Part shown: piece after piece, positions 1 to 64,000 of the stretch
How positions within the stretch are numbered: position 1 is the stretch's first letter
Layout: each line of letters opens with the position of its first letter
Virus record (IMG/VR): IMGVR_UViG_2693429637_000011
Reading direction: 5' to 3' (one strand)
DNA: 64,000 nt
DNA from: a virus
Taxonomy: Duplodnaviria; Heunggongvirae; Uroviricota; Caudoviricetes
Position numbers and translations under genes: made by a program
The notes under the pieces: model-generated
Seen by the model: the letters and a program-made list of their open reading frames with translations, nothing else
Told to the model about the DNA's origin: nothing
Database searches by the model: none

Positions 1-1107
1 ACTAAATCAGTAAGTTGGCAGCATCACCCGACCCGTGATGGTGTTCGTGGAAAAGAAAAACTGGATGTCCCCATCAAGTTTTTATGGTGCTACGCCAGTA
101 ACACATTGATCAATCAACATGGCGACATCAATCACACCCATGAGGTGCTTCAGGATGACAGCAAGTGCGAGATGATTGTTGGCATTGACCACTTCATGAC
201 GGCCTCGGCTAAGTATTGCGATATCCTGTTGCCCGACCTGATGCCAACAGAGCAAGAAGACCTTATCTCTCATGAATCTGCAGGGAATATGGGCTATGTG
301 ATCCTCGCCCAACCCGCAACCTCAGCAAAATTTGAACGCAAACCCATCTACTGGATGCTGAGTGAAGTCGCCAAACGCTTAGGACCAGACGTTTATCAAA
401 CCTTTACTGAAGGTCGCAGTCAGCATGAATGGATCAAATATCTCCATGCGAAAACGAAGGAACGTAACCCTGAGATGCCCGACTACGAGGAGATGAAAAC
501 GACCGGGATCTTTAAGAAAAAATGCCCGGAAGAACACTACGTCGCTTTCCGCGCATTCCGTGAAGATCCACAGGCAAACCCGTTGAAAACACCTTCGGGG
601 AAAATCGAAATTTATTCTGAACGACTGGCGAAGATTGCGGATACCTGGGAATTGAAAAAAGATGAAGTTATTCATCCCCTTCCTGCGTATACCCCAGGTT
701 TTGATGGCTGGGACGATCCCCTGCGGAAAACCTATCCACTGCAGTTAACGGGCTTCCATTACAAAGCGCGTACCCACTCCAGCTACGGCAATATTGATGT
801 GTTACAGCAGGCCTGCCCACAAGAGGTGTGGATCAACCCCATTGATGCTCAGGCACGCGGTATCCGTCATGGCGATACCGTGCGGGTATTTAACAATAAT
901 GGAGAAATGCTGATTGCCGCAAAAGTGACTCCGCGTATTCTGCCTGGCGTTACCGCCATCGGGCAAGGTGCTTGGCTTAAAGCGGATATGTTTGGTGACC
1001 GGGTCGATCACGGCGGCAGTATCAATATTCTGACCTCTCACCGCCCTTCACCGCTGGCAAAGGGAAACCCGTCGCACAGCAATCTTGTCCAGATCGAAAA
1101 GGTTTAA
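1..1107 (+). CDS. ynfF: Molybdopterin oxidoreductase catalytic subunit (DmsA/YnfE/YnfF family), 3' portion; 5' end lies left of the window
   Basis: Reading frame open from base 1; C-terminus ...PSPLAKGNPSHSNLVQIEKV is typical of DMSO-reductase A subunits; a DmsB-like gene starts 10 bp downstream. Confidence 0.8.
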   Translation, partial: TKSVSWQHHPTRDGVRGKEKLDVPIKFLWCYASNTLINQHGDINHTHEVLQDDSKCEMIVGIDHFMTASAKYCDILLPDLMPTEQEDLISHESAGNMGYVILAQPATSAKFERKPIYWMLSEVAKRLGPDVYQTFTEGRSQHEWIKYLHAKTKERNPEMPDYEEMKTTGIFKKKCPEEHYVAFRAFREDPQANPLKTPSGKIEIYSERLAKIADTWELKKDEVIHPLPAYTPGFDGWDDPLRKTYPLQLTGFHYKARTHSSYGNIDVLQQACPQEVWINPIDAQARGIRHGDTVRVFNNNGEMLIAAKVTPRILPGVTAIGQGAWLKADMFGDRVDHGGSINILTSHRPSPLAKGNPSHSNLVQIEKV

Positions 1108-1117
1108 GGAGTAGCCC

Positions 1118-1231
1118 GTGACCACACAATATGGATTTTTTATCGATTCCAGCCGCTGTACTGGCTGTAAAACCTGCGAACTGGCGTGCAAAGATTTTAA
1201 AGTTGGTTACGTATCGTTTAAAATCAATTAG
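1118..1231 (+). pseudogene. ynfG: 5' fragment of 4Fe-4S subunit gene (DmsB/YnfG family), truncated after ~28 native codons by prophage insertion
   Basis: GTG start after RBS ggag; MTTQYGFFIDSSRCTGCKTCELACKDFK matches YnfG/DmsB N-terminus, then diverges at ~1202 and stops at 1229-1231. Confidence 0.75.
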
Positions 1232-1646
1232 ATAGCCCGTCATTTCTGCGCTCACACGTCCCAACATTGAAAAACATGCAAAGCTTTGTAAGCCGATGCA
1301 AAGCTTTGTGTGTCTCACTTTTGTCCCAATACCAATCCGAATCCACCCTTTGTCATCATTGAGAAATGGCAAGGAAGAAAAGGATGTTACTGCACGATTT
1401 GACAAATCCGCCAGAGCTATCGCATACTGATCGCACTGAACAAATAAGCGGTCTCCGCACCCGATAGCTTTGCGGCTTTTTTATGCCTGCAATTTGGCAT
1501 AGTTACATCCGTACAAAGGTCGGGTGGAGAGGCGTAATACAACACCCGCAAGGGGAATATGCCCAGAGCTTCTTATTTGGCTCAGTTGACACCCGACCGC
1601 CAGCTACTAACTGGCGGTTATAAACTAAACAAATAAGGAGGTCATC

Positions 1647-2285
1647 ATGACCAGTCAACTCATCCCCGTATTCAACGGCACTATCGACAACGAAACAGCC
1701 CTACTCTGCAATGCCCGCGATCTGCATGCTTTTTTAGGCGTGAAAAAAGTGTTTGCGGCATGGATTACAAATCGCATTTCAGAATACGAATTCATTGAAA
1801 ATCAAGACTATATTTTGCTTTCCAATTTGGGAAAGCAAACATCTGGTAGAGGCGGTCACAACCGCAAGGACTACCACCTCACCCTCGACACAGCCAAAGA
1901 GCTTGCGATGGTTGAACGTAACGAAAAAGGCCGCCAGATACGCCGCTACTTCATCGAGTGCGAAAAGAAACTTCGCAACATTCAGCCAGTACAAGCAGAA
2001 CCACAGCCGCAATTCACAGCCGAGGAAATCATCCTCCTTTGCTACATGCAGCTCTGGATGGAAAAAGCCCAGGACCTCAGCAAACACCTGTATCCCATTA
2101 TGAAAGAGCTGAACTCCTCATACACGAACAAGCTGTATGACATTGCGTTTGAGACCATCTACATGGTGACGAAGAACAGAGACGCGCTACTGAGGGAGGT
2201 AACACGTCTCGACATGTCAAGTTCCGTTATCCAGCGGGCCATGCCAATGCTGAAAAGCCTGCGGGCAAGACAATTCGAGTTTTAA
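1647..2285 (+). CDS. Antirepressor-like protein (AntA-type N-domain fused to shared C-terminal module)
   Basis: RBS aaggagg 8 bp upstream of ATG; C-terminal 93 aa nearly identical to ORF 48591..49262 and homologous to C-terminus of 2540..3172. Confidence 0.65.
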   Translation: MTSQLIPVFNGTIDNETALLCNARDLHAFLGVKKVFAAWITNRISEYEFIENQDYILLSNLGKQTSGRGGHNRKDYHLTLDTAKELAMVERNEKGRQIRRYFIECEKKLRNIQPVQAEPQPQFTAEEIILLCYMQLWMEKAQDLSKHLYPIMKELNSSYTNKLYDIAFETIYMVTKNRDALLREVTRLDMSSSVIQRAMPMLKSLRARQFEF

Positions 2286-2539
2286 GGCCAGATTTGACAA
2301 ATCCGCATTAACGGGGATATATTCCGCTCCATGGTGCTGAACACACCTTCGAAAGCGGAAACCGCGCCCGTCAGTCATGCGGATTTTTTATGTCCATTTT
2401 TCAGATATGGTCGGGTAGCGCGTATACCGAAAAACAGCCGCAAGGCTAAGGATGCGGGCCGAACTTTCGACGGTGTTCAAGTACCCGACCGCCCTGCTGA
2501 ACACGGGGTGATCTGAACAAATCGAAAGGACATAAAACT

Positions 2540-3172
2540 ATGAGCACTCAACTTGTATTCCACAATGTTCAATTCCAGACCGTTCAACGAGATGGTCTAC
2601 TGTGGTTGTCTGCCCCCCAAATAGCCAGCGCGTTACAATATGCAGATCAAAGCTCGGTAACACGCATCTATGCCCGTCACGCAGATGAATTCACAAACGG
2701 TATGACAGCCTCGGTCAAATTGACCGATCCTAAAGGGGACAAGCAAGAGACTCGCATCTTCTCATTACGCGGCGCTCACCTAATAGCGATGTTTGCTCGA
2801 ACTCCAATAGCAAAAGAGTTTCGTCGCTGGGTATTGGATATTCTGGACCGTGAAGCTGAAAAAAGCGCTATACCGCCACAACCTCATATTCAGCCTCAAT
2901 TCACAGCAGAAGACATCATCCTGCTCTGCTACGTTCAACTCTGGATGGAAAAAGCACAACAACTCAGTAAACAGCTATACCCCGTCATGAGAGAACTGAA
3001 CTCTGATTACTATGGAAAGCTGTTTGATCTGGCCTACGAAACTCGTCATATAACCAACCGGACTCGCGACACATTGCTCCGCGAAGCAGCAAAACTTGAT
3101 CCCGCCAACTATACGGTGCACAGGGCCAGAAGTATGCTGGCGCAACTAAGAGCAAGACAATTTGAATTCTGA
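2540..3172 (+). CDS. Bro-N domain antirepressor-like protein with the same C-terminal module
   Basis: N-terminal Bro-N-like sequence (LVFHNVQFQTVQRDGLLWLSAPQIASAL...); C-terminal ...QPQFTAEDIILLCYVQLWMEKAQ...RARQFEF homologous to the other two ant paralogs. Confidence 0.65.
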   Translation: MSTQLVFHNVQFQTVQRDGLLWLSAPQIASALQYADQSSVTRIYARHADEFTNGMTASVKLTDPKGDKQETRIFSLRGAHLIAMFARTPIAKEFRRWVLDILDREAEKSAIPPQPHIQPQFTAEDIILLCYVQLWMEKAQQLSKQLYPVMRELNSDYYGKLFDLAYETRHITNRTRDTLLREAAKLDPANYTVHRARSMLAQLRARQFEF

Positions 3173-3219
3173 AACCAAAGGAGCTTCGGCTCCTTTTTTC
3201 ATGCCTGAAGGAAAGGAAA

Positions 3220-3441
3220 ATGGCAGATATCATCGACAATGCCGCTGAAATCGAAGAATTGCAGCGCAATCTCTCCCTGCAAAAATACAAATCCGATAGT
3301 AATGCCCCATCTGCTACTCATTGTTGCGAGTGTGGCGATCCGATAGATGAGCGGCGACGCCTGGCTGTTCGTGGATGCCGAGCTTGCGCCAGTTGCCAGC
3401 AGGATATTGAACTTATCAACAAACAGAGAGGTGTGAAGTGA
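3220..3441 (+). CDS. TraR/DksA-family C4 zinc-finger protein
   Basis: 73 aa, CxxC...CxxC (CCECGDPIDERRRLAVRGCRACASC) typical of phage TraR-like proteins. Confidence 0.65.
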   Translation: MADIIDNAAEIEELQRNLSLQKYKSDSNAPSATHCCECGDPIDERRRLAVRGCRACASCQQDIELINKQRGVK

Positions 3442-3677
3442 ACATCAACACCACGATAACGATCGATACAGCCCTGAACACCGGCCTGGCGCTCCTTGGT
3501 TATTTCTACATCATGTTCTGCAGCGGACGATGGCTGTCACTGTTGTTCATGAAAAAATGGAATAAACGCCGTAAGCAGGAGCAACGCCAGAAGGCAATGG
3601 ATGCATTTTTCGAAGCCTTCGGGATTGACAGCATGGAACCAGGGGATCCAGCTCGCGCAATCAGCAGAGGGGCGTAG
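3438..3677 (+). CDS. Small hypothetical membrane protein
   Basis: GTG start overlapping upstream stop; hydrophobic segment LALLGYFYIMF. Confidence 0.35.
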   Translation: MNINTTITIDTALNTGLALLGYFYIMFCSGRWLSLLFMKKWNKRRKQEQRQKAMDAFFEAFGIDSMEPGDPARAISRGA

Positions 3678-3683
3678 TAATCC

Positions 3684-4010
3684 TTGTATATCGGAGTGAA
3701 GAGAAAAATGACGATCACAAAACAACGTGTAGAAAAAATCATATATCGCCATGAAATGGGACTGAACAGCGATGTCACTGCCGAAGAGGTTTATGACCTG
3801 GCTGTACTGGCGCTGAATTTATCAAATATCGCAAACCTGAAGCGATACGAGCTTGATATGGATGGTTGCGACTCGTGCGGTCAGGATTGTGGCGCGGATA
3901 TGACTGAAGATCCTGATGGTGATTATGTCCTGTTTGATGACGTGGTTAAGTTGTTTGAGCTTGATACATTCGAAAGCCCAGCAAAGGAGGCAACCAGTGA
4001 GCAAGATTGA
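3684..4010 (+). CDS. Hypothetical acidic protein
   Basis: ORF with coding-like composition in operon context; stop overlaps next gene start. Confidence 0.4.
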   Translation: MYIGVKRKMTITKQRVEKIIYRHEMGLNSDVTAEEVYDLAVLALNLSNIANLKRYELDMDGCDSCGQDCGADMTEDPDGDYVLFDDVVKLFELDTFESPAKEATSEQD

Positions 4011-4485
4011 TTATCAAAAGCTTCGTGAAATCGCTGAAAAAACAAAAATTGCTGGTGAAGCACCTGTAATGCCTTTCGATCAGCGAATTAATGCGCTTAA
4101 CGATTTTATGAAGCACTTTTCGCCAGATATCGCGCTGGCATTGTTGGATGAGATCAACGCATTAGAGGAAACGCGTATCAACGATGTTTGCCGTATTGCG
4201 GAACTAACAAAACAACTGGAGTTGGCAAAATCAAAACTCAACGAGCAGCGTGAGTATTACGAGGGCGTTATCTCGGATGGAAGTAAGCGCATAGCAGAGT
4301 TAGAAAGTGATTCTCAGGCACAAAAGTTAGTTGAAGCAATCATTGTTGCGATAGAAAACGAACAGGAACGTCTTTTTGATGAAGATTACCTAATGGATTC
4401 GAAAGAATGCATTGACGTAATTCGTGAAGAAGTAAAGCGATGGAATGATTCCCGCGCCGCTGGCATTCGCATCAAAGGAGAGTGA
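3997..4485 (+). CDS. Ead/Ea22-like protein
   Basis: GTG start after RBS aaggagg; [15 protein letters not shown]... N-terminus resembles lambdoid Ead/Ea22 family; coiled-coil rich. Confidence 0.55.
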
Positions 4486-4486
4486 G

Positions 4487-4810
4487 ATGACCACATCGCA
4501 TTCTGCAATTACCCAGAAAAAAGCCTTCCACATACTCGAACGATTAGAGGCGCTTGCTACGGAGGAGGAGATATCCCCGGAGAAACTGGTTGAGTTCAGC
4601 CGTGTGATATTGCGTCGCAAGAACGATATGGAGCGGCTGACATCTGGCGCTCCATCCTTATCAGTCAGGCGAACACTTTGTTGCAGCTTCTGCAACAAAT
4701 CCCAGTACGCCGTCAAAAAGTTAATTGCTGGGGACGCCGTTTTCATCTGCGACGAGTGTGTGGATGTGTGCAACAGAATTATCCGGGGAGAGAAAGAGGG
4801 ATCAGCATGA
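4487..4810 (+). CDS. ClpX-type zinc-binding-domain-like protein
   Basis: C-terminal [34 protein letters not shown] closely resembles the N-terminal C4 zinc-binding domain of ClpX; RBS aaaggagag upstream. Confidence 0.55.
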
Positions 4811-5337
4811 AATTTTCCAAATTTTCTGAGTTGGTGAATCGTATTTTGTCCAACAACCACAGCCATCGTCGCGATATGGATGTAACGATCGTTGTTCATT
4901 CGCCTGGTCGCATCGGTTCAACACCATCAGTTGAGGTTCAGTCAATTCAGGCGGGTTTTGATTGGGATGCCGGGAAAGTGATGATTTTTCCAGCACAGCC
5001 ACTGACCACGCTAACACCGGAGCAGGTTGCTGATATCACTGATAGTGTGCGCAAAGGTCAGTCTTGGCACGCGTATCAGGAATACAAGAAGCATAAAGAG
5101 CAGTTGGAAAAATTGTCGATGGAGTTGGAAGCCGCTAAACAGCGGGAAAAAGATCTGTTTATGGAAAATGTTCGACTTAAGTCAGGTATAGCCGGTCTGA
5201 TACACCTCGGTATTCGATATGCGGATGTTGAGGTCATGAAAATTGCTGGAGATGCCCAGCTTTCTACTCCATGCACTGACAGCATCATAAACAGCATTGC
5301 AGCAGGCATTTTCACCAAAGAGGGGGCAGCACGATGA
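4807..5337 (+). CDS. Hypothetical protein
   Basis: ATG overlaps upstream stop (ATGA); 176 aa. Confidence 0.45.
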
Positions 5338-5519
5338 GAACACTAGAGGTTCGCGCTGAAGACGTAATCCCTGGTGATGTGCTCATAACATCTAAAGGTC
5401 AACAATGTGCGGTTAAATCTTTTTGGATGGAAAATGACAAAGTGACTCTGTTCGGTACGGATGGTTCCGAAACTGATTATGACTACGACGAATTGCTTGT
5501 TATTGAGAGAGCTGCCTAA
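5334..5519 (+). CDS. Small hypothetical protein
   Basis: ATG overlaps upstream stop; 61 aa. Confidence 0.35.
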   Translation: MRTLEVRAEDVIPGDVLITSKGQQCAVKSFWMENDKVTLFGTDGSETDYDYDELLVIERAA

Positions 5520-6283
5520 TGACCACCTTTACCAAAGAACAGTTAATCTCCCATGCACGCGAAAGCGTTAGTTATCTGGAAAACTTGAAAGGACGTGTTA
5601 GCAAAGAAGGTGCGGACTGCAAAGTTGTTATTGAGATGGTTGCACGAGATCTAAAACTGGCACGGATTGCGCTGGCATCGCTGGAAGCAGATCCAGTTAA
5701 ACGAGTTAACTCAGATCAGATGCGCCGAGTCTGCTTAGAAGCTAATCGCCATTTAGATAAATATGACGCGATGGCGAAAGAGGTAAATAAGTTGCTTGGA
5801 CGCATCGCCCCGCCAGCGCCGGTAGTGCCGGAAGAAGCAACTCCGGAAAACGTAGAAATGCTCTCTGGCTATGTTTCCACGTACAAATTAACTGATAGGG
5901 AGCGCGATATTGCTGCCGAAATATGGAACGCCTGCCGCGCCGCCATGCTTCAGTCCGGAAACTTTCGGGAAAATAAAGATTCGTCAACCAATAATTTTCG
6001 GAAAATCCCGGAAGCGTCAACCAGCTCTCCGGTAACTCCGGATGGTTGGATAAGCTGTAGTGATCGAATGCCAGAAATGGGAGAGCGACAATACTATGTG
6101 TTAGCAGCTGACTTTAAAAACAACTACCCACCAAGCATCCCCAACACTCAGGTCGGCGTATATGGCGACTGGTTTAATGATGGCAATCCCACTTGGGATG
6201 ACGGTGATGGCGAAGACCTGCATCTCAAAGAAGTAACCCACTGGATGCCGCTACCAGAACCGCCGAAGGAGGTACGCCAATGA
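5519..6283 (+). CDS. DUF551-family phage protein
   Basis: C-terminal ...HWMPLPEPPKEVRQ motif shared with second copy at 51852..52436; same MTTFTKEQLISH N-terminus. Confidence 0.55.
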   Translation: MTTFTKEQLISHARESVSYLENLKGRVSKEGADCKVVIEMVARDLKLARIALASLEADPVKRVNSDQMRRVCLEANRHLDKYDAMAKEVNKLLGRIAPPAPVVPEEATPENVEMLSGYVSTYKLTDRERDIAAEIWNACRAAMLQSGNFRENKDSSTNNFRKIPEASTSSPVTPDGWISCSDRMPEMGERQYYVLAADFKNNYPPSIPNTQVGVYGDWFNDGNPTWDDGDGEDLHLKEVTHWMPLPEPPKEVRQ

Positions 6284-6370
6284 CCTAGCCTGAAGCATTT
6301 GCAATTGTAGTGGCTGCCATTTCGATCGCACTGATTGTTTTTGCGATTTTGCCGCTGGGGGTAAAATAGT

Positions 6371-6562
6371 TCACCTGCATGGAGATTTGATGCCGGGGAA
6401 TTGTGGGGGAGCATTCAAACCTCTCCCCTTCCCGGTTAAAGACTCCATTGCTTTGCGGTCAGAGAGATACATCAGCTTCATCAGCTTAATGAAACGCATA
6501 GATCCGCCATGCTTTTTCAGCAAATACGCTGCCATTTGCGCAACTTTTTCTTCATTAAACAT
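6371..6562 (-). pseudogene. Truncated Panacea/DUF4065-like (SocA/GepA-like) gene fragment
   Basis: MFNEEKVAQMAAYLLKKHGGSMRFIKLMKLMYLSDRKA resembles N-terminus of Panacea-domain proteins; ORF ends after 63 aa, well short of the ~150 aa I recall for this family. Confidence 0.35.
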
Positions 6563-6656
6563 AAATCGGCTCTCTGTCTCACATGAAATACTCTTTCTGA
6601 CTATATGTTAATAGCTCCGGTTATTACAGGTTAATGTGTGTTTATTTCTTAATCAG

Positions 6657-6680
6657 CCCCGCACTTCCGTACGGGGCCAT
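6657..6680. terminator. Hairpin at convergence point of plus-strand accessory genes and minus-strand late operon
   Basis: ccccgcacttccgtacgggg inverted repeat immediately downstream of giant gene stop. Confidence 0.35.
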
Positions 6681-6685
6681 TTCTG

Positions 6686-9600
6686 TTAATCCACTCCCAC
6701 TTTTTTGTTGTACTCGCGGTTAAACCGATCCACGGCAACCTTCATATCCCGCTCTACCGATTTCACCATCGCCGCCTGCTGCGCCAGACTGAGAGAACTG
6801 TCGGCATAAATGGCATCGCGCTGTTTGCGCAAATCCTTCAGTCTCTTCCGGGTATCCTGCATAAGCCCGTTCATCAACAATTTTCCGTTGTTCTCGTCAA
6901 TGAACGCCGTTCTTTCTGCACCGGTCAGACTCTTCAGCTCTGCGTGATACTGCGCAACCTCTGTCATCCGGTCGTACATCTTCTGCTGGTCTGCATACGG
7001 CATCACCTCACCCGAAATTTTCCCCAGGAAGGGCACCTGCTGTTCCGGTATATCAATACCATTCAGCGATTTCACCGCCGCATCCGTGGTTTTGGAAATG
7101 AAGCGCCCTGTCCCTCCGGAGATATAGTCAATCCAGAATTTCAGCGATTCCGGTGTGATATCCACCGCGCCGGGACGATACTGGCTGCCACCTGAGAACG
7201 CATTCAGCCAGAATGCAAACGCCTTGTACGCTTCTGGCGTTGAACGTCTTCCCAGCTGGCTGTCAGGTTTTGGTGTACCAAACGGCATGTTCTCCTGGTA
7301 AATCTGCGCCCCCATGAAGTTTTCGTTCATGGCAAGATTCGCAAACGGACGCAGAATTGTCGGTGCTGCATTTTTCAGCAATGCCCCCGACAACGTTTCC
7401 GACGTCTCGCTGCCGATCGGGCTGAATGCCCCCAGGATACCGCCGACAACATTACCGGCAGCACGTGAAGCAGTCAGGTCGCCCGCTGCCACACCTTCAG
7501 CTGTATGACCAAGCAGGAAGAACACGTTGTACCCGTAAGGCAGAGGAATACTCCAGTACTCACCGGCCTTGCCCCCGAACATCGATTTCATGATGACGAG
7601 GTTACGCTCTTTCACATGAGACGGTACTTTGTCGTACCAGTTAACCCCGTCATCATCCTCACCCGCCACACTGCGGTTAAGCGAGCCAAGCAGATAACCC
7701 GCTCCCACAGCTGCAAGCACGATTTTCTGCGGTACATTGAGATTCTTCCAGCGAAGGCGCTCCAGTAACGGTCCGTCGCCATTAAGATGTCCGAGCGTTC
7801 TCACCAGGTTTGCGGTCCCCTGAATGCTGGCGTTGGCAAACATGTACAGCGAGTTCATCAGCATCCCCTGCTCACCACGACGGTTAAAGTTCACCGTCAT
7901 GTTTTTGGCAAGAGACGCCGCCTGCTGGCGTGACAAACCGGCATCACGGGCGTGTTTATAGGCAGAAAGACGCAGAGCGTTTTCAACCGCGCCGTTGGCA
8001 TCCTCGACCAGGTTCAGGAACGAATGCCATGCACCGATACTCTGGCCTTTCCATCCGCCCTTCGCCAGCGACACAAGGCGATCCATTTCCTTCTGCTGGC
8101 CCTCAAGGTCACCCATGTTAAACCAGCCGGTTTTACCTCCGTCCTCAACAAACTCTTTCCACACTTTCTGCCACTGTGCGCCTTTGCCCGTGAGGGTTTT
8201 ACCCCGCAGACTTGCGTATACGGCTGACATGGCGGAACGGCTGTCTTTCACCACAGCCAGCGCGGATAAGTTATCCAGCTCTTTCAGTTTACCGTCGCTC
8301 CTTCCCTGCTCAGCCTTCAGGTTCATCACCGCAGTCTGCACGTCACGGATGAAGTTACTGACCAGAAATTCCGGGTTATACGACGTGTTCACCGTTGCCA
8401 GGAAGCGGTTAACTTTCCCCAGCGTACGGATTACGGCGTTACTGGTTTCCGGCCCCATGTTCTTCATCGCACGCATCAGGCGCGGATCATGAAGTTTAAT
8501 GTAGTAAGTTTTGCCGTCCTTTTTGGTGGTGAAGTAGCGATCCGCCATCATTGCCATCGGCACAGGGCGCTCGACAACTTCGCGAATGGTTTCACCAGTT
8601 TCCTGGTCCTTGCGCTCTGCAATCACACGCATTGTATCCGGTCTGTCATCAGTGAATACCTGCCAGTAATCCTTGTCGGGATTATCCTGTACCAGTTTCA
8701 GGAAGGCGTTACCCACTTCATTTTTGCGATTGCGGATCAGCGATTCACTCAAATCCTGTATCGCCTGAGTGGAAGGAGACTGTGCGCGGGATGCACGCCC
8801 CATGGCCTGCTTACTTTCACGCCCGCCGATGGTGAATCCCTTGCCTGTACGTGGCTGTGACACCACACCGTCAACATCCTGCCCTTTCAGGGGGACGTAG
8901 TAACGGTAGGCTTTCTGCCAGGCATCCACCACGCCGCTCTCTTCCAGTCCTGCCTCACGGATAATCTCACGGCGACGGGCCAGCATATCGTCAATAATCC
9001 CTGCCAGACGGTCATACTGTGCCTGTTTGCCGCTGTTACGCACACGCTGCATGATTTCCGCCGCTTCCGCGTTGGTCATCCCCGAACCGCCGTCCGGCAT
9101 TTTCGGGTTGATTTTCGCAATATGCACGTTACGTTCCGGCGCGTGACGGGCGTAGAGGTACTCATCCAGATCGGCCTGCGCAATTTTGTAGTCCGCCAGC
9201 AATTTGGCCAGCGGCTGAACGTAGCGCTCCTTCATTACGTTCAGGTCGTTTTCCGCCTTCCCGTGGAAGAGTTCTTCAGCCATATAGGCGTTATTGCTGT
9301 CATCTATTTTTCCGCCAGTTTTACGGATATTCTCCTGCACCGCCTTCAGCACCTGGAATTTATCCTGCATCTGGCGAACAAAACGGGATGCAATTGTCTC
9401 TTCCGGCGTCAGACTGCTGGTGCGGGAGTAATACGGCCCCTTGCGAATATCTTCAGGATAGAGTATTTTATCAACAGAGCCGCGATAAGAATGTTCCCCT
9501 TTGGGCAATTGGAGCCCTCTGTGCAGAAGGTTATCGCGGCTTAATTTTTCTCTCCGGTACAACGTTAAACCGGTCATTTCCATACTCTTCAGTTTTTTCC

Positions 9601-12600
9601 CGTTTTCCGTACCGTAAACAGATGCCACCTTGTTGATTTCCAGGCGCGACCGGACAGCCTTCATGTGTACCGCTGACACCACCGGATCACCATTTTTATC
9701 CACGGCATCAAGCAGCATCACAACCGCGTTTCTTTCTGTCGCGGAACGGTAAATTGCATCCGGATCGTGCATCAGTTCCGGTAGTCTCTCGATAACATCC
9801 ATCGGCACCACATGTTTCACACCATTGGTGGCCTTACGCACAGTGTCGCGGGAGATAACCAGCGGCAAATCTGGTGCGCCAAGGTGACGCAATACCGGCG
9901 GCGTACGCCCGATGTTTACCGTTAAATCCGTTGAGCGCAGAGACTTCATCATTCTGGCAAGGTCATCACGATAACGCTCGCCCTCACCTTCCGGCACTTT
10001 GAACGGATCAGGCTTACCGCTACGGGAGTACTGAGACGATGCGTCCGCGCCATCCTCACGCGGCGTGTAACCTTCCCGCACACGCTGGCCTAACGTGCGA
10101 ATAGTTTCGCGAACAAGTCTGATATCGTTCAGTTCCGTCGGCTTCAGTAACCCCGTACGACGCAGTACCCCTTTGACCAGGGCAACAACACGCTCCCATG
10201 CCGCCACGAATTTAATCGGCTGCTTCTCTGCCATATGCGCCAGAAATTCACCCGCCTGCACTTCCGGTGATTCCTTACCATAAGACGCATCAACCTTACG
10301 CCAGGCTTCACGGATGGTGGCGTTATCACTGTCACGGGTTTTCAGCACGGTCTTAATAATCGTCTGATATTCCGCTGGCGTGACTACATGCTCCATTGCA
10401 TGGTGAATAATCTCGTGACGTAACTTCTCGCGAACGGTCCGCCCGTCAGGGATGTTATCCGCCACCAGGACAATTTCACGTTTATCCGGACGATAGAACG
10501 CGTGCACCTTGCCGTAACCGTCGAATGATTCACCCGCCAGTGCTTCAGCCTCTTTCTGTGACTTCACCACGCGGACCTTCAGGTCACTGTCCTTAATGCC
10601 ACTAATCACGCCACGGGCAACAGCTTCAACCTGCGGGACCGGACTGCCTTTGGCTTCCGCACTGCGGTTAACATCCGAAATCAGATTGCCTTCAGGTGTG
10701 CGGGTCACGCCCTTACGGGAATAAAACGCAACTCCCTTGTCCGTCTCACGGGTTTTCAGTGTTCGGAACAAGTGATCGAATGCCTCACGAATACCGCCAT
10801 CCAGTTCTGCATTCGTCGGATAAGCGTAGGTGTCCGGCTGTCCATGGTCATCCGCCTTACGGATATTGACCAGATAATCATTCTCCACGCCAGCCATACG
10901 CGCTTTATCCTGAACATAACGCTCAAAGGCTCGCGCCGCCATTTCAACATCCGTTGACCAGTACGGTTTTGAACGAACGCCATCCAGGCGTTCAGAACGA
11001 CGCAACATGTCACTGCTGTTAATGGCTTTCATCACGCCTTTAAACGCGTCGTAAACCTCCTGACGTACCGGATATTCCGCATCAACATACCTGCCGTCTT
11101 TAAATACGCGCCCGGCACGCTGTGCTTCCGTCATATAGTCGCCACCTGACGTGATCTTCCCGTCAGTGGAAACATCATAACGACCAAAATAATTATCCAG
11201 TGAATGGAACCATTCGTGGGCCAGCGCCCCCGGTCCGTTACCTTTTGTCAGGTTGATTGCCACCTCACCCGGCTCATAGTGTGCCGCCGCCTTACCCTTA
11301 CCACGGGCACCAAAAGCAAGCCCAAGACGACCGTTCAGAGAAAGCGCTTTTGTCGGCACGTTCAGCACGTCAGCCAGGTCATGCAGCGAGTCATAAGCCC
11401 GGTTCAAATCAGCCTGACGACGCGGACTTTCCACATAATTACCAAACTGCACACCACGAAAACCAAACGCATCACTGAACTGCTCCGGCGAAACATCCCC
11501 CTTGCGGCGTTCTGGTCCGGTACGATCGCGGTTGGTGGCGTTACGCTGCTCCTCACGCGAGACTTCACGCAGCGCCTTCACCTGATTAACCAGCTCATCA
11601 CGATGTGTGCGCACATAATCATGTGCATCACGGGCAGACTCAAAACCGCCCTTCAGTTTCTGCCTGTTTTTGCCATAACCGATAAAAATGTCGCCACTGG
11701 CCTTATGCCGGTACACGTCAAAGGTTATTCTGTCATCAGCAGAGGTTGCTGGCGTTTCCCTTTCTCTGGAGCCTTGTTCATCGAAATATGCTTTCGCCTT
11801 TTTCAGTAACTCATCCCGGCTTTCCGAGAAAAAGAGGTCGCGCCCCTTGCTATCACGAAGCGAATACATCATTTGCGGCGGATCGTAACGTTTTCCCCCG
11901 ACAAACGAATAAACACCGGACCTGACACGATAGCCGGATGCTTTATCAATCTGCAATGCAGAAAGCGTACGGAGCAGTTTCCAGGTATCCGACATGCTCC
12001 GTAACCCCGGCTTACTGTCCATCATATCAGCCAGTTTCGCTGCCGGAATTTTCCCCTCCAGCATACCGGCAGTAGCTTCGCGACCGCTTTTAACAATGCT
12101 GATCCATTTCTGCATGTTACGGCTTGTTCTGGTGGGAATTTCACTGCGATACAACGCCATCATTGCCAGCGTGTCACTATCCACACCTTCTTTTTCCAGA
12201 CGGGCATAATCCGGCTTTGGAAACAGTTTGCTCAGTGGTTGTGTCGCGTACTCCCCATCCTCCAGCGTTTTACCCATAGCTTCAGCAAGCTGCGCATAAC
12301 GGTGTTTTGCCGCGCCCTTAATCTCCTCGCCAAAGTCTTCAATTTTCGCACCACGCGCCTGCTGGTGAGTGCTCGGTTTATCTACCGGCACCGGCACCTC
12401 AGTATCCGGAACATCGGTTATGGTCTGGCGATTATCCCCGGTCTGTCTGCGTGCTTCTGCCTGCTGTGCCAGTTCCGGAAGGGAGTCACGAACCATACGA
12501 GGGAGTGATTCAGGCTGTGGCATATCAACCCCACGCTGACTTTCAGGTGCAGGAAGACCTTCACGCACTGGTGCTGTGGCGTTCTGCTCATCCGGTGACG

Positions 12601-15037
12601 GCAGACCACGACGAACTGTTTCGCCCTCCAGTATTTCCCCCTGGCGACCAGCGGCATTTTCCGGTGCCTGCGCACGTCCTTTCTGGAAACTCTGGCCCTT
12701 CACCTCACCGGTTGTGGTAAAACGACCACCACGTCCGGCCTGATTTTCATCCGGCGTACGCGCTACTTCTCCTGGTAACGGATATCCCTGTCCGGGATGA
12801 ATATCGCCGGGAGCGGGAAGGCGTGGACGCTCAGTTAACTCCTGTGCTGTCGGACCGGCATCACCTTCAGCCATCTGGGAACGCACCAGTTCTTCCGCCG
12901 TCGGCGCGTTGCCACGAGCAAGACGGGCCTGCACTTCTGTATCATCCCCCGTAAAACCACGGAATCGCGGGTCACGCATGAACGCGGGCTGTTCCATCGG
13001 ATCAGCATCAGTAATACGCTCTCCGTCAGCCAGAGTGTTAATGGTCTCCGTTGCCACATCTTCAGAGAACGCAGGATTATCCATTTCAACGGCATACTGA
13101 TTCTCGCCTTTCTTCACTACGGACGGTTTCAGGCCGGTGGCGCTGGCATTGCGGAAAACGTCGCTCCCCAGAGCACTTTTTTCATCCGTGAAATAACGGT
13201 TGTCCGGACGCACCTTTTCAATGCGTTCTGCTGGTCTGGACGCACCACTCTCGTTAATTTCAATACGAACTTCATCCGGATCGCGGAACCGCACCGTCGG
13301 GTAAATACTCCCGTCGCCATCATCCGCATTTTCCGGCTGTGGCTGTGCCTCCGGTCTGGCCTCCCGCTGAGGGCGAAGCACATCACGTATTGCCTGTAAC
13401 TGCTGCTCTTCAGTATCAGTACGCCCTTCCTTCTGGCTGAGTTTTCGGTATTCCTCAAGCAGTTCAGGGCGCGGCTTCGCCTTCAGCTCATCCATCACCG
13501 CCTGTCGCTTCGCCTGTTCATCCAGTTCATTCAACAGCTGGCTGGCGGCTTCCCGGCGATGAACGGCAGACGTGTCTCCCTCATGTGCCATATCCGCATC
13601 AGCATACTGTTCCAGAAGCTGCTCGCGATTCATCCCCTGCATAGATTCACGATGCTGTGCCACCGGATCAACCGGTTCGGGTTGCGGAGCCGATTCGTCC
13701 TGAGGAACGCTTTCAGCCTCACGCATGGCTGCTTCATCTGCCGCCTGACGTTTTCCACGATATCCGGCAGCCGCACCGAATGGTGCCCCCATTGCAGCAC
13801 CAAGGGCTGCACCTTCGATCGTTGCGTCAGCCACGCCCTCCCACGGTGACACATCCATTCCGGCGGTCTCACGCAATGCCGTGTTTTCCTGATAGCGTGA
13901 ATAGCCACCCTGCGCCGCATTAATCGTCCCCTGTTCCGTGGCATTTCTGACAATGCCGCTTTTAACGGTCTTCGCCGTGCCCCGCATCGCCAGATTAAGC
14001 AACTGAGCATCGCCCAGTTTTGCCGCCATGGCATTCACAGCCAGCAATTCAGGATCGGTTGCCAGCTGCGCACGCACCTCATCGGCAACACGCTCTTTTG
14101 CCAGGTCCATTTTCTGGCGGTCAGTAAGCTGCGCGTGCTGCGGATCTGCATCAATTGACAAAAAGGTCTGCTGAAATTTCGGTGACTTCGCCAGCTCAGA
14201 ATAATCCGCGTTAAGAACAGCATCTGCCGCTGCCATTGCACTCCGCCCTTGCGCACTGACAGTGGAATGGGTGATCAGGCCTGCCTGGAAAAAATCCGGC
14301 ATTTTTTTATCGACAGCTTCGGCTGCCAGTGCTGTGGCTCTTTCCGGCTGCATCCCTGCCGCGATGTATTTTTTCTCCAGCCCGGCGGTCAGCACTTTTC
14401 GCAGAGTGACATCACCCAGCTTTTTAGTCACACCGCCTGCAACCATATCCGGTACAAGCGCACCAATCAGGTTAACCCCTTTCGCTACCCAGACCGCTGA
14501 ATCATCATATCCTTCAGTCATCGGTGTATTCAGCGCCCGCTGCGCCCCCGGCGACATCTTGCCAGTCAGCCATTCATCCGAGGCTTTAGCGCCGCCACTG
14601 ACGGCCTTGCCTGTGACCTTCAGACCTTTACCGACAGTATCAGTAACCGCATTTTTTCCATCAGGCAGAGTGTCGATGACCTCATCCGCCCCCTTGCTGC
14701 CACCGACAAAAATATCCTGAACAGTTGCGACTCCCGGCAGCCCCATACGGCTGAACTCATTTAAAATACGTACCCCTGTTTTTACCGGGCTCTGAATCAT
14801 CGCATCACCGAGTCCACGGGCCATTTCCCCTGTCCCCCGGACGGACTGGGCGACACCTTTCCCCATAGTTGGCAATACATCGCCCAGGCTGAACGACGTG
14901 CTGTTGTCCTTCCAGCGATTGGGATCGGAGAAAAACACATCATAGCTGTCAGTCTCTCCCGGCTGCTGAATGTTCAGGCTGTTGCGGCTCTGGTTGCCAA
15001 ATTGCGCTTCAGGGCGCTGTTCATCGGAATAAGCCAT
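6686..15037 (-). CDS. Giant (2783 aa) multidomain virion-associated protein, candidate polyvalent/ejection protein with two zincin-like HExxH motifs
   Basis: Single uninterrupted 8.35-kb ORF at the distal end of the morphogenesis operon; HEWFH (~11201-11216) followed by ...EMAARAFE; second HEIIH (~10395-10420). Confidence 0.8.
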   Translation of the reverse strand: MAYSDEQRPEAQFGNQSRNSLNIQQPGETDSYDVFFSDPNRWKDNSTSFSLGDVLPTMGKGVAQSVRGTGEMARGLGDAMIQSPVKTGVRILNEFSRMGLPGVATVQDIFVGGSKGADEVIDTLPDGKNAVTDTVGKGLKVTGKAVSGGAKASDEWLTGKMSPGAQRALNTPMTEGYDDSAVWVAKGVNLIGALVPDMVAGGVTKKLGDVTLRKVLTAGLEKKYIAAGMQPERATALAAEAVDKKMPDFFQAGLITHSTVSAQGRSAMAAADAVLNADYSELAKSPKFQQTFLSIDADPQHAQLTDRQKMDLAKERVADEVRAQLATDPELLAVNAMAAKLGDAQLLNLAMRGTAKTVKSGIVRNATEQGTINAAQGGYSRYQENTALRETAGMDVSPWEGVADATIEGAALGAAMGAPFGAAAGYRGKRQAADEAAMREAESVPQDESAPQPEPVDPVAQHRESMQGMNREQLLEQYADADMAHEGDTSAVHRREAASQLLNELDEQAKRQAVMDELKAKPRPELLEEYRKLSQKEGRTDTEEQQLQAIRDVLRPQREARPEAQPQPENADDGDGSIYPTVRFRDPDEVRIEINESGASRPAERIEKVRPDNRYFTDEKSALGSDVFRNASATGLKPSVVKKGENQYAVEMDNPAFSEDVATETINTLADGERITDADPMEQPAFMRDPRFRGFTGDDTEVQARLARGNAPTAEELVRSQMAEGDAGPTAQELTERPRLPAPGDIHPGQGYPLPGEVARTPDENQAGRGGRFTTTGEVKGQSFQKGRAQAPENAAGRQGEILEGETVRRGLPSPDEQNATAPVREGLPAPESQRGVDMPQPESLPRMVRDSLPELAQQAEARRQTGDNRQTITDVPDTEVPVPVDKPSTHQQARGAKIEDFGEEIKGAAKHRYAQLAEAMGKTLEDGEYATQPLSKLFPKPDYARLEKEGVDSDTLAMMALYRSEIPTRTSRNMQKWISIVKSGREATAGMLEGKIPAAKLADMMDSKPGLRSMSDTWKLLRTLSALQIDKASGYRVRSGVYSFVGGKRYDPPQMMYSLRDSKGRDLFFSESRDELLKKAKAYFDEQGSRERETPATSADDRITFDVYRHKASGDIFIGYGKNRQKLKGGFESARDAHDYVRTHRDELVNQVKALREVSREEQRNATNRDRTGPERRKGDVSPEQFSDAFGFRGVQFGNYVESPRRQADLNRAYDSLHDLADVLNVPTKALSLNGRLGLAFGARGKGKAAAHYEPGEVAINLTKGNGPGALAHEWFHSLDNYFGRYDVSTDGKITSGGDYMTEAQRAGRVFKDGRYVDAEYPVRQEVYDAFKGVMKAINSSDMLRRSERLDGVRSKPYWSTDVEMAARAFERYVQDKARMAGVENDYLVNIRKADDHGQPDTYAYPTNAELDGGIREAFDHLFRTLKTRETDKGVAFYSRKGVTRTPEGNLISDVNRSAEAKGSPVPQVEAVARGVISGIKDSDLKVRVVKSQKEAEALAGESFDGYGKVHAFYRPDKREIVLVADNIPDGRTVREKLRHEIIHHAMEHVVTPAEYQTIIKTVLKTRDSDNATIREAWRKVDASYGKESPEVQAGEFLAHMAEKQPIKFVAAWERVVALVKGVLRRTGLLKPTELNDIRLVRETIRTLGQRVREGYTPREDGADASSQYSRSGKPDPFKVPEGEGERYRDDLARMMKSLRSTDLTVNIGRTPPVLRHLGAPDLPLVISRDTVRKATNGVKHVVPMDVIERLPELMHDPDAIYRSATERNAVVMLLDAVDKNGDPVVSAVHMKAVRSRLEINKVASVYGTENGKKLKSMEMTGLTLYRREKLSRDNLLHRGLQLPKGEHSYRGSVDKILYPEDIRKGPYYSRTSSLTPEETIASRFVRQMQDKFQVLKAVQENIRKTGGKIDDSNNAYMAEELFHGKAENDLNVMKERYVQPLAKLLADYKIAQADLDEYLYARHAPERNVHIAKINPKMPDGGSGMTNAEAAEIMQRVRNSGKQAQYDRLAGIIDDMLARRREIIREAGLEESGVVDAWQKAYRYYVPLKGQDVDGVVSQPRTGKGFTIGGRESKQAMGRASRAQSPSTQAIQDLSESLIRNRKNEVGNAFLKLVQDNPDKDYWQVFTDDRPDTMRVIAERKDQETGETIREVVERPVPMAMMADRYFTTKKDGKTYYIKLHDPRLMRAMKNMGPETSNAVIRTLGKVNRFLATVNTSYNPEFLVSNFIRDVQTAVMNLKAEQGRSDGKLKELDNLSALAVVKDSRSAMSAVYASLRGKTLTGKGAQWQKVWKEFVEDGGKTGWFNMGDLEGQQKEMDRLVSLAKGGWKGQSIGAWHSFLNLVEDANGAVENALRLSAYKHARDAGLSRQQAASLAKNMTVNFNRRGEQGMLMNSLYMFANASIQGTANLVRTLGHLNGDGPLLERLRWKNLNVPQKIVLAAVGAGYLLGSLNRSVAGEDDDGVNWYDKVPSHVKERNLVIMKSMFGGKAGEYWSIPLPYGYNVFFLLGHTAEGVAAGDLTASRAAGNVVGGILGAFSPIGSETSETLSGALLKNAAPTILRPFANLAMNENFMGAQIYQENMPFGTPKPDSQLGRRSTPEAYKAFAFWLNAFSGGSQYRPGAVDITPESLKFWIDYISGGTGRFISKTTDAAVKSLNGIDIPEQQVPFLGKISGEVMPYADQQKMYDRMTEVAQYHAELKSLTGAERTAFIDENNGKLLMNGLMQDTRKRLKDLRKQRDAIYADSSLSLAQQAAMVKSVERDMKVAVDRFNREYNKKVGVD

Positions 15038-15047
15038 ACAGACTCCA

Positions 15048-15074
15048 TAAAAAAACCCGGCACAATGACCGGGT
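15048..15074 (-). terminator. Intrinsic terminator/attenuator just upstream of the giant gene
   Basis: cccgg-N8-ccggg hairpin followed by T-run on minus strand. Confidence 0.45.
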
Positions 15075-15105
15075 ATCAGGAAATAGTATTAACGGGAATG
15101 GTGAA

Positions 15106-16371
15106 TTACTGCGCGTAATTCTGTTTCAGACCACGGATAAACTCAGATGCAGAGGCCGCGCTATCATCCCTGGCCTGTTCCTCCCTGGCCTTTTGAATAC
15201 GGAGAAAATTCGCATACCCGTGTTCCAGCAATTTCTGATTCTGAGGCTCCAGCATTTCTGGCTGACGGGAGGCCACTTCTCTGGCAAATGCCTGCTTATC
15301 CGGATCATCACCCGCCCAACTGGTAATCCCTTGTTGAATTTTTTGCTGCTGAATTTGCTGCTGATACTGCGGCAGTCCCATCGAAGCATAATATTGCGTC
15401 ACTGCTCCCTGCGCATCACCGCCGTCCTGTGCAACCTTTATCGCTACCTGGCTGGCTCCTTTCTGAAGTTGATCCGCAGAAAGTCCCTGCTGCTTCGGCG
15501 TGAAATAGCCGAAATTTTTCGAAATTTCCGCGAATTTACTGCGTTCCCTGACAAGCTCAACAGCCTTATCAACAGGCACCGCCAGCACGGTTTGATCATC
15601 AGGATGTGCACTGCCGTATTCCGTAACGGGTTTATGTGCTGTAGAGCCATCACTGTATGTGAGATCAAGGCCGATAAGTATGTACCCTTCCTGCTGTGCC
15701 GGTACTATACTGCCAATCCTGGCCTCTTTTATCGTCTTTTTCCCGGTTGAATCGGGCATGCCAATACGCTGTTGCAGTTCCGGGCCAAACACCCCGGAAA
15801 GGACATCAAGATTCTCCGGCGTATTAAGTGAAGCGATAGCCCTGTCTGGCTTGTCATCAAAGATTTTTTGCAGGTTGTTCACGGCCTGACCCGCTTTCGC
15901 TACATAGCCATCATTCGCCATCAGCCTCAGCGGATTACCCTCTGACAACTGGCCGTAAAGACGCATTGCTGCATCCCGATCGCCAGCATCCACAGCCTTT
16001 CCAAGCGCCGCCATCACAGGCTGATCGCGCGCCAGCATATCGTTATACTCAAGCCGTCGCTGGTTGTATTTCTGCATCCGGAGTCGCTGCTGCTCCATAC
16101 CCAGCGACGCATTCCGGTAATTCTGGTTGGCGTTAAACTCCCTTTCCTGCAGTGCATAATTACGGTCGTCGACTTTGGCTCTGTAATCAAAGTTCCGCTG
16201 ATCAACGTCTTTATTATGTTCAAACTGCGACTGTGCAAATTCAAAATCGCGCTCGTTATTTTTCTGTTGTTGAGCAAGCTGTGCTTCTCGCAAACCAAGT
16301 TCCTTACGACGGGTCATTGCCTGGTCAACCGTGCTGAATCCGGCAAGTAAACCCTGTGCAAATCCGCTCAT
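15106..16371 (-). CDS. Hypothetical virion/internal protein (Gln-rich)
   Basis: 421-aa ORF in late operon between tail-region genes and the giant gene. Confidence 0.45.
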   Translation of the reverse strand: MSGFAQGLLAGFSTVDQAMTRRKELGLREAQLAQQQKNNERDFEFAQSQFEHNKDVDQRNFDYRAKVDDRNYALQEREFNANQNYRNASLGMEQQRLRMQKYNQRRLEYNDMLARDQPVMAALGKAVDAGDRDAAMRLYGQLSEGNPLRLMANDGYVAKAGQAVNNLQKIFDDKPDRAIASLNTPENLDVLSGVFGPELQQRIGMPDSTGKKTIKEARIGSIVPAQQEGYILIGLDLTYSDGSTAHKPVTEYGSAHPDDQTVLAVPVDKAVELVRERSKFAEISKNFGYFTPKQQGLSADQLQKGASQVAIKVAQDGGDAQGAVTQYYASMGLPQYQQQIQQQKIQQGITSWAGDDPDKQAFAREVASRQPEMLEPQNQKLLEHGYANFLRIQKAREEQARDDSAASASEFIRGLKQNYAQ

Positions 16372-16381
16372 TCACCACTCC

Positions 16382-16633
16382 TTAAAACAAAGAACCAGCA
16401 ATACCACCTATGACAGCACCAATAGCCGCACCGGGGAGACCACCAACAGCAGCGCCCATAGCTGCACCCGTACCAATTCCCGTGCCGATATTCTGTTTGT
16501 TCTGCGCTTTCTGTTGCGCCGCCATCTGTTTGTTCGCGGCCTCAATTTCTTCACGTCGTCTGTCGGCATCACTTATTCCCTGTAATGCCTCACGCCGCGA
16601 CTGATTCGCAATATCCAGTAAACCGTATCCCAT
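16382..16633 (-). CDS. Small glycine-zipper membrane protein
   Basis: C-terminal GTGIGTGAAMGAAVGGLPGAAIGAVIGGIAG. Confidence 0.4.
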   Translation of the reverse strand: MGYGLLDIANQSRREALQGISDADRRREEIEAANKQMAAQQKAQNKQNIGTGIGTGAAMGAAVGGLPGAAIGAVIGGIAGSLF

Positions 16634-16642
16634 ATTGCCCCC

Positions 16643-17095
16643 TTACGCTGACACCAGTTTTCCGCCAACACTCAGTTGTTGTCTTGCAGGTGCAGAAGCC
16701 CCCGTCAGTATGTTCATCTGGCGATCCTGCTCTGCTTCACGGATACCATTTTTCGCGCCAGCAATTGCCAGAGCATTACGCAAACCCAGTGTGTTACTGT
16801 TGGGATTATCCGGGCGGCTTACCCCGTATCTCGCCATCTGGTTATCCTGCGCCATCTGCGCTGTACGGAGACTGGAAGTGGCAAGGCCGCCCACCCGGGC
16901 AAGCTGTGCATTCATCAGGCTGTTGTTCTCGCCAAGGTCAGCCAGCCTTGCCACGCGGGGCAAATATCTGGTTCGCCAGTCGTCGTATTGTTGGCGTGTC
17001 AGCGCTGCTGACGTCTGCCAGTCACCCTGTGGACGGGCAGCTCCGGTATAACCGTATCTCGCAAGTGTTTCGTATTTACCGTACTCCATAATCAC
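16643..17095 (-). CDS. Hypothetical virion protein
   Basis: ORF in operon; stop/start overlap with the upstream gene. Confidence 0.4.
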   Translation of the reverse strand: MIMEYGKYETLARYGYTGAARPQGDWQTSAALTRQQYDDWRTRYLPRVARLADLGENNSLMNAQLARVGGLATSSLRTAQMAQDNQMARYGVSRPDNPNSNTLGLRNALAIAGAKNGIREAEQDRQMNILTGASAPARQQLSVGGKLVSA

Positions 17096-17748
17096 AGTCT
17101 CCAGTTCTGAGCCTGATGCTGAATGGCATTAGCGCCGGTGCCAGGTGTTTTAGCACCGCCACTTCCTCCGCTACCGCCAGCCTTATACATCGCATATGCA
17201 CCTACCGCACCCAAACCAGCGCCAACAAGAGAGGCTCGCCCCTGCTGTTTCGTAAACGCAGCCTGTGCGTCCGATTTAGCTTTTGCCAGACTGCTGTCTG
17301 CCAGCGAGTTAAAACTCTGTAACGCATCCGCCTTTTGACCAGAACCGAGAGCAGCAACATCCTGTAGCCCGGCAACATACTTATCTGCCTGCGATACCTG
17401 CCCCCGTGTGGTTGTGTCAATCTGCCCGGTTACCTGATCACTCTGGTTCGCATTCATTACCGCGTTAAAGCGACCACTGGACGGGTCAACACCGGACTGA
17501 GCAAGATTACCCGCCAGCTCCTTCCGTGCTTCGCCAAACTGTTTCTGATACCCCAGATTTGTGGTGCCAGCAATATTGTCGTACTGCTGCTCACTGTTCA
17601 GGTCATCGACCTTTTCCATGAAGTTATCTTCAGCCGGGCGGAGGATTTTTTGATAATCCTGCCACCCTTTCCAGGCCACTTCTTCCTGTGCTATTTGCGC
17701 TGCTGTTGGTTTTACTTTGGTATCACCACCGCCTTTTTTTCCGCCCAT
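17092..17748 (-). CDS. Hypothetical virion protein (Gly-rich ends)
   Basis: ORF in operon; terminator-like hairpin upstream at ~17765-17789. Confidence 0.4.
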   Translation of the reverse strand: MGGKKGGGDTKVKPTAAQIAQEEVAWKGWQDYQKILRPAEDNFMEKVDDLNSEQQYDNIAGTTNLGYQKQFGEARKELAGNLAQSGVDPSSGRFNAVMNANQSDQVTGQIDTTTRGQVSQADKYVAGLQDVAALGSGQKADALQSFNSLADSSLAKAKSDAQAAFTKQQGRASLVGAGLGAVGAYAMYKAGGSGGSGGAKTPGTGANAIQHQAQNWRL

Positions 17749-17839
17749 TATGGCCCCCTGGATAACAAAAAACCCTGCCGGGGCAGGGTCAGAATGTGAA
17801 TTGCAATTGGTTTACACACGATAATGAATACAGTGGCAG

Positions 17840-18241
17840 TCAGACCGCTATCCTGAACACCATGAAGCCATCCTCATCATCCGGCATTCGCTCAAAGCCC
17901 AGACGTTTTCCCAGCCGGATAAATCCCCGTCTTGCCGTATGAAATTCAGCCCAGCGTCCGCCAGCCAGACGGGTTAATGTCTTCACCTCCGGCAGATAAC
18001 GCTCAACGCTGTTACTCCCCGTACACACGCCCAGCAACACCAAAACATAAGGGATACCATCAGCACTGAGCACAGAACGCAGCACCAGAAAGCCATCAGG
18101 TGCCTCAAAACAAAACGCCTGCTTTTTAAGGCAGGCGTCTTTAACTTCATTCATAAATTCAGGGTTGCGGGAATTTCTCACAACACGCTGCATATACCGG
18201 AGAATTTTGTCGTCCATTCTCTCACCAGAAACGGGTGCCAT
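17840..18241 (-). CDS. Hypothetical protein, possible GNAT-like acetyltransferase
   Basis: 133 aa; RRGFIRLGKRLGF loosely resembles a GNAT motif; weak. Confidence 0.3.
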   Translation of the reverse strand: MAPVSGERMDDKILRYMQRVVRNSRNPEFMNEVKDACLKKQAFCFEAPDGFLVLRSVLSADGIPYVLVLLGVCTGSNSVERYLPEVKTLTRLAGGRWAEFHTARRGFIRLGKRLGFERMPDDEDGFMVFRIAV

Positions 18242-18622
18242 ATCGGCTGAACCTCAGCAACCAGTTGACGGGGACTTTCGTCCCCGTCGCGGTTTTCCTA
18301 CTGCTTACACTGTAAGAACGCCGCAAACTCCGCTCCCCACAAATTCAGCCGGAACTCACACAACGAGCCGTGTAACATCCAGATGGTGAAGATTACCGTC
18401 ATACAAATTGTGACGGTGATGAGCGATTTTTGCGACATAGCGCTTGCCTCCTGAGTGGAGAGGCGCTAACCTTCTACTTGCTTAAGGTATGATGGTTAGG
18501 GCCTCGGGTTAAACAAAATGTTTGACTCGGGGCCTTTCCACATCAGGCCTTCAGGTTCACCTTCCAGCCATCAGCCGAAAGACACCCGCGCATAATCTAC
18601 GATTTTTGCCCTGCACGGGCAA

Positions 18623-18647
18623 CAAAAAACCCGCCATCACAGCGGGT
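18623..18647 (-). terminator. Intrinsic terminator downstream of lom-like gene
   Basis: cccgc-N8-gcggg hairpin plus T-run on minus strand. Confidence 0.5.
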
Positions 18648-18670
18648 TATGACATGTTGTCGGGTATTAC

Positions 18671-19408
18671 TCAGAATTTCAGGCCAATGCCTGCAAATAA
18701 ACCATCAGTTTTCCAGTCGCCAGAGCCTGAGCTTTCATAAGTGACGTCCATAGTAACACTTTCATTGAAGTTAAATTGCGCGCCGACAGACCATGCAATA
18801 GACGTTTTTTTGGTGCTGTTACTTTCAGAAAAACTACCTACACCACCATTAAGATTGTCGTTAACTTTCAAATCATAAGTTACTTTTGCAACCGCAACAC
18901 CTGCCATTGAATACACACTGAGGTATTCATTAAACCGCCACGAAGGACCGGATAGTAGACTCCAGTAATTAGCCCTGATATCAGTTCTCGCTGAAGCTGC
19001 CGGTTTTTTTACCTCTCGTGATGGATCGGAAGGCTTAACATCAATGAATGCCTGTGCATTAGTCATGGATCGAGCCCATGCAAAAGAGGTTATAACACCG
19101 ATCTCATCCGTAATCTCATAACGATACTTAATGTTCATTCCCAAGGGACTTTTCTCTTTACCATCATGGCCCCGGACAAACGCATCGTCATATTCTCCAG
19201 GTGAATTGAAATAGTTTTCATTCACAAAATTGTTAAAGGTATCAAGGTTATGAAGACTTAAATCCTTAACAAAATTATTCAGCCCGGATAGCTGAAGGTG
19301 AGCGAATCCAAGGGATACGGTACTATCACCAGATGCAGCATGTGCCTGTGCAGTTAATCCACCTAAGCCCAGAGTTGCGCACACAAGAAATTTTGTGATA
19401 CTTTTCAT
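18671..19408 (-). CDS. lom: Lom/Ail/OmpX-family outer-membrane beta-barrel protein
   Basis: Signal peptide; C-terminal ...YESSGSGDWKTDGLFAGIGLKF matches the Lom family ending; AT-rich flanks. Confidence 0.7.
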   Translation of the reverse strand: MKSITKFLVCATLGLGGLTAQAHAASGDSTVSLGFAHLQLSGLNNFVKDLSLHNLDTFNNFVNENYFNSPGEYDDAFVRGHDGKEKSPLGMNIKYRYEITDEIGVITSFAWARSMTNAQAFIDVKPSDPSREVKKPAASARTDIRANYWSLLSGPSWRFNEYLSVYSMAGVAVAKVTYDLKVNDNLNGGVGSFSESNSTKKTSIAWSVGAQFNFNESVTMDVTYESSGSGDWKTDGLFAGIGLKF

Positions 19409-19534
19409 TTTAAGAATCTTCCTATATTAAAAACATTGTTCTCTCTGTCCTTTCCACATTTTTGATTATTTACCATCCTGCCTGGAAATAAAAAATAAAA
19501 ATTTTTCTTAAAATGATTGATAAATTTTATTGTG

Positions 19535-20161
19535 CTAATCATACATTGAAGTATTAATAACAAGAACTTTGTCTACATAAGGCTTTCGAATATCCCATGT
19601 TGCACCACCTGAATAATGCTCACAGGAATATATTTTATTTCCTGTAGCGCCAGTGGATGTGGTATAAATCGGTCGATCATAAGGAGTTCTTTTCCAGTTA
19701 TAATACCCGACCAGTGCAGGCATAATTGCGCATGGATATCCAAGGTCCTTTTCAAATTTGATATCAACAGGTATTAACTTCGCGTCAAGCAGCATCATTT
19801 CGCCATGGTAAATCATCTCACCCAACGGATTATACATGGCGATACCATACTCAGAAGGTTGAGTAACCATATTCGCAAAAGCATAAACAGTCGTAACACC
19901 AGGATTCGTTCCCCTGACAATTTGATGAAGCCTTAAGGCATGATATCCATCAATCTGTTCATGCGTGTACATGACATCGGCCTTCTTCTCTGTTCTGATA
20001 AAGAAAAAACAACTTTTTCCTGACGGAATTGACGTTTTAAAAAAAGCCTTCTCAGTCGCCGGAATAGTTCCCTTATTGATCAGACACTGAGGCGTAAACC
20101 CCGGGCTTATCCACAAGCTGCCATCTGGTTTCGTAATGCTTAAACCATACATACAACTCAC
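19535..20161 (-). CDS. Hypothetical protein (low-GC accessory gene)
   Basis: 208-aa ORF, AT-rich, overlaps next gene by 4 nt. Confidence 0.4.
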   Translation of the reverse strand: MSCMYGLSITKPDGSLWISPGFTPQCLINKGTIPATEKAFFKTSIPSGKSCFFFIRTEKKADVMYTHEQIDGYHALRLHQIVRGTNPGVTTVYAFANMVTQPSEYGIAMYNPLGEMIYHGEMMLLDAKLIPVDIKFEKDLGYPCAIMPALVGYYNWKRTPYDRPIYTTSTGATGNKIYSCEHYSGGATWDIRKPYVDKVLVINTSMYD

Positions 20162-20436
20162 CCCCAGAATGTATAAATATATGACCCCATCCCCTGCTCA
20201 AGATTTGACCACATCACCGTATTGCCATTAATGGTTATCTTCGGTACTTTCCGGTCCTTAAATACATTATTCCACGGAAATAATGAACAGACTGCCTGCA
20301 ATGTTTTCCCTTCTGGTTTATTCGTATACGTTTTTGATCCCGACTCCGCCGTAAACCTGTCCAGGAAAAATATGGGAGTAAGCACGCCCGTAACATTAAC
20401 GTTATTTCTGTTATAAATGGCAAAACCGTATTCCAA
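20158..20436 (-). CDS. Hypothetical protein (low-GC accessory gene)
   Basis: 92-aa ORF translationally coupled to downstream gene. Confidence 0.35.
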   Translation of the reverse strand: MEYGFAIYNRNNVNVTGVLTPIFFLDRFTAESGSKTYTNKPEGKTLQAVCSLFPWNNVFKDRKVPKITINGNTVMWSNLEQGMGSYIYTFWG

Positions 20437-20450
20437 TACTCACCTCCTGA

Positions 20451-21725
20451 TCAGCGTAATCTGCCTATGCGAACAGCCAGTCGTCCATTCTGATCATAAA
20501 CCTCAATTTTATCATTGCGGATCACCAGTCCTACATTCTGATTAGAGTAACGAATTGTCAGTTGCCCTTGTGACGTAACACTGAAAAGGCCTCCAATATT
20601 CAGGTTACCCTGAGAATCAACCTGAAAGTTTCCGTTCTGAATAACGGCACTCCGGATAACTGGCGAAGTGATACTTACCCCGGCTTTTACCTCATCCGCC
20701 ACAACCTTCCGCGACACCAGTGTTTCAATCACCGCGTCATAAATCATCGCTTTCGGGATCACTACCTTGCCACCTGATACCGCAAACGGATAGGCGGTGT
20801 TATCCGGATTATTCGGGTCAAAGACAAACAGCTGTGACGCAGAAATTGCAACCTGACTTACAGGCCTGCCTTCACTGTCTTTTCCGGCGACAATCCCGAT
20901 CCCCGCAGTGATGCCATCAACTCCCGCTTTTTTTGACCACATCGCAAGGAAGGCCTCACCGCCTTCTTTATCCAGTTTAGTGATGCGCTTGTCGACCTCA
21001 TTAAGCGATTCACTGGTTGACGAATCCAGTGTGGTTATGCGGGTTTCAATACCACCAATCGTTCTTGTCGTTTCCTCCCTGAGAGCCCCCACAACTTCGG
21101 TTGTCTTAATTGCCGCATCCTTTACAGCCTGCCCCTGCGCGTTTTTTATTTCCTTGCGAAGCTCTTCTATGACGGGAGACTTCGCCGCCTCTTCTTTTAT
21201 CTGGTCAATCACCGCCTGAACTGATATCTGTGTCTGTGCTGCCACGCCTGCCACTGCGTGCCACGGCCCCTTCACTCCCGCTGCATTGACAAAGCGTATC
21301 CAGTAAAATCCCGACCAACCCGGGTCAACCGGATCACCATAAACCTGCCCCGGTGTCGTGGCAACCAGCACAGCATCTGAAAGGTCGTCCTTCGTTCCCC
21401 GCCAGATTTCTGTCAGTGAATGCCCCCGATAATTGGCCACATCCCATTCCAGAAGAACTGAACCAAATCCTCCGGTCGCCTTAAAATTCAGTGGTTTTGT
21501 GGGAAAATCAACAGCCATTAAGGTGCTGTCAATGTCAACTCCTGGATTCAGTGCATATGAGGTACCCGCACCACCCTGTGTACGACGTCGGGCAAGTTTA
21601 AGGCCAACCAGCTCTTCACGGGTCACAAAAGCATGACGACCGTCGCCACGCTGCCCGGTGCCAATTTCCATATTTTCCACAACAGCGGATAAATCCTTCC
21701 CCGCCCGCCACGGTTTTTTGCTCAT
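20451..21725 (-). CDS. Tail fibre/host-specificity-like protein
   Basis: 424 aa in tail module; beta-rich, possible FN3-like segment; position by synteny. Confidence 0.4.
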   Translation of the reverse strand: MSKKPWRAGKDLSAVVENMEIGTGQRGDGRHAFVTREELVGLKLARRRTQGGAGTSYALNPGVDIDSTLMAVDFPTKPLNFKATGGFGSVLLEWDVANYRGHSLTEIWRGTKDDLSDAVLVATTPGQVYGDPVDPGWSGFYWIRFVNAAGVKGPWHAVAGVAAQTQISVQAVIDQIKEEAAKSPVIEELRKEIKNAQGQAVKDAAIKTTEVVGALREETTRTIGGIETRITTLDSSTSESLNEVDKRITKLDKEGGEAFLAMWSKKAGVDGITAGIGIVAGKDSEGRPVSQVAISASQLFVFDPNNPDNTAYPFAVSGGKVVIPKAMIYDAVIETLVSRKVVADEVKAGVSITSPVIRSAVIQNGNFQVDSQGNLNIGGLFSVTSQGQLTIRYSNQNVGLVIRNDKIEVYDQNGRLAVRIGRLR

Positions 21726-23347
21726 ATCGGTAACTCCGACATCGATGTACTCAGGGTTATTCGTTCCACCTGCCCAAATCCGGATACCATCACCTGCCAG
21801 TTTTGCCCGGTTGCTGCCGGAAGTCTCACCACACTTCCCTTAAACGTACCCGGCGCAAAATGAATAACAGGAACATCATCAGCCATAACGGTGATCCCCA
21901 CCCGCTCAGGTGCTGGAGATTTCACCCTGATACAGGAAAAAGAGGTTCTTTCAGGCAATGAAAAAATTTTTGAATGCCACCTTATCGTGGACGGCAGAGA
22001 GCCCCCAGCAAGCACTGACATTTTGTCTCCTGTCACCACGCGCATCATATCTTTTGCGAGATCAACCCATGCGCAGTCAAACGGTGTACTGAGATAGCGG
22101 ATATCCATGTTCACCGGGCTGAAGACAAACACATCCTGCTTACCATCAGGTTTCGTGTAACAGGCAATGTACTCACCACGCCATGAGTAAGCCACAATGG
22201 ACGACGGATTAAACTGACTCTGCCACTGTTCTGGTGAAATGATTTTTTCCGTTACCACGGCTGTACTGCCGCCTGCATCAACCGATACCAGGCCATTTGT
22301 TCCTGCATACAGCACGAATCCCTCCATCGCCACCATACTTCTTCGGCTCAGGCATGCCTGCATGGAAGGGATTTTGGAACCAGAAATTGTGGACGGTGAT
22401 ACCCCACTGAACAAATAAGGCTCCCCCTTTGTCGCCACCACCAGTGACGTTCCCAGCGGACAGATAGCTACAATATCTTCTGCCGTCGTGTGACGATTCA
22501 CTTCCGGCCATGCATACGGCAGATACGCTTCCGAAAACATCACTTCATTACCGGCAAACCCGGCGGCAATACCGTTAGCCATCAGGCAAAGGCCTGTCAT
22601 ATTCTCTGGCGGCGGCAGGTAATCCCATGTTGCCAGGGAAGGCCCAAGGTTTTTCGCCGGTATTTTGTCCGTGTAACTGAGCACGGATGCATCCAGTTCA
22701 GCCACAAGTAAAAAATCCGCCTCCCCTCCACCTGATGCAGAGCGATAAATCCGGCGACGTTTAATACTGGCATTCTGCAATGGCACCGGAGCCAGCGTCA
22801 GTTGTACCGCAGTTCCCGGAGTACGGAGTGTTACCTCCAGAGACGCCGGACCTGGCGGACCTTCTTCACCATAATCTGAGACAAAGGTTTCCGTATAAAA
22901 CCGGGTTTCATCATCATTCGGGTTATCGTCAGAAACATCACCGCCCTGCTGAACAGTACAGACAGGAGCTGTCGTCGGCGCGGGGATCCCAAGACGATAC
23001 GATGATGTCGGGTGATTCCCGTCCCCTTTTGTGGCAATGGTCGCATCCGTCACTTTAGGAAAACGCCCGTCAGTGTAGTAAATACGCCCGTGGGGGTCCT
23101 GAGCGATCGGACTGCGGATCACATCCACCACATCCGGCCATGCAAACCAAAAATCGTCATGGTAATGAAAAATTGTTTTTGGCTTAATTGTGAATGTTTT
23201 CTCAACCTCTGACATCTCGTGTTCAGGCGTGATCACGCCATAGCGAAAATGACAGTTTTCTGCCAGTACAGCAGAATTATCAGGAAGCATAGATGCAATA
23301 ACGCCTGGCATCATCCCGCGCATAGTGGTTATATCGATATAAGGCAT
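21722..23347 (-). CDS. Tail structural protein
   Basis: 541-aa ORF overlapping downstream gene start; position in tail module. Confidence 0.4.
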   Translation of the reverse strand: MPYIDITTMRGMMPGVIASMLPDNSAVLAENCHFRYGVITPEHEMSEVEKTFTIKPKTIFHYHDDFWFAWPDVVDVIRSPIAQDPHGRIYYTDGRFPKVTDATIATKGDGNHPTSSYRLGIPAPTTAPVCTVQQGGDVSDDNPNDDETRFYTETFVSDYGEEGPPGPASLEVTLRTPGTAVQLTLAPVPLQNASIKRRRIYRSASGGGEADFLLVAELDASVLSYTDKIPAKNLGPSLATWDYLPPPENMTGLCLMANGIAAGFAGNEVMFSEAYLPYAWPEVNRHTTAEDIVAICPLGTSLVVATKGEPYLFSGVSPSTISGSKIPSMQACLSRRSMVAMEGFVLYAGTNGLVSVDAGGSTAVVTEKIISPEQWQSQFNPSSIVAYSWRGEYIACYTKPDGKQDVFVFSPVNMDIRYLSTPFDCAWVDLAKDMMRVVTGDKMSVLAGGSLPSTIRWHSKIFSLPERTSFSCIRVKSPAPERVGITVMADDVPVIHFAPGTFKGSVVRLPAATGQNWQVMVSGFGQVERITLSTSMSELPI

Positions 23348-23689
23348 GGTTATCTGGTATCCGAAAATTTGAATGGCAGACGAGGTGGAATAATTAATCC
23401 CGGCACAATTTCACGACGTCAACCCGTACAGGAGTCGCTCTTACCGCCCGTCCACATGCAGGGAATTCGCAATGTCCGGCGAAAATGGCATCGTAAATGA
23501 AGCATGTAATCGCGCACGGGAAAAATATGGATTTCCAAAAATCTGAATATTCTCCGCCGTGCAAAAATGCGAACAACATCACTTCACTAATCAGCCTGAT
23601 ATGGCATACTTAGCACGCTAACTATGATAACAAACTAATACCCTAAAACTCATTACATCGGGACTGGCCGTGGTCCCGTTTTTTTTTAT

Positions 23690-23902
23690 TCAGCCAGCAG
23701 GCCATCCGACAACATAACTGCGGATCGCCTTCAGGTCTGTCAGCGCCTCAACCTCGGCTTTCATCTGCAACTGCCGTGTATTAATCTCCACTCCCTTCGC
23801 AAACATCGCTAGCTCTGTCGCTTCACTCAGTGCCATCAATGATGCTGCCGTCATTGGCACATCATTATTATCAGCATCCGTCCGGAAAAATTTCTCTGGC
23901 AA
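23690..23902 (-). CDS. Small hypothetical tail-module protein
   Basis: 70-aa ORF. Confidence 0.3.
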   Translation of the reverse strand: MPEKFFRTDADNNDVPMTAASLMALSEATELAMFAKGVEINTRQLQMKAEVEALTDLKAIRSYVVGWPAG

Positions 23903-23977
23903 CTTAAAACAATATCCTATATATCCGGCGTCTCCGGTATGTAGAACGTGAAGTTTTTAAAATTATTCATTTACCAT

Positions 23978-24535
23978 TTAACTAATTTTTAGATCCTGGG
24001 GTACTCCCGTCTTTTTCATTGCCTCCACGAAAGCGGAACTAACAGAACCTGACCAGTAATACTGGAACCCACTAACAACGCCCTGATAAATCATGGTTTG
24101 TGTAGCACCACCTACGTTTACGGTGATGTTACCTGCTTTACCACCGGCTAAATAAACAGCAGCTGTCGGTGTAGAGTTCGTCAAAAAGTGAGAAAGTGTA
24201 ACGACAGCCCCTACCAGCCTCCCTGATCCGCAGCTTGCGGCGTTTGTAATTGTACCTTTACTTTTTTCTTCTAAAGGCCAGTCAGCGCCAACTGCGCCCC
24301 AGTTATCAACCTTGTCAGAGGATTTCCATTTATAGTACTCAGTTGCAATTTTACAGCCCATAGTTCGCCCAACCATTTGGCTCATCATAAAAGGTTTACT
24401 CAGTCCCAGTTTGGTTCCGGCGGCTCCCATCCACTGCTCACCTGTTTCGCTCTTAGCCGAAGAGCCTACCCATCCCGATGTTACCCCCATCTCATCTCCC
24501 CCTTCTGAATGCGTGGGGTGAGTGTCACCCCACAA
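23978..24535 (-). CDS. Hypothetical tail-associated protein
   Basis: 185-aa ORF downstream of tail fibre gene. Confidence 0.4.
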   Translation of the reverse strand: MWGDTHPTHSEGGDEMGVTSGWVGSSAKSETGEQWMGAAGTKLGLSKPFMMSQMVGRTMGCKIATEYYKWKSSDKVDNWGAVGADWPLEEKSKGTITNAASCGSGRLVGAVVTLSHFLTNSTPTAAVYLAGGKAGNITVNVGGATQTMIYQGVVSGFQYYWSGSVSSAFVEAMKKTGVPQDLKIS

Positions 24536-24575
24536 TTTAAATTCAGTAGAAACCAGAAACTACAACAGCTGTCGT

Positions 24576-26546
24576 TTACTTCTCCCGGAGTTCTTTAATC
24601 TCATGACGAAGTGTTTTAAAGCCCTCGACTAACAATGCAATTATGCCGTTGTAGTTAAGACGCAGACGTTTTTCACCAGATATAACGTCTGCGTCTTCAG
24701 TTACCAGTTCAGGCAATGCTTTTTGTGCATCCTGAGCAATTAAACCAACCGACGTTTGCCAACCGTCGGCAGAGTACTGTATCTCGTAAAGATAACCAGT
24801 AAGTGCCTCCAGACGATCTAACGCATTATCCAGTTTTACCAGATTTCGCTTGTTGCGTTTATCCGAACGGATCTGAACATCGTTAAATGAGCCGTTTCCG
24901 GTCACCGTCAAATTGCCATTAATACCACCATTAAAAGTTTGTGCCTGAGTCCATGTATTGGCAGTAGTAAGCAGTTCTGTTCCTTGCCCGGGGGCTCCAG
25001 TGTCTCCCTTCGGTCCCTGTGGCCCCGCCGGACCTGCTGGTCCAGCCACTCCCGGATCACCTTTATCGCCTTTCGACCCCGGCGCACCTGCCGGACCTGC
25101 TGGTCCAGCCACCCCCGGATCGCCTTTGTCACCTTTTGGCCCCTGTGCGCCTGCCGGGCCTGCGGCTCCCGTATCCCCTTTCGGTCCCTGTGGGCCTGCC
25201 GGACCCGTATCGCCCTTGTCTCCCTTCGGGCCGGGAACGCCACCACCTGCAGCAACCTCTTCTGCCTTCTGTCTCGCCGCCTTGGCCTCATCCATTGCCG
25301 CCTTCACAGCCTTCGACGTGGCAGCCTTTGTTTCGTCATTACTGGCAGTATCACTACTTAGCTGCACAATTCCCTTCTGTGCCGTCGTCGCGTCCACCAC
25401 ATTTGCTGCGCTGCCCGCCGGACCAGGCTCCCCGCGGGGGCCCTCAGGCCCAGCTTCGCCTCGTTCACCTTTCGGACCTGCCGGACCTGTCGCACCGGCA
25501 TCTCCTTTCGGTCCCTGCGGCCCCGCCGGGCCTCTCTCTCCTGCAGGTCCGCGTAGCCCCTGCTCTCCCTGAGGCCCTCGTTCTCCCGGCTCACCTTTTT
25601 CACCTGCGGGACCGGCTGGTCCGGTGTCACCTTTAGGTCCCGCATCACCTTTCGGCCCGGGTGGTCCCCCCGGGTCTCCGGGGGCTCCTTTTTCACCTCT
25701 GGCCCCGGTTTCACCTCGTGGACCAGCAGGCCCCTGAATCCCCCGCTCTCCTTGCGGCCCCACCGGTCCTGTTTCACCGCGTGGTCCTTGTGCGCCTTGT
25801 GGACCTGTTTCTCCACGAGGGCCTGCATCACCTTTCGGTCCGGTATCACCTTTAGGGCCTCTGGCATTCTCTGCCATACGCCTGGCCTCTTCAGCACTAA
25901 CCGTAGCAGCCTCAGCACGTTTAAGAACGTCTCCGGCGGCCTCATGAGCCACTCTGGCGGTTTCAGCATGTTGTCTGGCATCATTCGCGTCTGCTGCCGC
26001 GGCCTTTTCAGACTCGCATGCCCGGGTCGCTGCTTCTGCAGCTTCACTGGCTTTTTGTCCGGCTTCAGCCGCCCTGCTGGTTGCCGTCTTTGCACTGTCA
26101 GATGCACTCTTCGCACTGGCTGCTGCACTGTCTTTTGACTGTGTGGCCTGAGTGTTTTTTGTCGCCGTGTCTTCATTCAGGCGACGAATAGTGGCAAGGT
26201 CATCAGCCACATTATTCTGTATCTGCCGGAAATCTGTCAGCAGTTCTCCGGGTATGCTCACCTCAACAAGACTGCGGCGTAACAGCATATTGAGCGTCAC
26301 CGTACTTTCGGTCCCCTCAATACGCACACGTCCGTAGACAGCAGTCTTCCCTTTCACCGTCACCGAAACCGCATACTCCCCCGGTTCCATCGTCATTCCG
26401 TAATATCCACCTTCACGGGTCACTGCCGACGCACTGGTGCCGCTGAGCGCATCCGGTGAAACTGTCAGCGCCGTCAGGGTAATATTTGCTCCTGATATCG
26501 CCTCACCATCAGGAGATTTCAGCGTCCCCGAAACAACAACACTCAC
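24576..26546 (-). CDS. Tail fibre with collagen-like Gly-X-Y repeats and C-terminal intramolecular-chaperone (endosialidase-type autoproteolytic) domain
   Basis: Two long GPxGxxGPxG repeat tracts; C-terminus ...[28 protein letters not shown]...[26 protein letters not shown]. Confidence 0.75.
25000..25875. repeat. Collagen-like triplet repeats within tail fibre gene
   Basis: Many consecutive Gly-X-Y codon triplets (ggN ccN ...), high GC. Confidence 0.7.
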
Positions 26547-27193
26547 ACTCCACCTCCGTTAAACACTTTTTTACGGGCAGACAATGCACTGTCTGCCCCC
26601 TGTTTGATCCCAAGTTGCTCAACAAAACTCTGATAATGCTGCGCAGCCAGCCCCGATTCTGCGCCACCGGCAGCATCCTTACTGAAAGCGCGAAACAACA
26701 TCCAGTCCACCAGTGGGTTAACATAAGCATCTTCCAGTGGAACTGGCGTATCATCGTCCTGCGTCAGAACATACACTGCCTCCGGTATCCGGCTTACCAC
26801 TGCATCAATACTTATCTCTTTGTCAGGAGCAGGAAACAGCCAGAATACGCGCGGGGACAGGTCGTTGCTGATAAAACATTCAGGAATGCCCTTCATTGTG
26901 AGCCACTCAGGATACTGCGCATCCAGCACCTCCCGGGATAATGGTCTGACTGCACTACCGTCACTGAGGCATATCACGTCAAGAAGTTGTATTACACCAT
27001 CGGGCAAAACCTGACGGGCGCCCGGAACACAACTGATTGTTTCCAGGCTTGCGCCAGCATCCGGTCTCGCCAGAATCACTGCCCTCACAGCATCATTGTA
27101 ATAATCGCACAATTCCTGCAGGGGCCAGCGAACCATCATCGGGTCAACCAGTTGTGTATTCACACGTCCGATGATTTCTGTAATCGTCGTCAT
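26543..27193 (-). CDS. Hypothetical virion protein
   Basis: 216-aa ORF, ATGA overlap with tail fibre gene. Confidence 0.4.
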
Positions 27194-27756
27194 CAGTAAA
27201 ACCTTTGTCTGCGGACAGGATTGCGGTATGAGGAGTACGGACTTGTCGCCAGTGTGTCGCGATATGCCCGACGGATACCCTCAGAAAACAGCACAGAGAA
27301 ATACTGTGCGCGCGACGGGTCTGACCATGAAACCCCGGTCTGCATGAACAACCGTTCAAGCGCCCCTGCTGCCACTTCTTCAGACCATGCCCGCAGTTCA
27401 TCCTGCACCTGACGGCTCCCTGCTTTCGGAGCAACGGCATAAAGCACACTCACCTCTCCGGGCGAACAGGCAAAATGCATTACCCGCCCCGGGCGGATTT
27501 CTACATCATGACCGGCAAAAAGCTCACGCCCGTCAGCGAGGATACGAATAATATGTACGCACTCTTCATTCTCCGCGTCATATGGCAACACACAGTCCTC
27601 TCCGGCTGACGGTGACAGCGTGACTTCACGGCGGCACAACAGGGACTGACGGCAGAATGCCACTGTCGACATGGATAACGCATCCGTCATCATAATGTTC
27701 AGCGGACCACTGATATGGCGACGAACATACGGTAAAAAATCAGTCAGTTCCGCCAT
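27193..27756 (-). CDS. Hypothetical virion protein
   Basis: Start set at ATG 27756 (RBS ggag ~10 bp upstream); longer ORF would overlap upstream gene. Confidence 0.4.
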   Translation of the reverse strand: MAELTDFLPYVRRHISGPLNIMMTDALSMSTVAFCRQSLLCRREVTLSPSAGEDCVLPYDAENEECVHIIRILADGRELFAGHDVEIRPGRVMHFACSPGEVSVLYAVAPKAGSRQVQDELRAWSEEVAAGALERLFMQTGVSWSDPSRAQYFSVLFSEGIRRAYRDTLATSPYSSYRNPVRRQRFY

Positions 27757-28201
27757 GCTGTTCAGTCTCCGCAACACGACGGCGAAATGCCTCACGCACA
27801 CGGATACGGAATGCATCAGCCGTTTCTTTCGGGTCTTTGTGAATATTCAGCTCTTCTGCCTCACACAACGTTGCCAGCCGTGCGGACGTGAGTTTGCTCA
27901 AATCCACATCCTGACCACCAACGCTAACCACAAAACTGTTCTCCGCTTCTGCAAGAGCAACCTGTTCTCTTTCCTGCGCCTGCTGTGCCTGCCGCAACTG
28001 CTCATCCTGTTGTTGCTTTTTCAGTACGCCATCAAGCTCTTCATGACGAACCCAGACGTCAGAAAAGGCCAGCAACTGCCAGGCAAGCGCACTGTCAACA
28101 TGCACCGGCTCAAGACGCGGAAACAGTGTACGACTCCCGGTAAGGGTATCCTTTTTCACAGGTTTGGGGCCGATATAGACAACGGCAATTTTTTCGCTCA
28201 T
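27740..28201 (-). CDS. Hypothetical virion protein (Gln/Glu-rich)
   Basis: 153-aa ORF, RBS gggga upstream. Confidence 0.4.
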   Translation of the reverse strand: MSEKIAVVYIGPKPVKKDTLTGSRTLFPRLEPVHVDSALAWQLLAFSDVWVRHEELDGVLKKQQQDEQLRQAQQAQEREQVALAEAENSFVVSVGGQDVDLSKLTSARLATLCEAEELNIHKDPKETADAFRIRVREAFRRRVAETEQHGGTD

Positions 28202-28213
28202 ATAATTCCCCGG

Positions 28214-28239
28214 GTAAAAAAGCCCGCATGACGCGGGCC
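28214..28239 (-). terminator. Intrinsic terminator after capsid-proximal gene
   Basis: gcccgc-N5-gcgggc hairpin plus T-run on minus strand. Confidence 0.45.
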
Positions 28240-28251
28240 GGAAGGTTTATA

Positions 28252-28641
28252 TCAGTAACCCACCACGGTATAACGCAGCAGAACATTCAGGGTGCCGGTT
28301 GCAGCGGCAGTCTTAATGGTGACAGTAACCAGCTCCCCGTCACGCAGTGTGGTGTACGGCTCCACGGGCACATATCTGGCAAATTTTGCAGAAACAGCTT
28401 CGCTGTTATCGATGAGAACATGCTCACCGGACTTAATGCTGACGGTTGCAGTACCCAGACCGCCCGTTGAAACCAGTTGCAGTGAGTTGATACGGATACC
28501 AACTGGCAGTGAAAGAAGATGAATAACACTGTCCGCTTCCGCAGCGTTCACTGTAAACACACCTTCTGCCACCGACTCATTACCGTGCGTACCTGAATAA
28601 ATCCGCTCACTCAGTGATGGAGCAAGGATAGTCTTTGCCAT
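28252..28641 (-). CDS. Hypothetical head-associated protein
   Basis: 129-aa ORF directly downstream of capsid gene, followed by terminator. Confidence 0.4.
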   Translation of the reverse strand: MAKTILAPSLSERIYSGTHGNESVAEGVFTVNAAEADSVIHLLSLPVGIRINSLQLVSTGGLGTATVSIKSGEHVLIDNSEAVSAKFARYVPVEPYTTLRDGELVTVTIKTAAATGTLNVLLRYTVVGY

Positions 28642-28695
28642 AATTAATGACTCCTGAAAAAGCCGGGCGATAACCCGGCATGGGGAAAGGAAAAA

Positions 28696-29910
28696 TCAGA
28701 GCTTCACTGCGGTATCAACGGCAATAACGCCGTGATCCTGCATCTTGCCGCTCTTCTCGGGGAAACGGATTTTTTTCAGACCGTTGATCCAGCTGATTGC
28801 TATCTCAGTACGGTTATCCATATCCGTTTTCTTCTCAACCATGTTGAAGTGACCGCCGCCCTTCTGACCGTACGCATTCGCCAGCGCCTGAGCCCCCAGC
28901 AGCATGGCACGGTCGATGTTGGTTGCAGCAGCCTTTTCTGCCATCGTTGCCGTAAGGTCATTGTTCGACACCATAACCTTTGACCCCTGATAGAAACGGA
29001 TCGGCATCCCCGCATACTTACGGACCAGAATATTGCGCCACATCGCACATTCGCCTTTGAACAGCGGATGGTTAAAACCTTTTGAGCGGTTTACGGCACG
29101 CGTCATCATCTGGTTCCAGTCCTTGCCGGACGTGGAGGTGTACCAGTCATTCCACTGACGCGGCGTGACGTAGAGGACGTAATACGGATCTTCGCCATAC
29201 AATTCATCACCGGACAGACGTACCGGTTGTAACGGATGAGCCATCTCGTCAATAAACAACGAGAGATTATCGACCAGCGCAAGGGTGAACAGGTCAGACT
29301 GGTCAATACTCTCAAAACTCGTCGCATCCCCACCGAAAAAATGACGATCATGCGTCGGCGGCAGTACGTCGTTGATCATGATTTTTTTGAATTCAGGGTG
29401 ATCTGCCGTTGGCAGAATGGTGTCATCAGCAACAAAATCACCGCGGGCACCGGCAAGATGCACTATCGCACACTGGTCTTGCAGGTCGTTAAAGTACGTA
29501 CCCAGCAGCGTTCTGGCAGAGGATGCCAGGTTGAACTTCGTACGCTGCTGGCTCATACGTCCGCCCGCATCCACCAGGTGACGGCCCTGATTAATTTTCA
29601 GGGAAAAATCAGCATGGCTGAGGTCTTCACCACGGCCTTCAACGCGCTCATCCCCCATCGTCGGACGTTTAGAGAGTTTGTGCATGATGCTGAACGTCAC
29701 TTCATCACCGGCCTGTTTGTTGAGGTCCGTGATTCGCACAACCGGTGCACCTGCACTGGTCTGCTTCGTGCTTTTCTTGTCAGGCGAAACTGCTTTTGGT
29801 GCATCCTGCTGTTCAGTGAGAATATTCACCATCGAGCGGTTTCGGTTGGCAGCCGTGAAAAGCGCCACCTGATACAGCTTATTCGCCTGGGCTGTTGTTA
29901 CTGTGGTCAT
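28696..29910 (-). CDS. Putative major capsid protein
   Basis: 404-aa ORF after scaffold-like gene; assigned by size and order terminase-portal-scaffold-capsid. Confidence 0.55.
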   Translation of the reverse strand: MTTVTTAQANKLYQVALFTAANRNRSMVNILTEQQDAPKAVSPDKKSTKQTSAGAPVVRITDLNKQAGDEVTFSIMHKLSKRPTMGDERVEGRGEDLSHADFSLKINQGRHLVDAGGRMSQQRTKFNLASSARTLLGTYFNDLQDQCAIVHLAGARGDFVADDTILPTADHPEFKKIMINDVLPPTHDRHFFGGDATSFESIDQSDLFTLALVDNLSLFIDEMAHPLQPVRLSGDELYGEDPYYVLYVTPRQWNDWYTSTSGKDWNQMMTRAVNRSKGFNHPLFKGECAMWRNILVRKYAGMPIRFYQGSKVMVSNNDLTATMAEKAAATNIDRAMLLGAQALANAYGQKGGGHFNMVEKKTDMDNRTEIAISWINGLKKIRFPEKSGKMQDHGVIAVDTAVKL

Positions 29911-29932
29911 TACGTCAGTACTCCTTCAGTGG

Positions 29933-30940
29933 TTACCCGAGTTTTTCCAGAATCGCGTCAATTTCAGCGTCCGTCATGCCTCGCATGGCTGCTTCAATTT
30001 CGGTATGGGAAGCACCAAGTAACCGTTCAAAATTATCACCGGTTCCGACGGAAGCCGTGTTGCCAAGCTCTGACGGGGAAGCAGGCACTGCCATCTCCCG
30101 TTCAGCGGCTTTCACTTTTTCTTCCGCCGTTTTCCGGATATCCGTGTTGTCTGCCTTGTCATCAGAAGGCGGCTCACTGGCTTCACCGAAAGCGAGCTGC
30201 GTACGGCGGGCCACTTCGGCGAAACGTTCAGTGAGCGGTTTGTCTTTCCATACGGGGTCATTCTGGAGCTTCCCGTCGATGGATACGGCAACCGAGAAGC
30301 GATCCGGATCGGAGTTCTGCCACGTTTTCAGCACCGGCACGTCATTCATTGCATCAAGAACCGGTGATAAATCCTCACCACCATGACCTTCTGCCTGCTG
30401 TGCTGATTGCTGAACACGGGACTGGAGATAGTTATTTTTACGGATAAGCGAAGCCACCGCGTCACCAATTTCCGGATACATCTCCCTGATACGGGCAATC
30501 TTCTCATCAGAGATTTTTTCGTTTTCCGGTAACGGTGCGGGTTTCATACCGGCCTGGTGAATCTGAGACGTCAGCAGTTCAACCAGGCGTTTTTCTTCGG
30601 CTATCTGTCCCCGAAGAAGTGCGGCTTCCTGTTCGGCCCGCTGCTTACCGGAACGTTCAGCCTCAAGGACTTCATAGGGAATGACGTGTTTACCATCGCG
30701 GGTGAGCACACCCTTCGCCTCCGGCTCCTTCACGTCCTGCGTCTGCTCAGCACTGGCATCCGGCGTCGGTGCCGCAGTGTTATCGCCCGTCTGTGTCTGT
30801 GCTGCCTCATCCGCATGATTTTCTGTGGCGGCCTCTGTCACGCCGTCCTGTTCGTGACCGTCAATATCCACATCCCCAAGTCCTTCCAGCATTTTTTCCA
30901 GTTGTTCCGGGGTTTCTTCACCCGTAAATTCAAAATCCAT
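29933..30940 (-). CDS. Putative scaffolding protein
   Basis: Acidic, coiled-coil-rich 335-aa protein between portal and capsid genes. Confidence 0.45.
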   Translation of the reverse strand: MDFEFTGEETPEQLEKMLEGLGDVDIDGHEQDGVTEAATENHADEAAQTQTGDNTAAPTPDASAEQTQDVKEPEAKGVLTRDGKHVIPYEVLEAERSGKQRAEQEAALLRGQIAEEKRLVELLTSQIHQAGMKPAPLPENEKISDEKIARIREMYPEIGDAVASLIRKNNYLQSRVQQSAQQAEGHGGEDLSPVLDAMNDVPVLKTWQNSDPDRFSVAVSIDGKLQNDPVWKDKPLTERFAEVARRTQLAFGEASEPPSDDKADNTDIRKTAEEKVKAAEREMAVPASPSELGNTASVGTGDNFERLLGASHTEIEAAMRGMTDAEIDAILEKLG

Positions 30941-31097
30941 AAATAACTCCGCATGGTCTGTTTATCGGACAGATCCGAATGGTTGAGTAAATAAGGCTTA
31001 TCGCTGCCCCCGCGAATAAGCGCACCGCTCCCGGGACGCTTATCTCCGGAAACAAAAAACCCCGTACGATGACGGGGTTCCGTTAAGTTCAGGATAT

Positions 31098-33242
31098 TCA
31101 TAGCGGCAATTCATGCATCCGCTGTTGTAGTGTATGTAGCATCTGTTGCTGAAGAGCTTCCTGCTCCTGTTCAATATTCTGTATGCCGGTAATGATTTCT
31201 GCCGTATGCGCCTGGTTGAGCGCATCCACATAACGCTGTCCCTGTGCCGCGGCGACATCCCGTTGTGCGCCAGCATTATCCCGTTGCGCAGCTGCCTGTG
31301 CCCTGGCAGCTTCTGCTTCCAGTTTAGCCACCCGGCCTGCCATTTCGCGCATCTGCAGTTCCTGTTGTTGCTGCTCCTGGGCCTGTTGCTGCTGAGCGGC
31401 CTGCTGCTCTTCCGGGGTCATCTCATCCGGTGATTTTGGTGTCCCCAGCGCCGCACGAATACGTTCGACAAATTCCTGTTTCTGCGGCACATCCAGAAGG
31501 TTAACCCACAGGTCGAGCACGACGGCCTGCACCTGAGGTGGCAGCCCCTGAATAACCTCTGACATTCGCTGTGCAAGCTGTGCCTTAAACGCCGGTGTCT
31601 GCTGAACAGGAGCCAGCGCAATATGTGTATTTAACCTTGAAATATCATTGGTCAGTTCACCATTATCACCTTCAGCATTGAGAACAATGGTCTGGCGACG
31701 CTGGCGATCATCACGATTAATCACCACCGCATGATTACGCCGCTTTTTCAGGCCATCGAGAAGATAAGCGAGCAACAGCCTTCCCACCTGCTGGCAGGCA
31801 AACTGGTAGTTATCGTTGATTTCGGCAAGGGTTGTGGCTCCCTGCTCCACCAGGTTGCTGATCGCCACGCCGGACGATGCATTTGAATCCTGCCCGAGAA
31901 ATGCGGAATAAACCCCCATCGTGTCCTGGATAAGTTTTTCCGACTCCTGCATGACCTGAAACTGCTGGCTGGCAACCTGAAAATCCTGTTCAACCCGGAA
32001 AACATCAGCAACGCTTTTCTGATTTTTTCGGGCCGGATTCAGTTTAATAATGCCATCCGGACGCTCGATCTGCTCCATCAGCTCGTTGTCTGACAACTGG
32101 GTGGCATCCTCGTCCATAATCACGCGTTTGGCCTGAAGCAACCACGTCAGTTTTATACGACGAAAATTCACCTCATCCTGTGCCGGAATGGCCCGGGAAA
32201 TCAGCCCGTAAGGCTCCCCGGTTTTATCCTTCCGGTATCCCCAGAAGGGAACCAGCGGGAACATCCCCTGCGGCGCACTGCAGGGGCGATCCACAATAAA
32301 GTGCGGTCCCACAAACCAGGCTTCACGAATACGACTTACCCGCCCGACTCTCACCTGCACCCGCCCGGATGCCACAGCCACCGCATGCATCAGATTATTT
32401 TTATCAAAGGCCACCACCCGTCCATTACTGAGTTCAATCACCGGAAGACGCTCGAATGTACGGTAATAAACCACCTGAAGCAGCACACGACGGCGTTCAC
32501 GCTGAAGCCATTCGTTCTCCTTACGATCCCATGACTGATACTCTTCCCATGCACTCATCAACGGACTGGGCTGGCCTTCAGTAACCGTGGTATCGACAAA
32601 ACCACGCCAGTCATCAATGGCATAATCGATAACCTGAGCCATTCCCGGGAATGTGGCTTTTGCCTCATCGGTATCCATCCAGCGGCGGCGCATCAGCCAG
32701 CGGCAGTCACTTAAATCAGCTTCCCGGCTGAGCCAGTCCCAGAACACTTCTTTCCGGCTGACAGTAGACACCTTAAACTCAGGCCCGAACGGATCGCTGT
32801 TCCGTCTGACCTCCACCCAGCTGAGCCCCGCCTTGATTTGTTCCGCATAGGCATCAGAGCGGGCTTTATTCATATTGCCAAGGCGGCATGCATCGGCAAA
32901 TTCAGCATTAATAGCTTCAGCCAGTTTTTCAGTTTCATCATCTGGTTCGTCTGACATCACCACCAGATCAGTCCGTGTTTTGGCCTCCATTCCCAGAACA
33001 CCATCAACGGTAGGCGCGATGAGGTTATGGATAGTCATCGGCTGACCGCGATCTTTCAGTACCTGAAGAACTTCTGGTGGCAACTGGTCACCATCGTAAT
33101 ACGCACAGGCCTTGTTTGCGGCATCGCGCCATTTAGGCTGACTGTCAATATCAGAACAAAGCGCCTGTAACTGGCGCTGAGAAAAACGCGGCGTGGCTCC
33201 GTTGTCGTTTTTCGTCGCCATGGTATTAGTTTCATTTTTCAT
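31098..33242 (-). CDS. Portal protein
   Basis: 714-aa ORF immediately downstream of terminase large subunit; Gln/Ala-rich coiled-coil C-terminus. Confidence 0.6.
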   Translation of the reverse strand: MKNETNTMATKNDNGATPRFSQRQLQALCSDIDSQPKWRDAANKACAYYDGDQLPPEVLQVLKDRGQPMTIHNLIAPTVDGVLGMEAKTRTDLVVMSDEPDDETEKLAEAINAEFADACRLGNMNKARSDAYAEQIKAGLSWVEVRRNSDPFGPEFKVSTVSRKEVFWDWLSREADLSDCRWLMRRRWMDTDEAKATFPGMAQVIDYAIDDWRGFVDTTVTEGQPSPLMSAWEEYQSWDRKENEWLQRERRRVLLQVVYYRTFERLPVIELSNGRVVAFDKNNLMHAVAVASGRVQVRVGRVSRIREAWFVGPHFIVDRPCSAPQGMFPLVPFWGYRKDKTGEPYGLISRAIPAQDEVNFRRIKLTWLLQAKRVIMDEDATQLSDNELMEQIERPDGIIKLNPARKNQKSVADVFRVEQDFQVASQQFQVMQESEKLIQDTMGVYSAFLGQDSNASSGVAISNLVEQGATTLAEINDNYQFACQQVGRLLLAYLLDGLKKRRNHAVVINRDDRQRRQTIVLNAEGDNGELTNDISRLNTHIALAPVQQTPAFKAQLAQRMSEVIQGLPPQVQAVVLDLWVNLLDVPQKQEFVERIRAALGTPKSPDEMTPEEQQAAQQQQAQEQQQQELQMREMAGRVAKLEAEAARAQAAAQRDNAGAQRDVAAAQGQRYVDALNQAHTAEIITGIQNIEQEQEALQQQMLHTLQQRMHELPL

Positions 33243-34948
33243 CAGTGAGCCATCCAGTGTGTGGTTCTGCGTTTATCCGTTTTCTGTCTTACCCTCACCG
33301 GCATTCTGGCGCGCATCTCCTGGGCAATCATGTAGCTCATAAGCTGATCATCAAAACAGCCTTCCTGTGCATTCATGGAGCCTTTCGCGTCATAAACGTA
33401 GGTGTTCATTTCTGATAATGTGCCCGTCCAGCGGATCCCCGACAGGCCGTTATTCAGCAGCGTTTTCATTCCCTCAGTCAGGACCGGTTTACTCTGGCGG
33501 GTTGTCAGCCAGCCAAGACGGGGCGTATCGTCGTCATATGCCTGGTCAAGGTGCTGTTCGTTGTAGATATAACGCGTCGGATAGAGTTCCCGGAGTTTCA
33601 GGATAACGGCATGTCCGTGATTGTTACGCTCCGGCCCCACAAACGCGTTGTTGTACATACGGCAGACCTGCGCAATGAGATGAGCGAAAAGCTCCGCATC
33701 GAGATGACCAAACCAGTGGGCTACCTGCTCACCATTACTACATCTGATGATATCCAGCGATGAGCGGTCTCCGTGCTCCAGCCCCTCAGCAGTATCCGCT
33801 CCGCATACATACTCTTCATCCGGATCCGGTAGCTCCCAGACCAGCAGATAATTCATCAGCGTCCGGTGCTGTTCGGCTTTATTCCCGTCACGCAGAGACT
33901 GCGCTTTGGTCTTCGTTCCTGTAACCGGTTCAATGTCATAAACAATCAGCGGTGGCGAACAGAATGACTCTGCCTGCAGCGTGCTTTCCGCACTGAACAC
34001 CCGTCGTCCGGACGTCAGAAACGCCTCCTGTGGTGTTGAGGGAAACTCCTGCTTCATTTCCTCACGCTGTTCAGTTTCCTTGCAGATGTACCAGTGTTTC
34101 TGCTCATCGGTAAGCGTGATGTTCATTGCTTTTTCAACCGCAGAAAAATACGCTGTTTTTTCCCGTGACAGCTTAAGTCCGCTTTCCGGCACTCTGGCGC
34201 TGTATTTGAGATCCTGCCACCAGGCGTAAAAATGGAATTTATAATCCTGTGGCGTCAGCGCCAGCCCTGATGCAGTGATTTCCTGTGCCCGGTTACTCAT
34301 CTCGTAAAAATCGCCACCCACACCTTCAGCAGTGGATTCATCAAAAATAATGCACTCATCAGAGACGGCATTAAGTGTACCGGTTCGCAGCTCTTTCGCC
34401 TTAGCCGGATATTTTGCGCAAATTTTGCCGTGCTCTGAGATATGCAGGCGCTGCACCGTACCTGAACGGAATGAGGTTGCCACCTGGATACTCGAGCCGT
34501 GCCCAAACAGGATATAGCCACCGCTGGCTCCGCTACGACGTTCAACGATGGTGAATGAGGCTCTCAGCCAGTCAGGAAGATGATCAAACGGTACAGCAAT
34601 TTTGGTGCGGAAAATTTCACTGGCAGCCTGTTTATCCTGAGCGACAATCCCGCATTTGAGATGCGGTATGAATAATGCCTGGTCGAGAAGATAAATATCA
34701 ATGGCCGTGGAAAACCCCAGCTGGCGTGCTTTCAGGATAATATTTTTATTGTGCATGCTCCGGAACAACTGGCGCTGCGCCGGTCGCATTCTGAAGGTGA
34801 CCAGCTCACCTTTTTCGTTCTGTATCTTGTAGAGATGATTGAGCCGCCACCAGGGATTGCTCAGTTTAGTCATGATGAACAGACGTTGTTCGGCCTCTGT
34901 CATTTCTGACGGTTCATCACATCGCGGTTCATTCTTCCGGAATGTCAT
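33242..34948 (-). CDS. Terminase large subunit
   Basis: 568 aa; ATPase-like motif KARQLGFSTAIDIYLLD; overlaps small-subunit gene. Confidence 0.7.
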   Translation of the reverse strand: MTFRKNEPRCDEPSEMTEAEQRLFIMTKLSNPWWRLNHLYKIQNEKGELVTFRMRPAQRQLFRSMHNKNIILKARQLGFSTAIDIYLLDQALFIPHLKCGIVAQDKQAASEIFRTKIAVPFDHLPDWLRASFTIVERRSGASGGYILFGHGSSIQVATSFRSGTVQRLHISEHGKICAKYPAKAKELRTGTLNAVSDECIIFDESTAEGVGGDFYEMSNRAQEITASGLALTPQDYKFHFYAWWQDLKYSARVPESGLKLSREKTAYFSAVEKAMNITLTDEQKHWYICKETEQREEMKQEFPSTPQEAFLTSGRRVFSAESTLQAESFCSPPLIVYDIEPVTGTKTKAQSLRDGNKAEQHRTLMNYLLVWELPDPDEEYVCGADTAEGLEHGDRSSLDIIRCSNGEQVAHWFGHLDAELFAHLIAQVCRMYNNAFVGPERNNHGHAVILKLRELYPTRYIYNEQHLDQAYDDDTPRLGWLTTRQSKPVLTEGMKTLLNNGLSGIRWTGTLSEMNTYVYDAKGSMNAQEGCFDDQLMSYMIAQEMRARMPVRVRQKTDKRRTTHWMAH

Positions 34949-35744
34949 CCAGTCTCCCCGAATTACTCATTTCATGCAGCGATGACACGATGTCACTGAC
35001 AGGCGTAACAACGCCCCGACGCTGGCTGGTCAGAATATCGGTTTCCGCTCTGAGTTTATCTCTGGCAGCGTTGGTTCTTTCCCGGTCAGCACGAAGTTTT
35101 GGTGCTGTTTCAGCCAGAACGTCCAGCGTCAGCAATGAGCGTTCAATTGACTCGATACGGGCAATATTCCGGTCAAGAGCCTGTTCAGCTTTGAGTATTT
35201 TGTCGTACAGAGCAACGCGGGTTTCCACGTCAGCCGCCTCTTTCAGGTCGGCGAACATTTTTTTCAGTGTTCCTGTTACTGAAAGTGCGCGGGCCCGGGT
35301 AAACACCAGTTCATCGGCAAGTTCCATTCCGACTGCATCATCTATGAGGTTATCTGCCTCGAGATACTTCGCGTATCCACGGTGTCTGACGGCGTGGGTG
35401 TTACGCTGAGAAAAAGCATTTGAAGGTGGCAAAAGTCTGGAACCACGAGTCCGTTTCGTTTCTGCCAAATTTGCGCATTTTTCATCACAACCATCATCGC
35501 CTGAAGGCTCGTCATGACTGGAGTTGCCGTCAGATTTCTGCGCACTTTTTTGATCATCAATTTGCGCATTTTTCTGCGCACTTTTCTCTGTATTTCTGGG
35601 GGAGTGTTTGCGCAGTTTAATGTACCGCCGAGCCGTGTCATAACTGATATTGTTCTGACGGCACCAGTCCTGAAGCTTTATGCCGGTTTTGACATGTTCG
35701 CGTCGAAATGCCTGCTCCAGCTTTTTCCAGTCCAGCTTTGCCAT
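34929..35744 (-). CDS. Terminase small subunit
   Basis: 271 aa with N-terminal HTH-like LQDWCRQNNISYDTARRYIK; first gene of the packaging operon. Confidence 0.5.
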   Translation of the reverse strand: MAKLDWKKLEQAFRREHVKTGIKLQDWCRQNNISYDTARRYIKLRKHSPRNTEKSAQKNAQIDDQKSAQKSDGNSSHDEPSGDDGCDEKCANLAETKRTRGSRLLPPSNAFSQRNTHAVRHRGYAKYLEADNLIDDAVGMELADELVFTRARALSVTGTLKKMFADLKEAADVETRVALYDKILKAEQALDRNIARIESIERSLLTLDVLAETAPKLRADRERTNAARDKLRAETDILTSQRRGVVTPVSDIVSSLHEMSNSGRLDDIPEE

Positions 35745-36346
35745 GTCACCTTCTGACGTTCTCTGTTAAAAACTGATGCACAATGACTGCTGTAAATTTT
35801 CAGATTTCACACAGCAGAGCCATGTCTGATTAATGTTTAACCTTATTTAGGTTATATCCGCTTCATTCCACTACAGCACCAGATAGGCTGCCTCGCGGAT
35901 AAATGCCAAAGTCTCCTGATATAGAAACCCGTCGCCACATCGAGCGCTGATCAACATTTGTATATTCACTGCGACAGAAAGAATTTATTTTATTGAATAG
36001 TTAGAAATACAGAATTGCATGCTTTATAAGCATTGACGCACACTTCATTTTTAGCAATATATTCTGTTCTCATAGACGATCAGCCCTGCATGCACTGCCG
36101 GACACCGTCGGCAATTTTACAGACCTAAGAGGCAATACCAAAAAGCTAACGCGCTTTATCAAGACTTGAACAACCAACCAATAAAAAAAGCACCAGTACC
36201 GCTACCAATGCCCATTTCGTCGTTGTTCACAGCATTCTGTGTACCCACTGTATTTCGCGTCATATCACCACGTCAGACAATCCTTAAGGATTACATAAGA
36301 TTTACGCATAATAATGCCCATTTTCAACACAGACAAGGGAATTTAT

Positions 36347-36928
36347 ATGTTAAATCAAACGCTAACAAAATCTCTTCTTATATTTTTACTTGTCATAATC
36401 GTTTCTGTATCCATCATATACATTGTAAGAACTCCAGTCAGACTTGATGTGAACGATGTCACTGAGATTAACCAGAAACATCCCATTATTTTTCTCATCC
36501 GGCATGGGGAAAGATGCGATCGCTCCCAAAGAATATGTCTTTCAGCACATGAGGGAATCACAGTAAACGGAGCTAACAAAGCTCAACAATATGGAGATAA
36601 ATTCAGAAGAATGTTTCCATACTACAGTCTCTATTCTACAGACACACTCCGAACAATGCAGACAGCCACTTTTTTTTCGGGAGGTAAGACAGCAACTATT
36701 CCGGACATATCGACATGTGATGATAACGCAGTAAATAATATCCTTAAAATATCAAAATCAGATCATGTTACTGTGATTTTCACACATAATCACTGTCTGT
36801 CCAGAATTGCAAAAAAAATGAATGGATGGAGATTTAAACCTGATTATATGGGCACACTGGTTCTGCATCGGGAAAATCACAATCTGATTCTCGACGGACA
36901 TTTAAAACCAAACGAGCTTACCCAGTGA
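36347..36928 (+). CDS. Ais/PmrG-like histidine phosphatase (putative LPS core heptose(II)-phosphate phosphatase), moron in bor position
   Basis: N-terminal membrane anchor; IRHGERCDRS and FTHNHCL motifs resembling E. coli Ais/PmrG as recalled; AT-rich, opposite strand to late genes; start set at ATG 36347 after aaggga. Confidence 0.65.
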   Translation: MLNQTLTKSLLIFLLVIIVSVSIIYIVRTPVRLDVNDVTEINQKHPIIFLIRHGERCDRSQRICLSAHEGITVNGANKAQQYGDKFRRMFPYYSLYSTDTLRTMQTATFFSGGKTATIPDISTCDDNAVNNILKISKSDHVTVIFTHNHCLSRIAKKMNGWRFKPDYMGTLVLHRENHNLILDGHLKPNELTQ

Positions 36929-37008
36929 TCCATTTGTTGATAATGCACTGGCATTGATTCAGGTTATATCTCTCCTCATAAAAAAGGCCAGCGATTGAGC
37001 TGGCTCTG

Positions 37009-37467
37009 TTAATCGAGGCATTGCATCCTGATGTACTCCTGCAGGTAGTTAACCTGCGCGGTTATCTTGTCGATTCCACTTCGGAGACGGTAATAATTGA
37101 GTTCAGCATCTGCTGTAAGTCCTGGGCTTTCTCCATCGCCCATGCCGCTGGCTCCGGTCGTTGACTTTGCACAGGTGGCGGCGACTTGCAGGCGCTTACG
37201 CCCAGCAGAAACATCAGCACGGAGACTTTCAATAGTCGCGTTAGCATCAGCAAGCTCCCTGGTGTATCTGGCATCGAGTGCAGCAACATCACGCTGGCGC
37301 TGCTGTATGTCAGCAATGGTGGCGTTCGCCTGGCTGAGTTTTGTCTTCGCATCATCTCGCTGCTCTTTGTAGGTGATGGCGTTATCACGGTAATGGTCTG
37401 TTGCCAGCCACAGCGATCCACAACCAAGCAGCAGGACAATAAGCACGCCATACAGCACACGATTCAT
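37009..37467 (-). CDS. Rz: Rz i-spanin
   Basis: 152 aa, N-terminal transmembrane segment then coiled coil; immediately downstream of endolysin region; embedded Rz1. Confidence 0.7.
   Translation of the reverse strand: MNRVLYGVLIVLLLGCGSLWLATDHYRDNAITYKEQRDDAKTKLSQANATIADIQQRQRDVAALDARYTRELADANATIESLRADVSAGRKRLQVAATCAKSTTGASGMGDGESPGLTADAELNYYRLRSGIDKITAQVNYLQEYIRMQCLD
37062..37247 (-). CDS. Rz1: Rz1 o-spanin lipoprotein (embedded in Rz, +1 frame)
   Basis: MLTRLLKVSVLMFLLGVSAC lipobox signal followed by Pro-rich segment. Confidence 0.6.
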   Translation of the reverse strand: MLTRLLKVSVLMFLLGVSACKSPPPVQSQRPEPAAWAMEKAQDLQQMLNSIITVSEVESTR

Positions 37468-37468
37468 A

Positions 37469-37582
37469 TCACCACCAACGGATTGCCCAGACCAGAACAG
37501 CAATTGCCACAATACGAATGGCAAAAGCTGCCGCTCTTGTTAAATCCAGACTTGCTGGCGTCTCCACCTCAATGCCTTTCAT
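37469..37582 (-). CDS. Small (37 aa) membrane protein between endolysin and Rz
   Basis: MKGIEVETPASLDLTRAAAFAIRIVAIAVLVWAIRWW; stop 2 nt before Rz ATG; preceded by hairpin terminator; not in the ORF track. Confidence 0.3.
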   Translation of the reverse strand: MKGIEVETPASLDLTRAAAFAIRIVAIAVLVWAIRWW

Positions 37583-37802
37583 AATGGACAACCTCAGAAA
37601 GAATCTTTTATACTTCCTCACAGGGAAAGAACCTCCCTACCCATAATTTCTCCCTTGCCTTATTCAAGGTCAGAAACACAAAACCCCGCTTGCTGCCAAC
37701 AAACGGGGTTTTTACTTTTACTCACTTAAATTTTGCCAGTTCGCAGGATTTCGTGTTATCCGTTCGCGTTGGTCAACGGCATTTTTCAGCAGAATATTCT
37801 GC

Positions 37803-38336
37803 TTATCTGTCGATACTCCAGCACGCCAGCGCGCTCTCCTGGTCACGCCGCGATACCTGCCCGTAACAGTTATTTGAGCGGTTCCGACAGTCCCTGCCGC
37901 CGTCATATATCCATCGGCGGATTTCAGCACATGCACCTTTCCGGTCTCCTGCGTTCAGTTTCCGGTAAAACGTTGAGGTGAAGCATTTCGAAGGCCCGAT
38001 GTTGTACGGACAGAATGACGCGATGCCCGCTTTCTGCGGTTCGGTCAGTGGCACTCTGATGTTTTTCTCCACCCATGCCAGCGCCTTATCACGCTCAATG
38101 GCGTTAACCCGGTCGCATTTTTCCTTCGACAACTTCATGCCCGGAACGACAGGTTTGCCATCCACCAGGATGGCACCGCGGCAGATAGTCCAGATACCCG
38201 CACCATCACGGTATGCCGTGGTGTGGTTACCTTCTTTTTCGTCAAGAAACTGGTCGAGGATTTCAGGCGCAGAAGCGCCCGCAGCAATCAGCGCCAGAAC
38301 GACCGCTGATAAACCATAGCGGAATTTCCTGCTCAT
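37803..38336 (-). CDS. R: SAR endolysin (GH24 T4-lysozyme-like)
   Basis: N-terminal signal-anchor-release-like segment; catalytic Glu-Asp-Thr spacing (EGNHTTAYRDGAGIWT) as in T4 lysozyme. Confidence 0.8.
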   Translation of the reverse strand: MSRKFRYGLSAVVLALIAAGASAPEILDQFLDEKEGNHTTAYRDGAGIWTICRGAILVDGKPVVPGMKLSKEKCDRVNAIERDKALAWVEKNIRVPLTEPQKAGIASFCPYNIGPSKCFTSTFYRKLNAGDRKGACAEIRRWIYDGGRDCRNRSNNCYGQVSRRDQESALACWSIDR

Positions 38337-38340
38337 CAGC

Positions 38341-38556
38341 TTACTCTCCCCGCGCCGCCTTACGCCGGTCCTCTTTGATTTTGAAATACAGGTTAGTCAG
38401 GTACGTCAGCAGCCCAAACAGCAGACTCCCCAGCACGCCTATTGCCGCCCACTGAGACGGGGAAACCCTGTCCAGCAACTGCAGGAACCAGTAGCCCGTT
38501 CCCACCGCTGACGTGGTGTATGACACACCTGTTGTGATTTTTTCCATCTGGTACAT
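38341..38556 (-). CDS. S: Pinholin (phage 21 S-like)
   Basis: [11 protein letters not shown]...[24 protein letters not shown]...[15 protein letters not shown] closely matches S21; dual-start M..M motif. Confidence 0.8.
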
Positions 38557-38632
38557 ACCCCGTCTCCCGCAATCCGGAAGCTCACAACAATATAAAGACC
38601 ACCGGCACACACCGATGGTCCCTTGCGCATGC

Positions 38633-38878
38633 TTACATCATCATGTCGCTGTCAGGTGTAGGTTCACCGCCATCTGAAGCACTCCCGTCACCCGCGATAC
38701 CTTCCGGCTCAGGAACCGCTGGTACGCCCAGCAGCTCATCCAGAATGGCATCCACTTCTGCATCAAGACGCGACTCAAGGTTCTGGCGAAGTTTCTGTTT
38801 CAGTGCGCTCCGGACTTCTTCAGAGCGCAGGACTTCCTTCACTGCCTCTGCAGTGACCAGGGATGTGATTTCTGACAT
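38633..38878 (-). CDS. Hypothetical acidic protein upstream of holin
   Basis: 81-aa ORF from ATG 38878. Confidence 0.3.
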
Positions 38879-38903
38879 GGGATTTTCTCGCTGAAAGGGG
38901 TTG

Positions 38904-39086
38904 TTAAGGAGTAACGGGCTCTTCGGGTTTGCTTCCGGCTGACTGACTGGCGCTGATTTTCTCAGCGGCCCTTTTATCAATCTGCCTGCACCAGAAATCG
39001 CGCACAGCCCTGTACCCACCCGAAAGAAGATACAGCACACAGACCGCCGTACAGAAGTACAGCATCACCTGATGAATAAATGTCAT
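38904..39086 (-). CDS. Small hypothetical membrane protein
   Basis: 60 aa, hydrophobic N-terminus. Confidence 0.3.
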   Translation of the reverse strand: MTFIHQVMLYFCTAVCVLYLLSGGYRAVRDFWCRQIDKRAAEKISASQSAGSKPEEPVTP

Positions 39087-39224
39087 AATTTCTTACCGTT
39101 ATGGTTGACAATGAGAATTGTTTTCATTTAAAAACCAATGTACGAAAGCATCTTTTCTTTACATTCTCCATTGGGATTACCTCCGCCAGCTTCCATTCCT
39201 GCCGCTGGCGGCTTTTTTTAGCAA

Positions 39225-41135
39225 TTATGCGGCTGCTCCAGCTTTGTTTGCTTTAACTTCCACCGTATCAATAAGTACAGGGTAGGTTTCTGCACTACCT
39301 GTAATATCCGTAATGACAAACCTGTTGAGTCCATTAGCAGTATTGGCCCATTTCACCAGGTCAAACGCCTGTCCATCCACACCATCGAGCACCGGAGTAA
39401 CATTAATGCTGTTACTGCCCTTAAATTTAAATGCAAGCGTATGCCAGTCATGGTCGAATGCGCCAAACGTGCCAAGTTCTTTTTGTTGATTAACTGTATG
39501 ATGGTATGCAACATTAATACTGGCTTTATCTGTCTGGACAAAGAAAGAACTCAGATGGCCTTCACCACCCTCACCCGGCCATTCCGCTATTCGCCAGTAC
39601 AAACCAAAGGCATACTTGTTTCTGGTTGTCTCAAGATTGACGTTTTCGGGGATTTTAAACCGGACAGCAATTTCTCCGCCTTTTTCCAGTAAAAGTTTTG
39701 CCTTGTCTGCAGCAATATCACAGTACATTGACCAGGATTTCGCGCTGTTATTTTTCTCAATTCGCAGAGCTTTATTGCCGCTGTCATCAACCAGTGTGCG
39801 CCTGCCATACACACCGTCCCAGCCATAGGGTTTCAGCTGATTGTCTGTAGCTTTTTTGGCATCGTAAAAAATTACAGACTCTGAGGTGGTAACCGGTCTG
39901 TCTGGAACAACCACCCCGGCAGTACCATTAACAAACGCAGAAGACTTACCCGCGCAGCTCAGAATCGCAGTTGCCAGACGGTCGGAAATAATCCCACGGC
40001 GAGCCCATGAACTGAAATGGCTCGCCCTGTCCTGTGACGTCCAGGTGGCTGAGCTGTCACGCCATTTCGAACCGTAATAACCGATACCCGGAATGTCCGG
40101 GTCTTCTTCCGGTTTGTTCGTCGGCACATTCACCCCGTTCTCATCGGTCATGAACGGTACGAAATGGATATTCTTTTCCGTTTTATTTTTATAGCTGCCG
40201 TACACCGTCTGGTACGTGGATTCGTTCTTCTGCTTCCAGAAATACGTCGTGTCCCCGCATATCCAGGGAACACCGCCAGCAGAGCCACCGACGCACTGGC
40301 CTGCCATATCCGCCAGGTCTGCACGGAATTTATCAACCAGCGCACCAAACTGTGCGGCATGATTTGCCGGCGTACCGCCAAAATCAAATTCCCCCTGCAT
40401 CCACACCACGGCAAACAGCACATTTTTCGGGTTCTTCTCCAGTGCCGCTTTTGTTCGACCGATAAGGTCCTTATACAGCGGCTTGTCCACACCCCAGCGG
40501 GTTGAATTCTCCGAGGCGCCACTCGCGTCACTGTATGTGCCATCAGCTCCGGTGGTGAACGCTGAACCACCACGACAGCACGGAACCAGCAGAATGCCCG
40601 CATTCGCCGGTATAAACGGCAGCAGTTTTTTGGCGATATGCAGCCCCTGCCCCACGGTTCCGTACTGCCCCTTTGACAGGTCCGCTTTCGGATGGTTAAG
40701 ACGGCTCATGTCCTGCACATCATGCAGACAATGGTCCGCCGGAATGATGTCGTTATATTTGCATGCTGCACCGCCCGGTGTCACCGTACTGCGACGCGCT
40801 AACTGTTTAATACGTGGATCAGGGCTGTCGAATGTATCCGGTAATGGCAGTCCCTCACCGTATGACATACCATTGGACTGACCAGCAAGCGCGATCACAT
40901 AGTAATATTCTGGCGCAACAGAAGGCGCTGAGGTCGTCGGACGGTTGCCTGGCTCCTCTGGTGATGAGATGCTCCCCTCACTCACAACTGGCTGGATGAA
41001 CTCCGCACCATAACCAGCTGTCGAAATCAGCGCACTACCATAAGGCTGCCACCCTTCCTTCAGTTTTTGAGTTATTCGTTTCGCAAGGTCTGACGGCGAC
41101 GCCGCCCTGACAACATCATAGTGTTTAAATGCCAT
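39225..41135 (-). CDS. nanS-p: Sialate O-acetylesterase, prophage NanS-p-like (copy 1)
   Basis: 636 aa; GQSN catalytic motif of the SASA/SGNH esterase family; conserved N-terminal MAFKHYDVVRAASPSDLAK...KEGWQP domain. Confidence 0.7.
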   Translation of the reverse strand: MAFKHYDVVRAASPSDLAKRITQKLKEGWQPYGSALISTAGYGAEFIQPVVSEGSISSPEEPGNRPTTSAPSVAPEYYYVIALAGQSNGMSYGEGLPLPDTFDSPDPRIKQLARRSTVTPGGAACKYNDIIPADHCLHDVQDMSRLNHPKADLSKGQYGTVGQGLHIAKKLLPFIPANAGILLVPCCRGGSAFTTGADGTYSDASGASENSTRWGVDKPLYKDLIGRTKAALEKNPKNVLFAVVWMQGEFDFGGTPANHAAQFGALVDKFRADLADMAGQCVGGSAGGVPWICGDTTYFWKQKNESTYQTVYGSYKNKTEKNIHFVPFMTDENGVNVPTNKPEEDPDIPGIGYYGSKWRDSSATWTSQDRASHFSSWARRGIISDRLATAILSCAGKSSAFVNGTAGVVVPDRPVTTSESVIFYDAKKATDNQLKPYGWDGVYGRRTLVDDSGNKALRIEKNNSAKSWSMYCDIAADKAKLLLEKGGEIAVRFKIPENVNLETTRNKYAFGLYWRIAEWPGEGGEGHLSSFFVQTDKASINVAYHHTVNQQKELGTFGAFDHDWHTLAFKFKGSNSINVTPVLDGVDGQAFDLVKWANTANGLNRFVITDITGSAETYPVLIDTVEVKANKAGAAA

Positions 41136-41557
41136 GAATCCTCCCGGCCGGGATAATATTGTGAGTAAAATAAGGAGCGGGCTGAAGTCCGGAAGTTACA
41201 GGACAATGGCAGAAGGGAGACTACAGCCCGCAATTCGAAAAAGGTCGCGCAGTTGCGCAGAGTGATTACTATGGGGTATTATTCGCCAGCTGAAATATTA
41301 CTTCACGTTTCATTGTTCATTCCTTGCCGCCCGCGTCTCCCAGCGCGGGCTTTTTTGTCCATAAGAAAGCCCCTCCGGAGAGGGGCTGGAGAGTGGCGCT
41401 ATGTGCCATTGCATGGTGCCGGGTGCCTCCCGGTGAGTTCAGCCCGGTGCCACTAAACCCGCGTCATTCTCGTTTTGATAATCAGAGATTATACCGTCAC
41501 CAGTCGCCCCTCCGCTCAGGGGGATTCACCATGCAGTTTTTTCTAACAAATTCTCAT
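41050..41557. repeat. Repeat A copy 1 (nanS-p 5' end plus ~400-bp upstream element)
   Basis: Near-identical to 45250..45742 and, in part, 46000..46300; contains hairpin cccgcg-N8-cgcggg plus T-run and a perfect TATAAT on the minus strand. Confidence 0.6.
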
Positions 41558-42596
41558 CAGCGCGGGTTTGATTACCGTATCCCTTCATTGGTCGGTTATT
41601 CATGTCCGTCAGCAACTCCCGAAGGCGTGCATTCAGCGCCCTGAGCGTGTGGAAGGTTTCATTACGGATGCGGGCAAGAAGCCATCGCTCGACGATGAGG
41701 ACGCCGTTTTCTGCTTTTGGTTTATCTTTAGGTTTGCGCGGGCGGGCCGGGATAATAACCGTGCCATAGTGCTCAGCCAGCGCCTGATAACTGTCGTTGA
41801 TGACAGGCTCATAGCGATCGGCTTTTTTCACTGCGCTTCTGAGGTTATCGGGGATGAGCAGCTTCGGTACGCCGCCCAGGAAGGTCAGGCAACGGCTGTG
41901 GGCATTTAACCATGACATCATGTCCTGACCTTCGCACGCTTCAACATAGGTATAGTTGGACGCCCCCATTACAGCCACGAAGATTGCCACGCGGCGTATC
42001 TCTCCGGTGTCCGGATTAATAACAGGGACCGTAGGACCACAGAAGTCGATAAAGAGCTTTTCGCCAGCACGATGCTCCTGTCGCATGGAGAGGCGTCGCG
42101 TTTTTTTCCACTTCCGGTAGCAACGGCAGAAGTGTGAGTATCCCATCGCTTTGTCACCCGCCTGTGCCTTGTATTCCATCCACAACAGTTGGCGCGTCAC
42201 GCCAGGTTTTCTCATTTCCGTATCGAAGTACAGCATGTCAGGCATAACAAGCTCTGACGCAGAGGTGTCTTTGGGCGGGAAAATGAGTTTCTCCAGCGTG
42301 TCATGGGATATATCCGCAGGTAATGGCCATGACAGAGAAGAGGCTTTGAAGCGGGCAAGAACCTCAAAAACGGTTGAGGCGCTGATGTGTAACGTCAGTC
42401 CGATACAACGGTTAGTCAGCTTCTTATCGAACTTGAGCTGAAGGATCTTAAAACAAGTTTCCATAGTGCTCCTGGATTTTCTCTTTTTGGACATTGACGT
42501 CTCCACTGGTTTAAACACGGCAATGGAGACTGTGGTGAAAAGAGTTAATTCCCGGAGTGACTGGCGAATTCCAATCAATGATCGGAAGTATGCCAA
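41526..42596 (-). CDS. IstA-like DDE transposase, probably truncated
   Basis: HTH N-terminus and FIDFCGPTV...VAIFVAV...YTYVE core; last codons read into repeat A. Confidence 0.5.
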   Translation of the reverse strand: MAYFRSLIGIRQSLRELTLFTTVSIAVFKPVETSMSKKRKSRSTMETCFKILQLKFDKKLTNRCIGLTLHISASTVFEVLARFKASSLSWPLPADISHDTLEKLIFPPKDTSASELVMPDMLYFDTEMRKPGVTRQLLWMEYKAQAGDKAMGYSHFCRCYRKWKKTRRLSMRQEHRAGEKLFIDFCGPTVPVINPDTGEIRRVAIFVAVMGASNYTYVEACEGQDMMSWLNAHSRCLTFLGGVPKLLIPDNLRSAVKKADRYEPVINDSYQALAEHYGTVIIPARPRKPKDKPKAENGVLIVERWLLARIRNETFHTLRALNARLRELLTDMNNRPMKGYGNQTRADENLLEKTAW

Positions 42597-42720
42597 ATCG
42601 TGATCGATTGTGATGCCAAACTGTGATCGGAGATGGATGCCAAATCATGATCGATTCGAATGCCAAACTGCGATCGATTCAGATGCCATTTTGCAATCAG
42701 CGCCAGAACAGCAGCTGACA
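41526..42720 (-). mobile_element. IS21-family-like element remnant (IstA-like transposase, no IstB)
   Basis: DDE transposase-like ORF; left end carries multiple atgccaaa(c/t)(c/t)gtgatcg terminal repeats (42540-42700); 3' end abuts repeat A. Confidence 0.5.
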
Positions 42721-42800
42721 GGCCGTATTTGATTTTTGCGCTCATGGATATTTATCAGGATGCTACCAATGAAAGATACTGGAAAGCCAACTGCAAAAAG

Positions 42801-43115
42801 CTAACAACCCGTAATCGAGTTATCAGAACTGTTAATTTTTATGGTATACCGCGCCTCTGAACAGGGGCGCGTTTCTGGCAACAGCTCGTCCCCTTCACAT
42901 AACCCGGCAGCAACATCCAGGAAGACCTGTCTGATGCTCCTTCTGGCTGCTGCCTCATAAAACTCCAGCGCGGCACCTTCAACACGGTCCAGCGAGATGT
43001 CCAGGTCAAAAATTTCACCGTCAAAGCGTTTTTTGTCCCGTAACGCTAAAGTTACCGTAACTTTATTCTCAAAATTGCGGATCCCTTTCACAATCAGTTC
43101 ATAGTTTTGAGTCAT
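42801..43115 (-). CDS. DUF1327-family protein (YdfO/YbcV-like)
   Basis: MTQNYELIVKGIRNFENKVTVTLALRDKKRFDGEIFDLD... resembles E. coli cryptic-prophage DUF1327 proteins. Confidence 0.55.
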   Translation of the reverse strand: MTQNYELIVKGIRNFENKVTVTLALRDKKRFDGEIFDLDISLDRVEGAALEFYEAAARRSIRQVFLDVAAGLCEGDELLPETRPCSEARYTIKINSSDNSITGC

Positions 43116-43119
43116 TGAA

Positions 43120-43335
43120 TTACTCTCCCCGTGCAGCCTTACGACGGTCCTCTCTGATTTTGAAATACAGGTTAGTCAGATATGTCAGCAGCCCAAACAG
43201 CAGACTCCCCAGCACGCCTATTGCCGCCCACTGAGACGGGGAAACCCTGTCCAGCAACTGCAGGAACCAGTAGCCCGTTCCCACCGCTGACGTGGTGTAT
43301 GACACACCTGTTGTGATTTTTTCCATCTGGTACAT
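43120..43335 (-). CDS. Pinholin, second (orphan) copy
   Basis: 71 aa, 1 aa different from holin at 38341..38556; no adjacent endolysin or spanin. Confidence 0.75.
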
Positions 43336-43485
43336 ACCCCGTCTCCCGTTATCCGGAAGCTGACAACAATAAAAAAAGCCACCAGTTAAGTACTGATGGC
43401 TCTGATAACTCATGCAGGCATCTCAGACGACCCACTGACACTACCGGTGAGTTTAACGATACCTTCCATTTGGCTGGCTCACTTT

Positions 43486-45339
43486 TTATGATGATGCCGG
43501 TGCATTTATCTCCAGCACCAGACTTTCTATCTCAACGCCATACGCTGCATTTTTGGTAATATCCGTCAGCGTCAGCGCATTCAGCCCCAGTGTCAGACTG
43601 TCTTTTATGACCTGGAATGCCGGGCCAGCCACTCCATTCAGTTTCGGAGTAACCGTGGCACTGCCGGCGGTGAACACCAGCTCCAGCGTCAGCCAGTCGT
43701 TACTGTAATTCCCGAACTCGCCCAACTTTGTGTTTCCTGCTTTCTTGTGATGCATCAGATTCAGTTTGCCGTCTGTGGTCTGGGTGAAGAACGACATCAG
43801 GAACGGGTTACCAGTCCCGGTCATCGCCACGACGTCAGGTAACGCTACATCGGTATACAGATAAATTCCCAGACCGAACTGGTTGTTGGTCAGTGCGCCT
43901 GACAGTCGAAACTTACAGCTCAGTCTGCCACCCCGTGTCAGCAGGGAGACTGCGTCATCCACCGGGCGCGTCAGGGACCAGGCTTTATTGCTCTGCTTGG
44001 TGATCTTAAATACACCATCTGACAACTGAACTCCGCCATTCTTAATGCTCCAGCCCTGCGCAGCAGCGTCTCCGGCTGTCGGCAACAGGGAGATTGTGCG
44101 TATGGATGCATCTTCAGACGGCCCCGATGGCGTGTCGCCGCCGGGCGAGGGTTTGATTTCCGGTGCCTTACCACTAATGAAGGCTAAGGTGCGACCGGCT
44201 ACGTTCAGAATAGCAGTTGCCATACGATCGGGAATAATGCCACGACGCGCCCATGAGCTGAAATGCGTCGGGCGATTTGATGATACCCAGTTTTTGTTCG
44301 TTCGGGATGCCGAACCGTAATAACCAGACCCGGCAATATCAGGATCTTCTGACGGGTTGTTTGTCGGTGTATTAACTCCGCTACCATCGGTCATAAAGGG
44401 AACAAAATAAATCTGCTGGGATTCTTTACCTTTATATGCACCATATACCACTTCATATTGCGTACCGTGTTCTTGTTTCCACGCGTATGTCGTGTCGCCA
44501 CAAATCCAGGGGACTGATGCCGGACTTCCACCGTGACACTGCGCCGCCAGCCCGGCAAGGTCAGCACGGAACTGCTGTACCATTGCAAGAAATGCTGCTG
44601 GCTGCTGGGCGTAACTGGCATTCGTCATATCGAATTCCCCCTGCATCCAGCATATCGCCAGCAAAACGTTTTTCGGGTTTTTCTGCAATGCTGCCTTCGT
44701 GCGGAAAAGCAGATCCTGATATAACGGCTTACCCACTCCCCAGCGAGCCGAATCCTGACTGGCCCCCGTGGACTCGCTGAATGTCCCCTCCGTGCCCTGG
44801 GTGAATGCCGAACCACCACGACAGCATGGTACCAGCAGGATCCCCGCATTATTAGGGATATACGGAAGCAGTTTTTTGGCAATATGTAAGCCCTGTCCGA
44901 CACAGCCGTACTGCCCTTTGCTCAGGTCAGCCCGGGGATGGTTAATCGTACTCATATCCTGAACATCATGCAGACAATGGTCAGCAGGAATGATGTCGTT
45001 AAATACGCATACTTCACCACCGGGAGTCACTGTGTTACGACGGGCCAGTTGCTTAATGCGCGGATGGGGCGCATCGTATGAATCCGGAAGCGGAAGACCT
45101 TCACCGTAAGCCATGGCATTGGATTGCCCGGCCAGTACGATGACGTAGTACCACTCCGGCTCAGTTGCACCACTGACGACCACATCACCTTCTGCTGCAA
45201 TCGCCTGCATCAGGGTATAAGGGGTTATGGCCACCGGACTACCAAACGGCTGCCAGCCCTCCTTCAGTTTTTGTGTCAGTCGTTTCGCAAGGTCTGACGG
45301 CGATGCCGCCCTGACCACGTCATAGTGTTTAAATGCCAT
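43486..45339 (-). CDS. nanS-p: Sialate O-acetylesterase, NanS-p-like (copy 2, diverged paralog)
   Basis: 617 aa; GQSN motif; N-terminus identical to copy 1, remainder diverged. Confidence 0.7.
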   Translation of the reverse strand: MAFKHYDVVRAASPSDLAKRLTQKLKEGWQPFGSPVAITPYTLMQAIAAEGDVVVSGATEPEWYYVIVLAGQSNAMAYGEGLPLPDSYDAPHPRIKQLARRNTVTPGGEVCVFNDIIPADHCLHDVQDMSTINHPRADLSKGQYGCVGQGLHIAKKLLPYIPNNAGILLVPCCRGGSAFTQGTEGTFSESTGASQDSARWGVGKPLYQDLLFRTKAALQKNPKNVLLAICWMQGEFDMTNASYAQQPAAFLAMVQQFRADLAGLAAQCHGGSPASVPWICGDTTYAWKQEHGTQYEVVYGAYKGKESQQIYFVPFMTDGSGVNTPTNNPSEDPDIAGSGYYGSASRTNKNWVSSNRPTHFSSWARRGIIPDRMATAILNVAGRTLAFISGKAPEIKPSPGGDTPSGPSEDASIRTISLLPTAGDAAAQGWSIKNGGVQLSDGVFKITKQSNKAWSLTRPVDDAVSLLTRGGRLSCKFRLSGALTNNQFGLGIYLYTDVALPDVVAMTGTGNPFLMSFFTQTTDGKLNLMHHKKAGNTKLGEFGNYSNDWLTLELVFTAGSATVTPKLNGVAGPAFQVIKDSLTLGLNALTLTDITKNAAYGVEIESLVLEINAPASS

Positions 45340-45742
45340 GAATCCTCCCGGCCGGGATAATATTGTGAGTAAAATAAGGAGCGGGCTGAAGTCCGGAAGT
45401 TACAGGACAATGGCAGAAGAGAGACGACAGCCCGCAATTCGAAAAAGACCGCGCAGTTGCGCAGAGTGATTACTATGGGGTATTATTCGCCAGCTGAAAT
45501 ATTACTTCACGTTTTATTGTTTATTCCTTGCCGCCCGCGTCTCCCAGCGCGGGCTTTTTTTGCCCACAAGAAAACCCCTCCGGAGAGGGGCTAAAGCCGC
45601 GTATCTGTATCATCATGCACATGGTGCCGGGTGCCTCCCGGTGAGTTCAGCCCGGTGCCACTAAACCCGCGTCATTCTCGTTTTGATAATCAGAGATTAT
45701 ACCGTCACCAGTCGCCCCTCCGCTCAGGGGGATTCACCATGC
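45250..45742. repeat. Repeat A copy 2
   Basis: Near-identical to 41050..41534, with small indels. Confidence 0.6.
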
Positions 45743-45837
45743 GAAATTTTTTTAACAAATGCCCAGTCTGACAGGCAACTGTCAACTTACTGAATTGTGA
45801 GCAACATAGCATTTAACGGGGAACCTGTTTTCTGCAG

Positions 45838-45866
45838 TAAAAAGGCCCACCGGAGCGGATGGGCCT
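45838..45866 (-). terminator. Intrinsic terminator upstream of repeat A copy 2
   Basis: ggccca-N10-tgggcc hairpin plus T-run on minus strand. Confidence 0.45.
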
Positions 45867-45873
45867 GGAAGGA

Positions 45874-45999
45874 TGAGGTAGCCTGAGTTTAACGGACACT
45901 CCTTCCTGAAATAGAATGGCATCAGAAGGAGCTAATAATGAGCAGAAAAACCCAACGTTACTCTAAAGAGTTCAAAGCCGAAGCTGTCAGAACGGTTCA
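45874..45999 (+). mobile_element. IS3-family insertion sequence left-end fragment
   Basis: Begins TGAGG...; RBS plus orfA start MSRKTQRYSKEFKAEAVRTV then abrupt junction into repeat A copy 3. Confidence 0.55.
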
Positions 46000-46300
46000 G
46001 CAGAGTGATTACTATGGGGTATTATTCGCCAGCTGAAATATTACTTCACGTTTCATTGTTCATTCCTTGCCGCCCGCGTCTCCCAGCGCGGGCTTTTTTG
46101 TCCATAAGAAAGCCCCTCCGGAGAGGGGCTGGAGAGTGGCGCTATGTGCCATTGCATGGTGCCGGGTGCCTCCCGGTGAGTTCAGCCCGGTGCCACTAAA
46201 CCCGCGTCATTCTCGTTTTGATAATCAGAGATTATACCGTCACCAGTCGCCCCTCCGCTCAGGGGGATTCACCATGCAGTTTTTTCTAACAAATTCTCAT
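46000..46300. repeat. Repeat A copy 3 (partial, lacks nanS-p)
   Basis: Matches the upstream portion of copies 1 and 2. Confidence 0.6.
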
Positions 46301-46362
46301 CCGGGCAGACAACATTCAACTGACTTAATTGTGAGGTATGTAACATTCCCGTTGAACGGATA

Positions 46363-46393
46363 CAAAAAAAGCCAGCCACCAGGGGAGGCTGGC
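46363..46393 (-). terminator. Intrinsic terminator in late leader
   Basis: gccagcc-N10-ggctggc hairpin plus T7 on minus strand. Confidence 0.5.
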
Positions 46394-46572
46394 AAACTCG
46401 TAGAGCAAAATGCTGTTACGCAAACTTCGTTACAGGGTTATCCTGCAATACTTAAAATATACAATATTTAGAAAACTAATAGTGCCATATGAGATTTTTA
46501 AGATTTTGTTATTAATTGCGGTCGTACCTTCCTTTCTGTGTACTTTCCGTATAGCTCACAGGATTCTGGGTA

Positions 46573-46597
46573 CAAAAAAACCCGCGCATCGGCGGGT
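46573..46597 (-). terminator. Candidate tR' terminator ~45 nt downstream of Q
   Basis: cccgc-N5-gcggg hairpin plus T7 on minus strand. Confidence 0.5.
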
Positions 46598-46643
46598 TCG
46601 GCTGCGTGGCAATGTAACCACTCTTATCATGATATGCAGATTT

Positions 46644-47078
46644 TTACGATCGTAAACTATTTTTTCGCTGATAAAATACAGAGCTTCTCCCTCCCGGCAA
46701 TTCACGCTCAACATACCGATCCATCTCAAGCCTCACTCCCAGCATCATCAGCATGCCTTCAACAATCCCCTCCGCTTTGTGAAGGCGTTTACCTATACAG
46801 GTGTCAGAGCACCCATGTTTCCGTGCCAGCGCCATGAACGTCTCCCCCAACACGTAGTAATCAACCAGCAAGTCATGCAGATCGCGATTGTTCCGGTAAA
46901 GGCGGGCTATGCACCCGCATATCACCATCGCATCATCGTCACAGCACTGTGGACGTGATTTTACTTTTTCGGGGATCAGTCCCTTAAATCCGGCAGCAAT
47001 GGGCGACCATGTAACATCCTCATAGTTATTTACCGCCCATGCCCCCCAGCGCTCAAGAACCTGCCGGATATCACGCAT
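46644..47078 (-). CDS. Q: Late antiterminator Q (Stx-phage/933W-type)
   Basis: 144 aa; [25 protein letters not shown]...[11 protein letters not shown]... resembles 933W/H-19B Q; start overlaps NinH stop. Confidence 0.75.
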
Positions 47079-47268
47079 CAGTATCTTTACCCCATCCGCG
47101 ATGAACCATAAGGACGCCATTGACGACGGCGTGCTTTTTCGCATCTTTATCATCAATGTATTTTCTGACTGTAGCACGATTGCAGTTCAGTATTCTGGCG
47201 ACTTCTGTCTGATTTCCCCTGGTGCAGATCAGTAATTCAGGTATCGTTTGAATTTTAGCATTCATCAA
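47071..47268 (-). CDS. ninH: NinH-like protein
   Basis: [25 protein letters not shown]...VLMVHRGW resembles lambda NinH. Confidence 0.6.
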
Positions 47269-47627
47269 ATGTTCTCCAGTTCGGTGATTTTTATCCCCAC
47301 TCTACCGCCAGGCACTTTCACGCCGCGAATTACGCGAATGTCATCGAATTGCTCGTCGTCTTCCGCAAATCCGGCGTGGATAAGAGAGTCGAGTAAACCT
47401 TTCAGGATGTTATCGAGGTCGCGACGGCGGGAATCTGGTGGTTCAGCAATAATTGTGATGCGAAGTCGTGATTTAGTGAAAATGTCTAATCTGAGTTGCC
47501 GGATGATTTGCTGTACGTCTTTTCGGTATTTCTGGCCTTTATCGCTGATGTAGTACTGGCTTCCCCGTCTTCGCCAGTAGGTATTCACCGTCGGCGGCCA
47601 GGGAAGCACAAACTCATATTCATTCAT
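47265..47627 (-). CDS. rusA: RusA-family Holliday junction resolvase
   Basis: LPWPPTVNTYWRRRG...RRRDLDN... matches RusA motifs. Confidence 0.8.
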   Translation of the reverse strand: MNEYEFVLPWPPTVNTYWRRRGSQYYISDKGQKYRKDVQQIIRQLRLDIFTKSRLRITIIAEPPDSRRRDLDNILKGLLDSLIHAGFAEDDEQFDDIRVIRGVKVPGGRVGIKITELENI

Positions 47628-47917
47628 GACTTAATCTTCCCCTCCTTCAGCAATATCGCCTGCGTCCTGATCACGCCTTCCAGGTGGTAAAGTCTGGCGT
47701 CGTTGTTGTCGAGAATTCGGGTGCGTCGGTCGATCTCCGCGTGGCAGTCACTACAAGCCCATGCACCGATCAGGTCGTCAGGCTTCATTCCCGTTCCGCA
47801 AATTCCAGCCATCCGGTAATGTGCCAGAACTGTCGTTTCAGGATTGCCATTGCATACGCCGTAAATCCGTACCTGGCATTCTCTGCCGCGCGCTTCTTTG
47901 CGTAGGTTTGCCATCAT
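47624..47917 (-). CDS. DUF1364 (YbcO-like) protein
   Basis: ARGRECQVRIYGVCNGNPETTVLAH...CSDCHAEIDRR resembles DLP12 YbcO. Confidence 0.6.
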   Translation of the reverse strand: MMANLRKEARGRECQVRIYGVCNGNPETTVLAHYRMAGICGTGMKPDDLIGAWACSDCHAEIDRRTRILDNNDARLYHLEGVIRTQAILLKEGKIKS

Positions 47918-47937
47918 CTTATTCCTCGTACATTGAA

Positions 47938-48129
47938 CTATCCGGAGTGACTATTAAATCTTGCACGACGTCTGAGCCACCGGACATCCCACAGGTGAGA
48001 CGTATAATTGAAGGTTTTTACATCAGATTCGTTGGGGATTGGCCTGGGTTTATTTCGGGAGCGTTTCGTTGGAAGGTAATTGCAGTTTTCACAGACTATA
48101 TCGGTAATGCTTCGTCGCTGTCGTCTCAT
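47938..48129 (-). CDS. Small Cys-containing nin-region protein (possibly NinD-like)
   Basis: 63 aa; ATGA coupling to NinB stop. Confidence 0.3.
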
Positions 48130-48536
48130 TCATACCTCCTGTCGGTAAATCTGACACCCTGCTCCACAGCCCAGGAAGTTGTGTACTCAATCAGGCTTGC
48201 CATACGCTTCACGCTCATCTGCGCACTGCTTTCGCGGATATTGACGTATTCACCTTCAAGACCTGGCAAAACATCAGCTTCCTGTTTTGTAGCCACGGCA
48301 TGACCGCTGATTAACAAAACTTTCCACTGTTCTGGTTTTAGCCATCTGCCGCACCACTGAACCTGTCGGGAGATATCAGCGACCATTGCGTGAAATTTGG
48401 CATTTTGATCGAGATTCCGCTTGTAATCGGTGATGCGGATCGTAACGGGTTTGTCTTTATCGAGAGTTGTTGCAAGGATGGCGTTAATGGCGAATTGTTG
48501 CTGCTGCTTACTTCGGAGGAAGATAGTCTGGTTCAT
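48126..48536 (-). CDS. ninB: NinB-like recombination protein
   Basis: ...[32 protein letters not shown]... resembles lambda NinB. Confidence 0.65.
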
Positions 48537-48590
48537 TATTCCCTCTCACTGGATTTTCCCAACAAAAAAGGAGCCGAAGCTCCTTTAGTT

Positions 48591-49262
48591 TCAGAATTCA
48601 AATTGTCTTGCCCGCAGGCTTTTCAGCATTGGCATGGCCCGCTGGATAACGGAACTTGACATGTCGAGACGTGTTACCTCCCTCAGTAGCGCGTCTCTGT
48701 TCTTCGTCACCATGTAGATGGTCTCAAACGCAATGTCATACAGCTTGTTCGTGTATGAGGAGTTCAGCTCTTTCATAATGGGATACAGGTGTTTGCTGAG
48801 GTCCTGGGCTTTTTCCATCCAGAGCTGCATGTAGCAAAGGAGGATGATTTCTTCGGCTGTGAATTGTGGCTGAATCTGCGGCTGCTGTTCGGTTGGTGCT
48901 GTTTTTCCCTGGCTGAAATAGCAGTCTTCCAGTTTTTCGAATACCTCCCACGCCTGATCAGTTTCGAGCATTTTTGCGTGACGGGCTGCGCCGCGTTCTG
49001 TCCATAGGATGAGGGAGCGAACGTTACGGGCAATTTTCACAGAGTAGTTAAAAGCTACTCTGTGCTTGAACTCACGTAAAGTTTCACCTTCAAGTTTGAA
49101 GAAGTGTTTTTCCTCAATGAAACGACCTTTGTTTTCGTGGTGATTCTGGCGAATACGAATAGCTTCTGTGCCGTAAAGGTGCGCCAAAAGTTCGGTAGTG
49201 ATAACGGGGATCTGCTTGTAAGTAATCGTGGAGAGTGTTTCAACAGAAACTTGAGTTGTCAT
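48591..49262 (-). CDS. Antirepressor-like protein (third paralog, distinct N-domain plus shared C-terminal module)
   Basis: C-terminal 93 aa identical in protein to 1647..2285; terminator and structured leader upstream. Confidence 0.65.
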   Translation of the reverse strand: MTTQVSVETLSTITYKQIPVITTELLAHLYGTEAIRIRQNHHENKGRFIEEKHFFKLEGETLREFKHRVAFNYSVKIARNVRSLILWTERGAARHAKMLETDQAWEVFEKLEDCYFSQGKTAPTEQQPQIQPQFTAEEIILLCYMQLWMEKAQDLSKHLYPIMKELNSSYTNKLYDIAFETIYMVTKNRDALLREVTRLDMSSSVIQRAMPMLKSLRARQFEF

Positions 49263-49606
49263 AATGACGCCCTCGAGTGGTTTCTAAACTATCACCACCG
49301 TCAGGTTCCTAATCATCGGGTGGCGAGACGTACAGGGTTAGGAACTACCGGGAAACCAACCGGCGAGCTTTTCAGCTCCCCTATACGCCCCACCATAATT
49401 CAGATGTGCGTGTGCATACGACAATAAAAAACACGCTCGCGGCGTGTCTCTGTCGCGGTTTCTATCCGGGGTTCCTAATCCCGACGCCAGATTTTGCTGG
49501 CGTGCGATGAATATAATCCCGGATACGCGACGTTGTCAAACTGATGGCATTGCAGATCCCTACGCAATGTAACACTATGTGTTATACATTAATAACGGAA
49601 CAAAAA

Positions 49607-49915
49607 ATGCGCATTTTTAAAAACGCCTGGTTTGAGCGATTTGCACGCAAAAACAAAATATCCGACCAGTCACTGCGCGAAATTGTTAAACAGGCTGATA
49701 ACGGGCTTATCTCAGCAAACCTGGGTAACGGCGTTATCAAGCAACGTCTGCCACGAGTCGGTGGCGGCAAATCTGGCGGTTATCGCACAATCATTTTCTA
49801 TCGCGTCGGCACAACGGCCTTTTTCGTATATGCATACGCAAAAAATGAACGTGAAAATATAACCGCTACTGAGGAAAGTGCATTTCGGAAGGGGCTCCTC
49901 ACGTACTCAATCTAA
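49607..49915 (+). CDS. higB: RelE/HigB-family toxin-like protein
   Basis: ~100 aa; ...RLPRVGGGKSGGYRTIIFYRVGTTAFFVYAYAKNERENIT; toxin-first order with HTH gene downstream. Confidence 0.6.
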   Translation: MRIFKNAWFERFARKNKISDQSLREIVKQADNGLISANLGNGVIKQRLPRVGGGKSGGYRTIIFYRVGTTAFFVYAYAKNERENITATEESAFRKGLLTYSI

Positions 49916-49969
49916 CAGATGAACAACTGGCACAACTGATTCTACAGGGTCAGTTTACGGAGGTACCCA

Positions 49970-50287
49970 ATGAGTAAAAATTACCGCAGTGATGCGCTTG
50001 CATCCGTACATGAAATGATGGAATCGCTTCATGATATCGGCGCAGTAACGAAACAGACTATGCGAGAATTCGATGAAACTTGTCTCCAGCCAGCGCCGGT
50101 AATGTCTCCGGAAAGGATCCGTGCACTGCGCGAACGAGAGCATCTGTCTCAACCTGTTTTTGCCAGATACCTCAACGTCAGTAAAAACCTGATATCAGAC
50201 TGGGAACGTGGTGTAAAACGGCCGGGAGGTGCCGCTCTTCGCCTTCTTTCAGTCGTAGAGAAAAACGGAATCCAGGTAATATCATGA
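49970..50287 (+). CDS. higA: HigA-like XRE-family HTH antitoxin
   Basis: 105 aa, C-terminal HTH (LSQPVFARYLNVSKNLISDWERG). Confidence 0.6.
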   Translation: MSKNYRSDALASVHEMMESLHDIGAVTKQTMREFDETCLQPAPVMSPERIRALREREHLSQPVFARYLNVSKNLISDWERGVKRPGGAALRLLSVVEKNGIQVIS

Positions 50288-50337
50288 TACTCCAATACAA
50301 CAAAACCCGCCGAAGCGGGTTTTCATTAGAAGCACCT

Positions 50338-50832
50338 TTAGTTTTGCTGTTCTATTTTAAGCTTGATAGTTTCATACAAAACAATAGTTGCGCCTGTTTT
50401 ACATAATTCCCGGCTGTCATACGCACGAGACCAATAACACAACCAGTTCTCGAGATCTTCTCGAGTATAGGTTTTGCAGGCCAGTCCCTCTGCCATTTCC
50501 ACGATTTCATCGCCTGGTGCTGTTAACTCATAGCCATTCAACAACAAGAAGACATAACCAGCCATCATAGCTGTTCGTTTGTTTGCATTAGCAAATGGAT
50601 GATTCTGAATCAGACTTTCAATCAATACTGATGCCAGTACAAACATGTCATTAGTCTGTTCATACCATCGAACCATGCTGGGACGAGACTGAGAAGAACT
50701 TAAATTATCAACACTCAGCACACTAACAGGTTCATCTGGTGTTTGAAGCTCAATTAAAAGGCGATTAATTTCGGTAAGATCATCAAACGAAAGGTAGTGC
50801 ACTCCTTCAACAATCTCAGCCATAGAGCACAA
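50338..50832 (-). CDS. Doc/Fic-family toxin-like protein
   Basis: HPFANANKRTAMMAGYVFLLLNGY matches the Doc motif. Confidence 0.65.
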   Translation of the reverse strand: MCSMAEIVEGVHYLSFDDLTEINRLLIELQTPDEPVSVLSVDNLSSSQSRPSMVRWYEQTNDMFVLASVLIESLIQNHPFANANKRTAMMAGYVFLLLNGYELTAPGDEIVEMAEGLACKTYTREDLENWLCYWSRAYDSRELCKTGATIVLYETIKLKIEQQN

Positions 50833-50841
50833 TACCCATCA

Positions 50842-51066
50842 TTACACTTTTGAAAGTTCTTCCATTGCCTTCTCGTAACGAGAAAAACCGAAATCGAAAG
50901 CATTTTTCACCTGCTCACGATGAGTGCAATTTTCATCGATAGCCGGGCGCGGAGCTGCCACAACGCTTTTATCGCGAGGGGGAATAGTCAATCGCGGGTG
51001 TTTTTTTAGTGCGTAGCTCATTGGGTGTACCCTTACTTCTCCGTCCTGTTCTTTAACAAAAATCAA
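50842..51066 (-). CDS. Candidate antitoxin for the Doc-like protein
   Basis: 74-aa ORF directly upstream, 10-bp gap; no recognisable Phd similarity. Confidence 0.35.
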   Translation of the reverse strand: MIFVKEQDGEVRVHPMSYALKKHPRLTIPPRDKSVVAAPRPAIDENCTHREQVKNAFDFGFSRYEKAMEELSKV

Positions 51067-51230
51067 GTCAATACAAAATTAGTCAGGCTAATGTTGTTAG
51101 CATAGCCTAATACCGATCGTATTCACAACCACAGTACGTGAAAAAACCCGCCGAAGCGGGTTAAGTGCGGGTGCGTTGAGGATGCCTGACACATCAGAGG
51201 TGGCGAGGGATTTCTCCCTCGCCTGGTCTC

Positions 51231-51386
51231 TTACTCCTCAGGTTCGTAAGCTGTGAAGACAGTGACCTCCGTCTGACCGGTTCGGATTCGTACCTCGCAG
51301 AGGTCTTTCCTCGTTACCAGTGCCGTCACAATGACGGTAATACAGATGACGATCAGGGCGACTAACATCGCCTTTTGCTGCTTCAT
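51231..51386 (-). CDS. hok: Hok/Gef-family type I toxin (within overlapping mok frame 51231..51443)
   Basis: MKQQKAMLVALIVICITVIVTALVTRKDLCEVRIRTGQTEVTVFTAYEPEE nearly identical to HokD-type toxins; RBS aaggag. Confidence 0.8.
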   Translation of the reverse strand: MKQQKAMLVALIVICITVIVTALVTRKDLCEVRIRTGQTEVTVFTAYEPEE

Positions 51387-51851
51387 AGCCTGCTTCTCCT
51401 TGCCTTTCGGCGCGTAAGAGGCTAACCTACATGTGTCTAGCATGAAATTGGCCTCAGATTAATGTTAGGCGTCTTGCAGGACGCGTAATGTTAACTGGGG
51501 CTTTTCTCTGTCTGCCTTACGGTGGCATGCCCGAGGCAGACAGCCTCAAGCACCCGCAGCAATTCTACTTAACTCTCGCTTTACCGCAAACCGTTTTTAC
51601 CCGATATGGGAATTCCCATATCGTAATGAATTCAGTTCCCTAGTCGATCCATCAAAAACACAACCAGGCAGTAAACGCCCACAACAGCAATAACAGCCAG
51701 CGCACCTTCCATTGCCAGTGATATATCATCCGACATATTCCCTCCTTTGGTGTTAATCCCGGCGAACGTTTTTACCCCCACCGACAAATAACATATACTA
51801 AAAAATCAATAGCTATAGCAACGCCTGTAATTGCAAAGGCTTCAAGCCAGA

Positions 51852-52436
51852 TCATTGGCGCACCTCCAGCGGCGGTTCTGGTAGCGGCATCCAGTCGGTT
51901 ACATTGCGGCTCGGTGTTTCGAAAAATTCATCACCATCACGGACTACATCAAAAAACTCACCGTCTCGATATTGCGCATAAAGAACGAATGCGCCATCAC
52001 ATAAAATAATTACGTGCTGACCGTCATCCGGCATTCGCTCACTACAGCTTATCCAACCATCCAGAGTTACCGGATGGTTGGTTGACGTTTCCGAGATTTC
52101 CCGAAAATTATTGGTTGACGAACCCTTCTTTTCCCGAAAGTTTCCAGCCTGAAGCATGGCGGCGCTGTCTGGCGGGGCAGCATATAGCGGCACGTATATT
52201 TCCGGTTCCTTATCAGCACCAGGTTGCTCTTCCAGTGAGAATGTCTTTCCGGTAAATCGATTCATATAAAGCACGGGCTCTGCTTCCAGCGAAGCCTGAG
52301 CAACAAGGGCCAGTGCTAAATCCAACTCAATTGCCTCGAGAGAATTTTTGAATGCTGTCTGTTTTACTGCAAATTTCATCGCCTTTACATTTTCACTAAC
52401 ATGACTGATTAACTGCTCTTTTGTAAAAGTGGTCAT
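51852..52436 (-). CDS. DUF551-family phage protein (second copy)
   Basis: Same N- and C-terminal motifs as 5519..6283 (MTTFTKEQLISH..., ...DWMPLPEPPLEVRQ). Confidence 0.5.
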   Translation of the reverse strand: MTTFTKEQLISHVSENVKAMKFAVKQTAFKNSLEAIELDLALALVAQASLEAEPVLYMNRFTGKTFSLEEQPGADKEPEIYVPLYAAPPDSAAMLQAGNFREKKGSSTNNFREISETSTNHPVTLDGWISCSERMPDDGQHVIILCDGAFVLYAQYRDGEFFDVVRDGDEFFETPSRNVTDWMPLPEPPLEVRQ

Positions 52437-52492
52437 CTCATTCTCCTTTGATGCGAATGCCAGCGACAATTGAAGCCTGATAGCTAATTTAC

Positions 52493-52810
52493 TCACAGTA
52501 CCGCCTCCTGAAAATTCCCCTGATAGAAAGCCAGCACGCGCTGCATAACTTCACTATTCCGGCACTCGCGACAGATTATGTTCAGGCGTCTATCGTAGCG
52601 GCGAATTTCTCCGTCTGGTAACTTTCGAATCAATGTCTGGTCAGTTGTTTTCTCCGGTGTCTTACGCCATACGCGATACACCTGTTCTGATGCAAAAACA
52701 CCGTATTTACCGGACATGTATAAATCGCCACAAGCCAGTACATCCACAAGGCAACGTCTGACTGAATGCCAGCCTGCTCCCGTCGCTCTCTCCAGTTGCG
52801 ATATCGTCAT
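52493..52810 (-). CDS. Hypothetical nin-region protein
   Basis: 105-aa ORF. Confidence 0.4.
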   Translation of the reverse strand: MTISQLERATGAGWHSVRRCLVDVLACGDLYMSGKYGVFASEQVYRVWRKTPEKTTDQTLIRKLPDGEIRRYDRRLNIICRECRNSEVMQRVLAFYQGNFQEAVL

Positions 52811-52904
52811 GCGTTCATTTTTTGCGTACCAATCCGATAATTCGTGCCTTCAGTTCTTCCCGCTGTTCGTGTGTAAAAGGTTTCGCCATAAGCGCCTCCG
52901 GCAA

Positions 52905-53675
52905 TCACTTTTCCGACACAATACGACCGGATGAATCGACAATCTGTCGAACAATATCCCGGTGCTTGTTCAGCTCCCGCAGCGCGGCGCAGACTCGCTC
53001 CCACTTCTGGACCTGTTTTTTGGCGCGACGAAGTTCTCGACTGGCAGCATGCAGCGATGGAAGCATCACCGAACTGGCAGATTTTTCGGTGAATGATGGA
53101 ACTTCTCGGATAAACTCATCTGTACTGGCCTTTGCCGTGCTCTCTGATGCCAACGGAAAACGATTCATTTCATCGCCTGCCACGCTGTTTTCTGCGTCAT
53201 GGTGTGATTGCTTATTCTGCGATGATAAAGCGCTCAAATCGCCGTTTTCGACATCAGGCATTTTGTAACGGAATTTTCCGTTGCTGATCTCGCGTACCAG
53301 GCGTCTCGTTGCTGTTACCACCGCCAACGTGGAAGCAACCTTACGAGTGCTGACACCGAACTTCCCCGCCAGTTCCTCACACGTTTTAGCCCCATCCTGA
53401 TCGATAAACTCAATCATCATGTCTGCGGTAACTTTTGGAGCGACCTCTTCGGTTACCACATCCGGCGCTTCAGGTTGTAGTGCCTGCCCTTCGGTTACCC
53501 CGGCTTCACCTTCGACAGCCAGAAACCAGGTGTGACCCGTTTTATCAACAACGCCATTTTTTTTGAGCTCCCACAGTTCGTTGAGAACTTCTTCACGGCT
53601 GATATCAAGCCGCGCCGCCAGTTCAACAGAATTGGCTTTTCCCATCGCTTTCAGTGCATGCAATACGGTTTCCAT
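52905..53675 (-). CDS. Hypothetical protein with winged-helix-like N-terminus
   Basis: 256-aa ORF downstream of DnaC-like gene. Confidence 0.4.
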   Translation of the reverse strand: METVLHALKAMGKANSVELAARLDISREEVLNELWELKKNGVVDKTGHTWFLAVEGEAGVTEGQALQPEAPDVVTEEVAPKVTADMMIEFIDQDGAKTCEELAGKFGVSTRKVASTLAVVTATRRLVREISNGKFRYKMPDVENGDLSALSSQNKQSHHDAENSVAGDEMNRFPLASESTAKASTDEFIREVPSFTEKSASSVMLPSLHAASRELRRAKKQVQKWERVCAALRELNKHRDIVRQIVDSSGRIVSEK

Positions 53676-53700
53676 CGAAAATTTACCTCGTCAAAAATTC

Positions 53701-54441
53701 TCACATACCCTGACGTCCAACGTTTGACCGCCAGCTCTCCCAGTTAAAATTCACCCAACGACCACCGTTCATGGTCATCCGGTCCATAATCCTCTCACCA
53801 AGAAGCGTGCTCATTGCGGCATGATTCAGGTTTGTCAGCATCCCGACACTGCGCAGTGATGCCGTCCGGCGGTCAACAATCTGGTGCAGTACCACCTGCT
53901 CGTTTTTCGTCTCACGCTGGATGCCAATTTCGTCAAGAACCAGGAGGTCCACTTCGCACAGTTCACGCAAAAATTTTTCTCCTGACAGTCCGTCGTCATA
54001 GCTGGCATGTAACGCGCTCATCACATCCGCCACGGTGACCACTATCACGGATTTACCGGCCTTCAGCAGACGATTACCCACAGCCGCCGCCAGATGATTT
54101 TTTCCGGTTCCCGGATTCCCGCTGAACACGAAGTTTGTATAACCGGTCATCAATTCATCGACAATGGATTTCGCCTGGCTCAGAGCATGGCGCTGACCGT
54201 CGTTCTGCACCCGGTAGTTCCCGAATGAGCACTTCCTGTGAAGCGGCTGGATGCCCGCACGGTTCAGGATTTTTTCAACCCGCGCCTGATGATTCAGGCG
54301 GTTAATTTCCTCGCTGCGCTTACGGCCCTCAGCCAGTTGCCATTTCCGCCATTCGTCGGTCGTCCGGAACGGTGCTGCCACGTGCGGTGGTGCCAGACGG
54401 CGCACCCGTTCAAGAATCCCTCCTGTCGAAATGTTTTTCAT
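53701..54441 (-). CDS. DnaC-like replicative helicase loader
   Basis: Walker A GNPGTGKNHLAAAVG and DEIG Walker B as in DnaC. Confidence 0.7.
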   Translation of the reverse strand: MKNISTGGILERVRRLAPPHVAAPFRTTDEWRKWQLAEGRKRSEEINRLNHQARVEKILNRAGIQPLHRKCSFGNYRVQNDGQRHALSQAKSIVDELMTGYTNFVFSGNPGTGKNHLAAAVGNRLLKAGKSVIVVTVADVMSALHASYDDGLSGEKFLRELCEVDLLVLDEIGIQRETKNEQVVLHQIVDRRTASLRSVGMLTNLNHAAMSTLLGERIMDRMTMNGGRWVNFNWESWRSNVGRQGM

Positions 54442-54447
54442 GGCTGA

Positions 54448-55530
54448 TTACCCCCTGAAACCCGGCGGAATTTCGGTGTCCGGTTCAGAAATGTGATTCA
54501 CGCAACGCAGGCTGACTGCGCCAGCCTTCGGCAGCGACCACGGATTTTCGAAATTCCTGTTCGGGCCAAAAAACGTCGATGCCTGCTGAACAAATTCAGT
54601 TCCCGCTTTCCCGGTAGCCTCCAGGTATCTTGCGTAACGCCTCACGCCATCCAGCACGACATCCGGTGACACCCCTTCGCGTAATCTGGCCCTCCAGGCA
54701 TTGAACGCGGATTTCTTCGGGTTTGACCCTGCCCGATGCGGATATTCACGCCAGACCCGTTCGAACACGTCAGGATAATCAACTCGTCCCGCAGACGGTC
54801 CCGGCATCGCCCGGGTTAACCCAATCGGCTTCCCGCTCATCGCGGAATCGGCTTCAGGCTGCTGCGGTTGGCGTTGTTGCTCCGGTTCGACGATCAGCAC
54901 CTGCTGCACACAACGCCCGGAATCTGCTTCCGGTGTCGTGCCATCTGGTCCTGGACGTTCAGTCAGAACAGGACAAAAATCCCCCTGTGGGTCCGTGGCG
55001 ATTTTTTCGCCATGGACCAGAAGGGTTTTATCCCTTTCCTGTTCCTGTTCCTGTTCCTGTTCTTGGCTTGAAAGGGGCTCTGAAGGGGCTTCAATTTTCC
55101 GACATGATTCACGTCTGACATCCAGGTGGAAATCATCCTTATATCTATCATAAAATGATGATAAAAAAGGATTTTCCAGCAACGCGGAATATTCATTTCT
55201 TACCCCAGCACAACGGTTATCGCCAGGTTTCAGCGATTCACCAACCTGCCATGCTGCCATTTCATGCACCCATACAACCTCAGAATCATGGTCATAGCTG
55301 CAAAAACCAGCCTCGCAAGCCATTTGAAGCCCCTTAGAAGCCCCTTCAGGAGCAAGTCCGGTTTCGTGAGCAATGTACAAAACAGGCAGGTAATAAAGGC
55401 CCAGCATATTGGAATGAGGCGAGGTCATCATATACAACGCCACTACCATACATTCCGGACCAGACTTCCTTAGTTTTCGCCCTGTATCGCCTAACCAGAA
55501 CTGAGGTGAAATTGTTGCGTAATTACGCAT
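54448..55530 (-). CDS. O-like replication initiation protein
   Basis: 360 aa upstream of DnaC-like gene; internal (ttcctg)4 tract encoding EQEQEQEQ; synteny cII-O-P. Confidence 0.5.
   Translation of the reverse strand: MRNYATISPQFWLGDTGRKLRKSGPECMVVALYMMTSPHSNMLGLYYLPVLYIAHETGLAPEGASKGLQMACEAGFCSYDHDSEVVWVHEMAAWQVGESLKPGDNRCAGVRNEYSALLENPFLSSFYDRYKDDFHLDVRRESCRKIEAPSEPLSSQEQEQEQEQERDKTLLVHGEKIATDPQGDFCPVLTERPGPDGTTPEADSGRCVQQVLIVEPEQQRQPQQPEADSAMSGKPIGLTRAMPGPSAGRVDYPDVFERVWREYPHRAGSNPKKSAFNAWRARLREGVSPDVVLDGVRRYARYLEATGKAGTEFVQQASTFFGPNRNFENPWSLPKAGAVSLRCVNHISEPDTEIPPGFRG
55026..55052. repeat. Hexanucleotide tandem repeat inside O-like gene (possible ori-associated)
   Basis: ttcctg repeated four times in tandem. 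Confidence 0.5.
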
Positions 55531-55550
55531 AGTCCCCTCGCATACAAGAT

Positions 55551-55740
55551 TTACTCCATACCGCAGACGGTCCCGGTATCTCCCGGGTTAACCCAATCGG
55601 CTTCAGGCTGCTGCGGTTGGTGTGACTGCACATTGGTGTGACTGCACATCTTCACAGACGGTCCCGGTATCTCCGGGTTAACCCAATCGGCTTCAGGCTG
55701 CTGCGGTTGGTGTTGTTGCTGGCGAAATTCTTCCAGATGT
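55551..55740. repeat. Two tandem ~45-bp direct repeats upstream of O-like gene that also match an internal O segment (~54780-54880)
   Basis: cagacggtcccggtatctcccgggttaacccaatcggcttcaggctgctgcggttggtgt occurs twice, and once with variation inside O. Confidence 0.55.
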
Positions 55741-55783
55741 GGCAGAATTATTCCCGTGTATTGCTCCATGCCCTGCCTGAATA

Positions 55784-56080
55784 TCAGATATTCATCAGGA
55801 TTTGCTCAGAACGTCCGGCCCCAACCGGACGTTTTTTATTTGCATGAACGTTAATGGCATGCTGGAAAGCCCGGCTGATCGGACTGATATCAGATGCCAT
55901 CTGGAACGCGCATAAAATCGCCGCGATGTATCGCCAGTCGGTACGACTGACCTTCGATTCATGGCAGCCAATCATCTTCGCCAGTCCCCTTTGCGTCAGA
56001 GCTGACAGGTTGATAAGTAAATCCGTTTCAGCGCGATCGATATCGCGCTGTGACAGTTTGCTGTAACTTGTTTGTGACAT
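55784..56080 (-). CDS. cII: CII-like transcriptional activator
   Basis: 98 aa; C-terminal ...KKRPVGAGRSEQILMNI resembles lambda CII. Confidence 0.65.
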   Translation of the reverse strand: MSQTSYSKLSQRDIDRAETDLLINLSALTQRGLAKMIGCHESKVSRTDWRYIAAILCAFQMASDISPISRAFQHAINVHANKKRPVGAGRSEQILMNI

Positions 56081-56196
56081 TTGTTAATTTTCCTATATTG
56101 ATATGGGGTTAAGCGGCAATCCCCAATGGGTTTGCCACTGATGTTTGCTCACCCTGTTAGAGGTGAACGACCAGCAATGTTAAAGAGCGGTGTTAC

Positions 56197-56421
56197 TTAT
56201 TCAGCCTGGTTCGGATGAGGAAACAGGTGCGGTAAGTCCGGGCGAATTTCGTAAGCCTTAACCTGACCATTGGTGGCATTAACGATAGCGAAAACTTTTT
56301 CAGGAGAAACTTTTCCGCCTCGCAACCATTTATGAACAGCGGGCTGTGATACGCCGCAATCAGCTGCAAGTCGTTTTTGACTGCCAACAATATTCAAGGC
56401 TCGCTGAATCACTAAATTCAT
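56197..56421 (-). CDS. cro: Cro-like HTH repressor
   Basis: 74 aa from ATG 56421 (RBS gagg); HTH QKRLAADCGVSQPAVHKW; divergent from cI. Confidence 0.6.
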   Translation of the reverse strand: MNLVIQRALNIVGSQKRLAADCGVSQPAVHKWLRGGKVSPEKVFAIVNATNGQVKAYEIRPDLPHLFPHPNQAE

Positions 56422-56531
56422 GAGCATACCTCTACAGCAAATAAAGCATAACCAAAAATAACATGAGTTATACACCAGGGCAATAACAATTGTTGTTTTA
56501 CTTTTGATAACCGTGGTTATAGATTACAGGT
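56422..56531. promoter_or_regulatory. OR operator/promoter region between cro and cI
   Basis: Palindrome ataaccgtggttat (56507-56520) matching OL palindrome ataacttaggttat; divergent genes flank. Confidence 0.5.
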
Positions 56532-57239
56532 ATGAAAACATTCGCAGAAAGACTAAATGCCGCCATGAGTTCAGCCGGGTTGTCACAAGCACAACTTGCA
56601 GACATGGTGGGGGTATCACAACCAGCCATACAAAAGATGTCATCTGGTAAAACAACCGGATCACGTAAAATGGTCGAATTAGCCAACGCGTTAAGAGTTC
56701 GCCCTGAATGGCTAAGCTCTGGTATAGGGTCAATGAGACCACAGAGCGCAGAAGAGCCATCTAATGCTCGGGAATCATCTTTAAAAGCTATCGCCTGGGA
56801 TGATCATCAAAATGATAATGAAGAATTTGTTGCGCTCCCCCTTCTAAATATTTCACTTTCAGCTGGCGGAGGAAGTTGTGCATTGGAGGAGTCCGCAGAA
56901 TTCTCTCTAGTTTTTAGGCGCTATTACCTGAAAAAAATGGGAGTTCCAGAAAAAGCGGCAAAGTTGGTCAGGGTTGTTGGGCAAAGCATGGAGCCAACAC
57001 TCCATGATGGTGATGTGGTGGGGGTAAACACGCAAGATACGAGCATCAGGGATGGTAAAACATATGCAATTTGCCAAGCTGATTTGTTAAGGGTAAAAAC
57101 GCTCATAGCCACGCCAACATCGGTAATTATCAGATCGATAAACCGCGAAGAGTATCCTGATGAAGTAATGAACAGAGAAGAATTCTACAAAAACGTAAGA
57201 ATCATAGGGCGAGTGTTCTGGTCATCACATAGCTGGTAA
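56532..57239 (+). CDS. cI: CI-like prophage repressor (HTH plus S24 LexA-like peptidase domain)
   Basis: N-terminal HTH; C-terminal ...VGQSMEPTLHDGDVV... and conserved Lys region. Confidence 0.85.
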   Translation: MKTFAERLNAAMSSAGLSQAQLADMVGVSQPAIQKMSSGKTTGSRKMVELANALRVRPEWLSSGIGSMRPQSAEEPSNARESSLKAIAWDDHQNDNEEFVALPLLNISLSAGGGSCALEESAEFSLVFRRYYLKKMGVPEKAAKLVRVVGQSMEPTLHDGDVVGVNTQDTSIRDGKTYAICQADLLRVKTLIATPTSVIIRSINREEYPDEVMNREEFYKNVRIIGRVFWSSHSW

Positions 57240-57392
57240 TCAGACTCCAACTGAACTTTTGCTATAAGAACACTCACGAAGAACGGCCTTTTATTGTGCT
57301 CAATACCACCGATGGTAAACCATTCGCCAAGTAGCCAATTCATAAAATGCCATTTCTAAATCCCCCCGGCTCCAGTGCCGGGTTTTATTTAC

Positions 57393-57659
57393 TTAATTAC
57401 ACAGTCGCATATCCTGAAGTAACACATCTATAGCTAACTTCACAGCGAGATCATCCAATTCATCATGGTGAAGCACTCGGATCATTCCCGCAATAGCATC
57501 TGCTGAAATAGCTTCCCCAGTAGCAATAACCTCAAGCAACGACACCCCTAGAATTTCGACTACCCGCTGGTGCAACACACCAAATTCCCCTTCGATTAAC
57601 ATGCAATCACCCATAACAATCAGCCTTTCCCCCTTGAAAATATCACGCGGATACCACAA
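57393..57659 (-). CDS. Hypothetical protein between cI and N, opposite strand
   Basis: 88-aa ORF; start abuts OL region. Confidence 0.3.
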   Translation of the reverse strand: MWYPRDIFKGERLIVMGDCMLIEGEFGVLHQRVVEILGVSLLEVIATGEAISADAIAGMIRVLHHDELDDLAVKLAIDVLLQDMRLCN

Positions 57660-57780
57660 AAAATAAAATATTTTTGTTATCAGTCATTTATAACGTTTTT
57701 CATAAAATGATAAATATAGTTATTGCACAACCAGATAACTTAGGTTATCTTCAATTCAACAGCAGGACGCTGGAAGCCAA
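57660..57780. promoter_or_regulatory. OL/pL operator-promoter region
   Basis: AT-rich; palindrome ataacttaggttat at 57735-57748. Confidence 0.45.
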
Positions 57781-57795
57781 ACGGAACAGATTGGC

Positions 57796-57837
57796 CGGCT
57801 CTTTAACATTGATGGACTCTCAACCTAACCGTTGAGA
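57796..57837 (+). promoter_or_regulatory. Candidate nutL (boxA-like plus boxB-like hairpin)
   Basis: cggctctttaaca then tctcaac-ctaacc-gttgaga hairpin upstream of N. Confidence 0.4.
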
Positions 57838-57947
57838 CCAAAATCTAAGTGGTTTTGGGGATGACGCGAATTTCAGTTGCAAGGCCGCGATCGAGAAGAA
57901 AAACACCTCGACGCGTCATACACCAAAGCCACTTAAAGGAGACCATC

Positions 57948-58253
57948 ATGGTAACCATAATCTGGAAAGAATCCAAAGGTACGGCAAAAAGCCGCTATAA
58001 AGCTCGCAGGGAAGAACTTATTGCAGAGCGGCGCAGTAGTGAAAGACTGACACGGAAGATTGCGCTAAAGATCTCTGGTTGCGTCGGAGCAGACAAAGCA
58101 GTATCACTCGGAAGCCTTCGCTGCAAGAAGGCAGAAGAAGTCGAGAGTAAACAGAACCGTATTTACTACCGCAAACCACGCAGTGAAATGGGTGTGACTT
58201 GCTCAGGCCGCCAGAAACAACGCGGAAAATCAATTCCGGCTTATTACGATTGA
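57948..58253 (+). CDS. N: N-like antitermination protein
   Basis: Arg-rich N-terminus (AKSRYKARREELIAERR); C-terminus ...GVTCSGRQKQRGKSIP resembles lambda N; RBS aaaggag. Confidence 0.7.
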   Translation: MVTIIWKESKGTAKSRYKARREELIAERRSSERLTRKIALKISGCVGADKAVSLGSLRCKKAEEVESKQNRIYYRKPRSEMGVTCSGRQKQRGKSIPAYYD

Positions 58254-58258
58254 GGTTA

Positions 58259-58543
58259 ATGATGAAGTTCAAATTGAACGATGAAGTTAAATGGTCAAGC
58301 TCATCAAACGGTGTAACGAAGGTAAAAATCGGGTTTATCGTCGAGGTGATTCCTCCTGGTGTCAACGTAAAAAAATTCGAACTAGGCCGTCTGCTAGATG
58401 CACCTGGCCTTCCGAGGAAAGAAGAGAGCTATATAGTTTGTGTAGGTTCAAGACCCGGATCTCGTGCCAAGCCAAAATATTACTGGCCGCGAGTTAATAA
58501 CCTGCGTCGATTACAACAAAAAACTTGCGCCCTTAAAACTTGA
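58259..58543 (+). CDS. Hypothetical early protein
   Basis: 94-aa ORF, RBS gagg, directly after N. Confidence 0.4.
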   Translation: MMKFKLNDEVKWSSSSNGVTKVKIGFIVEVIPPGVNVKKFELGRLLDAPGLPRKEESYIVCVGSRPGSRAKPKYYWPRVNNLRRLQQKTCALKT

Positions 58544-58680
58544 AATTCTTCAGGCCGCCGGAAAAATGCAGCTTAAACTGGACGAATTCATCGACTGTAT
58601 GGATGAAATGAATAAAGCAGTTCAGAAGCTTAAAGAGCTGACCGCCTGATATTAATAAATTGCAACTACCGGAGTTAACT

Positions 58681-59040
58681 ATGAATGAAACAGAACTGAA
58701 GCACATTATCGCCCTGCTTCTGGAAGATGCCAGACAGGTTTATCGACTTAGCCCAAATTCCGCAACGCAGGAACGCATCCGGATAGCGGAAACAGCACTG
58801 AAACAGGACAATGGAAACGGCATATCCAAATTTAGCGCCGCCAGTGAAAATGAAGTAATAGAAATAAACAGCAATATCAGCGACAGTTGCGTCGCTTACA
58901 GCCACCAAATAATTCGTGTAAGTGCAAGAATAATGGAAGTGATGGCAAGTGAGCTTGAAAAGAACAACATCAAGCCCACTGATTGTTGTTTAAGAACCGT
59001 AATGAACGTTATTTATTACTCGATGTTCCGAAGTCGCTAA
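58681..59040 (+). CDS. Hypothetical early protein
   Basis: ATG after RBS ggag; 119 aa. Confidence 0.4.
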   Translation: MNETELKHIIALLLEDARQVYRLSPNSATQERIRIAETALKQDNGNGISKFSAASENEVIEINSNISDSCVAYSHQIIRVSARIMEVMASELEKNNIKPTDCCLRTVMNVIYYSMFRSR

Positions 59041-59218
59041 CAGCGTCGAGTTTTTCATTAAAAAATGATTCAAATGCATCGTAAAATACGGCAATAGCAC
59101 CGCCCTTATCTACCGCGGCAGGAACTGCCTTTTGAGGTATATCTTTCTCCGTAAATTGTGTGTTGTAAGTATCGACAGCCAGCCGCATCAGAAACATCAC
59201 TTTTTCTTCTTGTGTCAT
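59009..59218 (-). CDS. Hypothetical protein on opposite strand within pL operon
   Basis: 69-aa ORF convergent with 58681..59040 (32-bp overlap). Confidence 0.3.
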   Translation of the reverse strand: MTQEEKVMFLMRLAVDTYNTQFTEKDIPQKAVPAAVDKGGAIAVFYDAFESFFNEKLDAVSDFGTSSNK

Positions 59219-59674
59219 AAATTCACTCTCCTTACGGGGTTTGTAGTTGAGGAGTTCTCCACGGGTGAGGTGGAGATCGTGCGCCGGACACGGGTGAGTT
59301 CCTGCACTCTCAGTTTACTGAACAGACATTACCCTGAAAGCCAGGGTACTACACGAAAGCGCGAGGCGAAGACTCTTTCCCATAGAAGGATTGTCGTTAG
59401 ATTTCTTCGACCGTGCGCTTCCGGTTGTGAATAACAACATTGCTGTGTGTAACCCTTGGCGGATATCGGTTTGCCGATTGCTGATGTCCGCCCTTTTTAA
59501 AGTGAATTTTGTGATGCGGTGAATGCGGCTCAGCGCACGCGGAACAGTTAAACCGACAGGATGTCACGGAAAGTCATCGTCCCCTGACCCGGCGTTAATT
59601 GTTAACTGGTTAACGCCACCTGGAGGCACCAGGCACCGCATCAACAAAGTTCATTTGTGAAAATGGAGATAATT

Positions 59675-59896
59675 ATGATTGCTCATCACTTCGGAACTGA
59701 TGAAATACCACGTCAGTGCGTGACGCCTGGCGATTATGTTCTTCATGAAGGTCGGACATATATCGCTTCAGCAAACAATATTGAAAAGAGAAAACTCTAT
59801 ATTCGTAACTTCACAACAAAAACATGCATTACCGACTGCATGATTAAAGTTTTCATCGGGCGCGATGGCTTACCCGTAAAAGCAGCGTCGTTGTGA
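59675..59896 (+). CDS. Hypothetical protein (AT-rich cargo)
   Basis: ATG with ggag 8 bp upstream; 73 aa. Confidence 0.35.
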
Positions 59897-59979
59897 CGAG
59901 TAATAAAATACACCTTCCATATCTGTAACAGACAAGCCGAAATAAAACCGCATTAATTATCAATCACGGAAAAATCAAA

Positions 59980-60366
59980 ATGAAAGAACTTGCGCAAAAT
60001 GAAATATTTTCCAAAACCAGTCCTGATGCAATAAATGAACTCAAAGAAATTGCAGAACGCATCAGTAAAATATGCAAAGAATACAAAATCGACTTTGTAT
60101 TTTCTTTTTCAGTGCTTACAGAAGTTGGAAATAACGAATATAAGGACAGTCGTTTTGTTTTATGTGGGTTAAATGGCAAAACACCAAGCCCATATATTCA
60201 TGCTGCACGTGAAGTTGTCAGAAGCAACATTGGAGTACAACAAATCCATACACTTGCACAGGCTCTTGAGTTTGCAAGAGAAAATTCTGAGTGCGACTGC
60301 CCTGAATGCCAGCACGAAAAGGGAAAAACAACTCACAAAACAGCAAACCAGGCAACCTTCCACTGA
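59980..60366 (+). CDS. Hypothetical protein with C-terminal CxC...CxxC motif (AT-rich cargo)
   Basis: 128-aa ORF; ECDCPECQH motif. Confidence 0.4.
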   Translation: MKELAQNEIFSKTSPDAINELKEIAERISKICKEYKIDFVFSFSVLTEVGNNEYKDSRFVLCGLNGKTPSPYIHAAREVVRSNIGVQQIHTLAQALEFARENSECDCPECQHEKGKTTHKTANQATFH

Positions 60367-60473
60367 AATAAAAATCCGGCAGCGCAGGCTACCGGATTTC
60401 TCCCTGCGTCACCGTATTCGGAGAAATCAGACAAAGGGCCGCTAATTCTAATCCAGCCAGAGGTTTAAATACA

Positions 60474-62546
60474 ATGAGCGCTGATAAACAGACTTTTGCA
60501 CTACACTGCGAAGCAAAAAACGATAAAGTCAGAAAACGCCTTGGCATCAAAGGCGGTTTTTTCTGGACCGAGGCCAGAAAACTTTCTGTCGCAGTTTCCC
60601 GCTGCATTGCAGCCATGGACGATGCAGGCTACGACGAGGATGATTTCAAAAAACCCGTTCGCGTAAATTTCCCCGTCGTGAATGACCTTCCACCGGAAGG
60701 CGTGTTTGATACTGAATTCTGCAACCGCTATGAAAAAGGCGGTAACGATGGCATCACCATGATGGCTATCCCCTTCGATGACAACATCAACGGTGAAGAT
60801 GCCACAACTGCTGGCGATGACAACGATAACCTGGACGGAACTATTCCGGATGATGTGGAGAAAAGCGAATCCCCGGACAGCAACGATGACTGTTCTGAGT
60901 GTGAAATTCCCGTCGCCACTCTGAGCCTTACTCATCGCTTCCTTCACCTCTTCTTATTCAGCAAAGATGAAGATGGAAAATACCGGCATCATGCCACACC
61001 AGAACAACGCAATAACGTGATCCGTATGGAGATGGACACAGAGGACAGTTACCTTCAGAGCCTGCTTACTGCTGTGCGCGCCGCGCATCATGAACTGGAT
61101 AAACTGACGAACTATCACCTTAGTCGCCTGGCTGAATCTGTAGGGAAAGCATTCCCCCACTCTGCAAATCATCGCATCAGCCCGGCTGAATTCGACAAGT
61201 TCATTTCCACCTGGATGAAAACTGACTACCTTGATCAGGGCCTGCTGACAAAAGAATGGCAGAACGGAAATTATGTTTCAGGCATTACCCGTACGCCTTC
61301 CGGTGCTAACGCTGGCGGCGGAAATATTACCGATCGTGGTGAAGGATTCAAACATGATAAGACATCACTCGCACGAGATGTAGCCACCGGCGTTCTGGCC
61401 CGTTCAATGGATGTGGATATTTATAACCTGCACCCAGCACACGCAAAACGCGTTGAAGAAATCGTGTCAGAGAATAAGCCGCCCTTTTCTGTTTTTCGCG
61501 ACAAATTTATCGCCATGCCCGGTGGGCTGGATTATTCCCGCGCCATTGTGGTGGCTTCCGTGAAAGAAGCACCAATCGGCATTGAGGCCATCCCGGCACG
61601 CGTGACTGAATATCTCAACAAAGTGTTGACCGAAACCGATCACGCTAACCCGGATCCGGAAATCGTGGAAATTGCCTGCGGTCGCTCATCAGCACCGATG
61701 CCGCAGCGCGGAACAGCAGAAGGAAAACATGGCGATGAAGAAAAGCAACAAACATCGGACACAATGGCTAATGAACAGGCAGCGCCTGAATCAGTGGAAG
61801 AAATTCCAGTTAAACATAATGAGGACACGCAATCACTGGAAAATGTCTCATCTGTAGAAACGAAATACCAGGAACTGAGGGAGGAACTCAATAAAGCCAG
61901 GGAAAACATCCCCCCAAAAAATCCAGTCGATGCCGACAAATTACTGGCTGCCTCGCGTGGAGAATTCGTTGAAGGCATCAGTAACCCTGCTGATCCGAAG
62001 TGGGTGAAGGGGATCCAGACTCGCGACACTGAGGACCAGAATCAGCCCAAAGTGGAACAAATTGCCCCAGAAGCGGGACAAAACAGCCCGGATACGCAAC
62101 AAAACGGGCCAGAAGAGCAACAGCCAGGGCCAGTAATGCAACAGGAAGTGGAAAAGGTTTGCACCACATGCAGTCAGAACGGTGGCGGCCATTGCCCTGA
62201 CTGTGGTCCAGTAATGGGAGATGAAACTTACGCTGAAACTTTTGGAGAAAATGACGCCGCTGATGGAGAAGACTCAGCACAAACTGAGGAGAAGATCATT
62301 CAGGAAAACTCTGTTGATGCCGCTCAGGAGGGCGAAACCGTTGTTCAGAACGAGCCAGGCAGTGATACGTCCGGCGATGACGCCAATTCTGAGCCAGTAA
62401 CTCTCGACTGGAAAAGACAGCTCGTGATTGCCGCCGTCTATGGTTTGTGCGCCAACCCCGCATGTATAGCCACAGCGCCAGCAATCCCTGATATCGCCAT
62501 CATGATTGCCAACAGGCTTGAAAATTTCGAAGGTGATAAATCATGA
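60474..62546 (+). CDS. Large acidic protein (690 aa) of unknown function immediately upstream of gam
   Basis: RBS agagg; long acidic low-complexity tracts; [15 protein letters not shown] cluster; hydrophobic C-terminus; stop overlaps gam start. Confidence 0.55.
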
Positions 62547-62839
62547 ATGCCTGGCTTATCCCCGATCGCATTGAAGAGCAGTCATGGGCACGACACTACC
62601 AGCAAATTGCCCGTGAAGAAACTGAAGCTGAGCTGGCAGACGACCTGGAAAAAGGTCTGCCCCAACACCTGTTTGAATCGCTATGCATCGATAATCTGCA
62701 ACGTCACGGGGCCAGCAAAAAAGCTATTTCCCGTGCATTTGATGACGATGTCGATTTTCAGGAACGCATGGCAGAACACATCCGCTACATGGCTGAAACC
62801 ATCGCCCGTCACCAAATTAATATTGATTCAGAGGTATAA
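62543..62839 (+). CDS. gam: Gam (RecBCD inhibitor)
   Basis: [26 protein letters not shown]...[20 protein letters not shown] near-identical to lambda Gam short form. Confidence 0.85.
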
Positions 62840-62844
62840 AACGG

Positions 62845-63630
62845 ATGAGTACAGCACTCGCAACGCTGGCAGGGAAGCTGGCTGAACGTGTCGGCATGGA
62901 TTCTGTCGACCCACAGGAACTAATCACCACTCTTCGCCAGACGGCATTTAAAGGTGATGCCAGCGATGCGCAATTTATCGCATTGTTGATCGTCGCCAAC
63001 CAGTACGGCCTTAATCCCTGGACGAAAGAAATTTACGCCTTCCCTGACAAGCAGAACGGCATCGTTCCGGTGGTTGGCGTTGATGGCTGGTCCCGCATTA
63101 TCAATGAAAACCAGCAGTTTGATGGCATGGACTTTGAGCAGGACAATGAGTCCTGTACATGCCGGATTTACCGCAAAGATCGCAATCACCCGATCTGCGT
63201 TACCGAGTGGATGGATGAATGTCGCCGCGCACCATTCAAAACCCGCGAAGGCAGAGAAATCACCGGACCGTGGCAGTCGCATCCCAAACGGATGTTACGG
63301 CACAAAGCCATGATTCAGTGTGCTCGCCTGGCCTTCGGATTTGCTGGCATCTATGACAAGGATGAAGCCGAGCGTATTGTCGAAAATACTGCATATACTA
63401 CAGAACGTCAGCCGGAACGCGACATCACCCCGGTTAACGAAGAAACCATGTCGGAAATTAACGCCCTTCTTACTTCCATGGAAAAAACGTGGGATGACGA
63501 CCTGTTGCCGCTCTGTTCCCAGATTTTTCGCCGCAACATTTACACATCTTCAGAACTAACACAGGCTGAAGCTGTGAAGGTTCTTGGATTCCTGAAACAG
63601 AAAGTCACAGAGCAGAAGGTAGCAGCATGA
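62845..63630 (+). CDS. bet: Bet (Red-beta single-strand annealing protein)
   Basis: 261 aa, near-identical to lambda Bet as recalled. Confidence 0.9.
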
Positions 63631-64000
63631 CACCGGACATTATCCTGCAACGTACAGGGATCGACGTGAGAGCTGTCGAACAGGGGGATGATGCGTGGCA
63701 CAAATTACGGCTCGGCGTCATCACCGCTTCAGAAGTTCACAACGTGATAGCAAAACCCCGCTCAGGAAAGAAATGGCCTGACATGAAAATGTCCTACTTC
63801 CACACCCTGCTGGCTGAGGTTTGCACCGGTGTGGCTCCGGAAGTTAACGCTAAAGCGCTGGCCTGGGGAAAACAGTACGAGAACGACGCCAGAGCCCTCT
63901 TTGAGTTCACTTCCGGCGTGAATGTTACTGAATCCCCGATCATCTATCGCGACGAAAGTATGCGCACCGCTTGCTCTCCCGATGGTTTATGCAGTGACGG
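63627..64000 (+). CDS. exo: Exo (Red-alpha exonuclease), 5' portion; continues beyond window
   Basis: [65 protein letters not shown]... matches lambda Exo N-terminus. Confidence 0.85.

Follow-up and report, generated by a model that had tools for sequence, protein, structure and literature searches.

Several Shiga toxin phages have been reported to integrate into ynfG. The Stx1a phage phiPOC-J13 of Shigella flexneri sits in S1742, a ynfG homologue, and its insertion into ynfG upon lysogenizing E. coli MG1655 was shown experimentally (Gray et al. 2014, PMC4193171); the Stx phage of S. sonnei 75/02 (PMC5447701) and the Stx1a prophage of E. coli RM10410 (PMC10562709) use the ynfG site too. The second described system that bears on this locus is the integration module of phage P22, whose core is an identity of ~46 bp with the tRNA-Thr gene thrW, a gene that is left intact after integration.

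We compared these systems with a 64,000-nucleotide stretch of DNA, the whole of which is called the window here. The ynfG-integrating Stx1 phages POCJ13 (KJ603229) and 75/02 Stx (KF766125) and the Stx1a prophage of RM10410, which is among the genomes matching the window, occupy the same gene with the same junction, and relative to the window prophage their Int is 99.7 to 100% identical and their int-distal arm 98 to 99% identical. In contrast to them, the window prophage has neither an stx operon nor tRNA genes between Q and nanS-p, and it contains an IS as well as two antirepressor genes. With respect to phiPOC-J13 and 75/02 Stx, it is a relative that lacks stx. Compared with P22, its core is only 7 bp long and lies inside a protein-coding gene that is destroyed by integration. 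A tRNA-gene core that is reconstituted on integration, a trait of P22-type attP, is absent, the window core being within ynfG. The junction itself is ordinary and already described, ynfG being a documented Stx1-phage site in Shigella and E. coli. A first-pass annotation of this DNA had not recognized that ynfG was a published phage integration site (PMC4193171, PMC5447701, PMC10562709).

The ynfG junction and its common core

The left end of the window comprises the following features.

1 to 1107, + strand: 3′ end of ynfF, the selenate/tellurate reductase catalytic subunit, host DNA (99.7% identity to K-12; annotated as ynfF in all matching genomes)
1118 to 1202, + strand: 5′ fragment of ynfG, 28 codons including the first CxxCxxCxxxC motif (from comparison with K-12; "incomplete, missing C-terminus" according to PGAP in lysogens)
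1196 to 1202, no strand assigned: common core or overlap, TTTAAAG (common to attB, attL, and attR; BLAST end point at 1202)
1203 to 1210, no strand assigned: putative core-type Int site C′ (TTGGTTAC), the imperfect inverted partner (5/8) of GCAACAAC

A blastn search of the window with the K-12 ynfF-ynfG-ynfH stretch returned a single alignment at 99.7% identity, from window position 29 to 1202, and with the same K-12 query the remainder of ynfG was not found anywhere after 1202 within the 64 kb. The ynfG start codon is GTG in the window and ATG in K-12. Past 1202 the ynfG′ frame runs through nine further codons of foreign DNA to a stop at 1229 to 1231, and from 1203 to the right edge all of the DNA that we examined is phage. 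The first-pass annotation had placed a prophage junction inside ynfG at ~1202, with a match to the DmsB family for 28 codons followed by divergence and a stop, and had proposed alignment to an uninterrupted ynfFG locus; the K-12 alignment bears this out, with identity ending exactly at that base. We then extended the comparison to 5426 complete E. coli genomes, using a 196-nt query across the junction that matched 5317 of them. The match ends at query position 53, equivalent to window position 1202, inside an intact ynfG in 5235 of the 5317 matching genomes, and the same junction, over the whole query, is present in 82 of the 5426. The ynfG site is empty in ~98% of complete E. coli genomes.

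The divergence at 1202 might in principle reflect ordinary strain variation or an assembly artifact with no insertion at all, a reading for which we found no support and which is refuted on several counts: identity breaks off at one base, phage genes occupy the next ~62.8 kb, the rest of ynfG is found again past int in related complete genomes, and the junction is common to 82 independent complete assemblies. The region at 1118 to 1202 is almost certainly the prophage att junction of a ynfG-specific phage with a P22-type Int.

Both the integrase and the other junction, which the first-pass annotation had expected beyond the right edge, were found there in the closest complete genomes. NCCP15648 (NZ_CP009050.1) is 99.9% identical to window positions 56000 to 64000; in its locus (L096 in our set) the last base of the window corresponds to position 1000, int occupies 1869 to 3032, and the core occupies 3085 to 3091, placing the second-junction core 2085 bp (~2.1 kb) past window position 64000. 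In S1-CAM-02-A (NZ_CP145707.1), a ~66-kb prophage extends from the same ynfG′ fragment through to a site-specific integrase, which is followed by 52 bp and then by the 3′ part of ynfG, ynfH, and dmsD. FORC_069 and NCCP15648, the closest complete genomes, match at 99.9 to 100%, but their prophages are 2 to 4 kb shorter. The primers published for phiPOC-J13 give a concordant picture at the second junction, where the pair Stx_phage_dn/S1742_dn yields exactly the published 1224-bp product on NCCP15648; on the host side of the first junction, primer S1742_up corresponds to window positions 878 to 902, and the phage-side primer Stx_phage_up has no site in the window.

The attachment sites read gcaaagatTTTAAAGatcttgg for attB, gcaaagatTTTAAAGttggttac for attL (in the window), and gcaacaacTTTAAAGatcttgg for attR (from related complete genomes). 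TTTAAAG is common to all three, and strand exchange must fall inside it; the "ttttaaa tract" that the first-pass annotation had noticed beside the divergence is this core, and the comparison of both ends that it suggested finds TTTAAAG at both junctions. At 7 bp, the core has the size of a lambda-type overlap region. It lies in ynfG codons 26 to 28 and has an imperfect inverted repeat on its flanks, of which TTGGTTAC is a putative core-type Int site C′ whose partner, GCAACAAC, stands across the core in attR and attP. The phage very probably entered ynfG through the action of its tyrosine integrase, with recombination at the 7-bp TTTAAAG core. We reconstructed attP by joining the left side of attR to the right side of attL; a search of the phage collection with this reconstructed attP recovered only records linearized at att and no intact circular attP junction.

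Integration does not reconstitute ynfG, as judged from attR in related genomes. Only one start codon is in frame there, a GTG that precedes the core by 12 nt and lacks a Shine-Dalgarno sequence; it opens a 183-aa product that PGAP annotates as a protein in one genome and as a pseudogene in another. This product lacks YnfG residues 1 to 26, including the first CxxCxxCxxxC motif, and the Pfam Fer4 match at residues 12 to 25 is present in full-length YnfG only. The Cys groups of DmsB-family proteins each serve as ligands of [4Fe-4S] clusters, and the loss of the N-terminal four-Cys motif therefore argues that no functional YnfG is supplied in replacement, in agreement with the earlier description of ynfG as truncated without one. 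The window represents a ynfG lysogen in which the ynfEFGH-dmsD operon is split and ynfG is inactivated.

The P22-type int/xis module and attachment arm

The integrase gene of related genomes, located past the right edge of the window, encodes a 387-aa Int with 71% identity to P22 Int (100% to PhiR5_2, 99.7% to 75/02 Stx) and a Pfam Phage_integrase match at 1.5e-45, and a gap of 52 bp separates int from the core. Its N-terminal 65 residues are near-identical to those of P22 Int. Upstream of int in these genomes is an intact 123-aa ORF for Xis, homologous to P22 Xis and matching Pfam HTH_17, whose gene overlaps int in precisely the P22 manner. Across the core, the int-distal arm carries the features listed below.

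1222 to 1234, + strand: IHF-like site AATCAATTAGATA, one mismatch to WATCAANNNNTTR (from sequence; the position is a conserved block in P22-type arms)
1238 to 1333, + strand: region of homology to P22-type attP, int-distal arm (88% identity to BIS08P22 and ST-35)
1258 to 1263, + strand: candidate arm-type Int site a, GTCCCA within the conserved GCTCACACGTCCCA (kept in 9 of 11 aligned attPs)
1270 to 1309, + strand: four phased 10-bp units, AAAAACATGC / AAAGCTTTGT / AAGCCGATGC / AAAGCTTTGT (44 distinct arrays)
1274 to 1313, + strand: potential 17-pair hairpin between the palindromic repeats (RNA fold of −22.7 kcal/mol, z −4.4)
1312 to 1328, + strand: candidate arm-type Int sites b (GTCTCA, 1312 to 1317) and c (GTCCCA, 1323 to 1328), 11 bp apart

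Homology of the P arm to P22, BIS08P22, and phage L is found at the same distance from quite different cores, which are tRNA genes in one case and ynfG in the other. At this distance from its thrW core, P22 has ATGCAAAGCCTTGC-aaaccg-ATGCAAAGATTTGT, and its distal attP arm presents the same elements in the same order and spacing: GTCCCA, a ATGCAAAG-type array, and then GTCCCA-N5-GTCCCA. The arm block also occurs beside tRNA-Arg-type and tRNA-Thr-type cores, and its neighbors are unrelated cargo (gtr in P22, ompT in 2G7b, umuD, tail fibers, and ant in the window). The recurrence of the same block beside different cores and unrelated cargo indicates that it belongs to the int/att module and not to the neighboring genes. 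Outward from the core, the arm would consist of the IHF-like site, arm site a, the 40-bp four-unit array, and arm sites b and c. Published work on P22 gives its attP a span of 260 bp, compared with an inferred span of ~240 to 260 bp here, and describes IHF sites in P22 attP as present and not essential; AATCAATTAGATA at 1222 to 1234 is a predicted IHF site. No Fis site, sought by eye as G-N13-C with an AT-rich center, was found in the arm.

Two collections of attachment sites underlie the comparisons that follow. We aligned the reconstructed attP of the window phage with ten other attPs of its Int family, and we scanned viral contigs for the DNA pattern GCTCACACGTCCCA, which gave at least 120 loci comprising 60 distinct distal arms and 44 distinct segments between site a and site b. 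A search of viral contigs based on Int returned mostly prophage predictions that end at the int stop or in a host tRNA and was of little use for the distal arm.

GTCCCA is likely, on these comparisons, to be the arm-type Int site. It is present on both attP arms, with two int-proximal copies in the last int codons, at −106 and −95 relative to the core center, and these copies are 11 bp apart, the spacing of the distal pair b and c; P22 likewise has two GTCCCA sites in the 3′ end of int. The int-proximal hexamer recurs in three exact copies in the distal 300 bp of P22 and ES18 (0 of 2000 shuffles had as many) and in two copies in that of the window phage (p ~0.001, from shuffles). In HK75 both int-proximal copies are GGCACA, a hexamer with two copies in the distal arm of the same phage (p ~0.004), while EhrS_59 shows the same trend with GACAC; the concerted change of the motif on both HK75 arms is as expected of arm-type sites. 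GTCCCA also resembles GTCAC, the core of the lambda arm-type site, and APSE-2 has GTCACTA. The map of P22 attP comprises three P-arm and two P′-arm sites, with which the layout here, three distal and two proximal, agrees. For the P22-type integrase family, the comparative arm map, with GTCCCA sites at a fixed spacing around a four-unit phased array, could help in annotating att sites.

The two int-proximal GTCCCA copies lie within int codons (VPNxSH), and their conservation is partly explained by coding. In two loci, L168 and L196, the Int is of the HK75 type and the arm of the GTCCCA type, and we tentatively regard these hybrids as tandem-prophage junctions.

Candidate roles of the phased array

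Between sites a and b, the 14-mer ATGCAAAGCTTTGT occurs exactly at 1276 to 1289 and at 1296 to 1309, and no further copies exist in the 64 kb with up to 2 mismatches. An exact 14-mer pair 20 bp apart is beyond chance, and the same pair occupies the same place in P22 attP. The first-pass annotation was right about an adjacent direct pair, although it gave its extent as 1276 to 1310 and its offset as ~75 bp, whereas the copies are those just listed and lie 74 to 107 bp from the junction; it had also overlooked that each 14-mer contains the 10-bp palindrome CAAAGCTTTG. The two 14-mers belong to units 1 and 2 and to units 3 and 4, respectively, of an array of four 10-bp units. Tandem Repeats Finder reported nothing at this position, since the 20-bp unit does not reach two complete copies there.

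Across the distinct arrays, the gap from site a to site b is a constant 48 nt, and the 44 distinct arrays share the unit signature nAAnnnnTGn (A2 92%, A3 84%, T8 92%, G9 69%). The other array positions drift, giving 17 sequence types, while the GTCCCA sites stay fixed, and some relatives have three plain ATGCAAA repeats 10 bp apart. The array is found on the int-distal arm only, where it abuts site b.

We favor, at a probability of slightly over one half (about 0.55), a reading of the array at 1270 to 1309 as a predicted Xis-binding and/or bending element, on account of its helical-turn repeats, its phased A-tracts, its confinement to one arm, and its position abutting an arm-type site. This combination is a hallmark of the sites of recombination directionality factors (RDFs) such as Xis. 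During excision, Xis would polymerize on the array with one monomer per helical turn, and Xis together with the phased A-tracts would bend the arm such that Int bound at the flanking GTCCCA sites could reach the core. Lambda Xis does likewise at X1-X1.5-X2 beside P2. The lambda P arm, with X1-X1.5-X2/Fis, resembles the array in having direct repeats one helical turn apart that abut an arm site and are restricted to the int-distal arm, and both lie in DNA that needs bending for excision. In contrast to lambda, the array, a putative Xis site, has four units and stands between arm sites, whereas the lambda sites lie between P2 and the core, and the lambda protein, a winged-helix Xis, has no sequence relationship to the HTH_17 Xis of this module. 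Published accounts describe RDFs as typically binding direct repeats one helical turn apart and bending DNA, and P22 Xis as giving a large bend.

How specific such recognition might be is constrained by ES18, whose Xis is identical to P22 Xis over its first 58 residues and whose array nevertheless differs, with only A2, A3, and T8 kept. That the same Xis half accompanies different arrays counts against a base-specific reading of TGCAAAG, and Xis recognition must on this evidence be loose or shape based, or ES18 must differ functionally. Among only 11 loci that have both Xis and array, diverged Xis proteins accompany diverged arrays in L103 and L196, the opposite of the P22/ES18 pair.

The first-pass annotation had likened the two 14-bp repeats themselves to arm-type integrase sites of the window phage, which we now consider very unlikely. 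Their distance of 74 to 107 bp from the core is typical of such sites, and one exact ATGCAAAG 8-mer is present on the int-proximal arm of the window phage, 62 bp from the core in the last int codons, a coincidence with a chance of ~0.005 for a 150-bp arm. Against this, TGCAAAG is absent from the int-proximal arm of ten relatives at up to 1 mismatch, so that in relatives the repeats are int distal, and known arm-type sites are not palindromic, as each copy here is. With Int N-terminal domains that are almost identical, P22 and ES18 differ in their arrays and yet keep GTCCCA, which tracks Int, occurs on both arms with a matching 11-bp spacing, and is the better candidate. An operator or promoter element, either a C1/CII-type TTGC-N6-TTGC site on the bottom strand or an operator of the antirepressor genes, appears less probable still, to the point of being hardly credible. 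The reverse complement does read TTGC-N6-TTAC-N6-TTGC (with TTGC three times in P22), which is the CII/C1 half-site pattern, and the palindromes are two helical turns apart, as is often the case for operators. However, neither strand has a −10 element at a suitable distance, whether in the window or in P22, and we reject a CII/C1-type promoter on this ground; a promoter scan found none there. The element travels with int/attP and not with its neighbors, which differ (gtr, ompT, and ant in P22, 2G7b, and the window, respectively), and we reject an operator for the ant genes because it stays with int/attP across phages with other neighbors.

A role of the repeats as an RNA hairpin is a more serious alternative, albeit an unlikely one. 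On the − strand, the hairpin would be an intrinsic terminator that keeps transcripts from the late operon or from outside from passing through attP into int; on the + strand, it would be a tI/sib-like element for the int transcript, parted from int by integration. On the + strand the 17-pair stem folds well (z −4.4 at −22.7 kcal/mol). In the phage L record, the depositors marked the homologous sequence as "terminator", on the strand opposite to that of int. In SfV and 2G7b the stem still pairs because two base pairs have each changed on both sides (C-G to T-A and T-A to C-G), even though their direct-repeat identity has fallen to 9 of 14. These compensatory changes are seen in the SfV/2G7b type only. 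The position of the hairpin beyond att relative to int mirrors that of the lambda sib/tI retroregulator, which integration likewise parts from int. On the − strand a T-run (G-UUUUU) follows directly after the stem, but the fold is weaker (z −2.0), and on the + strand UUUU begins 5 nt past the stem. Folding beyond that of shuffles (z < −2.4) is seen in only ~8 of the 17 array types, while the other 9 have z > −2.4, several of them with no stem at all, and the 10-nt phasing is kept in all. Moreover, the element lies between arm sites inside the functional attP, unlike lambda sib, which is outside the minimal attP, and more than half of the array types do not keep the hairpin.

In the P22/Stx-phage subset, the hairpin may nonetheless have a terminator or sib-like function in addition to an architectural role. 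The full form of this idea, a dual-purpose array that acts as a Xis-loaded bend when DNA and as a sib/tI-like and read-through-barrier hairpin when RNA in that subset, seems to us improbable, more so than the hairpin function considered by itself. If true, the array RNA hairpin would act in the free phage like lambda sib/tI for the int transcript, and in the lysogen it would keep anaerobically induced ynfEF read-through out of the prophage and from switching on the antirepressor genes 340 bp downstream. With Xis loading and bending as the preferred reading, the functional label of the repeats is corrected to that of array units, and the flanking GTCCCA motifs become the likely arm-type sites.

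Prophage content

Window positions 1196 to 1333 are very likely the int-distal junction of a ~65-kb lambdoid prophage of the 933W/Stx-phage-like kind integrated in ynfG. No ORF of fitting size or strand for stxAB is present from Q (46644 to 47177) to nanS-p, and no tRNA genes were found in the 64-kb window, including the interval between Q and the sialate esterase genes. Pfam matches from Q to nanS-p are to SASA esterases, an rve transposase, and DUF1327. Besides Q, the prophage carries lysis genes, cI/cro, recE-gam-bet, and the start of exo, along with two antirepressor genes (Pfam AntA/Bro-N plus P22AR_C). Its virion genes include a 2783-aa virion-type ORF and, from the annotation of relatives, an N4-gp56-type capsid gene and short-tail genes.

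Region downstream of Q

This is a prophage of the Stx-phage type. In 39225-47177 (minus strand), the following features lie downstream of Q (46644-47177):

39225-41135, minus strand, SASA/NanS-p esterase paralogue
41526-42596, minus strand, rve-transposase ORF
43486-45339, minus strand, SASA/NanS-p esterase paralogue
within 39225-47177, minus strand, DUF1327 gene

The interval from Q to the first esterase gene is the usual place of the late promoter/terminator region and of stx. Neither an stx operon nor tRNA genes were found downstream of Q in the window. The Q-to-esterase interval holds two copies of a block of ∼360 bp (45456-45813 and 45995-46347; period, ∼535 to 539 bp), which are 96 to 100% identical in their main parts.

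Putative antirepressor gene leaders and a large ORF

Three further features lie closer to the left end of the window:

1518-1606, plus strand, Rfam sRNA-Xcc1 (RF02221) match, 69 bits (gathering score, 53)
2409-2498, plus strand, Rfam sRNA-Xcc1 (RF02221) match, 67 bits (gathering score, 53)
6686-15037, minus strand, ORF of 2,783 aa

Each sRNA-Xcc1 match is placed between a TTGACA promoter-like site (1399-1428 for the first, 2294-2323 for the second) and an antirepressor gene (1647-2285 and 2540-3172, respectively), and the intergenic regions that hold them both start with gatttgacaaatccgc. The arrangement resembles a 5′ leader conserved in front of phage ant/Bro-N genes. The 2,783-aa ORF contains an HEWFH metalloprotease-like motif; its counterpart in a related lysogen is annotated as an LPD5 domain-containing protein and is truncated there by an IS3 element.

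ynfG remnants and the xis annotation

The 5′ fragment of ynfG starts with GTG (1118-1120), where K-12 and another lysogen with the same junction have ATG; this GTG is a point change in an already dead gene fragment. In the right-end region of the related NCCP15648 prophage (L096; NZ_CP009050.1), PGAP calls the 3′ part of ynfG (L096 positions 3073-3624) as a real 183-aa protein, WP_000069315.1, whose start codon is a GTG in the phage arm, 12 nt upstream of the core. The same DNA is annotated as a pseudogene in strain S1-CAM-02-A (NZ_CP145707.1). In both genomes the xis ORF is labelled "incomplete," yet it is intact, encoding 123 aa and overlapping int.

Mixed att arms in HK75 and at other loci

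HK75 carries its own arm sites, of the GGCACAA type, and beyond them, ∼185 to 240 bp past the core, a P22-type block of TGCAAAG-like units and GTCTCA; this block in the outer arm is a relic. In two viral contigs (L168 and L196), an HK75-type Int with GGCAC/GACAC sites is joined to a GTCCCA-type distal arm via a shared tRNA core, and these hybrid arrangements are probably junctions between tandem prophages. At two other loci (L144 and L148), an Xis-like reading frame (ESHSLTLDDACVFLQV...) adjoins ES18-type distal arms at a distance of 225 bp from the arm motif and away from the real xis position; it is degenerate and contains an internal stop.

Follow-up and report, generated by a model that had tools for sequence, protein, structure and literature searches.

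Genes and Leaders at the Locus

The window, that is, the whole 64,000-nucleotide stretch of DNA analysed here (IMG/VR record IMGVR_UViG_2693429637_000011), contains two tandem antirepressor genes of an E. coli prophage, each of which has its own probable small-RNA control module upstream. The product of ant1 (1647-2285, plus strand) combines an AntA N-terminal domain with a P22_AR_C C-terminal domain, and that of ant2 (2540-3172, plus strand) combines a Bro-N N-terminal domain with P22_AR_C. A third antirepressor gene, ant3 (49262-48591, minus strand), encodes ORF6N and P22_AR_C; the three Ant proteins differ in their N-terminal domains.

The leaders of the tandem genes occupy 1396-1646 (module 1) and 2291-2539 (module 2) on the plus strand. 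The leader of ant3 is of a different kind, as the original prediction had it, and provides a reference module of the classical type (49263-49539, minus strand). It matches the Rfam families isrK, c4-a1b1, and C4 and carries a terminator and two copies of the repeat ATTAGGAACC. Its promoter (TTGACA at 49539-49534, TATATT at 49515-49510) is followed by an isrK/c4-a1b1 leader (49516-49426) with the targets a1 (ATTAGGAACC, 49479-49470) and b1 (AGAAACC, 49463-49457), by a C4 RNA (49400-49316), and by the downstream targets a2 (the second ATTAGGAACC, 49313-49304) and b2 (49285-49279). The same a/b target logic is found in the two tandem modules.

Promoters of the Tandem Leaders

A motif shared by both tandem genes had been noticed earlier, and the 16-nt sequence GATTTGACAAATCCGC indeed occurs exactly twice, at 1396-1411 and 2291-2306, where it holds the −35 box TTGACA. 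The module 1 promoter (1396-1428, plus strand) consists of this box at 1399-1404, an 18-nt spacer, and a −10 box CATACT at 1423-1428; the module 2 promoter (2291-2323, plus strand) has TTGACA at 2294-2299 and TATATT at 2318-2323. No other sequence of the region fits the sigma-70 consensus as well as these two (10/12 with CATACT and 11/12 with TATATT), and the predicted transcription starts lie near 1435 and near 2331, respectively. Among related leaders, a sigma-70-like promoter scoring at least 9/12 is present at the same place relative to a1 in 71 of 131 cases, compared to 3 of 112 controls. In addition, the stretch of phage Nil2 that is homologous to the module 2 promoter carries the annotation 'promoter by homology'.

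The palindrome GATTTGaCAAATC was considered as an operator and rejected: it is found only at the two promoters, is absent in relatives beyond the E. coli group, and could not be assigned to a repressor. It is part of the −35 region only. LexA control was also rejected: as judged by eye, the closest approach to a LexA box near promoter 1, CTGC-N8-ACAA, has two mismatches in the core, and promoter 2 lacks any such string. No repressor operator resembling Oc4 of phage P1 was identified at the two promoters.

An sRNA-Xcc1 Family RNA in Each Leader

Each leader contains an element of ~85 nt closed by a long-range stem of 9 bp and with an internal CCGCAAGG, in agreement with what the original prediction described. 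Copy 1 (1518-1602, plus strand) has the closing stem 1518-1526/1590-1598 (GGTCGGGTG/CACCCGACC) and the tail GCCA (1599-1602); copy 2 (2409-2494, plus strand) has the stem 2409-2417/2482-2490 (GGTCGGGTA/TACCCGACC) and the tail GCCC. The predicted distance of ~50 nt to the ribosome-binding site has to be corrected, as the elements end 33-45 nt before the Shine-Dalgarno sequence or ATG. A scan with Rfam models, proposed at that time as a check, identifies both elements as members of the sRNA-Xcc1 family (RF02221), with 69.1 bits at 1518-1606 and 67.5 bits at 2409-2498 against a gathering score of 53. No cis-regulatory Rfam family matches the tandem leaders.

RNA folding, also proposed as a check, gives a closing stem and two hairpins for each element by itself, with z = −4.4 for copy 1 and −2.7 for copy 2. 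In copy 1, hairpin 1 carries AAUACAA and a GCAA tetraloop, the loop of hairpin 2 (b′) is CTTATTTG (1572-1579), and the 3′ junction (a′) is TCAGTTG (1582-1588). The corresponding parts of copy 2 are the hairpin 2 loop CTTTCGA (2464-2470) and the junction TGTTCA (2474-2479).

The fold is strongly supported by covariation in 60 relatives, the third check; the outcome that had been named as refuting, a stem unsupported by covariation, did not occur. Of the cells in the helices, 87.4% are paired, compared to 31-54% with slid partners; compensatory changes are found in 15 of 20 pairs; and the covariation score of 0.48, against at most 0.14, was reached by none of 500 shuffles. Elements were trimmed to the stem before pair counting because MAFFT alignments of whole elements or leaders misplaced the 5′ strand and the a1 hairpin. 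The consensus fold backed by covariation comprises the closing stem, hairpin 1 with a GNRA-capped CCC/GGG stem, and hairpin 2; conservation of the hairpin 1 core in these alignments is by construction, because the pattern used for gathering relatives was fixed on that core.

The founding sRNA-Xcc1 is a discrete, stable 88-nt RNA on Northern blots of X. campestris 8004, and the elements in the window match this mapped RNA in length (PMC2996969). Both copies begin with GGT, as at the cleavage site of P1/P7 c4 (PMC5320573), and an N-CC tail follows the stem in only 101 of 176 related elements. In the literature searched, no published expression evidence was found for the E. coli copies; a Hfq-CLASH paper on EHEC does not mention antirepressors, and a paper on the Phi24B ant gene maps no RNA. 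A study of outer-membrane vesicles lists the sRNA-Xcc1 family but includes no assay of it.

Target Sites on Both Sides of the RNA

The hairpin 2 loop and the 3′ junction of each RNA are complementary to sequences upstream (a1, b1) and downstream (a2, b2) of it. In module 1, the upstream targets (1435-1448, plus strand) are a1 ACTGA (1435-1439) and b1 CAAATAAG (1441-1448), and the downstream region (1596-1641, plus strand) contains a hairpin (1596-1618) with a2 AACTG (1609-1613), followed by b2 CAAATAAG (1630-1637). The loop CTTATTTG is the exact complement of CAAATAAG at both places, b1 being identical to b2. The b2 site overlaps the Shine-Dalgarno sequence AAGGAGG (1635-1641), and the ATG of ant1 follows at 1647.

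In module 2, the upstream targets (2333-2355, plus strand) comprise a GGTG/CACC hairpin (2333-2347) presenting a1 TGAACA (2338-2343) in its loop and b1 TTCGAAAG (2348-2355), and the pairing extends over 2343-2355 with 12 of 13 positions matched. Downstream (2492-2530, plus strand), a2 TGAACA (2498-2503) lies in the loop of a hairpin (2492-2508), a second TGAACA is found at 2514-2519, and b2 TCGAAAG (2522-2528) overlaps the Shine-Dalgarno sequence AAGGA (2526-2530) ahead of the ant2 ATG at 2540. This b2 has 7 nt and is weaker than its upstream partner with 12/13.

The complementary stretches are short, being 5-8 nt, and a1 and a2 of module 1 reach only 5 nt. The composite TGAACA..TCGAAAG, to which CTTTCGA and TGTTCA are complementary, is found only in module 2 (2338-2355 and 2498-2528), with 4 matches compared to 0.08 expected. 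In a 3 × 3 matrix of the three RNAs against the three sets of targets, the own module is favoured throughout: own matches are 6-8 nt for b and 5-8 nt for a, compared to at most 5 and at most 6 nt across modules. The b sequence is distinct in every pairing, and the one overlap of specificity observed is that a′ of RNA 2 matches leader 1 over 6 nt. The non-matching a/b sequences of modules 1, 2, and 3 imply that the prophage would gate its three antirepressors through three mostly separate specificities.

Covariation of RNA and Targets among Relatives

The relatives consist of 176 distinct elements, 86 of them viral and 90 from bacterial genomes of several phyla. Own and foreign targets were compared by the length of their longest stretch exactly complementary to the loop or the junction; RNAduplex energies over the whole hairpin 2 region were dropped as too noisy, the stems being G+C-rich. 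In the 86 viral elements, the own and foreign values are 6.4 and 4.4 for the loop and 6.3 and 4.8 for the junction with downstream targets, and 6.4 and 4.4 and 6.5 and 4.7, respectively, with upstream targets. The tests, all of which treat related loci as independent, gave p values of 6e-15 to 2e-13 for the viral elements, 6e-10 to 1e-16 for the same preference in the 90 bacterial-genome elements, and 1e-14 to 1e-16 for the upstream targets a1 and b1. About 70 specificities are represented (68 distinct b2 and 75 distinct b1 strings), and the order a-then-b is kept at 129:1 upstream and 84:5 downstream.

In phage contigs, a loop target of at least 6 nt is present in 57 of 74 loci, and in 53 of these 57 it stops 7-12 nt short of the start codon. 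Around half of the family members from bacterial genomes, including the symE-type cassettes of Xanthomonas to which the founding member belongs, have a1 and b1, with a2 and b2 undetected within 100 nt. It could be deduced from this that Shine-Dalgarno occlusion is not universal in the family. The contact of the leader with the RNA, a1/b1 with a′/b′, is the most widely conserved one and is kept even in members lacking a2 and b2.

The genes downstream of the relatives are mostly of antirepressor type: counting KilA-N, Bro-N, Rha, AntA, P22_AR_N, and ORF6N, 65 domain matches were obtained in a set of 81 viral proteins and 36 in a set of 88 genome proteins. The small downstream proteins without antirepressor domains have no Pfam match.

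These data bear on the role previously given to the founding member. The X. campestris sRNA-Xcc1 was described as an integron-borne, trans-acting sRNA controlled by HrpG and HrpX, with predicted virulence targets (PMC2996969), and in the literature that could be searched no connection with c4 or with the neighbouring gene turned up. The Xanthomonas copies belong to the same covariance-model family and share the promoter, the a1-b1 leader, and the terminator, with b1 covarying with the loop; they differ in lying 5′ of symE-like or small uncharacterised genes without detectable a2 and b2. If, as has been suggested for Xanthomonas and Xylella, the RNA were a general trans-acting sRNA that regulates unlinked genes of the host or of virulence, its position 5′ of ant would be incidental. 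The HrpG/HrpX control and the many predicted targets of the founding member (PMC2996969; Chen 2011, as reported in citing work) would fit with such a role, as would the members without a2 and b2. Such a role is highly improbable, however: across the 176 distinct elements, the variable loop and junction have their matches no more than ~100 nt away on each flank, in a constant order and with ~70 specificities; antirepressor-type genes consistently stand next to the RNA; and the published targets have been predicted by computation only.

Leader Hairpins and Termination

Between b1 and the RNA, both leaders show the small hairpin and T-run that had been pointed out before. In module 1 (1448-1482, plus strand), the pairing of GCGG (1448-1451) with CCGC (1455-1458) competes with that of the same CCGC with GCGG (1472-1475), followed by T6 (1477-1482), an arrangement which is terminator-like. 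In module 2 (2355-2389, plus strand), GCGG (2355-2358)/CCGC (2362-2365) likewise competes with CCGC/GCGG (2379-2382), followed by T6 (2384-2389). The hairpins are weak in both modules and are missing from a simple terminator scan because their stems are just 4-5 bp with loops of 13 nt. The equivalent stem covaries across 43 related leaders, and CGG stands immediately 3′ of b1 in at least 103 of 116.

In partition-function models, blocking a1 and b1 raises the terminator pairing from 0.05 to 0.80 in module 1 and from 0.05 to 0.49 in module 2, yet when the leader is free, a further small hairpin is directly adjacent to the U-run. Over the family, the mean in such models changes from 0.52 to 0.70, with 44 leaders going up, 11 down, and 61 unchanged. 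The models suggest that termination at the leader hairpin may be modulated by the antisense RNA, i.e., attenuation.

The hairpin and T-run are part of a distinct leader close to the promoter, in which decoy copies of the targets lie, and since the terminator lies 5′ of the structured domain, the latter is transcribed only after the termination decision. This order is difficult to reconcile with a purely cis-acting leader, riboswitch-like or dependent on an antitermination protein, in which the ~85-nt domain would sense a signal and choose between the terminator before it and the ribosome-binding site after it, with no trans RNA. The terminator-like hairpin with its T-run, the competing GCGG/CCGC/GCGG pairings predicted, and the strong conservation of the internal loop of hairpin 1 (AAUACAA..GNRA) in the Rfam consensus would all be compatible with such a sensor. 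On the other side, the leaders match no cis-regulatory family, and the variable segments of the RNA change in concert with the sequences flanking it on both sides, which is the signature of an antisense RNA and not of a ligand sensor; a leader acting only in cis is thus very improbable. Accordingly, of the two modes of control first envisaged, RNA-mediated control is upheld because the elements belong to a known sRNA family and show covarying complementarity of loop and junction to the ribosome-binding region, whereas cis-acting antitermination or a riboswitch is not, the anatomy being that of a stand-alone c4-type antisense RNA.

Comparison with Known Systems

The immI regions of P1 and P7 show the same order and spacing as the tandem modules: promoter, a1, b1, a terminator-like GCGG..CCGC..GCGG with U-run, an RNA of ~80 nt, a2, b2, and the regulated gene. 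The P1 record annotates a1, b1, c4, a2, b2, and icd in that order, with spacing similar to that of the tandem modules. As judged by eye, the P1 leader reads GCGG..CCGC..GCGG-UAUUUUU-GUGUCC, and the tandem leaders share GCGG..CCGC..GCGG-U-run-RUGYCC. In both systems, a′ is the single-stranded 3′ junction and b′ the loop of hairpin 2, the RNA has GGU at its 5′ end and CC in its tail, b2 ends ~10 nt before the start codon, and the regulated gene is an antirepressor gene. Specificity resides in the a and b sequences, as in the heteroimmunity of P1 and P7.

The differences are found in the RNA body and in the regulated segment. The tandem RNAs have a 9-bp closing stem compared to 17 bp in P1, and a long hairpin 1 with a conserved AAUACAA internal loop and GNRA cap. 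In P1, repression proceeds via icd, which is coupled to ant, whereas both tandem modules lack an ORF like icd, no ORF at all lying between the Xcc1 RNA and ant, and b2 lies on the Shine-Dalgarno sequence of ant itself; therefore, control could do without translational coupling or Rho. Moreover, the C4 covariance model (RF01695; clan CL00128) gives no match in 1250-2600 even at E ≤ 10, while this search does recover the C4 RNAs of 49316-49400 and of P1, and the isrK (RF01394) and c4-a1b1 (RF03163) models match neither tandem leader at E ≤ 10 although both match the ant3 leader. For this reason, the tandem modules are distant homologues of c4 at most, and their resemblance to it may have arisen by convergence.

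In the Salmonella prophage Gifsy-1, a short terminated IsrK RNA and a downstream C4-region RNA control the antirepressor AnrP (PMC4825925). Its isrK - STnc1160/orf45 - anrP locus resembles the tandem modules in having a short RNA ending at a partly read-through intrinsic terminator, a c4-type RNA region, and an antirepressor gene, with complementarity between the leader and the downstream RNA. The arrangement of isrK and C4 is identical upstream of ant3 in the window and of antA in phage Nil2. The tandem modules differ in lacking the first isrK hairpin and an equivalent of orf45, and in having Xcc1 in place of C4. Positive control of the kind demonstrated experimentally at this homologous Gifsy-1 locus (PMC4825925) would make the short terminated leader (a1-b1-terminator) the key trans-acting RNA, which would pair with a′ and b′ and open the mRNA for ant translation, the Xcc1 region acting mainly in cis as part of an inactive read-through fold. 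The pairing of a1/b1 with a′/b′ is the most widespread contact of the family, even without a2 and b2, and in the minimum-free-energy folds of the complete leaders the loop region of Xcc1 is base-paired in cis to the region of the ribosome-binding site, both of which are consistent with positive control. Against it, the founding RNA accumulates as a discrete 88-nt species (PMC2996969), and c4, once processed, acts in trans; the element is closed by a long, covarying stem and often has an N-CC tail, both being features of a stand-alone processed RNA; and the leader hairpins in the window are weak. Positive control is therefore unlikely as the main mode, though it is compatible with, and not exclusive of, the c4-type mechanism that we favour.

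The immunity of satellite phage P4 offers a further parallel. The CI RNA (with seqA and seqC), cited as a structural relative of IsrK/C4 (PMC4825925), is a small tRNA-like RNA that arises by processing of the leader of the very operon it controls, with complementary sites on both of its sides. In-silico blocking of a1 and b1 moves the tandem leaders towards terminator pairing, though a small hairpin stands next to the U-run in the unblocked leader as well. CI acts by premature transcription termination, which for the tandem leaders is a possibility raised by the models, and the genes it regulates are replication genes and not ant.

Phage P22 also limits antirepressor synthesis by a small RNA, and its Ant shares the P22_AR_C domain with the Ant proteins of the window. 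In its immI region, the sar antisense RNA, Mnt, and Arc control ant. The sar RNA is a cis-antisense RNA on the opposite strand over the ant ribosome-binding site, whereas the RNAs of the tandem modules lie on the same strand and 5′ of the target.

Proposed Mechanism

Collectively, each leader is probably a self-contained antisense-RNA module of the P1 immI (c4) type that uses an sRNA-Xcc1 family RNA rather than C4. The data show the family membership, the covarying structure, the covarying target complementarity, the position of a target at the ribosome-binding site, the conservation of promoter and terminator, and the association with antirepressor genes; that the RNA is processed, acts in trans, represses translation, or affects termination is inferred. 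Transcription would start from the own promoter (TTGACA-18-CATACT/TATATT) right at the short leader with a1, b1, and the weak hairpin and U-run, and transcripts reading through would contain the ~85-nt Xcc1 RNA. The c4 RNA matures through RNase P cleavage at a GGW motif, and its b′ occludes the ribosome-binding site (PMC5320573, PMC11143913). By analogy, the Xcc1 RNA would be excised by RNase P at the 5′ GGU and then accumulate, and the free RNA would pair via the 3′ junction (a′) and the hairpin 2 loop (b′) with a2 and b2 of the ant mRNA. Because b2 overlaps the Shine-Dalgarno sequence, we propose that Ant would be left untranslated in the lysogen or when the mRNA comes from an incoming phage of the same specificity. 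Repression of Ant translation by the processed RNA is the best reading of the data, and leader read-through is possibly controlled as well. The pairing with a1 and b1 would be a second, more widely conserved contact, which may feed back on read-through of the leader terminator as with P4 CI; alternatively, the short leader RNA may titrate the antisense RNA in an IsrK-like manner.

The control mechanism is already known, and the structural variation, the Xcc1 RNA body, is new. The mechanism being of a known kind, the advance is one of assignment and scope and not of principle.

Significance for Prophages and for the sRNA-Xcc1 Family

Of 5,426 complete E. coli genomes, 382 carry a leader of this type, O157:H7 and O104:H4 among them, and close relatives of the leader-plus-ant region are found in Stx-converting phages, whose induction drives Shiga-toxin release; Stx2 II and PA4 are examples of Stx phages that have this leader. 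Antirepressors decide whether prophages stay silent. If each ant is held off by its cognate antisense RNA, the RNA, its processing, and its turnover would be a handle on induction and likewise on cross-talk among co-resident prophages, and the a/b sequences would define immunity groups readable directly from sequence.

In the searchable literature, sRNA-Xcc1 appears as a virulence-linked trans-acting sRNA for which targets are only predicted and none is validated. The Rfam family, which is annotated in many genomes, gains a concrete and testable likely function. It is conceivable, and is put forward tentatively as a joint reading, that sRNA-Xcc1 is not a Xanthomonas virulence sRNA but forms, across phyla, another structural class of c4-type 'immunity' RNAs beside the first, whose universally conserved contact is with their own leader (a1/b1) next to an intrinsic terminator. 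The leader would then be a P4-like, RNA-sensing attenuator atop Shine-Dalgarno occlusion, and prophages, including those of the E. coli Stx-phage lineage, would stack mostly separate Xcc1- and C4-type modules to gate several antirepressors, each with its own kind of N-terminal domain, independently.

Identity and Structure of the Leader RNAs

The two tandem antirepressor genes, ant1 (1647-2285, plus strand; AntA and P22_AR_C domains) and ant2 (2540-3172, plus strand; Bro-N and P22_AR_C domains), are each preceded by an ~85-nt element (1518-1602 and 2409-2494; RNA 1 and RNA 2), and a scan of all Rfam families assigns both elements to sRNA-Xcc1 (RF02221), at 69.1 and 67.5 bits, above the gathering score of 53. 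Other Rfam families, C4, c4-a1b1, and isrK included, gave no match in the two tandem leaders, even at E ≤ 10. In contrast, the leader of the third gene, ant3 (49262-48591, minus strand, within the nin region; ORF6N and P22_AR_C domains), matches isrK, c4-a1b1, and C4, in keeping with the original observation that it differs from the tandem leaders. Each element starts with GGT, has the closing stem GGTCGGGT(G/A)...(C/T)ACCCGACC and the tail GCC(A/C), and folds alone into the closing stem and two hairpins (z = −4.4 for copy 1 and −2.7 for copy 2).

Upstream of the elements, the 16-mer GATTTGACAAATCCGC has two exact copies, at 1396-1411 and 2291-2306, and no other on that strand of the window. 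It includes TTGACA; paired with CATACT or TATATT at a distance of 18 nt downstream, this box makes up the two highest-scoring sigma-70 matches of the region. Each copy of the 16-mer is followed by a hairpin and T6 run (1455-1482 and 2362-2389), with stems of 4-5 bp and a 13-nt loop that are too weak for a simple terminator scan. The shared motif, the hairpin with its T-run, and the stem-closed element, which had been noticed from the sequence before both genes, are all present. The backbone is common to the two leaders and to the antB leader of phage Nil2, and the differences are confined to a few short segments. The promoter regions of the C4-type ant3 module (module 3, 49539-49510) and the Xcc1-type ant2 module (module 2, 2294-2323) are also alike (TTTGACAA..GGGAT(T)ATATTC), and this likeness suggests a common promoter/leader ancestry of the two modules despite their differing RNA bodies.

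Relatives were gathered by the conserved hairpin-1 core, yielding 120 viral-contig loci and another 120 in bacterial genomes that span several phyla. The invariance of this core in the alignments is uninformative because it is fixed by the search pattern; the pattern put no constraint on the closing stem, hairpin 2, or the flanks. The sRNA-Xcc1 threshold was passed by 14 of 15 sampled relatives. Across 60 distinct elements, each cut back to the closing stem, standard pairs fill 87.4% of the cells, compared to 31-54% with partners slid by 1-3 columns, compensatory double changes occur at 15 of the 20 pairs, and the covariation score is 0.48 versus at most 0.14 and was reached by none of 500 shuffles. 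The long-range stem, for which covariation had been named as the check, is therefore supported. Of 176 elements, 101 have an N-CC tail after the stem, and the founding member of the family was detected as an 88-nt species on a Northern blot (PMC2996969), which fits a discrete processed RNA. In one viral contig (L038), an RT-14 RNA (RF02921, 49 bits, barely over the threshold) lies at 2666-2812, ~1.2 kb upstream of the Xcc1 element.

The genes downstream of Xcc1 elements are mainly of the antirepressor type. Domain matches among 81 proteins from viral contigs were KilA-N (19), Bro-N (13), Rha (10), AntA (9), P22_AR_N (8), and ORF6N (6), and those among 88 proteins from bacterial genomes were Bro-N (21), Rha (6), P22_AR_N (4), ORF6N (3), KilA-N (2), and SymE (1). 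In phage Nil2 (AJ413274), in which antA and antB are in tandem, isrK and C4 (493-678) precede antA and sRNA-Xcc1 (1623-1706) precedes antB, so that C4-type and Xcc1-type modules used side by side appear interchangeable.

Complementarity to Leader and Gene Targets

Two segments of each RNA, the 3′ junction (a′) and the loop of hairpin 2 (b′), have complements in the leader (a1 and b1) and at the gene (a2 and b2). In module 1, the loop CTTATTTG (1572-1579) exactly complements the octamer CAAATAAG, found in the leader at 1441-1448 and at 1630-1637, overlapping the ant1 Shine-Dalgarno sequence AAGGAGG. The single-stranded junction TCAGTTG (1582-1588), which links hairpin 2 to the 3′ strand of the closing stem, has matches in ACTGA (1435-1439) on the upstream side and AACTG (1609-1613) on the downstream side. 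Module 2 has the loop CTTTCGA (2464-2470) and the junction TGTTCA (2474-2479), both matched by the composite TGAACA..TCGAAAG, which is confined to 2338-2355 in the leader and 2498/2514-2528 overlapping the ant2 Shine-Dalgarno sequence; with the RNA itself (opposite strand) included, there are four matches versus 0.08 expected. Small hairpins present TGAACA in their loops both upstream (2333-2347) and downstream (2492-2508) of RNA 2. In module 3, a1 and a2 are ATTAGGAACC, the repeats previously seen in the ant3 leader, and b1 and b2 are AGAAACC.

The complementary stretches are short. When the three RNAs were compared with the three target sets, own-module matches were 6-8 nt for b and 5-8 for a, versus at most 5 and 6 for cross matches; the b specificities differ throughout, and the best match of every RNA is its own module. 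The sole overlap is the 6-nt match of the RNA 2 junction to TGAACA at 1437-1442 in leader 1 (CTGAACAAATAAG), which exceeds module 1's own 5-nt a match and allows partial a-site cross-talk between the two tandem modules, their b sites differing.

The same arrangement is found across the relatives, for which the longest exact complement of each RNA to its own flanks was compared with that to foreign flanks. Among 86 distinct viral elements, own and foreign values were 6.4 and 4.4 for loop to downstream, 6.3 and 4.8 for junction to downstream, 6.4 and 4.4 for loop to upstream, and 6.5 and 4.7 for junction to upstream (Wilcoxon p = 6e-15 to 2e-13). In bacterial genomes, an independent set of 90 elements gave own values of 5.7, 5.7, 6.8, and 7.3 versus 4.2, 4.5, 4.4, and 4.9 (p = 6e-10 to 1e-16). 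The p-values treat related loci as independent; the sturdier evidence lies in the sizes of the effects and in the count of distinct specificities (68 b2 and 75 b1 strings). Site a precedes b in a ratio of 129:1 upstream and 84:5 downstream. A loop target of at least 6 nt is present at 57 of 74 phage-contig loci, and in 53 of these 57 it ends 7-12 nt before the start codon, at the 5′ edge of the Shine-Dalgarno sequence. Nil2 antB shows another specificity, with the loop CTACTTG and CAAGTAG on both sides, and the junction TTTTGAG and CTCAAAA in two hairpin loops.

Role of the Leader Contact

From this anatomy and the analogy with c4, the Xcc1 RNA would be excised from read-through transcripts and would pair in trans with a2/b2 to block Ant translation, with specificity presumably set by the a/b sequences. 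The leader contact has a conservation of its own. Xanthomonas elements of the founding-member type (L124, L151, L173, L177, L189, and L197) have a promoter, an a1 hairpin, b1, and a terminator, and b1 covaries with the loop (e.g., GCTATGAG/CTCATAGC and GCTACGTG/CACGTAGC), but no a2/b2 was detected close to the gene downstream, a SymE-like one in L197 and one for an ~89-aa protein of unknown kind in the other five. Taken together, family members in Xanthomonas symE-type cassettes and other genomes have covarying a1/b1 with a2/b2 absent within 100 nt, which argues that the leader contact is selected for its own sake. Judged by sequence, this contact is conserved without Shine-Dalgarno occlusion in the founding-type elements.

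In the 75 nt upstream of a1, 71 of 131 leaders have a sigma-70-like promoter with at least 9 matches out of 12, compared to 3 of 112 control regions, and usually 10-16 nt lie between the end of its −10 box and a1. After b1, the relatives' leaders have a conserved AGCGG, a hairpin, a T-run, and RYGYC, a motif for which there is no Rfam model. The hairpin stem covaries (CCGC/GCGG, CCAAC/GTTGG, ATCAC/GTGAT, and CCCACC/GGTGGG) and its loop has a conserved CCCGTCA(G)-like sequence. The CGG immediately 3′ of b1 is nearly invariant (~116 leaders; 1448-1482 and 2355-2389 in the window, and 3276-3316 in the P1 locus, L243) and could form a pseudoknot with the CCG of the terminator loop.

In partition-function models, the G that ends b1 opens a GCGG/CCGC hairpin, whose probability is 0.69 (module 1) or 0.90 (module 2); the competing CCGC/GCGG pairing upstream of the U-run has 0.05 in either module. 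With a1/b1 blocked, terminator pairing rises to 0.80 in module 1 and 0.49 in module 2, and from 0.52 to 0.70 family-wide (44 leaders up, 11 down, and 61 unchanged), all for tiny stems. In the free leader, a further small hairpin lies directly against the U-run. With stems this small and a rival hairpin, P4-like antisense-promoted termination at the leader is a possibility to which the models lend some support. Alternatively, the short leader RNA may be an activator in trans, as experimentally established for the homologous isrK locus (PMC4825925); this is not exclusive of P4-like termination, and both may hold together.

Prophage Setting

The window sequence from 1200 to 3300 matches E. coli strain 23CRST047 (NZ_AP045820.1) at 100% identity, and 1-1201 holds ynfF and the 5′ end of ynfG. 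According to the annotation of that genome, a lambdoid, Stx-phage-like prophage sits in ynfG and occupies nearly all of the remaining window, with the integrase at the far end. The genes ant1 and ant2 lie at the prophage end beside the attachment site. Further in, the window arrangement differs from NZ_AP045820.1 by ~4.7 kb, matching a duplicated late region. Leader 1 was found in 382 of 5,426 complete E. coli genomes, O157:H7 and O104:H4 among them, and the leader-plus-ant region has close relatives in Stx-converting phages.

At 1274-1313, ~70 nt in from the prophage end, the direct repeat ATGCAAAGCTTTGT (1276-1289 and 1296-1309), each copy containing the perfect palindrome CAAAGCTTTG and the two jointly making a 17-bp hairpin, may serve as an arm site for integrase/IHF or as a terminator shielding the prophage from ynfEFG read-through. 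A strong hairpin and T-run (AAAGGAGCTTCGGCTCCTTTTTT, 3176-3200) follow ant2, then a gene for a 73-aa TraR/DksA-type zinc-finger protein (3220-3441); ant3 is likewise trailed by a near-identical hairpin at about 48585-48562. The imperfect late-region duplication (~4.2-4.8 kb) holds three full-length STnc100 matches (RF02076, 161-165 bits; 41357-41562, 45562-45771, and 46100-46305, all minus strand) and two ORFs of ~620-636 aa (39225-41135 and 43486-45339), and a SASA-family (nanS-p-like) esterase is annotated in NZ_AP045820.1 downstream of Q, the position of stx genes in Stx phages. A sok antitoxin RNA (RF01794, 116.9 bits; 51381-51555, minus strand) adjoins a Hok/Gef toxin gene within the prophage, which has another annotated Hok/Gef gene at a different site.

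Relation to Known Antisense Systems

The P1 record annotates a matching series of promoters, a1, b1, c4 RNA, a2, b2, and icd, with a spacing similar to that of the window: the RNA is preceded by a1/b1 at ~70-90 nt and followed by a2 at 4 nt, and 11 nt separate the end of b2 from the start codon. In P1, UGUCAA at the 3′ junction serves as a′ and CACUAAC in the loop of hairpin 2 as b′, the positions that these segments have in the window, and the P1 leader GCGG..CCGC..GCGG-UAUUUUU-GUGUCC compares with GCGG..CCGC..GCGG-AUUUUUU-AUGUCC in the window. The ant3 module follows the same a/b logic as P1 immI. For c4, RNase P processing at GGW and coverage of the ribosome-binding site by b′ have been described (PMC5320573, PMC11143913). 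The likeness between Xcc1 and C4 is one of anatomy; the C4 model has no match in the tandem leaders, and Xcc1 stands outside the C4 clan in Rfam.

In the literature, sRNA-Xcc1 is described as a trans-acting sRNA that is integron-borne and under HrpG/HrpX control, with virulence or even plant targets predicted for it; it was observed upstream of symE and of an ORF6N gene, with no mechanism proposed, and a search of the accessible literature found no link to c4-type control or to the adjacent gene. The proposed mechanism is already known in kind from P1/P7 c4, Gifsy-1 IsrK, and P4 CI, and the RNA is a known Rfam family; the tandem modules would be a structural variant of this known type of control.

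Follow-up and report, generated by a model that had tools for sequence, protein, structure and literature searches.

Three antirepressor-like gene cassettes with C4-like antisense RNAs and a common C-terminal module in a lambdoid prophage of Escherichia coli

Introduction

In the immI regions of phages P1 and P7, a C4-family RNA is encoded just upstream of the antirepressor gene on the same strand, and the c4 RNA of P1 blocks ant (PMC8198154). The loops of these RNAs are complementary to upstream (a1/b1) and downstream (a2/b2, translation start region) sites, and the specificity varies between P1 and P7. In the isrK-orf45-anrP locus of Gifsy-1 in Salmonella, the short IsrK RNA activates translation through orf45 and controls translation of the downstream antirepressor AnrP (PMC4825925).

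The antirepressors of P22 and Phi24B have a domain of the P22AR_C family. The P22 ant gene is controlled by Mnt, Arc, and sar, and is not known to be under a C4-type RNA. The ant gene of Phi24B is located before Q/qut and raises late-promoter induction, and its deletion reduced pR' induction to about 27-56% of the wild type (PMC3064807). The AriS-like regulators of Listeria comK phages combine a conserved C-domain with alternating N-domains (AntA/AntB, Bro-N, or pRha) that give phage-specific regulation; inhibition of the SOS response has been ascribed to the KilAC domain in AriS, and Bro-N or AntA with other C-domains can act otherwise (PMC9043618). A common C-domain with alternating N-domains is likewise found in the shuffling of Bro-N and KilA-N regulator domains described by Iyer, Koonin and Aravind (2002), as that work is quoted in PMC9043618. 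In Gifsy polylysogens, the antirepressor of one prophage acts in trans on the repressors of the others (PMC3121763). Inversion switches of the Hin/Gin/Cin or Fim kind depend on a dedicated site-specific recombinase that is encoded beside short inverted crossover sites.

Here we describe three antirepressor-like cassettes in a window of 64,000 nucleotides, the whole stretch of DNA that was analyzed, which contains a 933W/POCJ13-like lambdoid E. coli prophage. Every part of this arrangement is of a known kind, and earlier work has described the shuffling of the domains, the families of the RNAs, and the logic of immI. Unlike immI of P1 and P7, the window has three cassettes within one lambdoid prophage, and their Ant families are AntA, Bro-N, or ORF6N with P22AR_C.

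Results

A ynfF-like ORF at 106-1107 was followed by a truncated host gene, and the three ant genes and the repressor gene were located as follows.

1120..1200, plus strand: truncated host ynfG (4Fe-4S subunit) after ynfF, from the RefSeq annotation of the near-identical strain 23CRST047
1647..2285, plus strand: antA, AntA N-domain and P22AR_C module, allele A
2540..3172, plus strand: antB, Bro-N domain and P22AR_C module, allele B
48591..49262, minus strand: antC, ORF6N domain and P22AR_C module, allele A; nin region, upstream of ninB
56532..57239, plus strand: CI-type repressor with HTH_3 and Peptidase_S24 domains

The truncated ynfG represents the prophage/host junction, indicating that the prophage was inserted in ynfG. 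The antA and antB genes were arranged in tandem at the att-proximal end, and antC was in the nin region. In the circular form of an Stx1 phage, int, attP, and an AntB-like gene lie on one strand; therefore, the att-side cassettes continue the pL operon after excision.

The N-terminal domain of AntA matched Pfam AntA (PF08346) with 92.9 bits against a gathering score of 27, that of AntB matched Bro-N (PF02498; 44 against 25.6 bits), and that of AntC matched ORF6N (PF10543; 71 against 27.8 bits). P22_AR_C (PF10548) was found in AntA, AntB, and AntC with 30.4, 30.8, and 31.5 bits, respectively (cut-off 22.4), and PHROG "anti-repressor Ant" families matched the Ant proteins with E values down to 1e-99. 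In the protein alignment, the common C-terminus comprised 93 aa (AntA residues 120-212), starting with QPQFTAEEIILLCYMQLWMEKAQ and ending with RARQFEF. This module was 100% identical in AntA and AntC; AntB kept the conserved motif, and its DNA was alignable to that of antA for the first 113 nt only, at ~81%. Whereas the C-domain of Phi24B is 82% identical to P22 Ant, the module in the window is a diverged subfamily that scores about 30 bits against the Pfam model. The first-pass annotation had described the ORFs at 1647-2285, 2540-3172, and 48591-49262 (minus strand) as antirepressor-like paralogs with different N-domains on one C-terminal module of ~93 aa, and the three ORFs, the Pfam and PHROG matches, and the C-terminal alignment all bore this out. 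Its statement that the N-domains are unrelated was correct at the BLASTP level but not for PHROG profiles, in which phrog_373 and phrog_63 matched AntA as well as AntC, and phrog_2127 matched AntB as well as AntC, at overlapping profile positions. The three N-domains are probably distant relatives within one Bro-N-like superfamily.

An AntC-identical protein was present on 808 contigs, including the O104:H4 chromosome, and copies of the C-module were carried by 198 genomes. An exhaustive search of representative proteins with the C-module returned 11 clusters only, with Bro-N, ORF6N, or apparent deletion fusions as N-partners, indicating that the C-module family is a narrow enterobacterial subfamily; a word-index protein search with the 93-aa module alone returned almost solely gene fragments. 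A PDB sequence search found no relative of AntA among solved structures at E up to 1. The AlphaFold2 model of AntC, based on a shallow alignment of 13 sequences, was too poor to inform on domain function (mean pLDDT 44.6, pTM 0.31), and its C-module consisted of three long helices with a pLDDT of only 55-67. Homology and genomic context suggest that AntA, AntB, and AntC have antirepressor activity, and the CI of the prophage is presumed to be the target of at least one of them.

Around the ant genes, we found the elements of putative antisense-RNA control regions and terminator-like sequences.

1399..1428, plus strand: sigma70-like promoter of cassette A, TTGACA-18-CATACT, 10/12 matches
1441..1448, plus strand: upstream target CAAATAAG in the cassette A leader
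1518..1606, plus strand: C4-like antisense RNA of cassette A, Rfam sRNA-Xcc1, 69.1 bits against a gathering score of 53
1630..1637, plus strand: downstream target CAAATAAG of cassette A, overlapping the antA Shine-Dalgarno sequence AAGGAGG
2294..2323, plus strand: sigma70-like promoter of cassette B, TTGACA-18-TATATT, 11/12 matches
2349..2355, plus strand: upstream target TCGAAAG in the cassette B leader
2409..2498, plus strand: C4-like antisense RNA of cassette B, Rfam sRNA-Xcc1, 67.5 bits against a gathering score of 53; loop CUUUCGA
2522..2528, plus strand: downstream target TCGAAAG of cassette B, abutting or overlapping the antB ribosome-binding site AAGGA
3176..3199, plus strand: stem-loop and T-run AAAGGAGCTTCGGCTCCTTTTTT, aligned with the stretch downstream of antC
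49510..49539, minus strand: sigma70-like promoter of cassette C, TTGACA-18-TATATT, 11/12 matches
49426..49503, minus strand: IsrK-type leader of cassette C, Rfam isrK, 69.2 bits against a gathering score of 50
49316..49400, minus strand: C4 antisense RNA of cassette C, Rfam C4, 66 bits against a gathering score of 45; loops GUUCCUAA and UGGUUUC
49278..49312, minus strand: downstream targets of cassette C, TTAGGAAC at 49305-49312 and GAAACCA at 49278-49284, upstream of the antC ribosome-binding site
48567..48586, minus strand: intrinsic terminator after antC, from the terminator scan

In cassettes A, B, and C alike, the sigma70-like promoter came first and was followed by a short leader, the C4-like RNA, and ant. 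As in immI, the RNA was encoded on the ant strand just upstream of the gene. A TTGACAAATCCGC motif at the cassette A promoter occurred again at cassette B. The cassette A leader ended in a T-run (about 1477-1483), and the RNA that followed it had the loop CUUAUUUG at RNA positions 55-62; loop CTTATTTG was complementary to CAAATAAG at 1441 and 1630. Loop CTTTCGA of cassette B was complementary to TCGAAAG at 2349 and 2522, and loop GTTCCTAA of cassette C to TTAGGAAC at 49478 and 49312, the upstream target (49471-49478) lying inside the leader. This pairing with both an upstream and a downstream site resembles that of the P1 and P7 loops. Of the three cassettes, A and B had a downstream target that overlapped or abutted the ribosome-binding site of ant. 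Because Rfam has no clan for sRNA-Xcc1, the RNAs of these two cassettes are called C4-like on the basis of structure and context. Rfam gave no isrK match in cassettes A and B, both of which have an analogous leader ending in a T-run. The c4-a1b1 model matched sister loci, in FORC_069 and AST198, at the position equivalent to the cassette C leader. In six related loci, an RNA of the C4, isrK, or sRNA-Xcc1 type was located directly upstream of every ant on the same strand, with scores above gathering.

Loop/target complementarity was evaluated by exact k-mer matching with shuffled and non-cognate controls. In 18/18 RNAs, representing 9 distinct specificities, the loop contained a k-mer whose complement occurred upstream as well as downstream. 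Such a k-mer of at least 7 was found in seven of the nine distinct cassettes against 0.8% of shuffles, and was missing from 61 of the 72 non-cognate RNA/flank pairings. The loop/target sequence was different in each of the three cassettes, as the specificity differs between P1 and P7, and this suggests that the three cassettes are independently regulated.

In cassettes A and B, we saw no upstream ORF that resembled icd or orf45; therefore, the coupling mechanism may differ from those of P1 and Gifsy-1. In contrast to immI, the target in these two cassettes is directly at the ant ribosome-binding site. Cassette C is closer to the Gifsy-1 locus, since the isrK model matches its leader and an antirepressor-like gene follows near the Q antiterminator gene, although an equivalent of orf45 was not established by inspection of the 50-nt leader. 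The Gifsy antirepressors of Lemire, Figueroa-Bossi and Bossi (2011) are reportedly LexA-controlled, and their repressors are said not to be self-cleaving. Unlike in Gifsy, an exact CTGT-N8-ACAG search in the window gave three matches, all of them away from the ant promoters, and LexA control of the ant genes was rejected on this basis. The CI of the window has a Peptidase_S24 domain, which indicates that SOS induction does not need an antirepressor.

The dispensability of Ant for SOS induction also bears on whether the three proteins are antirepressors at all. They might instead regulate by binding DNA or act as effectors on the host (e.g., by modulating SOS as AriS does, or by inhibiting growth as KilA does), in which case "antirepressor" would be merely an inherited annotation. 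Bro-N, AntA, and ORF6N have been proposed as DNA-binding domains (Iyer 2002, cited in PMC9043618), the N- and C-domains of AriS have separate regulatory activities (PMC9043618), and the P22_AR_C match of about 30 bits is weak. We nevertheless regard this alternative as unlikely, since an RNA of the C4/IsrK type is the known context of the true antirepressors P1 Ant and Gifsy-1 AnrP, and induction of Phi24B is promoted by an Ant that is encoded in the nin region and has a P22-type C-domain (PMC3064807).

The coding regions of the C-module in antA and antC formed an inverted repeat.

2004..2281, plus strand: left arm, C-module coding region of antA
48595..48872, minus strand: right arm, C-module coding region of antC

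In an ungapped comparison, the arms of 278 nt had four mismatches (98.6% identity), at 2009, 2024, 2276, and 2279, with a perfect run of 251 bp between 2025-2275 and 48851-48601. The identity, which is far above chance, collapsed immediately beyond the arms. The near-identity proposed in the first-pass annotation thus held, at ~99% over 278 nt and not below ~95 percent, and the arms given there (2010-2285 and 48591-48866) were a few bases off. An assembly artefact was rejected because the same architecture was found in independent complete genomes. The first 113 nt of the left arm occurred again as a direct repeat at 2891-3003 in antB.

The comparison with related prophages showed how the cassettes had moved. 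The BRO cassette was at the att locus in the window and in FORC_069, whereas AST198 and many other genomes had it at the nin locus; its homology between genomes stopped at the common terminator. In nin-locus ORF6N-BRO tandems of other genomes, the homology ended at window position 3199. These alignments point to 3176..3199 as a mark of the right boundary of the mobile antB cassette; the terminator scan called the copy downstream of antC and not that at 3176..3199. By allele comparison, either C allele was found with the N-domains. The O104:H4 att locus corresponded to the window with about 2117-3003 removed, and the join was within the direct repeat of 113 nt. Cassettes have therefore been gained, lost, and transferred with breakpoints inside the common C-module.

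Ongoing gene conversion between the two loci of this prophage (concerted evolution), without crossing over, could also keep the arms nearly identical. The base at module position 73, which was C in both copies of the window and A in both copies of FORC_069, is in its favor. We consider this explanation quite improbable and rejected it on the mismatches between copies, because same-locus copies across genomes differed by 1 nt, whereas the two copies of one genome differed by 4 nt in the window and FORC_069 alike, the four edge differences were locus-specific and common across genomes, and the ES5 copies differed by 15 nt. The two window copies were no more alike than copies from different genomes, and the mismatch pattern agrees with recombination having spread a conserved allele, and not with homogenization within a genome.

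The first-pass annotation had further proposed inversion of the ~46-kb segment through the repeat. We constructed both predicted junctions in silico (one with ynfF, AntA, and ninB in this order, the other with AntC ahead of the AntB cassette and TraR) and searched 5,426 complete E. coli genomes, 75 records of which had two module copies. Neither junction was found: no place covered at least 80% of either query, and among the matches listed none spanned a junction, in consensus assemblies where rare RecA- or Red-mediated isomers within a culture would not show. The orientation was the same in all five related ynfG prophages examined. The repeat was not conserved, being absent from O104:H4, where the module differs between the loci, with allele B on the att side and allele A in the nin region. 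In the RefSeq annotation of the examined parts of the sister prophages there was no invertase or resolvase, the only recombination genes being those for integrase, RusA, NinB, and Bet/Exo/RecE. A programmed switch would be expected to show both orientations and a conserved repeat among relatives; the arms in the window, unlike the short sites of Hin/Gin/Cin or Fim, are 278 nt of coding sequence.

If the repeat were a working substrate for homologous recombination by RecA or the phage Bet/RecE/NinB, the 46-kb antA-antC segment would flip between two isomers with different wiring; in the inverted isomer, antA would be followed by ninB, Q, and the late operon, whose transcription would start at the antA promoter, or at pL and cross attP, and no longer at pR. 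The perfect homology of 251 bp is longer than the minimal processing segment and well over the minimum homology for RecA or Red, the phage encodes Bet, a RecE-like exonuclease, Gam, NinB, and RusA, and both recombinant Ant proteins would stay unchanged because the crossover falls in identical coding sequence. Such an inversion would also split Q and the late genes from pR, probably at a fitness cost. Given the missing junctions and the single orientation, we hold that inversion is very hard to believe and did not retain the proposal. The 278-bp inverted repeat is a by-product of one module allele at two oppositely oriented loci, and not an inversion switch.

Discussion

We consider it likely that the window contains three autonomous antirepressor cassettes that are controlled by antisense RNAs and shuffled via the common C-module. 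In each cassette, a constitutive-looking sigma70 promoter is followed by a short leader with a T-run, a C4-like RNA, and ant. By analogy with immI of P1 and P7, the processed C4-like RNA would use its loop to pair with a site on the ant mRNA that coincides with the ribosome-binding site or closely precedes it, so that Ant is off in the lysogen. Ant would be made when the RNA is absent or outrun, e.g., when a phage infects a naive cell or once derepression has occurred, and would then bind and inactivate CI-type repressors. The variable Bro-N-like N-domain probably sets target specificity, and the helical P22AR_C module probably carries a function common to all three proteins. We infer both the RNA-mediated repression and the roles of the two domains from these known systems. 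The conserved coding sequence of the C-module would serve as the joint at which homologous recombination adds ant cassettes, removes them, and shifts them from one locus to the other. The three-cassette arrangement is an ordinary product of phage module shuffling.

The domain organization recalls that of the AriS-like regulators, but their C-domain is ANT/KilAC and not P22AR_C, and the activity shown for them is SOS inhibition. The antC gene resembles Phi24B ant in its location. By analogy, it is plausible that several antirepressors are aimed at different repressors in a polylysogen (Lemire 2011, PMC3121763; Azulay 2022, PMC9043618), which is the same concept as that of the trans-acting antirepressors of Gifsy.

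As a long shot, the window may hold a three-channel orthogonal system of antisense RNAs and antirepressors in one lambdoid prophage with a Peptidase_S24-type CI. Each N-domain would act on a different repressor class of competing prophages, and each C4-like RNA would provide secondary immunity against superinfecting phages with the same cassette. The C-module would owe its near-identity to a second role as the recombination joint for exchanging cassettes from phage to phage and from one locus to the other, and rare crossovers between the inverted copies would further yield isomers in which Q and the late operon are read from pL across attP.

These results leave current understanding unchanged, and the sole surprising proposal, the 46-kb inversion, was without support. 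Antirepressors and antisense RNAs help to decide when prophages wake up, and since the prophage family includes Stx phages and a prophage of the O104:H4 outbreak lineage, the cassettes also bear on toxin release and prophage cross-talk. Three independently addressed cassettes exchanged via a protein-coding joint are a clear example of the shuffling of phage regulatory modules, and they offer a convenient system in which to test how orthogonal C4-like RNAs are.

Domain composition of the three Ant proteins

The three ORFs proposed in the first-pass annotation, antA (1647–2285, plus strand), antB (2540–3172, plus strand), and antC (48591–49262, minus strand), were present with the translations claimed, and the alignment of AntA, AntB, and AntC was confined to their common C-terminal 93 residues (the module). 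Pfam assigned AntA, Bro-N, and ORF6N domains, respectively, each joined to P22_AR_C and all above gathering scores, and PHROGs labeled all three proteins as anti-repressor Ant. Pfam and the alignment bore out a mosaic of different N-domains on one C-module, a phenomenon that is already described. The N-domains had been called unrelated; they showed no significant BLASTP similarity to one another but had PHROG profile matches in common, and would be better described as different families.

Inverted repeat and the inversion hypothesis

The modules of antA and antC had been read as a near-identical inverted repeat, and the nucleotide alignment confirmed this. The repeat finder gave inverted arms at 2004–2281 and 48595–48872 (278 nt, 99%), which differed base by base at 4 of 278 nt around a perfect 251-bp core; identity collapsed beyond the arms. 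The antB module was a separate allele (allele B), aligning to allele A of antA and antC over the first 113 nt alone, at about 81%. The stop-codon region and the following stem-loop/T-run were common to antB and antC, and antA led directly into the antB cassette. Further inverted repeats, between 5519–6366 and 51769–52496, arose from DUF551 paralogs together with the sequence that follows them (I2, 139 nt at 90%; I4, 134 nt at 74%; and I6). Because these were not colinear with the ant repeat, they are modules shuffled separately from it, not parts of a single inverted duplication.

The repeat had been proposed to invert the ~46-kb segment carrying the late operon. Both crossover junctions were built in silico and searched against 5,426 complete E. 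coli genomes. Among these, the best coverage of the ynfF-antA-ninB junction was 60%, corresponding to the native half only, and no match spanned the antC-antB/TraR junction. The module was present in 198 genomes, with two copies in 75 records; every relative fetched had the native orientation, and the annotation of these relatives contained no invertase. Nor was the repeat conserved in sister prophages, since O104:H4 2009EL-2071 carried allele B at the att locus (the prophage end beside ynfG) and allele A at the nin locus (upstream of ninB), and the two module copies of ES5 differed by 15 nt. The window and FORC_069 were 1 nt apart at the same locus, versus 4 between the two loci inside either genome, and the edge differences between copies were locus-specific. 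By this comparison, near-identity is not peculiar to the window's pair of copies. Position 73 was the sole site covarying within genomes, which may hint, weakly, at occasional conversion. As judged from these sequences, the inversion hypothesis was unsupported by every test available.

Cassette exchange through the module

In the window and FORC_069, the BRO (antB) cassette was at the att locus, behind the AntA-type gene; AST198 and many other genomes had it at the nin locus, behind the ORF6N gene. For the latter genomes, homology to the window broke off precisely at position 3199, where the shared terminator lies. The Bro-N domain was joined to allele A in AST198 and to allele B in the window. 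The O104:H4 att locus corresponded to the window minus about 2117–3003, and the two alignments overlapped precisely in the 113-nt direct repeat. Truncated N-domain remnants lay ahead of full cassettes in FORC_069, ES5, AST198, and POCJ13. Together, the BRO relocation, allele swaps, O104:H4 deletion, and remnants mark the module's conserved 5' third as a recurrent recombination joint. From general knowledge of Red-type recombination, the phage's Bet, RecE, and NinB plausibly drive this exchange. The same combinatorial domain shuffling is described for related Ant-family regulators (Iyer et al. 2002, as cited in PMC9043618).

Three database proteins (P0039, P0043, and P0044) were chimeras in which a partial P22AR_C domain was fused to the head-binding domain of a P22 tailspike, to a P22 gp7 domain, or to the replication protein O N-terminus; such fusions probably arose by deletion in decaying prophages.

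Putative RNA-controlled cassettes

Rfam matches above the gathering score lay on the coding strand of each ant gene:
1518–1606, plus strand, sRNA-Xcc1-type (C4-like) RNA directly upstream of antA
2409–2498, plus strand, sRNA-Xcc1-type (C4-like) RNA directly upstream of antB
49316–49400, minus strand, C4 antisense RNA directly upstream of antC
49426–49503, minus strand, isrK match in the antC cassette

Every cassette began at a strong sigma70-like site (TTGACA-18-TATATT or CATACT), and its short leader closed with a T-run. In each, the loop at RNA positions about 55–63 was the exact complement of one leader site and had a further complementary site shortly after the RNA. The downstream target overlapped the ant ribosome-binding site in cassettes A (loop CUUAUUUG) and B (CUUUCGA); in cassette C (loop GUUCCUAA), the first target preceded the start codon by about 45 nt, and a second loop, UGGUUUC, had its complement nearer the ribosome-binding site. 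Both targets were found for 18 of 18 C4-like RNAs from the window and six related loci, comprising nine distinct loop/target sequences. As controls, shuffled RNAs gave a 7-mer in 0.8% of trials, and 61 of 72 non-cognate RNA/flank pairings were without any match. The Rfam c4-a1b1 model ("a1, b1 targets of C4") matched the leader in sister loci. The same logic operates at P1/P7 immI, whose c4 RNA prevents ant from being expressed (Citron and Schuster 1990, cited in PMC8198154), and at the Gifsy-1 isrK-orf45-anrP locus (PMC4825925). What the analysis adds is the layout of these cassettes and their three C4-like RNAs, predicted to be orthogonal; all of these elements belong to known kinds.

The FORC_069 nin region (L003, 2700–6020) contained an additional Ant gene, in a second isrK/C4 cassette, as well as an antirepressor with a KilAC domain; this prophage carried six ant-type genes in total, intact or remnant.

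Prophage organization and relatives

The host portion of the window comprised:
106–1107, plus strand, ynfF ORF at the left edge
1120–1200, plus strand, truncated ynfG, after which the prophage begins

The remainder was a lambdoid prophage. E. coli 23CRST047 contained a copy of window 26–7000 at 99.9%, and sister prophages also occupied ynfG in O104:H4 2009EL-2071, FORC_069, ES5, and AST198. The nearest isolated phages were Shigella phages POCJ13 and 75/02 Stx, and 933W-like Stx phages.

From the att junction, the plus strand encoded antA, antB, TraR/DksA, Ead/Ea22, a ClpX zinc-finger protein, and DUF551. The entire late operon lay on the minus strand and encoded, among others, portal, terminase, a collagen-like tail fibre, and a 2783-aa LPD5 protein; lysis genes, Q, RusA, NinB, and antC came ahead of it in the same direction. 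Rightward of antC were toxin-antitoxin genes, hok/sok, DUF551, P and O, cII, and cro (minus), then cI (plus; HTH_3 and Peptidase_S24) and the pL operon (plus). Since int, attP, and an AntB-like gene were on the same strand in a circular Stx1 phage genome, the att-side ant genes extend the pL operon at its distal end after excision.

Because the prophage interrupts ynfG, with ynfF and truncated ynfG co-stranded with antA, ynf operon transcription could in principle enter the antA cassette (window 1–1650). Beside the att junction, at 1274–1313, two copies of the motif ATGCAAAGCTTTGT, which contains a palindrome, form a 17-pair hairpin that leads into a T-rich tail, either a possible terminator shielding the prophage from ynfEFG read-through or possible integrase/IHF arm sites. 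The att-side gene at 4445–4810, adjoining the TraR/DksA and Ead/Ea22 genes, encoded a small phage protein in which a ClpX C4-type zinc finger was recognized (PF06689, E 1.7e-15).

The tail fibre gene (24576–26546) contained long collagen-like (Gly-X-Y) coding repeats (families D1, D3, and D7) and ranged from 1908 to 2034 nt among sister prophages. Downstream of Q, 38284–41562 and 42693–46305 formed a direct duplication offset by 4.2–4.8 kb (families D2, D4–D6, D10, and D12). It yielded three STnc100 RNAs (41357–41562, 45562–45771, and 46100–46305), versus one each in sister prophages L002, L003, and L005, and two esterase-like paralogs of about 620–636 aa (39225–41135 and 43486–45339), whose O104:H4 homolog was annotated as a SASA family carbohydrate esterase.

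Addiction modules crowded 49544–51555, between DUF551 and antC:
49544–50287, RelE-family toxin and HTH partner
50338–50832, Fic/Doc toxin
51381–51555, sok RNA of the hok/sok locus

A second Hok/Gef gene lay in the late region of sister prophages, directly downstream of the Ail/Lom gene.

Predicted function

By analogy, we infer antirepressor activity for AntA, AntB, and AntC. The nin-region ant of Phi24B, with a P22-type C-domain, is required for full pR' induction (PMC3064807), and C4-type or IsrK-type RNAs precede P1 Ant and Gifsy-1 AnrP. For AriS, phage-specific regulation comes from the variable N-domain, and a common activity resides in the conserved C-domain (PMC9043618). As CI has a Peptidase_S24 domain, the Ants would be auxiliary, or aimed at other prophages or superinfection, and not the primary induction trigger.

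Follow-up and report, generated by a model that had tools for sequence, protein, structure and literature searches.

The analysed stretch of DNA (64,000 nucleotides, hereafter referred to as the window) contains a complete open reading frame on the plus strand, extending from the ATG at 4487–4489 to the TGA at 4808–4810 and encoding a product of 107 amino acids. An earlier reading of this DNA from its letters (the sequence-only reading) had placed the frame at exactly these coordinates (4487–4810), and the 34-aa peptide quoted there represents residues 66–99. The gene and its surroundings are organized as follows:

3916..4485, plus strand: upstream neighbour encoding an Ead/Ea22-like protein (Pfam PF13935), stop codon at 4483–4485
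4474..4480, plus strand: Shine-Dalgarno-like AAAGGAG, read from the sequence, 6 bases upstream of the ATG and overlapping the end of the Ead/Ea22-like gene
4487..4810, plus strand: CDS of the ClpX C4-type zinc finger protein, family phrog_6797, 107 aa plus stop
4487..4654, plus strand: N-terminal family-specific domain, residues 1–56 (AlphaFold2 model, alignments)
4655..4669, plus strand: linker, about residues 57–61 (residues 53–56 join it as a low-confidence stretch)
4670..4792, plus strand: ClpX-type zinc-binding domain (ZBD), residues 62–102 (Pfam, PDB match, Foldseek, conservation)
4682–4684, 4691–4693, 4748–4750 and 4757–4759, plus strand: codons of the predicted Zn ligands C66, C69, C88 and C91, respectively
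4793..4810, plus strand: short polar C-terminal tail KEGSA plus stop codon; the tail differs among family members
4807..5337, plus strand: downstream neighbour, 176 aa, phrog_6026/368, function not assigned
6686..15037, minus strand: gene for a giant 2783-aa protein (annotation of near-identical genomes)

The start at 4487 is also used by RefSeq in identical copies, the same CDS being WP_000213528.1. Translation from an in-frame ATG at 4445 would extend the product by 14 residues; this codon, however, lies within the upstream gene. At the 3′ end, the TGA (4808–4810) overlaps the ATG of the next gene (4807–4809) in an ATGA junction. PHROG 6797 (unknown function) matches the protein over its full length (E = 3e-58), and the RefSeq product name already reads ‘ClpX C4-type zinc finger protein’. 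Databases already record the domain (PF06689, RefSeq name); the family is without assigned function (PHROG). The name ‘carboxylate--amine ligase’ used in older records is not supported by anything in the sequence.

Homology to the E. coli chromosome (ynfF and the start of ynfG) stops at window position 1202, a junction common to 82 complete genomes. According to the annotation of two near-identical genomes, the element is a 933W/Stx-phage-like lambdoid prophage inserted in ynfG, with cI/cII, a nin region, Q, a nanS-p-type esterase gene, lysis genes, terminase, an N4-gp56-type capsid protein gene and tail fibre genes. Since the window represents a lambdoid prophage, the protein had correctly been designated as phage-encoded. 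Interpretation of the window as an integrated phage-plasmid of the D6/p09EL50 type is rejected, since the annotation of the near-identical genomes indicates a lambdoid prophage and only a small cassette is shared. The ZBD gene is located within a plus strand block (~1650–6300) between the prophage end and the giant 2783-aa gene. This mosaic accessory block comprises two antirepressor genes, a TraR/DksA-type gene, a DUF4752 gene, the Ead/Ea22-like gene, the ZBD gene, two genes of unknown function and a DUF551 gene. Related Shigella and Stx phages have 31–47 % of the block in common; the ZBD gene itself finds no match in the related Shigella/Stx phages of the phage collection searched. A scan for promoters and terminators yielded sites no more frequently than in shuffled sequence, and the sole inference drawn from it is that no strong terminator-like site breaks the plus strand block at ~2540–6300. 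Further genes of the same prophage include a doc toxin gene preceded by a small ORF, a relE/parE pair and hok. Antitoxins of the Phd type belong to the substrates of ClpXP (cited in PMC10286901). The presence of doc alongside the ZBD gene is regarded as coincidence, not as evidence.

The C-terminal 41 residues of the protein are a bona fide ClpX-type ZBD, with a resemblance far beyond chance. Pfam profile PF06689 (zf-C4_ClpX) matches residues 65–100 on profile positions 2–38/39 with 57.4 bits (E = 1.3e-15), the gathering cut-off being 27 bits. A phmmer search against all PDB sequences retrieves ClpX entries only; the best matches are those of the E. coli ClpX ZBD (2DS5, 1OVX; E = 1e-14), with residues 62–102 aligned gaplessly to ClpX residues 10–50. 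In the AlphaFold2 model (built on 23 family sequences; pLDDT 81–88 in the ZBD), the ZBD fold consisting of β-hairpins plus a C-terminal helix is present and superposes on 2DS5/2DS6/2DS8 (Foldseek) with an rmsd of 0.4–0.6 Å over 38 columns at 68–71 % identity. The four cysteines C66/C69/C88/C91 (spacing CxxC-x18-CxxC) align without gaps with C15/C18/C37/C40 of ClpX and are invariant across 42 distinct family sequences. The resemblance of the C-terminal ~40 aa to the ClpX ZBD, claimed at first from the letters alone, is borne out by Pfam, the PDB phmmer search and the AlphaFold2 superposition; the alignment with ClpX that had been proposed as a check reveals identical, rather than incompatible, Cys spacing. 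Full ClpX identity does not apply: the NCBIfam ClpX equivalogs TIGR00382 and NF003745 reach 41.9 and 39.7 bits versus cut-offs of 359 and 371 and match only with their profile positions 4–48, the protein being without an AAA+ module.

Copies of the gene are carried by 229 of 5426 complete E. coli genomes (~4 %), with 105 copies plasmid-borne and 136 chromosomal; named homologues are from Escherichia and Salmonella. Intact ORFs are found in accessory regions of four temperate phage lineages. Subtype A (MTTSHSAIT...) includes the window copy as well as a copy 100 % identical in DNA in ~109-kb phage-plasmids, e.g., p09EL50 of E. coli O104:H4, which has the same Ea22-like/ZBD/176-aa cassette. This subtype is also represented in the P1-like phage D6 (93.5 % DNA identity) and in some P2-like prophages. 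Subtype B (MQHIDREKAQ...) is found in P88-like P2-family prophages, where the gene follows replication gene A and a ParM/StbB pair; the ZBD of this subtype is up to 80 % identical to that of E. coli ClpX. Family-specific peptide patterns had no match among genomes representing one per species, a result probably limited by the narrow patterns and the choice of representatives.

Clustering of flanking ORFs from ~87 loci rules out a fixed partner gene or operon. Only the ubiquitous mosaic Ead/Ea22-like family recurs, and it is not a specific partner. The 4-base overlap with the 176-aa downstream gene is observed here and in p09EL50; that gene is absent beside the D6 and P88 copies, and the overlapping downstream gene in P88 is unrelated to it. 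Assignment of the ZBD gene to the ParM/StbB module is also rejected, as only 12 of the 79 P88-like loci with at least 99 % identical ParM contain it and the lambdoid and phage-plasmid copies are located elsewhere. In P88-like phages, the slot between gene A and the portal gene elsewhere holds AbiLi/AbiLii, IetA and RmrA-like genes (PADLOC), i.e., the ZBD gene behaves as one that lodges where conflict-related cargo collects. A known defence system was ruled out, with no PADLOC-DB v2 match at E ≤ 0.01 for the protein or seven neighbouring ORFs. The lack of a fixed partner together with the optional occurrence in the P88-like slot suggests an autonomous accessory cassette moving between temperate phage lineages.

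Such alternation with AbiLi/AbiLii, IetA and RmrA-like genes, the ZBD gene being one of many cargos, would also agree with a role in superinfection exclusion: the protein, expressed in the lysogen, might block ClpX N-domain-dependent steps of incoming phages, e.g., Mu transpososome remodelling. Mu requires the ClpX N-domain. This is a claim on role and may share its mechanism with the decoy discussed below. However, neither the protein nor its neighbours are matched by a PADLOC model, and the gene points in the same direction as early or antirepressor genes in every context and does not form an autonomous divergent cassette. This co-directionality suggests expression in the lytic phase. Superinfection exclusion is considered distinctly improbable.

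The N-terminal region is predicted to form a hairpin of two helices (residues 10–26 and 31–52; AlphaFold2, pLDDT 75–83 in the helices) with heptad-like spacing of hydrophobic residues. Residues K12, R19, E27, R43 and L51 are invariant in the alignment of both subtypes plus one distant member. The adjoining linker has pLDDT values <50 at residues 57–60; its sequence and length differ between the subtypes, and indels are located there. Pfam searches of the region remained negative up to E ≤ 10. Among 1.84 billion cluster representatives, phmmer with residues 1–61 retrieved nine proteins, of which eight belong to the same family or are truncated copies. The remaining one (E = 6e-5) is eukaryote-like and contains six BAG domains. 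A BAG-like N-terminus (PF02179) is nevertheless rejected, since the hhalign probability is only 31 % and Pfam BAG does not match the region at E ≤ 10. Except for this rejected match, the scan finds the hairpin in its own family only, which identifies it as a private domain always travelling with the ZBD and agrees with the initial description of an ‘unrelated ~60-aa N-terminal region’.

Comparison of the ZBD codons with those of E. coli clpX reveals saturated synonymous sites (pS 0.8–1.0) at a pN of 0.21–0.25, and at the DNA level the match to clpX is restricted to 57 bp (75 % identity, E = 2). Accordingly, recent capture of host clpX is rejected; saturation of synonymous sites at low pN rather indicates an old resemblance to ClpX that is upheld by selection. 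Pooled pN/pS values are 0.34 (N-terminal domain) and 0.62 (ZBD) in subtype A, and 0.39 and 0.40, respectively, in subtype B, all of them rough values from non-independent pairs. Both the hairpin and the ZBD are shown to be under purifying selection. Truncated and frameshifted copies present in databases could be taken to indicate a decaying or functionless remnant of the 5′ part of a captured clpX gene. However, pN/pS is <1 in both domains, the Zn ligands are invariant, the ribosome binding site is good and intact ORFs are present in four phage lineages as well as, in total, in the 229 E. coli genomes mentioned above. These conservation data effectively refute decay, which is exceedingly improbable.

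Per-position conservation was determined for the 41 ZBD positions across the 42 distinct family sequences (ClpX numbering). Besides the four cysteines, F17, G31, I36, V41 and C44 are invariant (42/42), and at least 90 % identity to ClpX is observed for S16, K20, Q22, V25, I29, V34, E39, N45 and I48 (the latter kept in 39/42). Positions 11–12, 19, 23–24, 26, 32–33, 35 and one helix face (42, 43, 46, 47, 50) are variable; L12, G19, R26 and D46 of ClpX are systematically replaced in the family. The state of residues of the ClpX docking groove is as follows:

ClpX F17: invariant in the 42 family sequences
ClpX L13: hydrophobic in all 42 (L/I/V/F)
ClpX H23: H or Y in 38 of 42
ClpX A30: kept in 35 of 42
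ClpX I47: I or V in 38 of 42
ClpX L12: Thr in 34 of 42

In ClpX, trigger factor, lambda O, SspB and RssB use a hydrophobic pocket that is lined by F16/I46 (Houry numbering, corresponding to F17/I47; PMC7804408). Recognition of the MqsA degron is abolished by the ClpX exchanges L12S, L13A/D and H23A, and H23 is also named among the residues important for binding of the SspB tail (PMC8808172). Judged from these positions, the docking groove appears to be largely preserved though not identical to that of ClpX. Since L12 is Thr in 34 of the 42 sequences and ClpX L12S loses the MqsA degron, specificity or range of ligands may differ from those of ClpX.

Taken together with the retained anatomy, the protein may represent a dimeric ZBD decoy which withholds N-domain-dependent adaptors or substrates from ClpXP, a proposal that is plausible though short of probable. 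By analogy to ClpX, one Zn would be bound via C66/C69/C88/C91, and the protein would dimerize via the conserved hydrophobic face formed by the equivalents of I36, V41, C44 and I48. The dimer would present a ClpX-like groove (equivalents of F17, L13, H/Y23, A30 and I47). In ClpX, this groove accommodates tails or degrons of clients dependent on the N-domain, namely the SspB XB tail, RssB, UmuD/UmuD′, lambda O, MuA and the MqsA degron. As a free cytoplasmic dimer, it would act as decoy and thereby selectively stabilize N-domain-dependent adaptors and substrates, leaving substrates that engage the ClpX pore directly unaffected. More speculatively, the hairpins of the dimer could pack as a four-helix bundle or higher oligomer providing more avidity or, alternatively, recognize one particular protein of phage or host, thus conferring specificity on the decoy. 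One may further speculate on an accessory conflict gene of temperate phages, protecting a protein of the phage or plasmid against ClpXP or, alternatively, blocking ClpXP-dependent antitoxin turnover.

A direct experimental model for the decoy is provided by the recombinant isolated ClpX ZBD, which forms a free dimer, cross-links to the C-domain of RssB and at 5–20 µM inhibits RssB-mediated sigma-S degradation by 0.6 µM ClpXP (Micevski et al. 2020, PMC7226468). Because the isolated domain competes in trans, the decoy is the most economical reading. It is further favoured by the secure domain identity, the selection-maintained resemblance and the mostly retained docking residues, as well as by the occurrence as an independent cassette in accessory regions of four temperate lineages including the P88-like slot alternating with defence genes. 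Phage inhibitors of host proteases also have precedent as an anti-toxin–antitoxin strategy (PMC10286901). Competition for ClpX substrates or adaptors, and likewise pairing with the host ClpX N-domain, had both been suggested at the outset and are consistent with the sequence data. However, several observations weaken the decoy. In vitro, the free ZBD competes weakly and must be present in ~10- to 30-fold excess; a decoy would thus depend on strong expression or additional avidity. In subtype A, the ZBD is less constrained than the N-terminal domain (pN/pS 0.62 versus 0.34), a pattern not anticipated if the ZBD strictly mimicked an invariant surface of the host. Furthermore, the strongly conserved N-terminal domain is neither required nor explained by a decoy, L12 is replaced, and positions 19, 26 and 46 also differ systematically.

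A role for the N-terminal domain would be provided if the phage ZBD heterodimerized with the ClpX N-domain, replacing the sister subunit and thereby tethering the hairpin to the ClpX hexamer. The hairpin could then recruit a specific cargo, the protein acting as a virus-encoded adaptor, or could occlude or re-programme the unfoldase. The hydrophobic residues I36, V41, C44, I48 and F17 (invariant or nearly so) are identical to those of ClpX, in accord with such pairing. The ClpX ZBD is a constitutive dimerization domain (PMC7226468; also reference 25 of PMC7804408). Moreover, the layout of conserved binding domain, flexible linker and ClpX-attachment element recalls adaptors such as SspB. Dimers of the ClpX ZBD, however, are reported to be very stable and to form within the hexamer at high local concentration, which renders subunit exchange with a free protein doubtful. 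Overall, formation of such heterodimers is rather unlikely.

The ZBD could also be a mere Zn-dependent dimerization or scaffold module, with the hairpin as real effector acting on a target unrelated to ClpXP. This would be in line with the stronger constraint on the N-terminal domain in subtype A, the lack of any hairpin without ZBD and the poor conservation of pocket residue L12; in addition, many small phage and bacterial proteins have PF06689 alone or with unrelated regions. Yet K20, Q22, H/Y23, A30, E39 and N45, which are needless for fold and dimerization, stay ClpX-like despite saturated synonymous divergence, and the ZBD of the P88 subtype reaches 80 % identity to that of E. coli. Retention of these polar surface and groove residues favours both the decoy and pairing with ClpX, and a role restricted to dimerization is likewise fairly improbable.

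The anatomy of the protein is secure; the mechanism is a testable proposal. ClpXP determines how long sigma-S, SOS proteins, the antitoxins Phd and MqsA, replication initiators (lambda O) and Mu transposase persist, most of them in an N-domain-dependent manner. A natural, mobile and widespread copy of the ZBD, present also on the O104:H4 phage-plasmid, would represent a selective modulator of N-domain-dependent proteolysis. The most far-reaching interpretation is receptor-domain mimicry by enterobacterial temperate phages: the ZBD with its private helical domain might enter ClpX hexamers as an adaptor redirecting ClpXP to new targets, or might serve as a specific anti-adaptor blocking ClpXP-dependent turnover of antitoxins, whereby abortive-infection or addiction systems would be disarmed. 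Although quite unlikely, either function would, if true, represent a natural ‘receptor-domain decoy’ of a kind not previously described for any bacterial AAA+ protease. Full-text literature searches for the family or any stand-alone phage ZBD protein found no paper. If decoy or hijacking should prove true, receptor mimicry would join the known phage strategies against host proteases, could explain how prophages and phage-plasmids tune host stress responses or neutralize toxin–antitoxin defences, and would provide a compact tool for blocking only the adaptor-dependent degradation by ClpXP. If false, the gene would be an ordinary mosaic accessory gene with an already correct domain annotation.

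With the ZBD of E. coli ClpX, the phage domain shares the fold, the Cys spacing, 68–71 % identity, the hydrophobic core and most residues of the docking groove. It differs in its C-terminal position (N-terminal in ClpX) behind an unrelated hairpin and in the absence of an AAA+ module. In 2003, Wojtyra et al. reportedly used the recombinant isolated ClpX ZBD in trans in vitro. Whereas the recombinant ZBD is a laboratory construct of host sequence, the phage protein stems from a natural gene under selection, has an additional domain and differs in a pocket residue.

Functionally, the isolated ZBD employed as a laboratory competitor, the host anti-adaptors and the phage inhibitors of Lon and ClpP come closest to the phage protein. 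Known phage inhibitors of host proteolysis include T7 Gp4.5 and T4 PinA, directed against Lon, and lambda RexB, directed against ClpP-dependent degradation; all are small phage proteins proposed to stabilize antitoxins or phage proteins (PMC10286901). Compared by description, these proteins inhibit the enzyme, whereas receptor-domain mimicry is proposed for the phage ZBD. None of T7 Gp4.5, PinA and RexB is known to copy a domain of the protease. The E. coli anti-adaptors IraD, IraM and IraP stabilize one ClpXP client by intercepting RssB, leaving the protease uninhibited (PMC6546054, PMC7226468), and IraD and the ClpX ZBD are proposed to use a common docking site on RssB (PMC7226468). The Ira anti-adaptors differ from the phage ZBD in their unrelated folds, their origin from the host and their specificity for RssB.

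Small phage proteins consisting largely of a ClpX-type ZBD are also represented by phrog_12435, 5259, 672 and 20296 as well as by the 65-aa ‘Clp protease’ of Pseudomonas phage PP9W2. These other stand-alone PF06689 proteins are without the hairpin, share only ~38 % identity in the ZBD and are equally uncharacterized. The presence of such unrelated small ZBD proteins in other phages indicates that the theme of a small ZBD recurs.

Nearly all of the window represents a single lambdoid prophage of ~62 kb integrated in ynfG, with boundary regions at window positions 1107-1650 and at the far end past 63627. The match to the E. coli chromosome (ynfF and the initial 84 bp of ynfG) ends at 1202, and the identical ynfG::prophage junction is found in 82 complete E. 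coli genomes. Since the ZBD variant has just 5 copies on chromosomes, against these 82 genomes, the accessory block is variable inside this prophage lineage. The neighbours of the ZBD gene in this block include:

1647-2285, + strand, first of two tandem antirepressor-type genes
2540-3172, + strand, second antirepressor-type gene
3438-3754, + strand, region of a DUF4752 gene adjoining the TraR/DksA-type gene

The two antirepressor-type genes differ in their N-terminal domains (AntA versus Bro-N) and share a near-identical C-terminal half (P22_AR_C); a strong promoter-like site (TTGACA-18-TATATT) is located between them at 2294-2323. Of these two genes, strain NCCP15648 contains only one. The DUF4752 ORF of the window spans 3438-3677 (79 aa); for its counterpart in strain 23CRST047, whose genome is near-identical, the annotation gives a frameshift.

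In some members of the ZBD family (P0005, P0007, P0018 and P0023; loci L042-L044), the N-terminus MKSEGLTPAQLAERNAEL is that of the neighbouring Ead/Ea22-like proteins and is fused to the ZBD protein at its residue ~9, with the frame kept, so that a mosaic recombination junction lies inside the opening codons of the ZBD gene. The outer limit of the family is set by a distant relative (locus L090, IMGVR_UViG_2706794630_000007, 5923-6291; 43 % identity), encoded on a contig of 62 kb with P2-like surroundings. Its N-terminal region is divergent, and its ZBD carries an insertion of one residue (GPDGVYIC).

In the P88-like P2 prophages (loci L093-L171), a highly variable cargo hotspot extends from replication gene A/ParM/StbB to the portal gene, with the cargo located ~400-3000 bp downstream of ParM/StbB. 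Of the 79 loci compared, all with ParM identity of at least 99 %, just 12 have the ZBD gene; the hotspot contents at these 79 loci comprise AbiLi/AbiLii-like, IetA-like and RmrA-like genes as well as numerous unknown genes.

Between the accessory block and the tail genes, as in 933W-like Stx phages, lies a giant gene:

6686-15037, - strand, single ORF of 2783 aa, annotated in near-identical genomes as LPD38 or LPD5 domain protein

Stx phages carry stx between Q and the lysis genes. In the window, this interval contains ~5.5 kb absent from strain 23CRST047. The genes of the region 39225-47078 include:

39225-41135, - strand, nanS-p-like SASA esterase, usual copy
41526-42596, - strand, istA fragment (IS21-like), inside the extra ~5.5 kb
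43486-45339, - strand, nanS-p-like SASA esterase, second paralogue, inside the extra ~5.5 kb
46644-47078, - strand, antiterminator Q

Neither an ORF of stx size nor, by ARAGORN, a tRNA gene was found between Q and the lysis genes of the window. A repeated segment is evident from two ORFs on the + strand, one at 41324 and one at 46067, which have the same first ~77 residues.

The early region of the prophage also harbours a toxin-antitoxin gene cluster (49607-51386):

49607-49922, relE/parE-family toxin
49970-50287, HTH protein paired with the relE/parE-family toxin
50338-50823, doc-family toxin
50842-51021, small ORF upstream of the doc-family toxin, possibly phd-like
51231-51386, hok

Since Phd-type antitoxins are known ClpXP substrates (as cited in PMC10286901), a tie between the ZBD gene and this cluster is conceivable.
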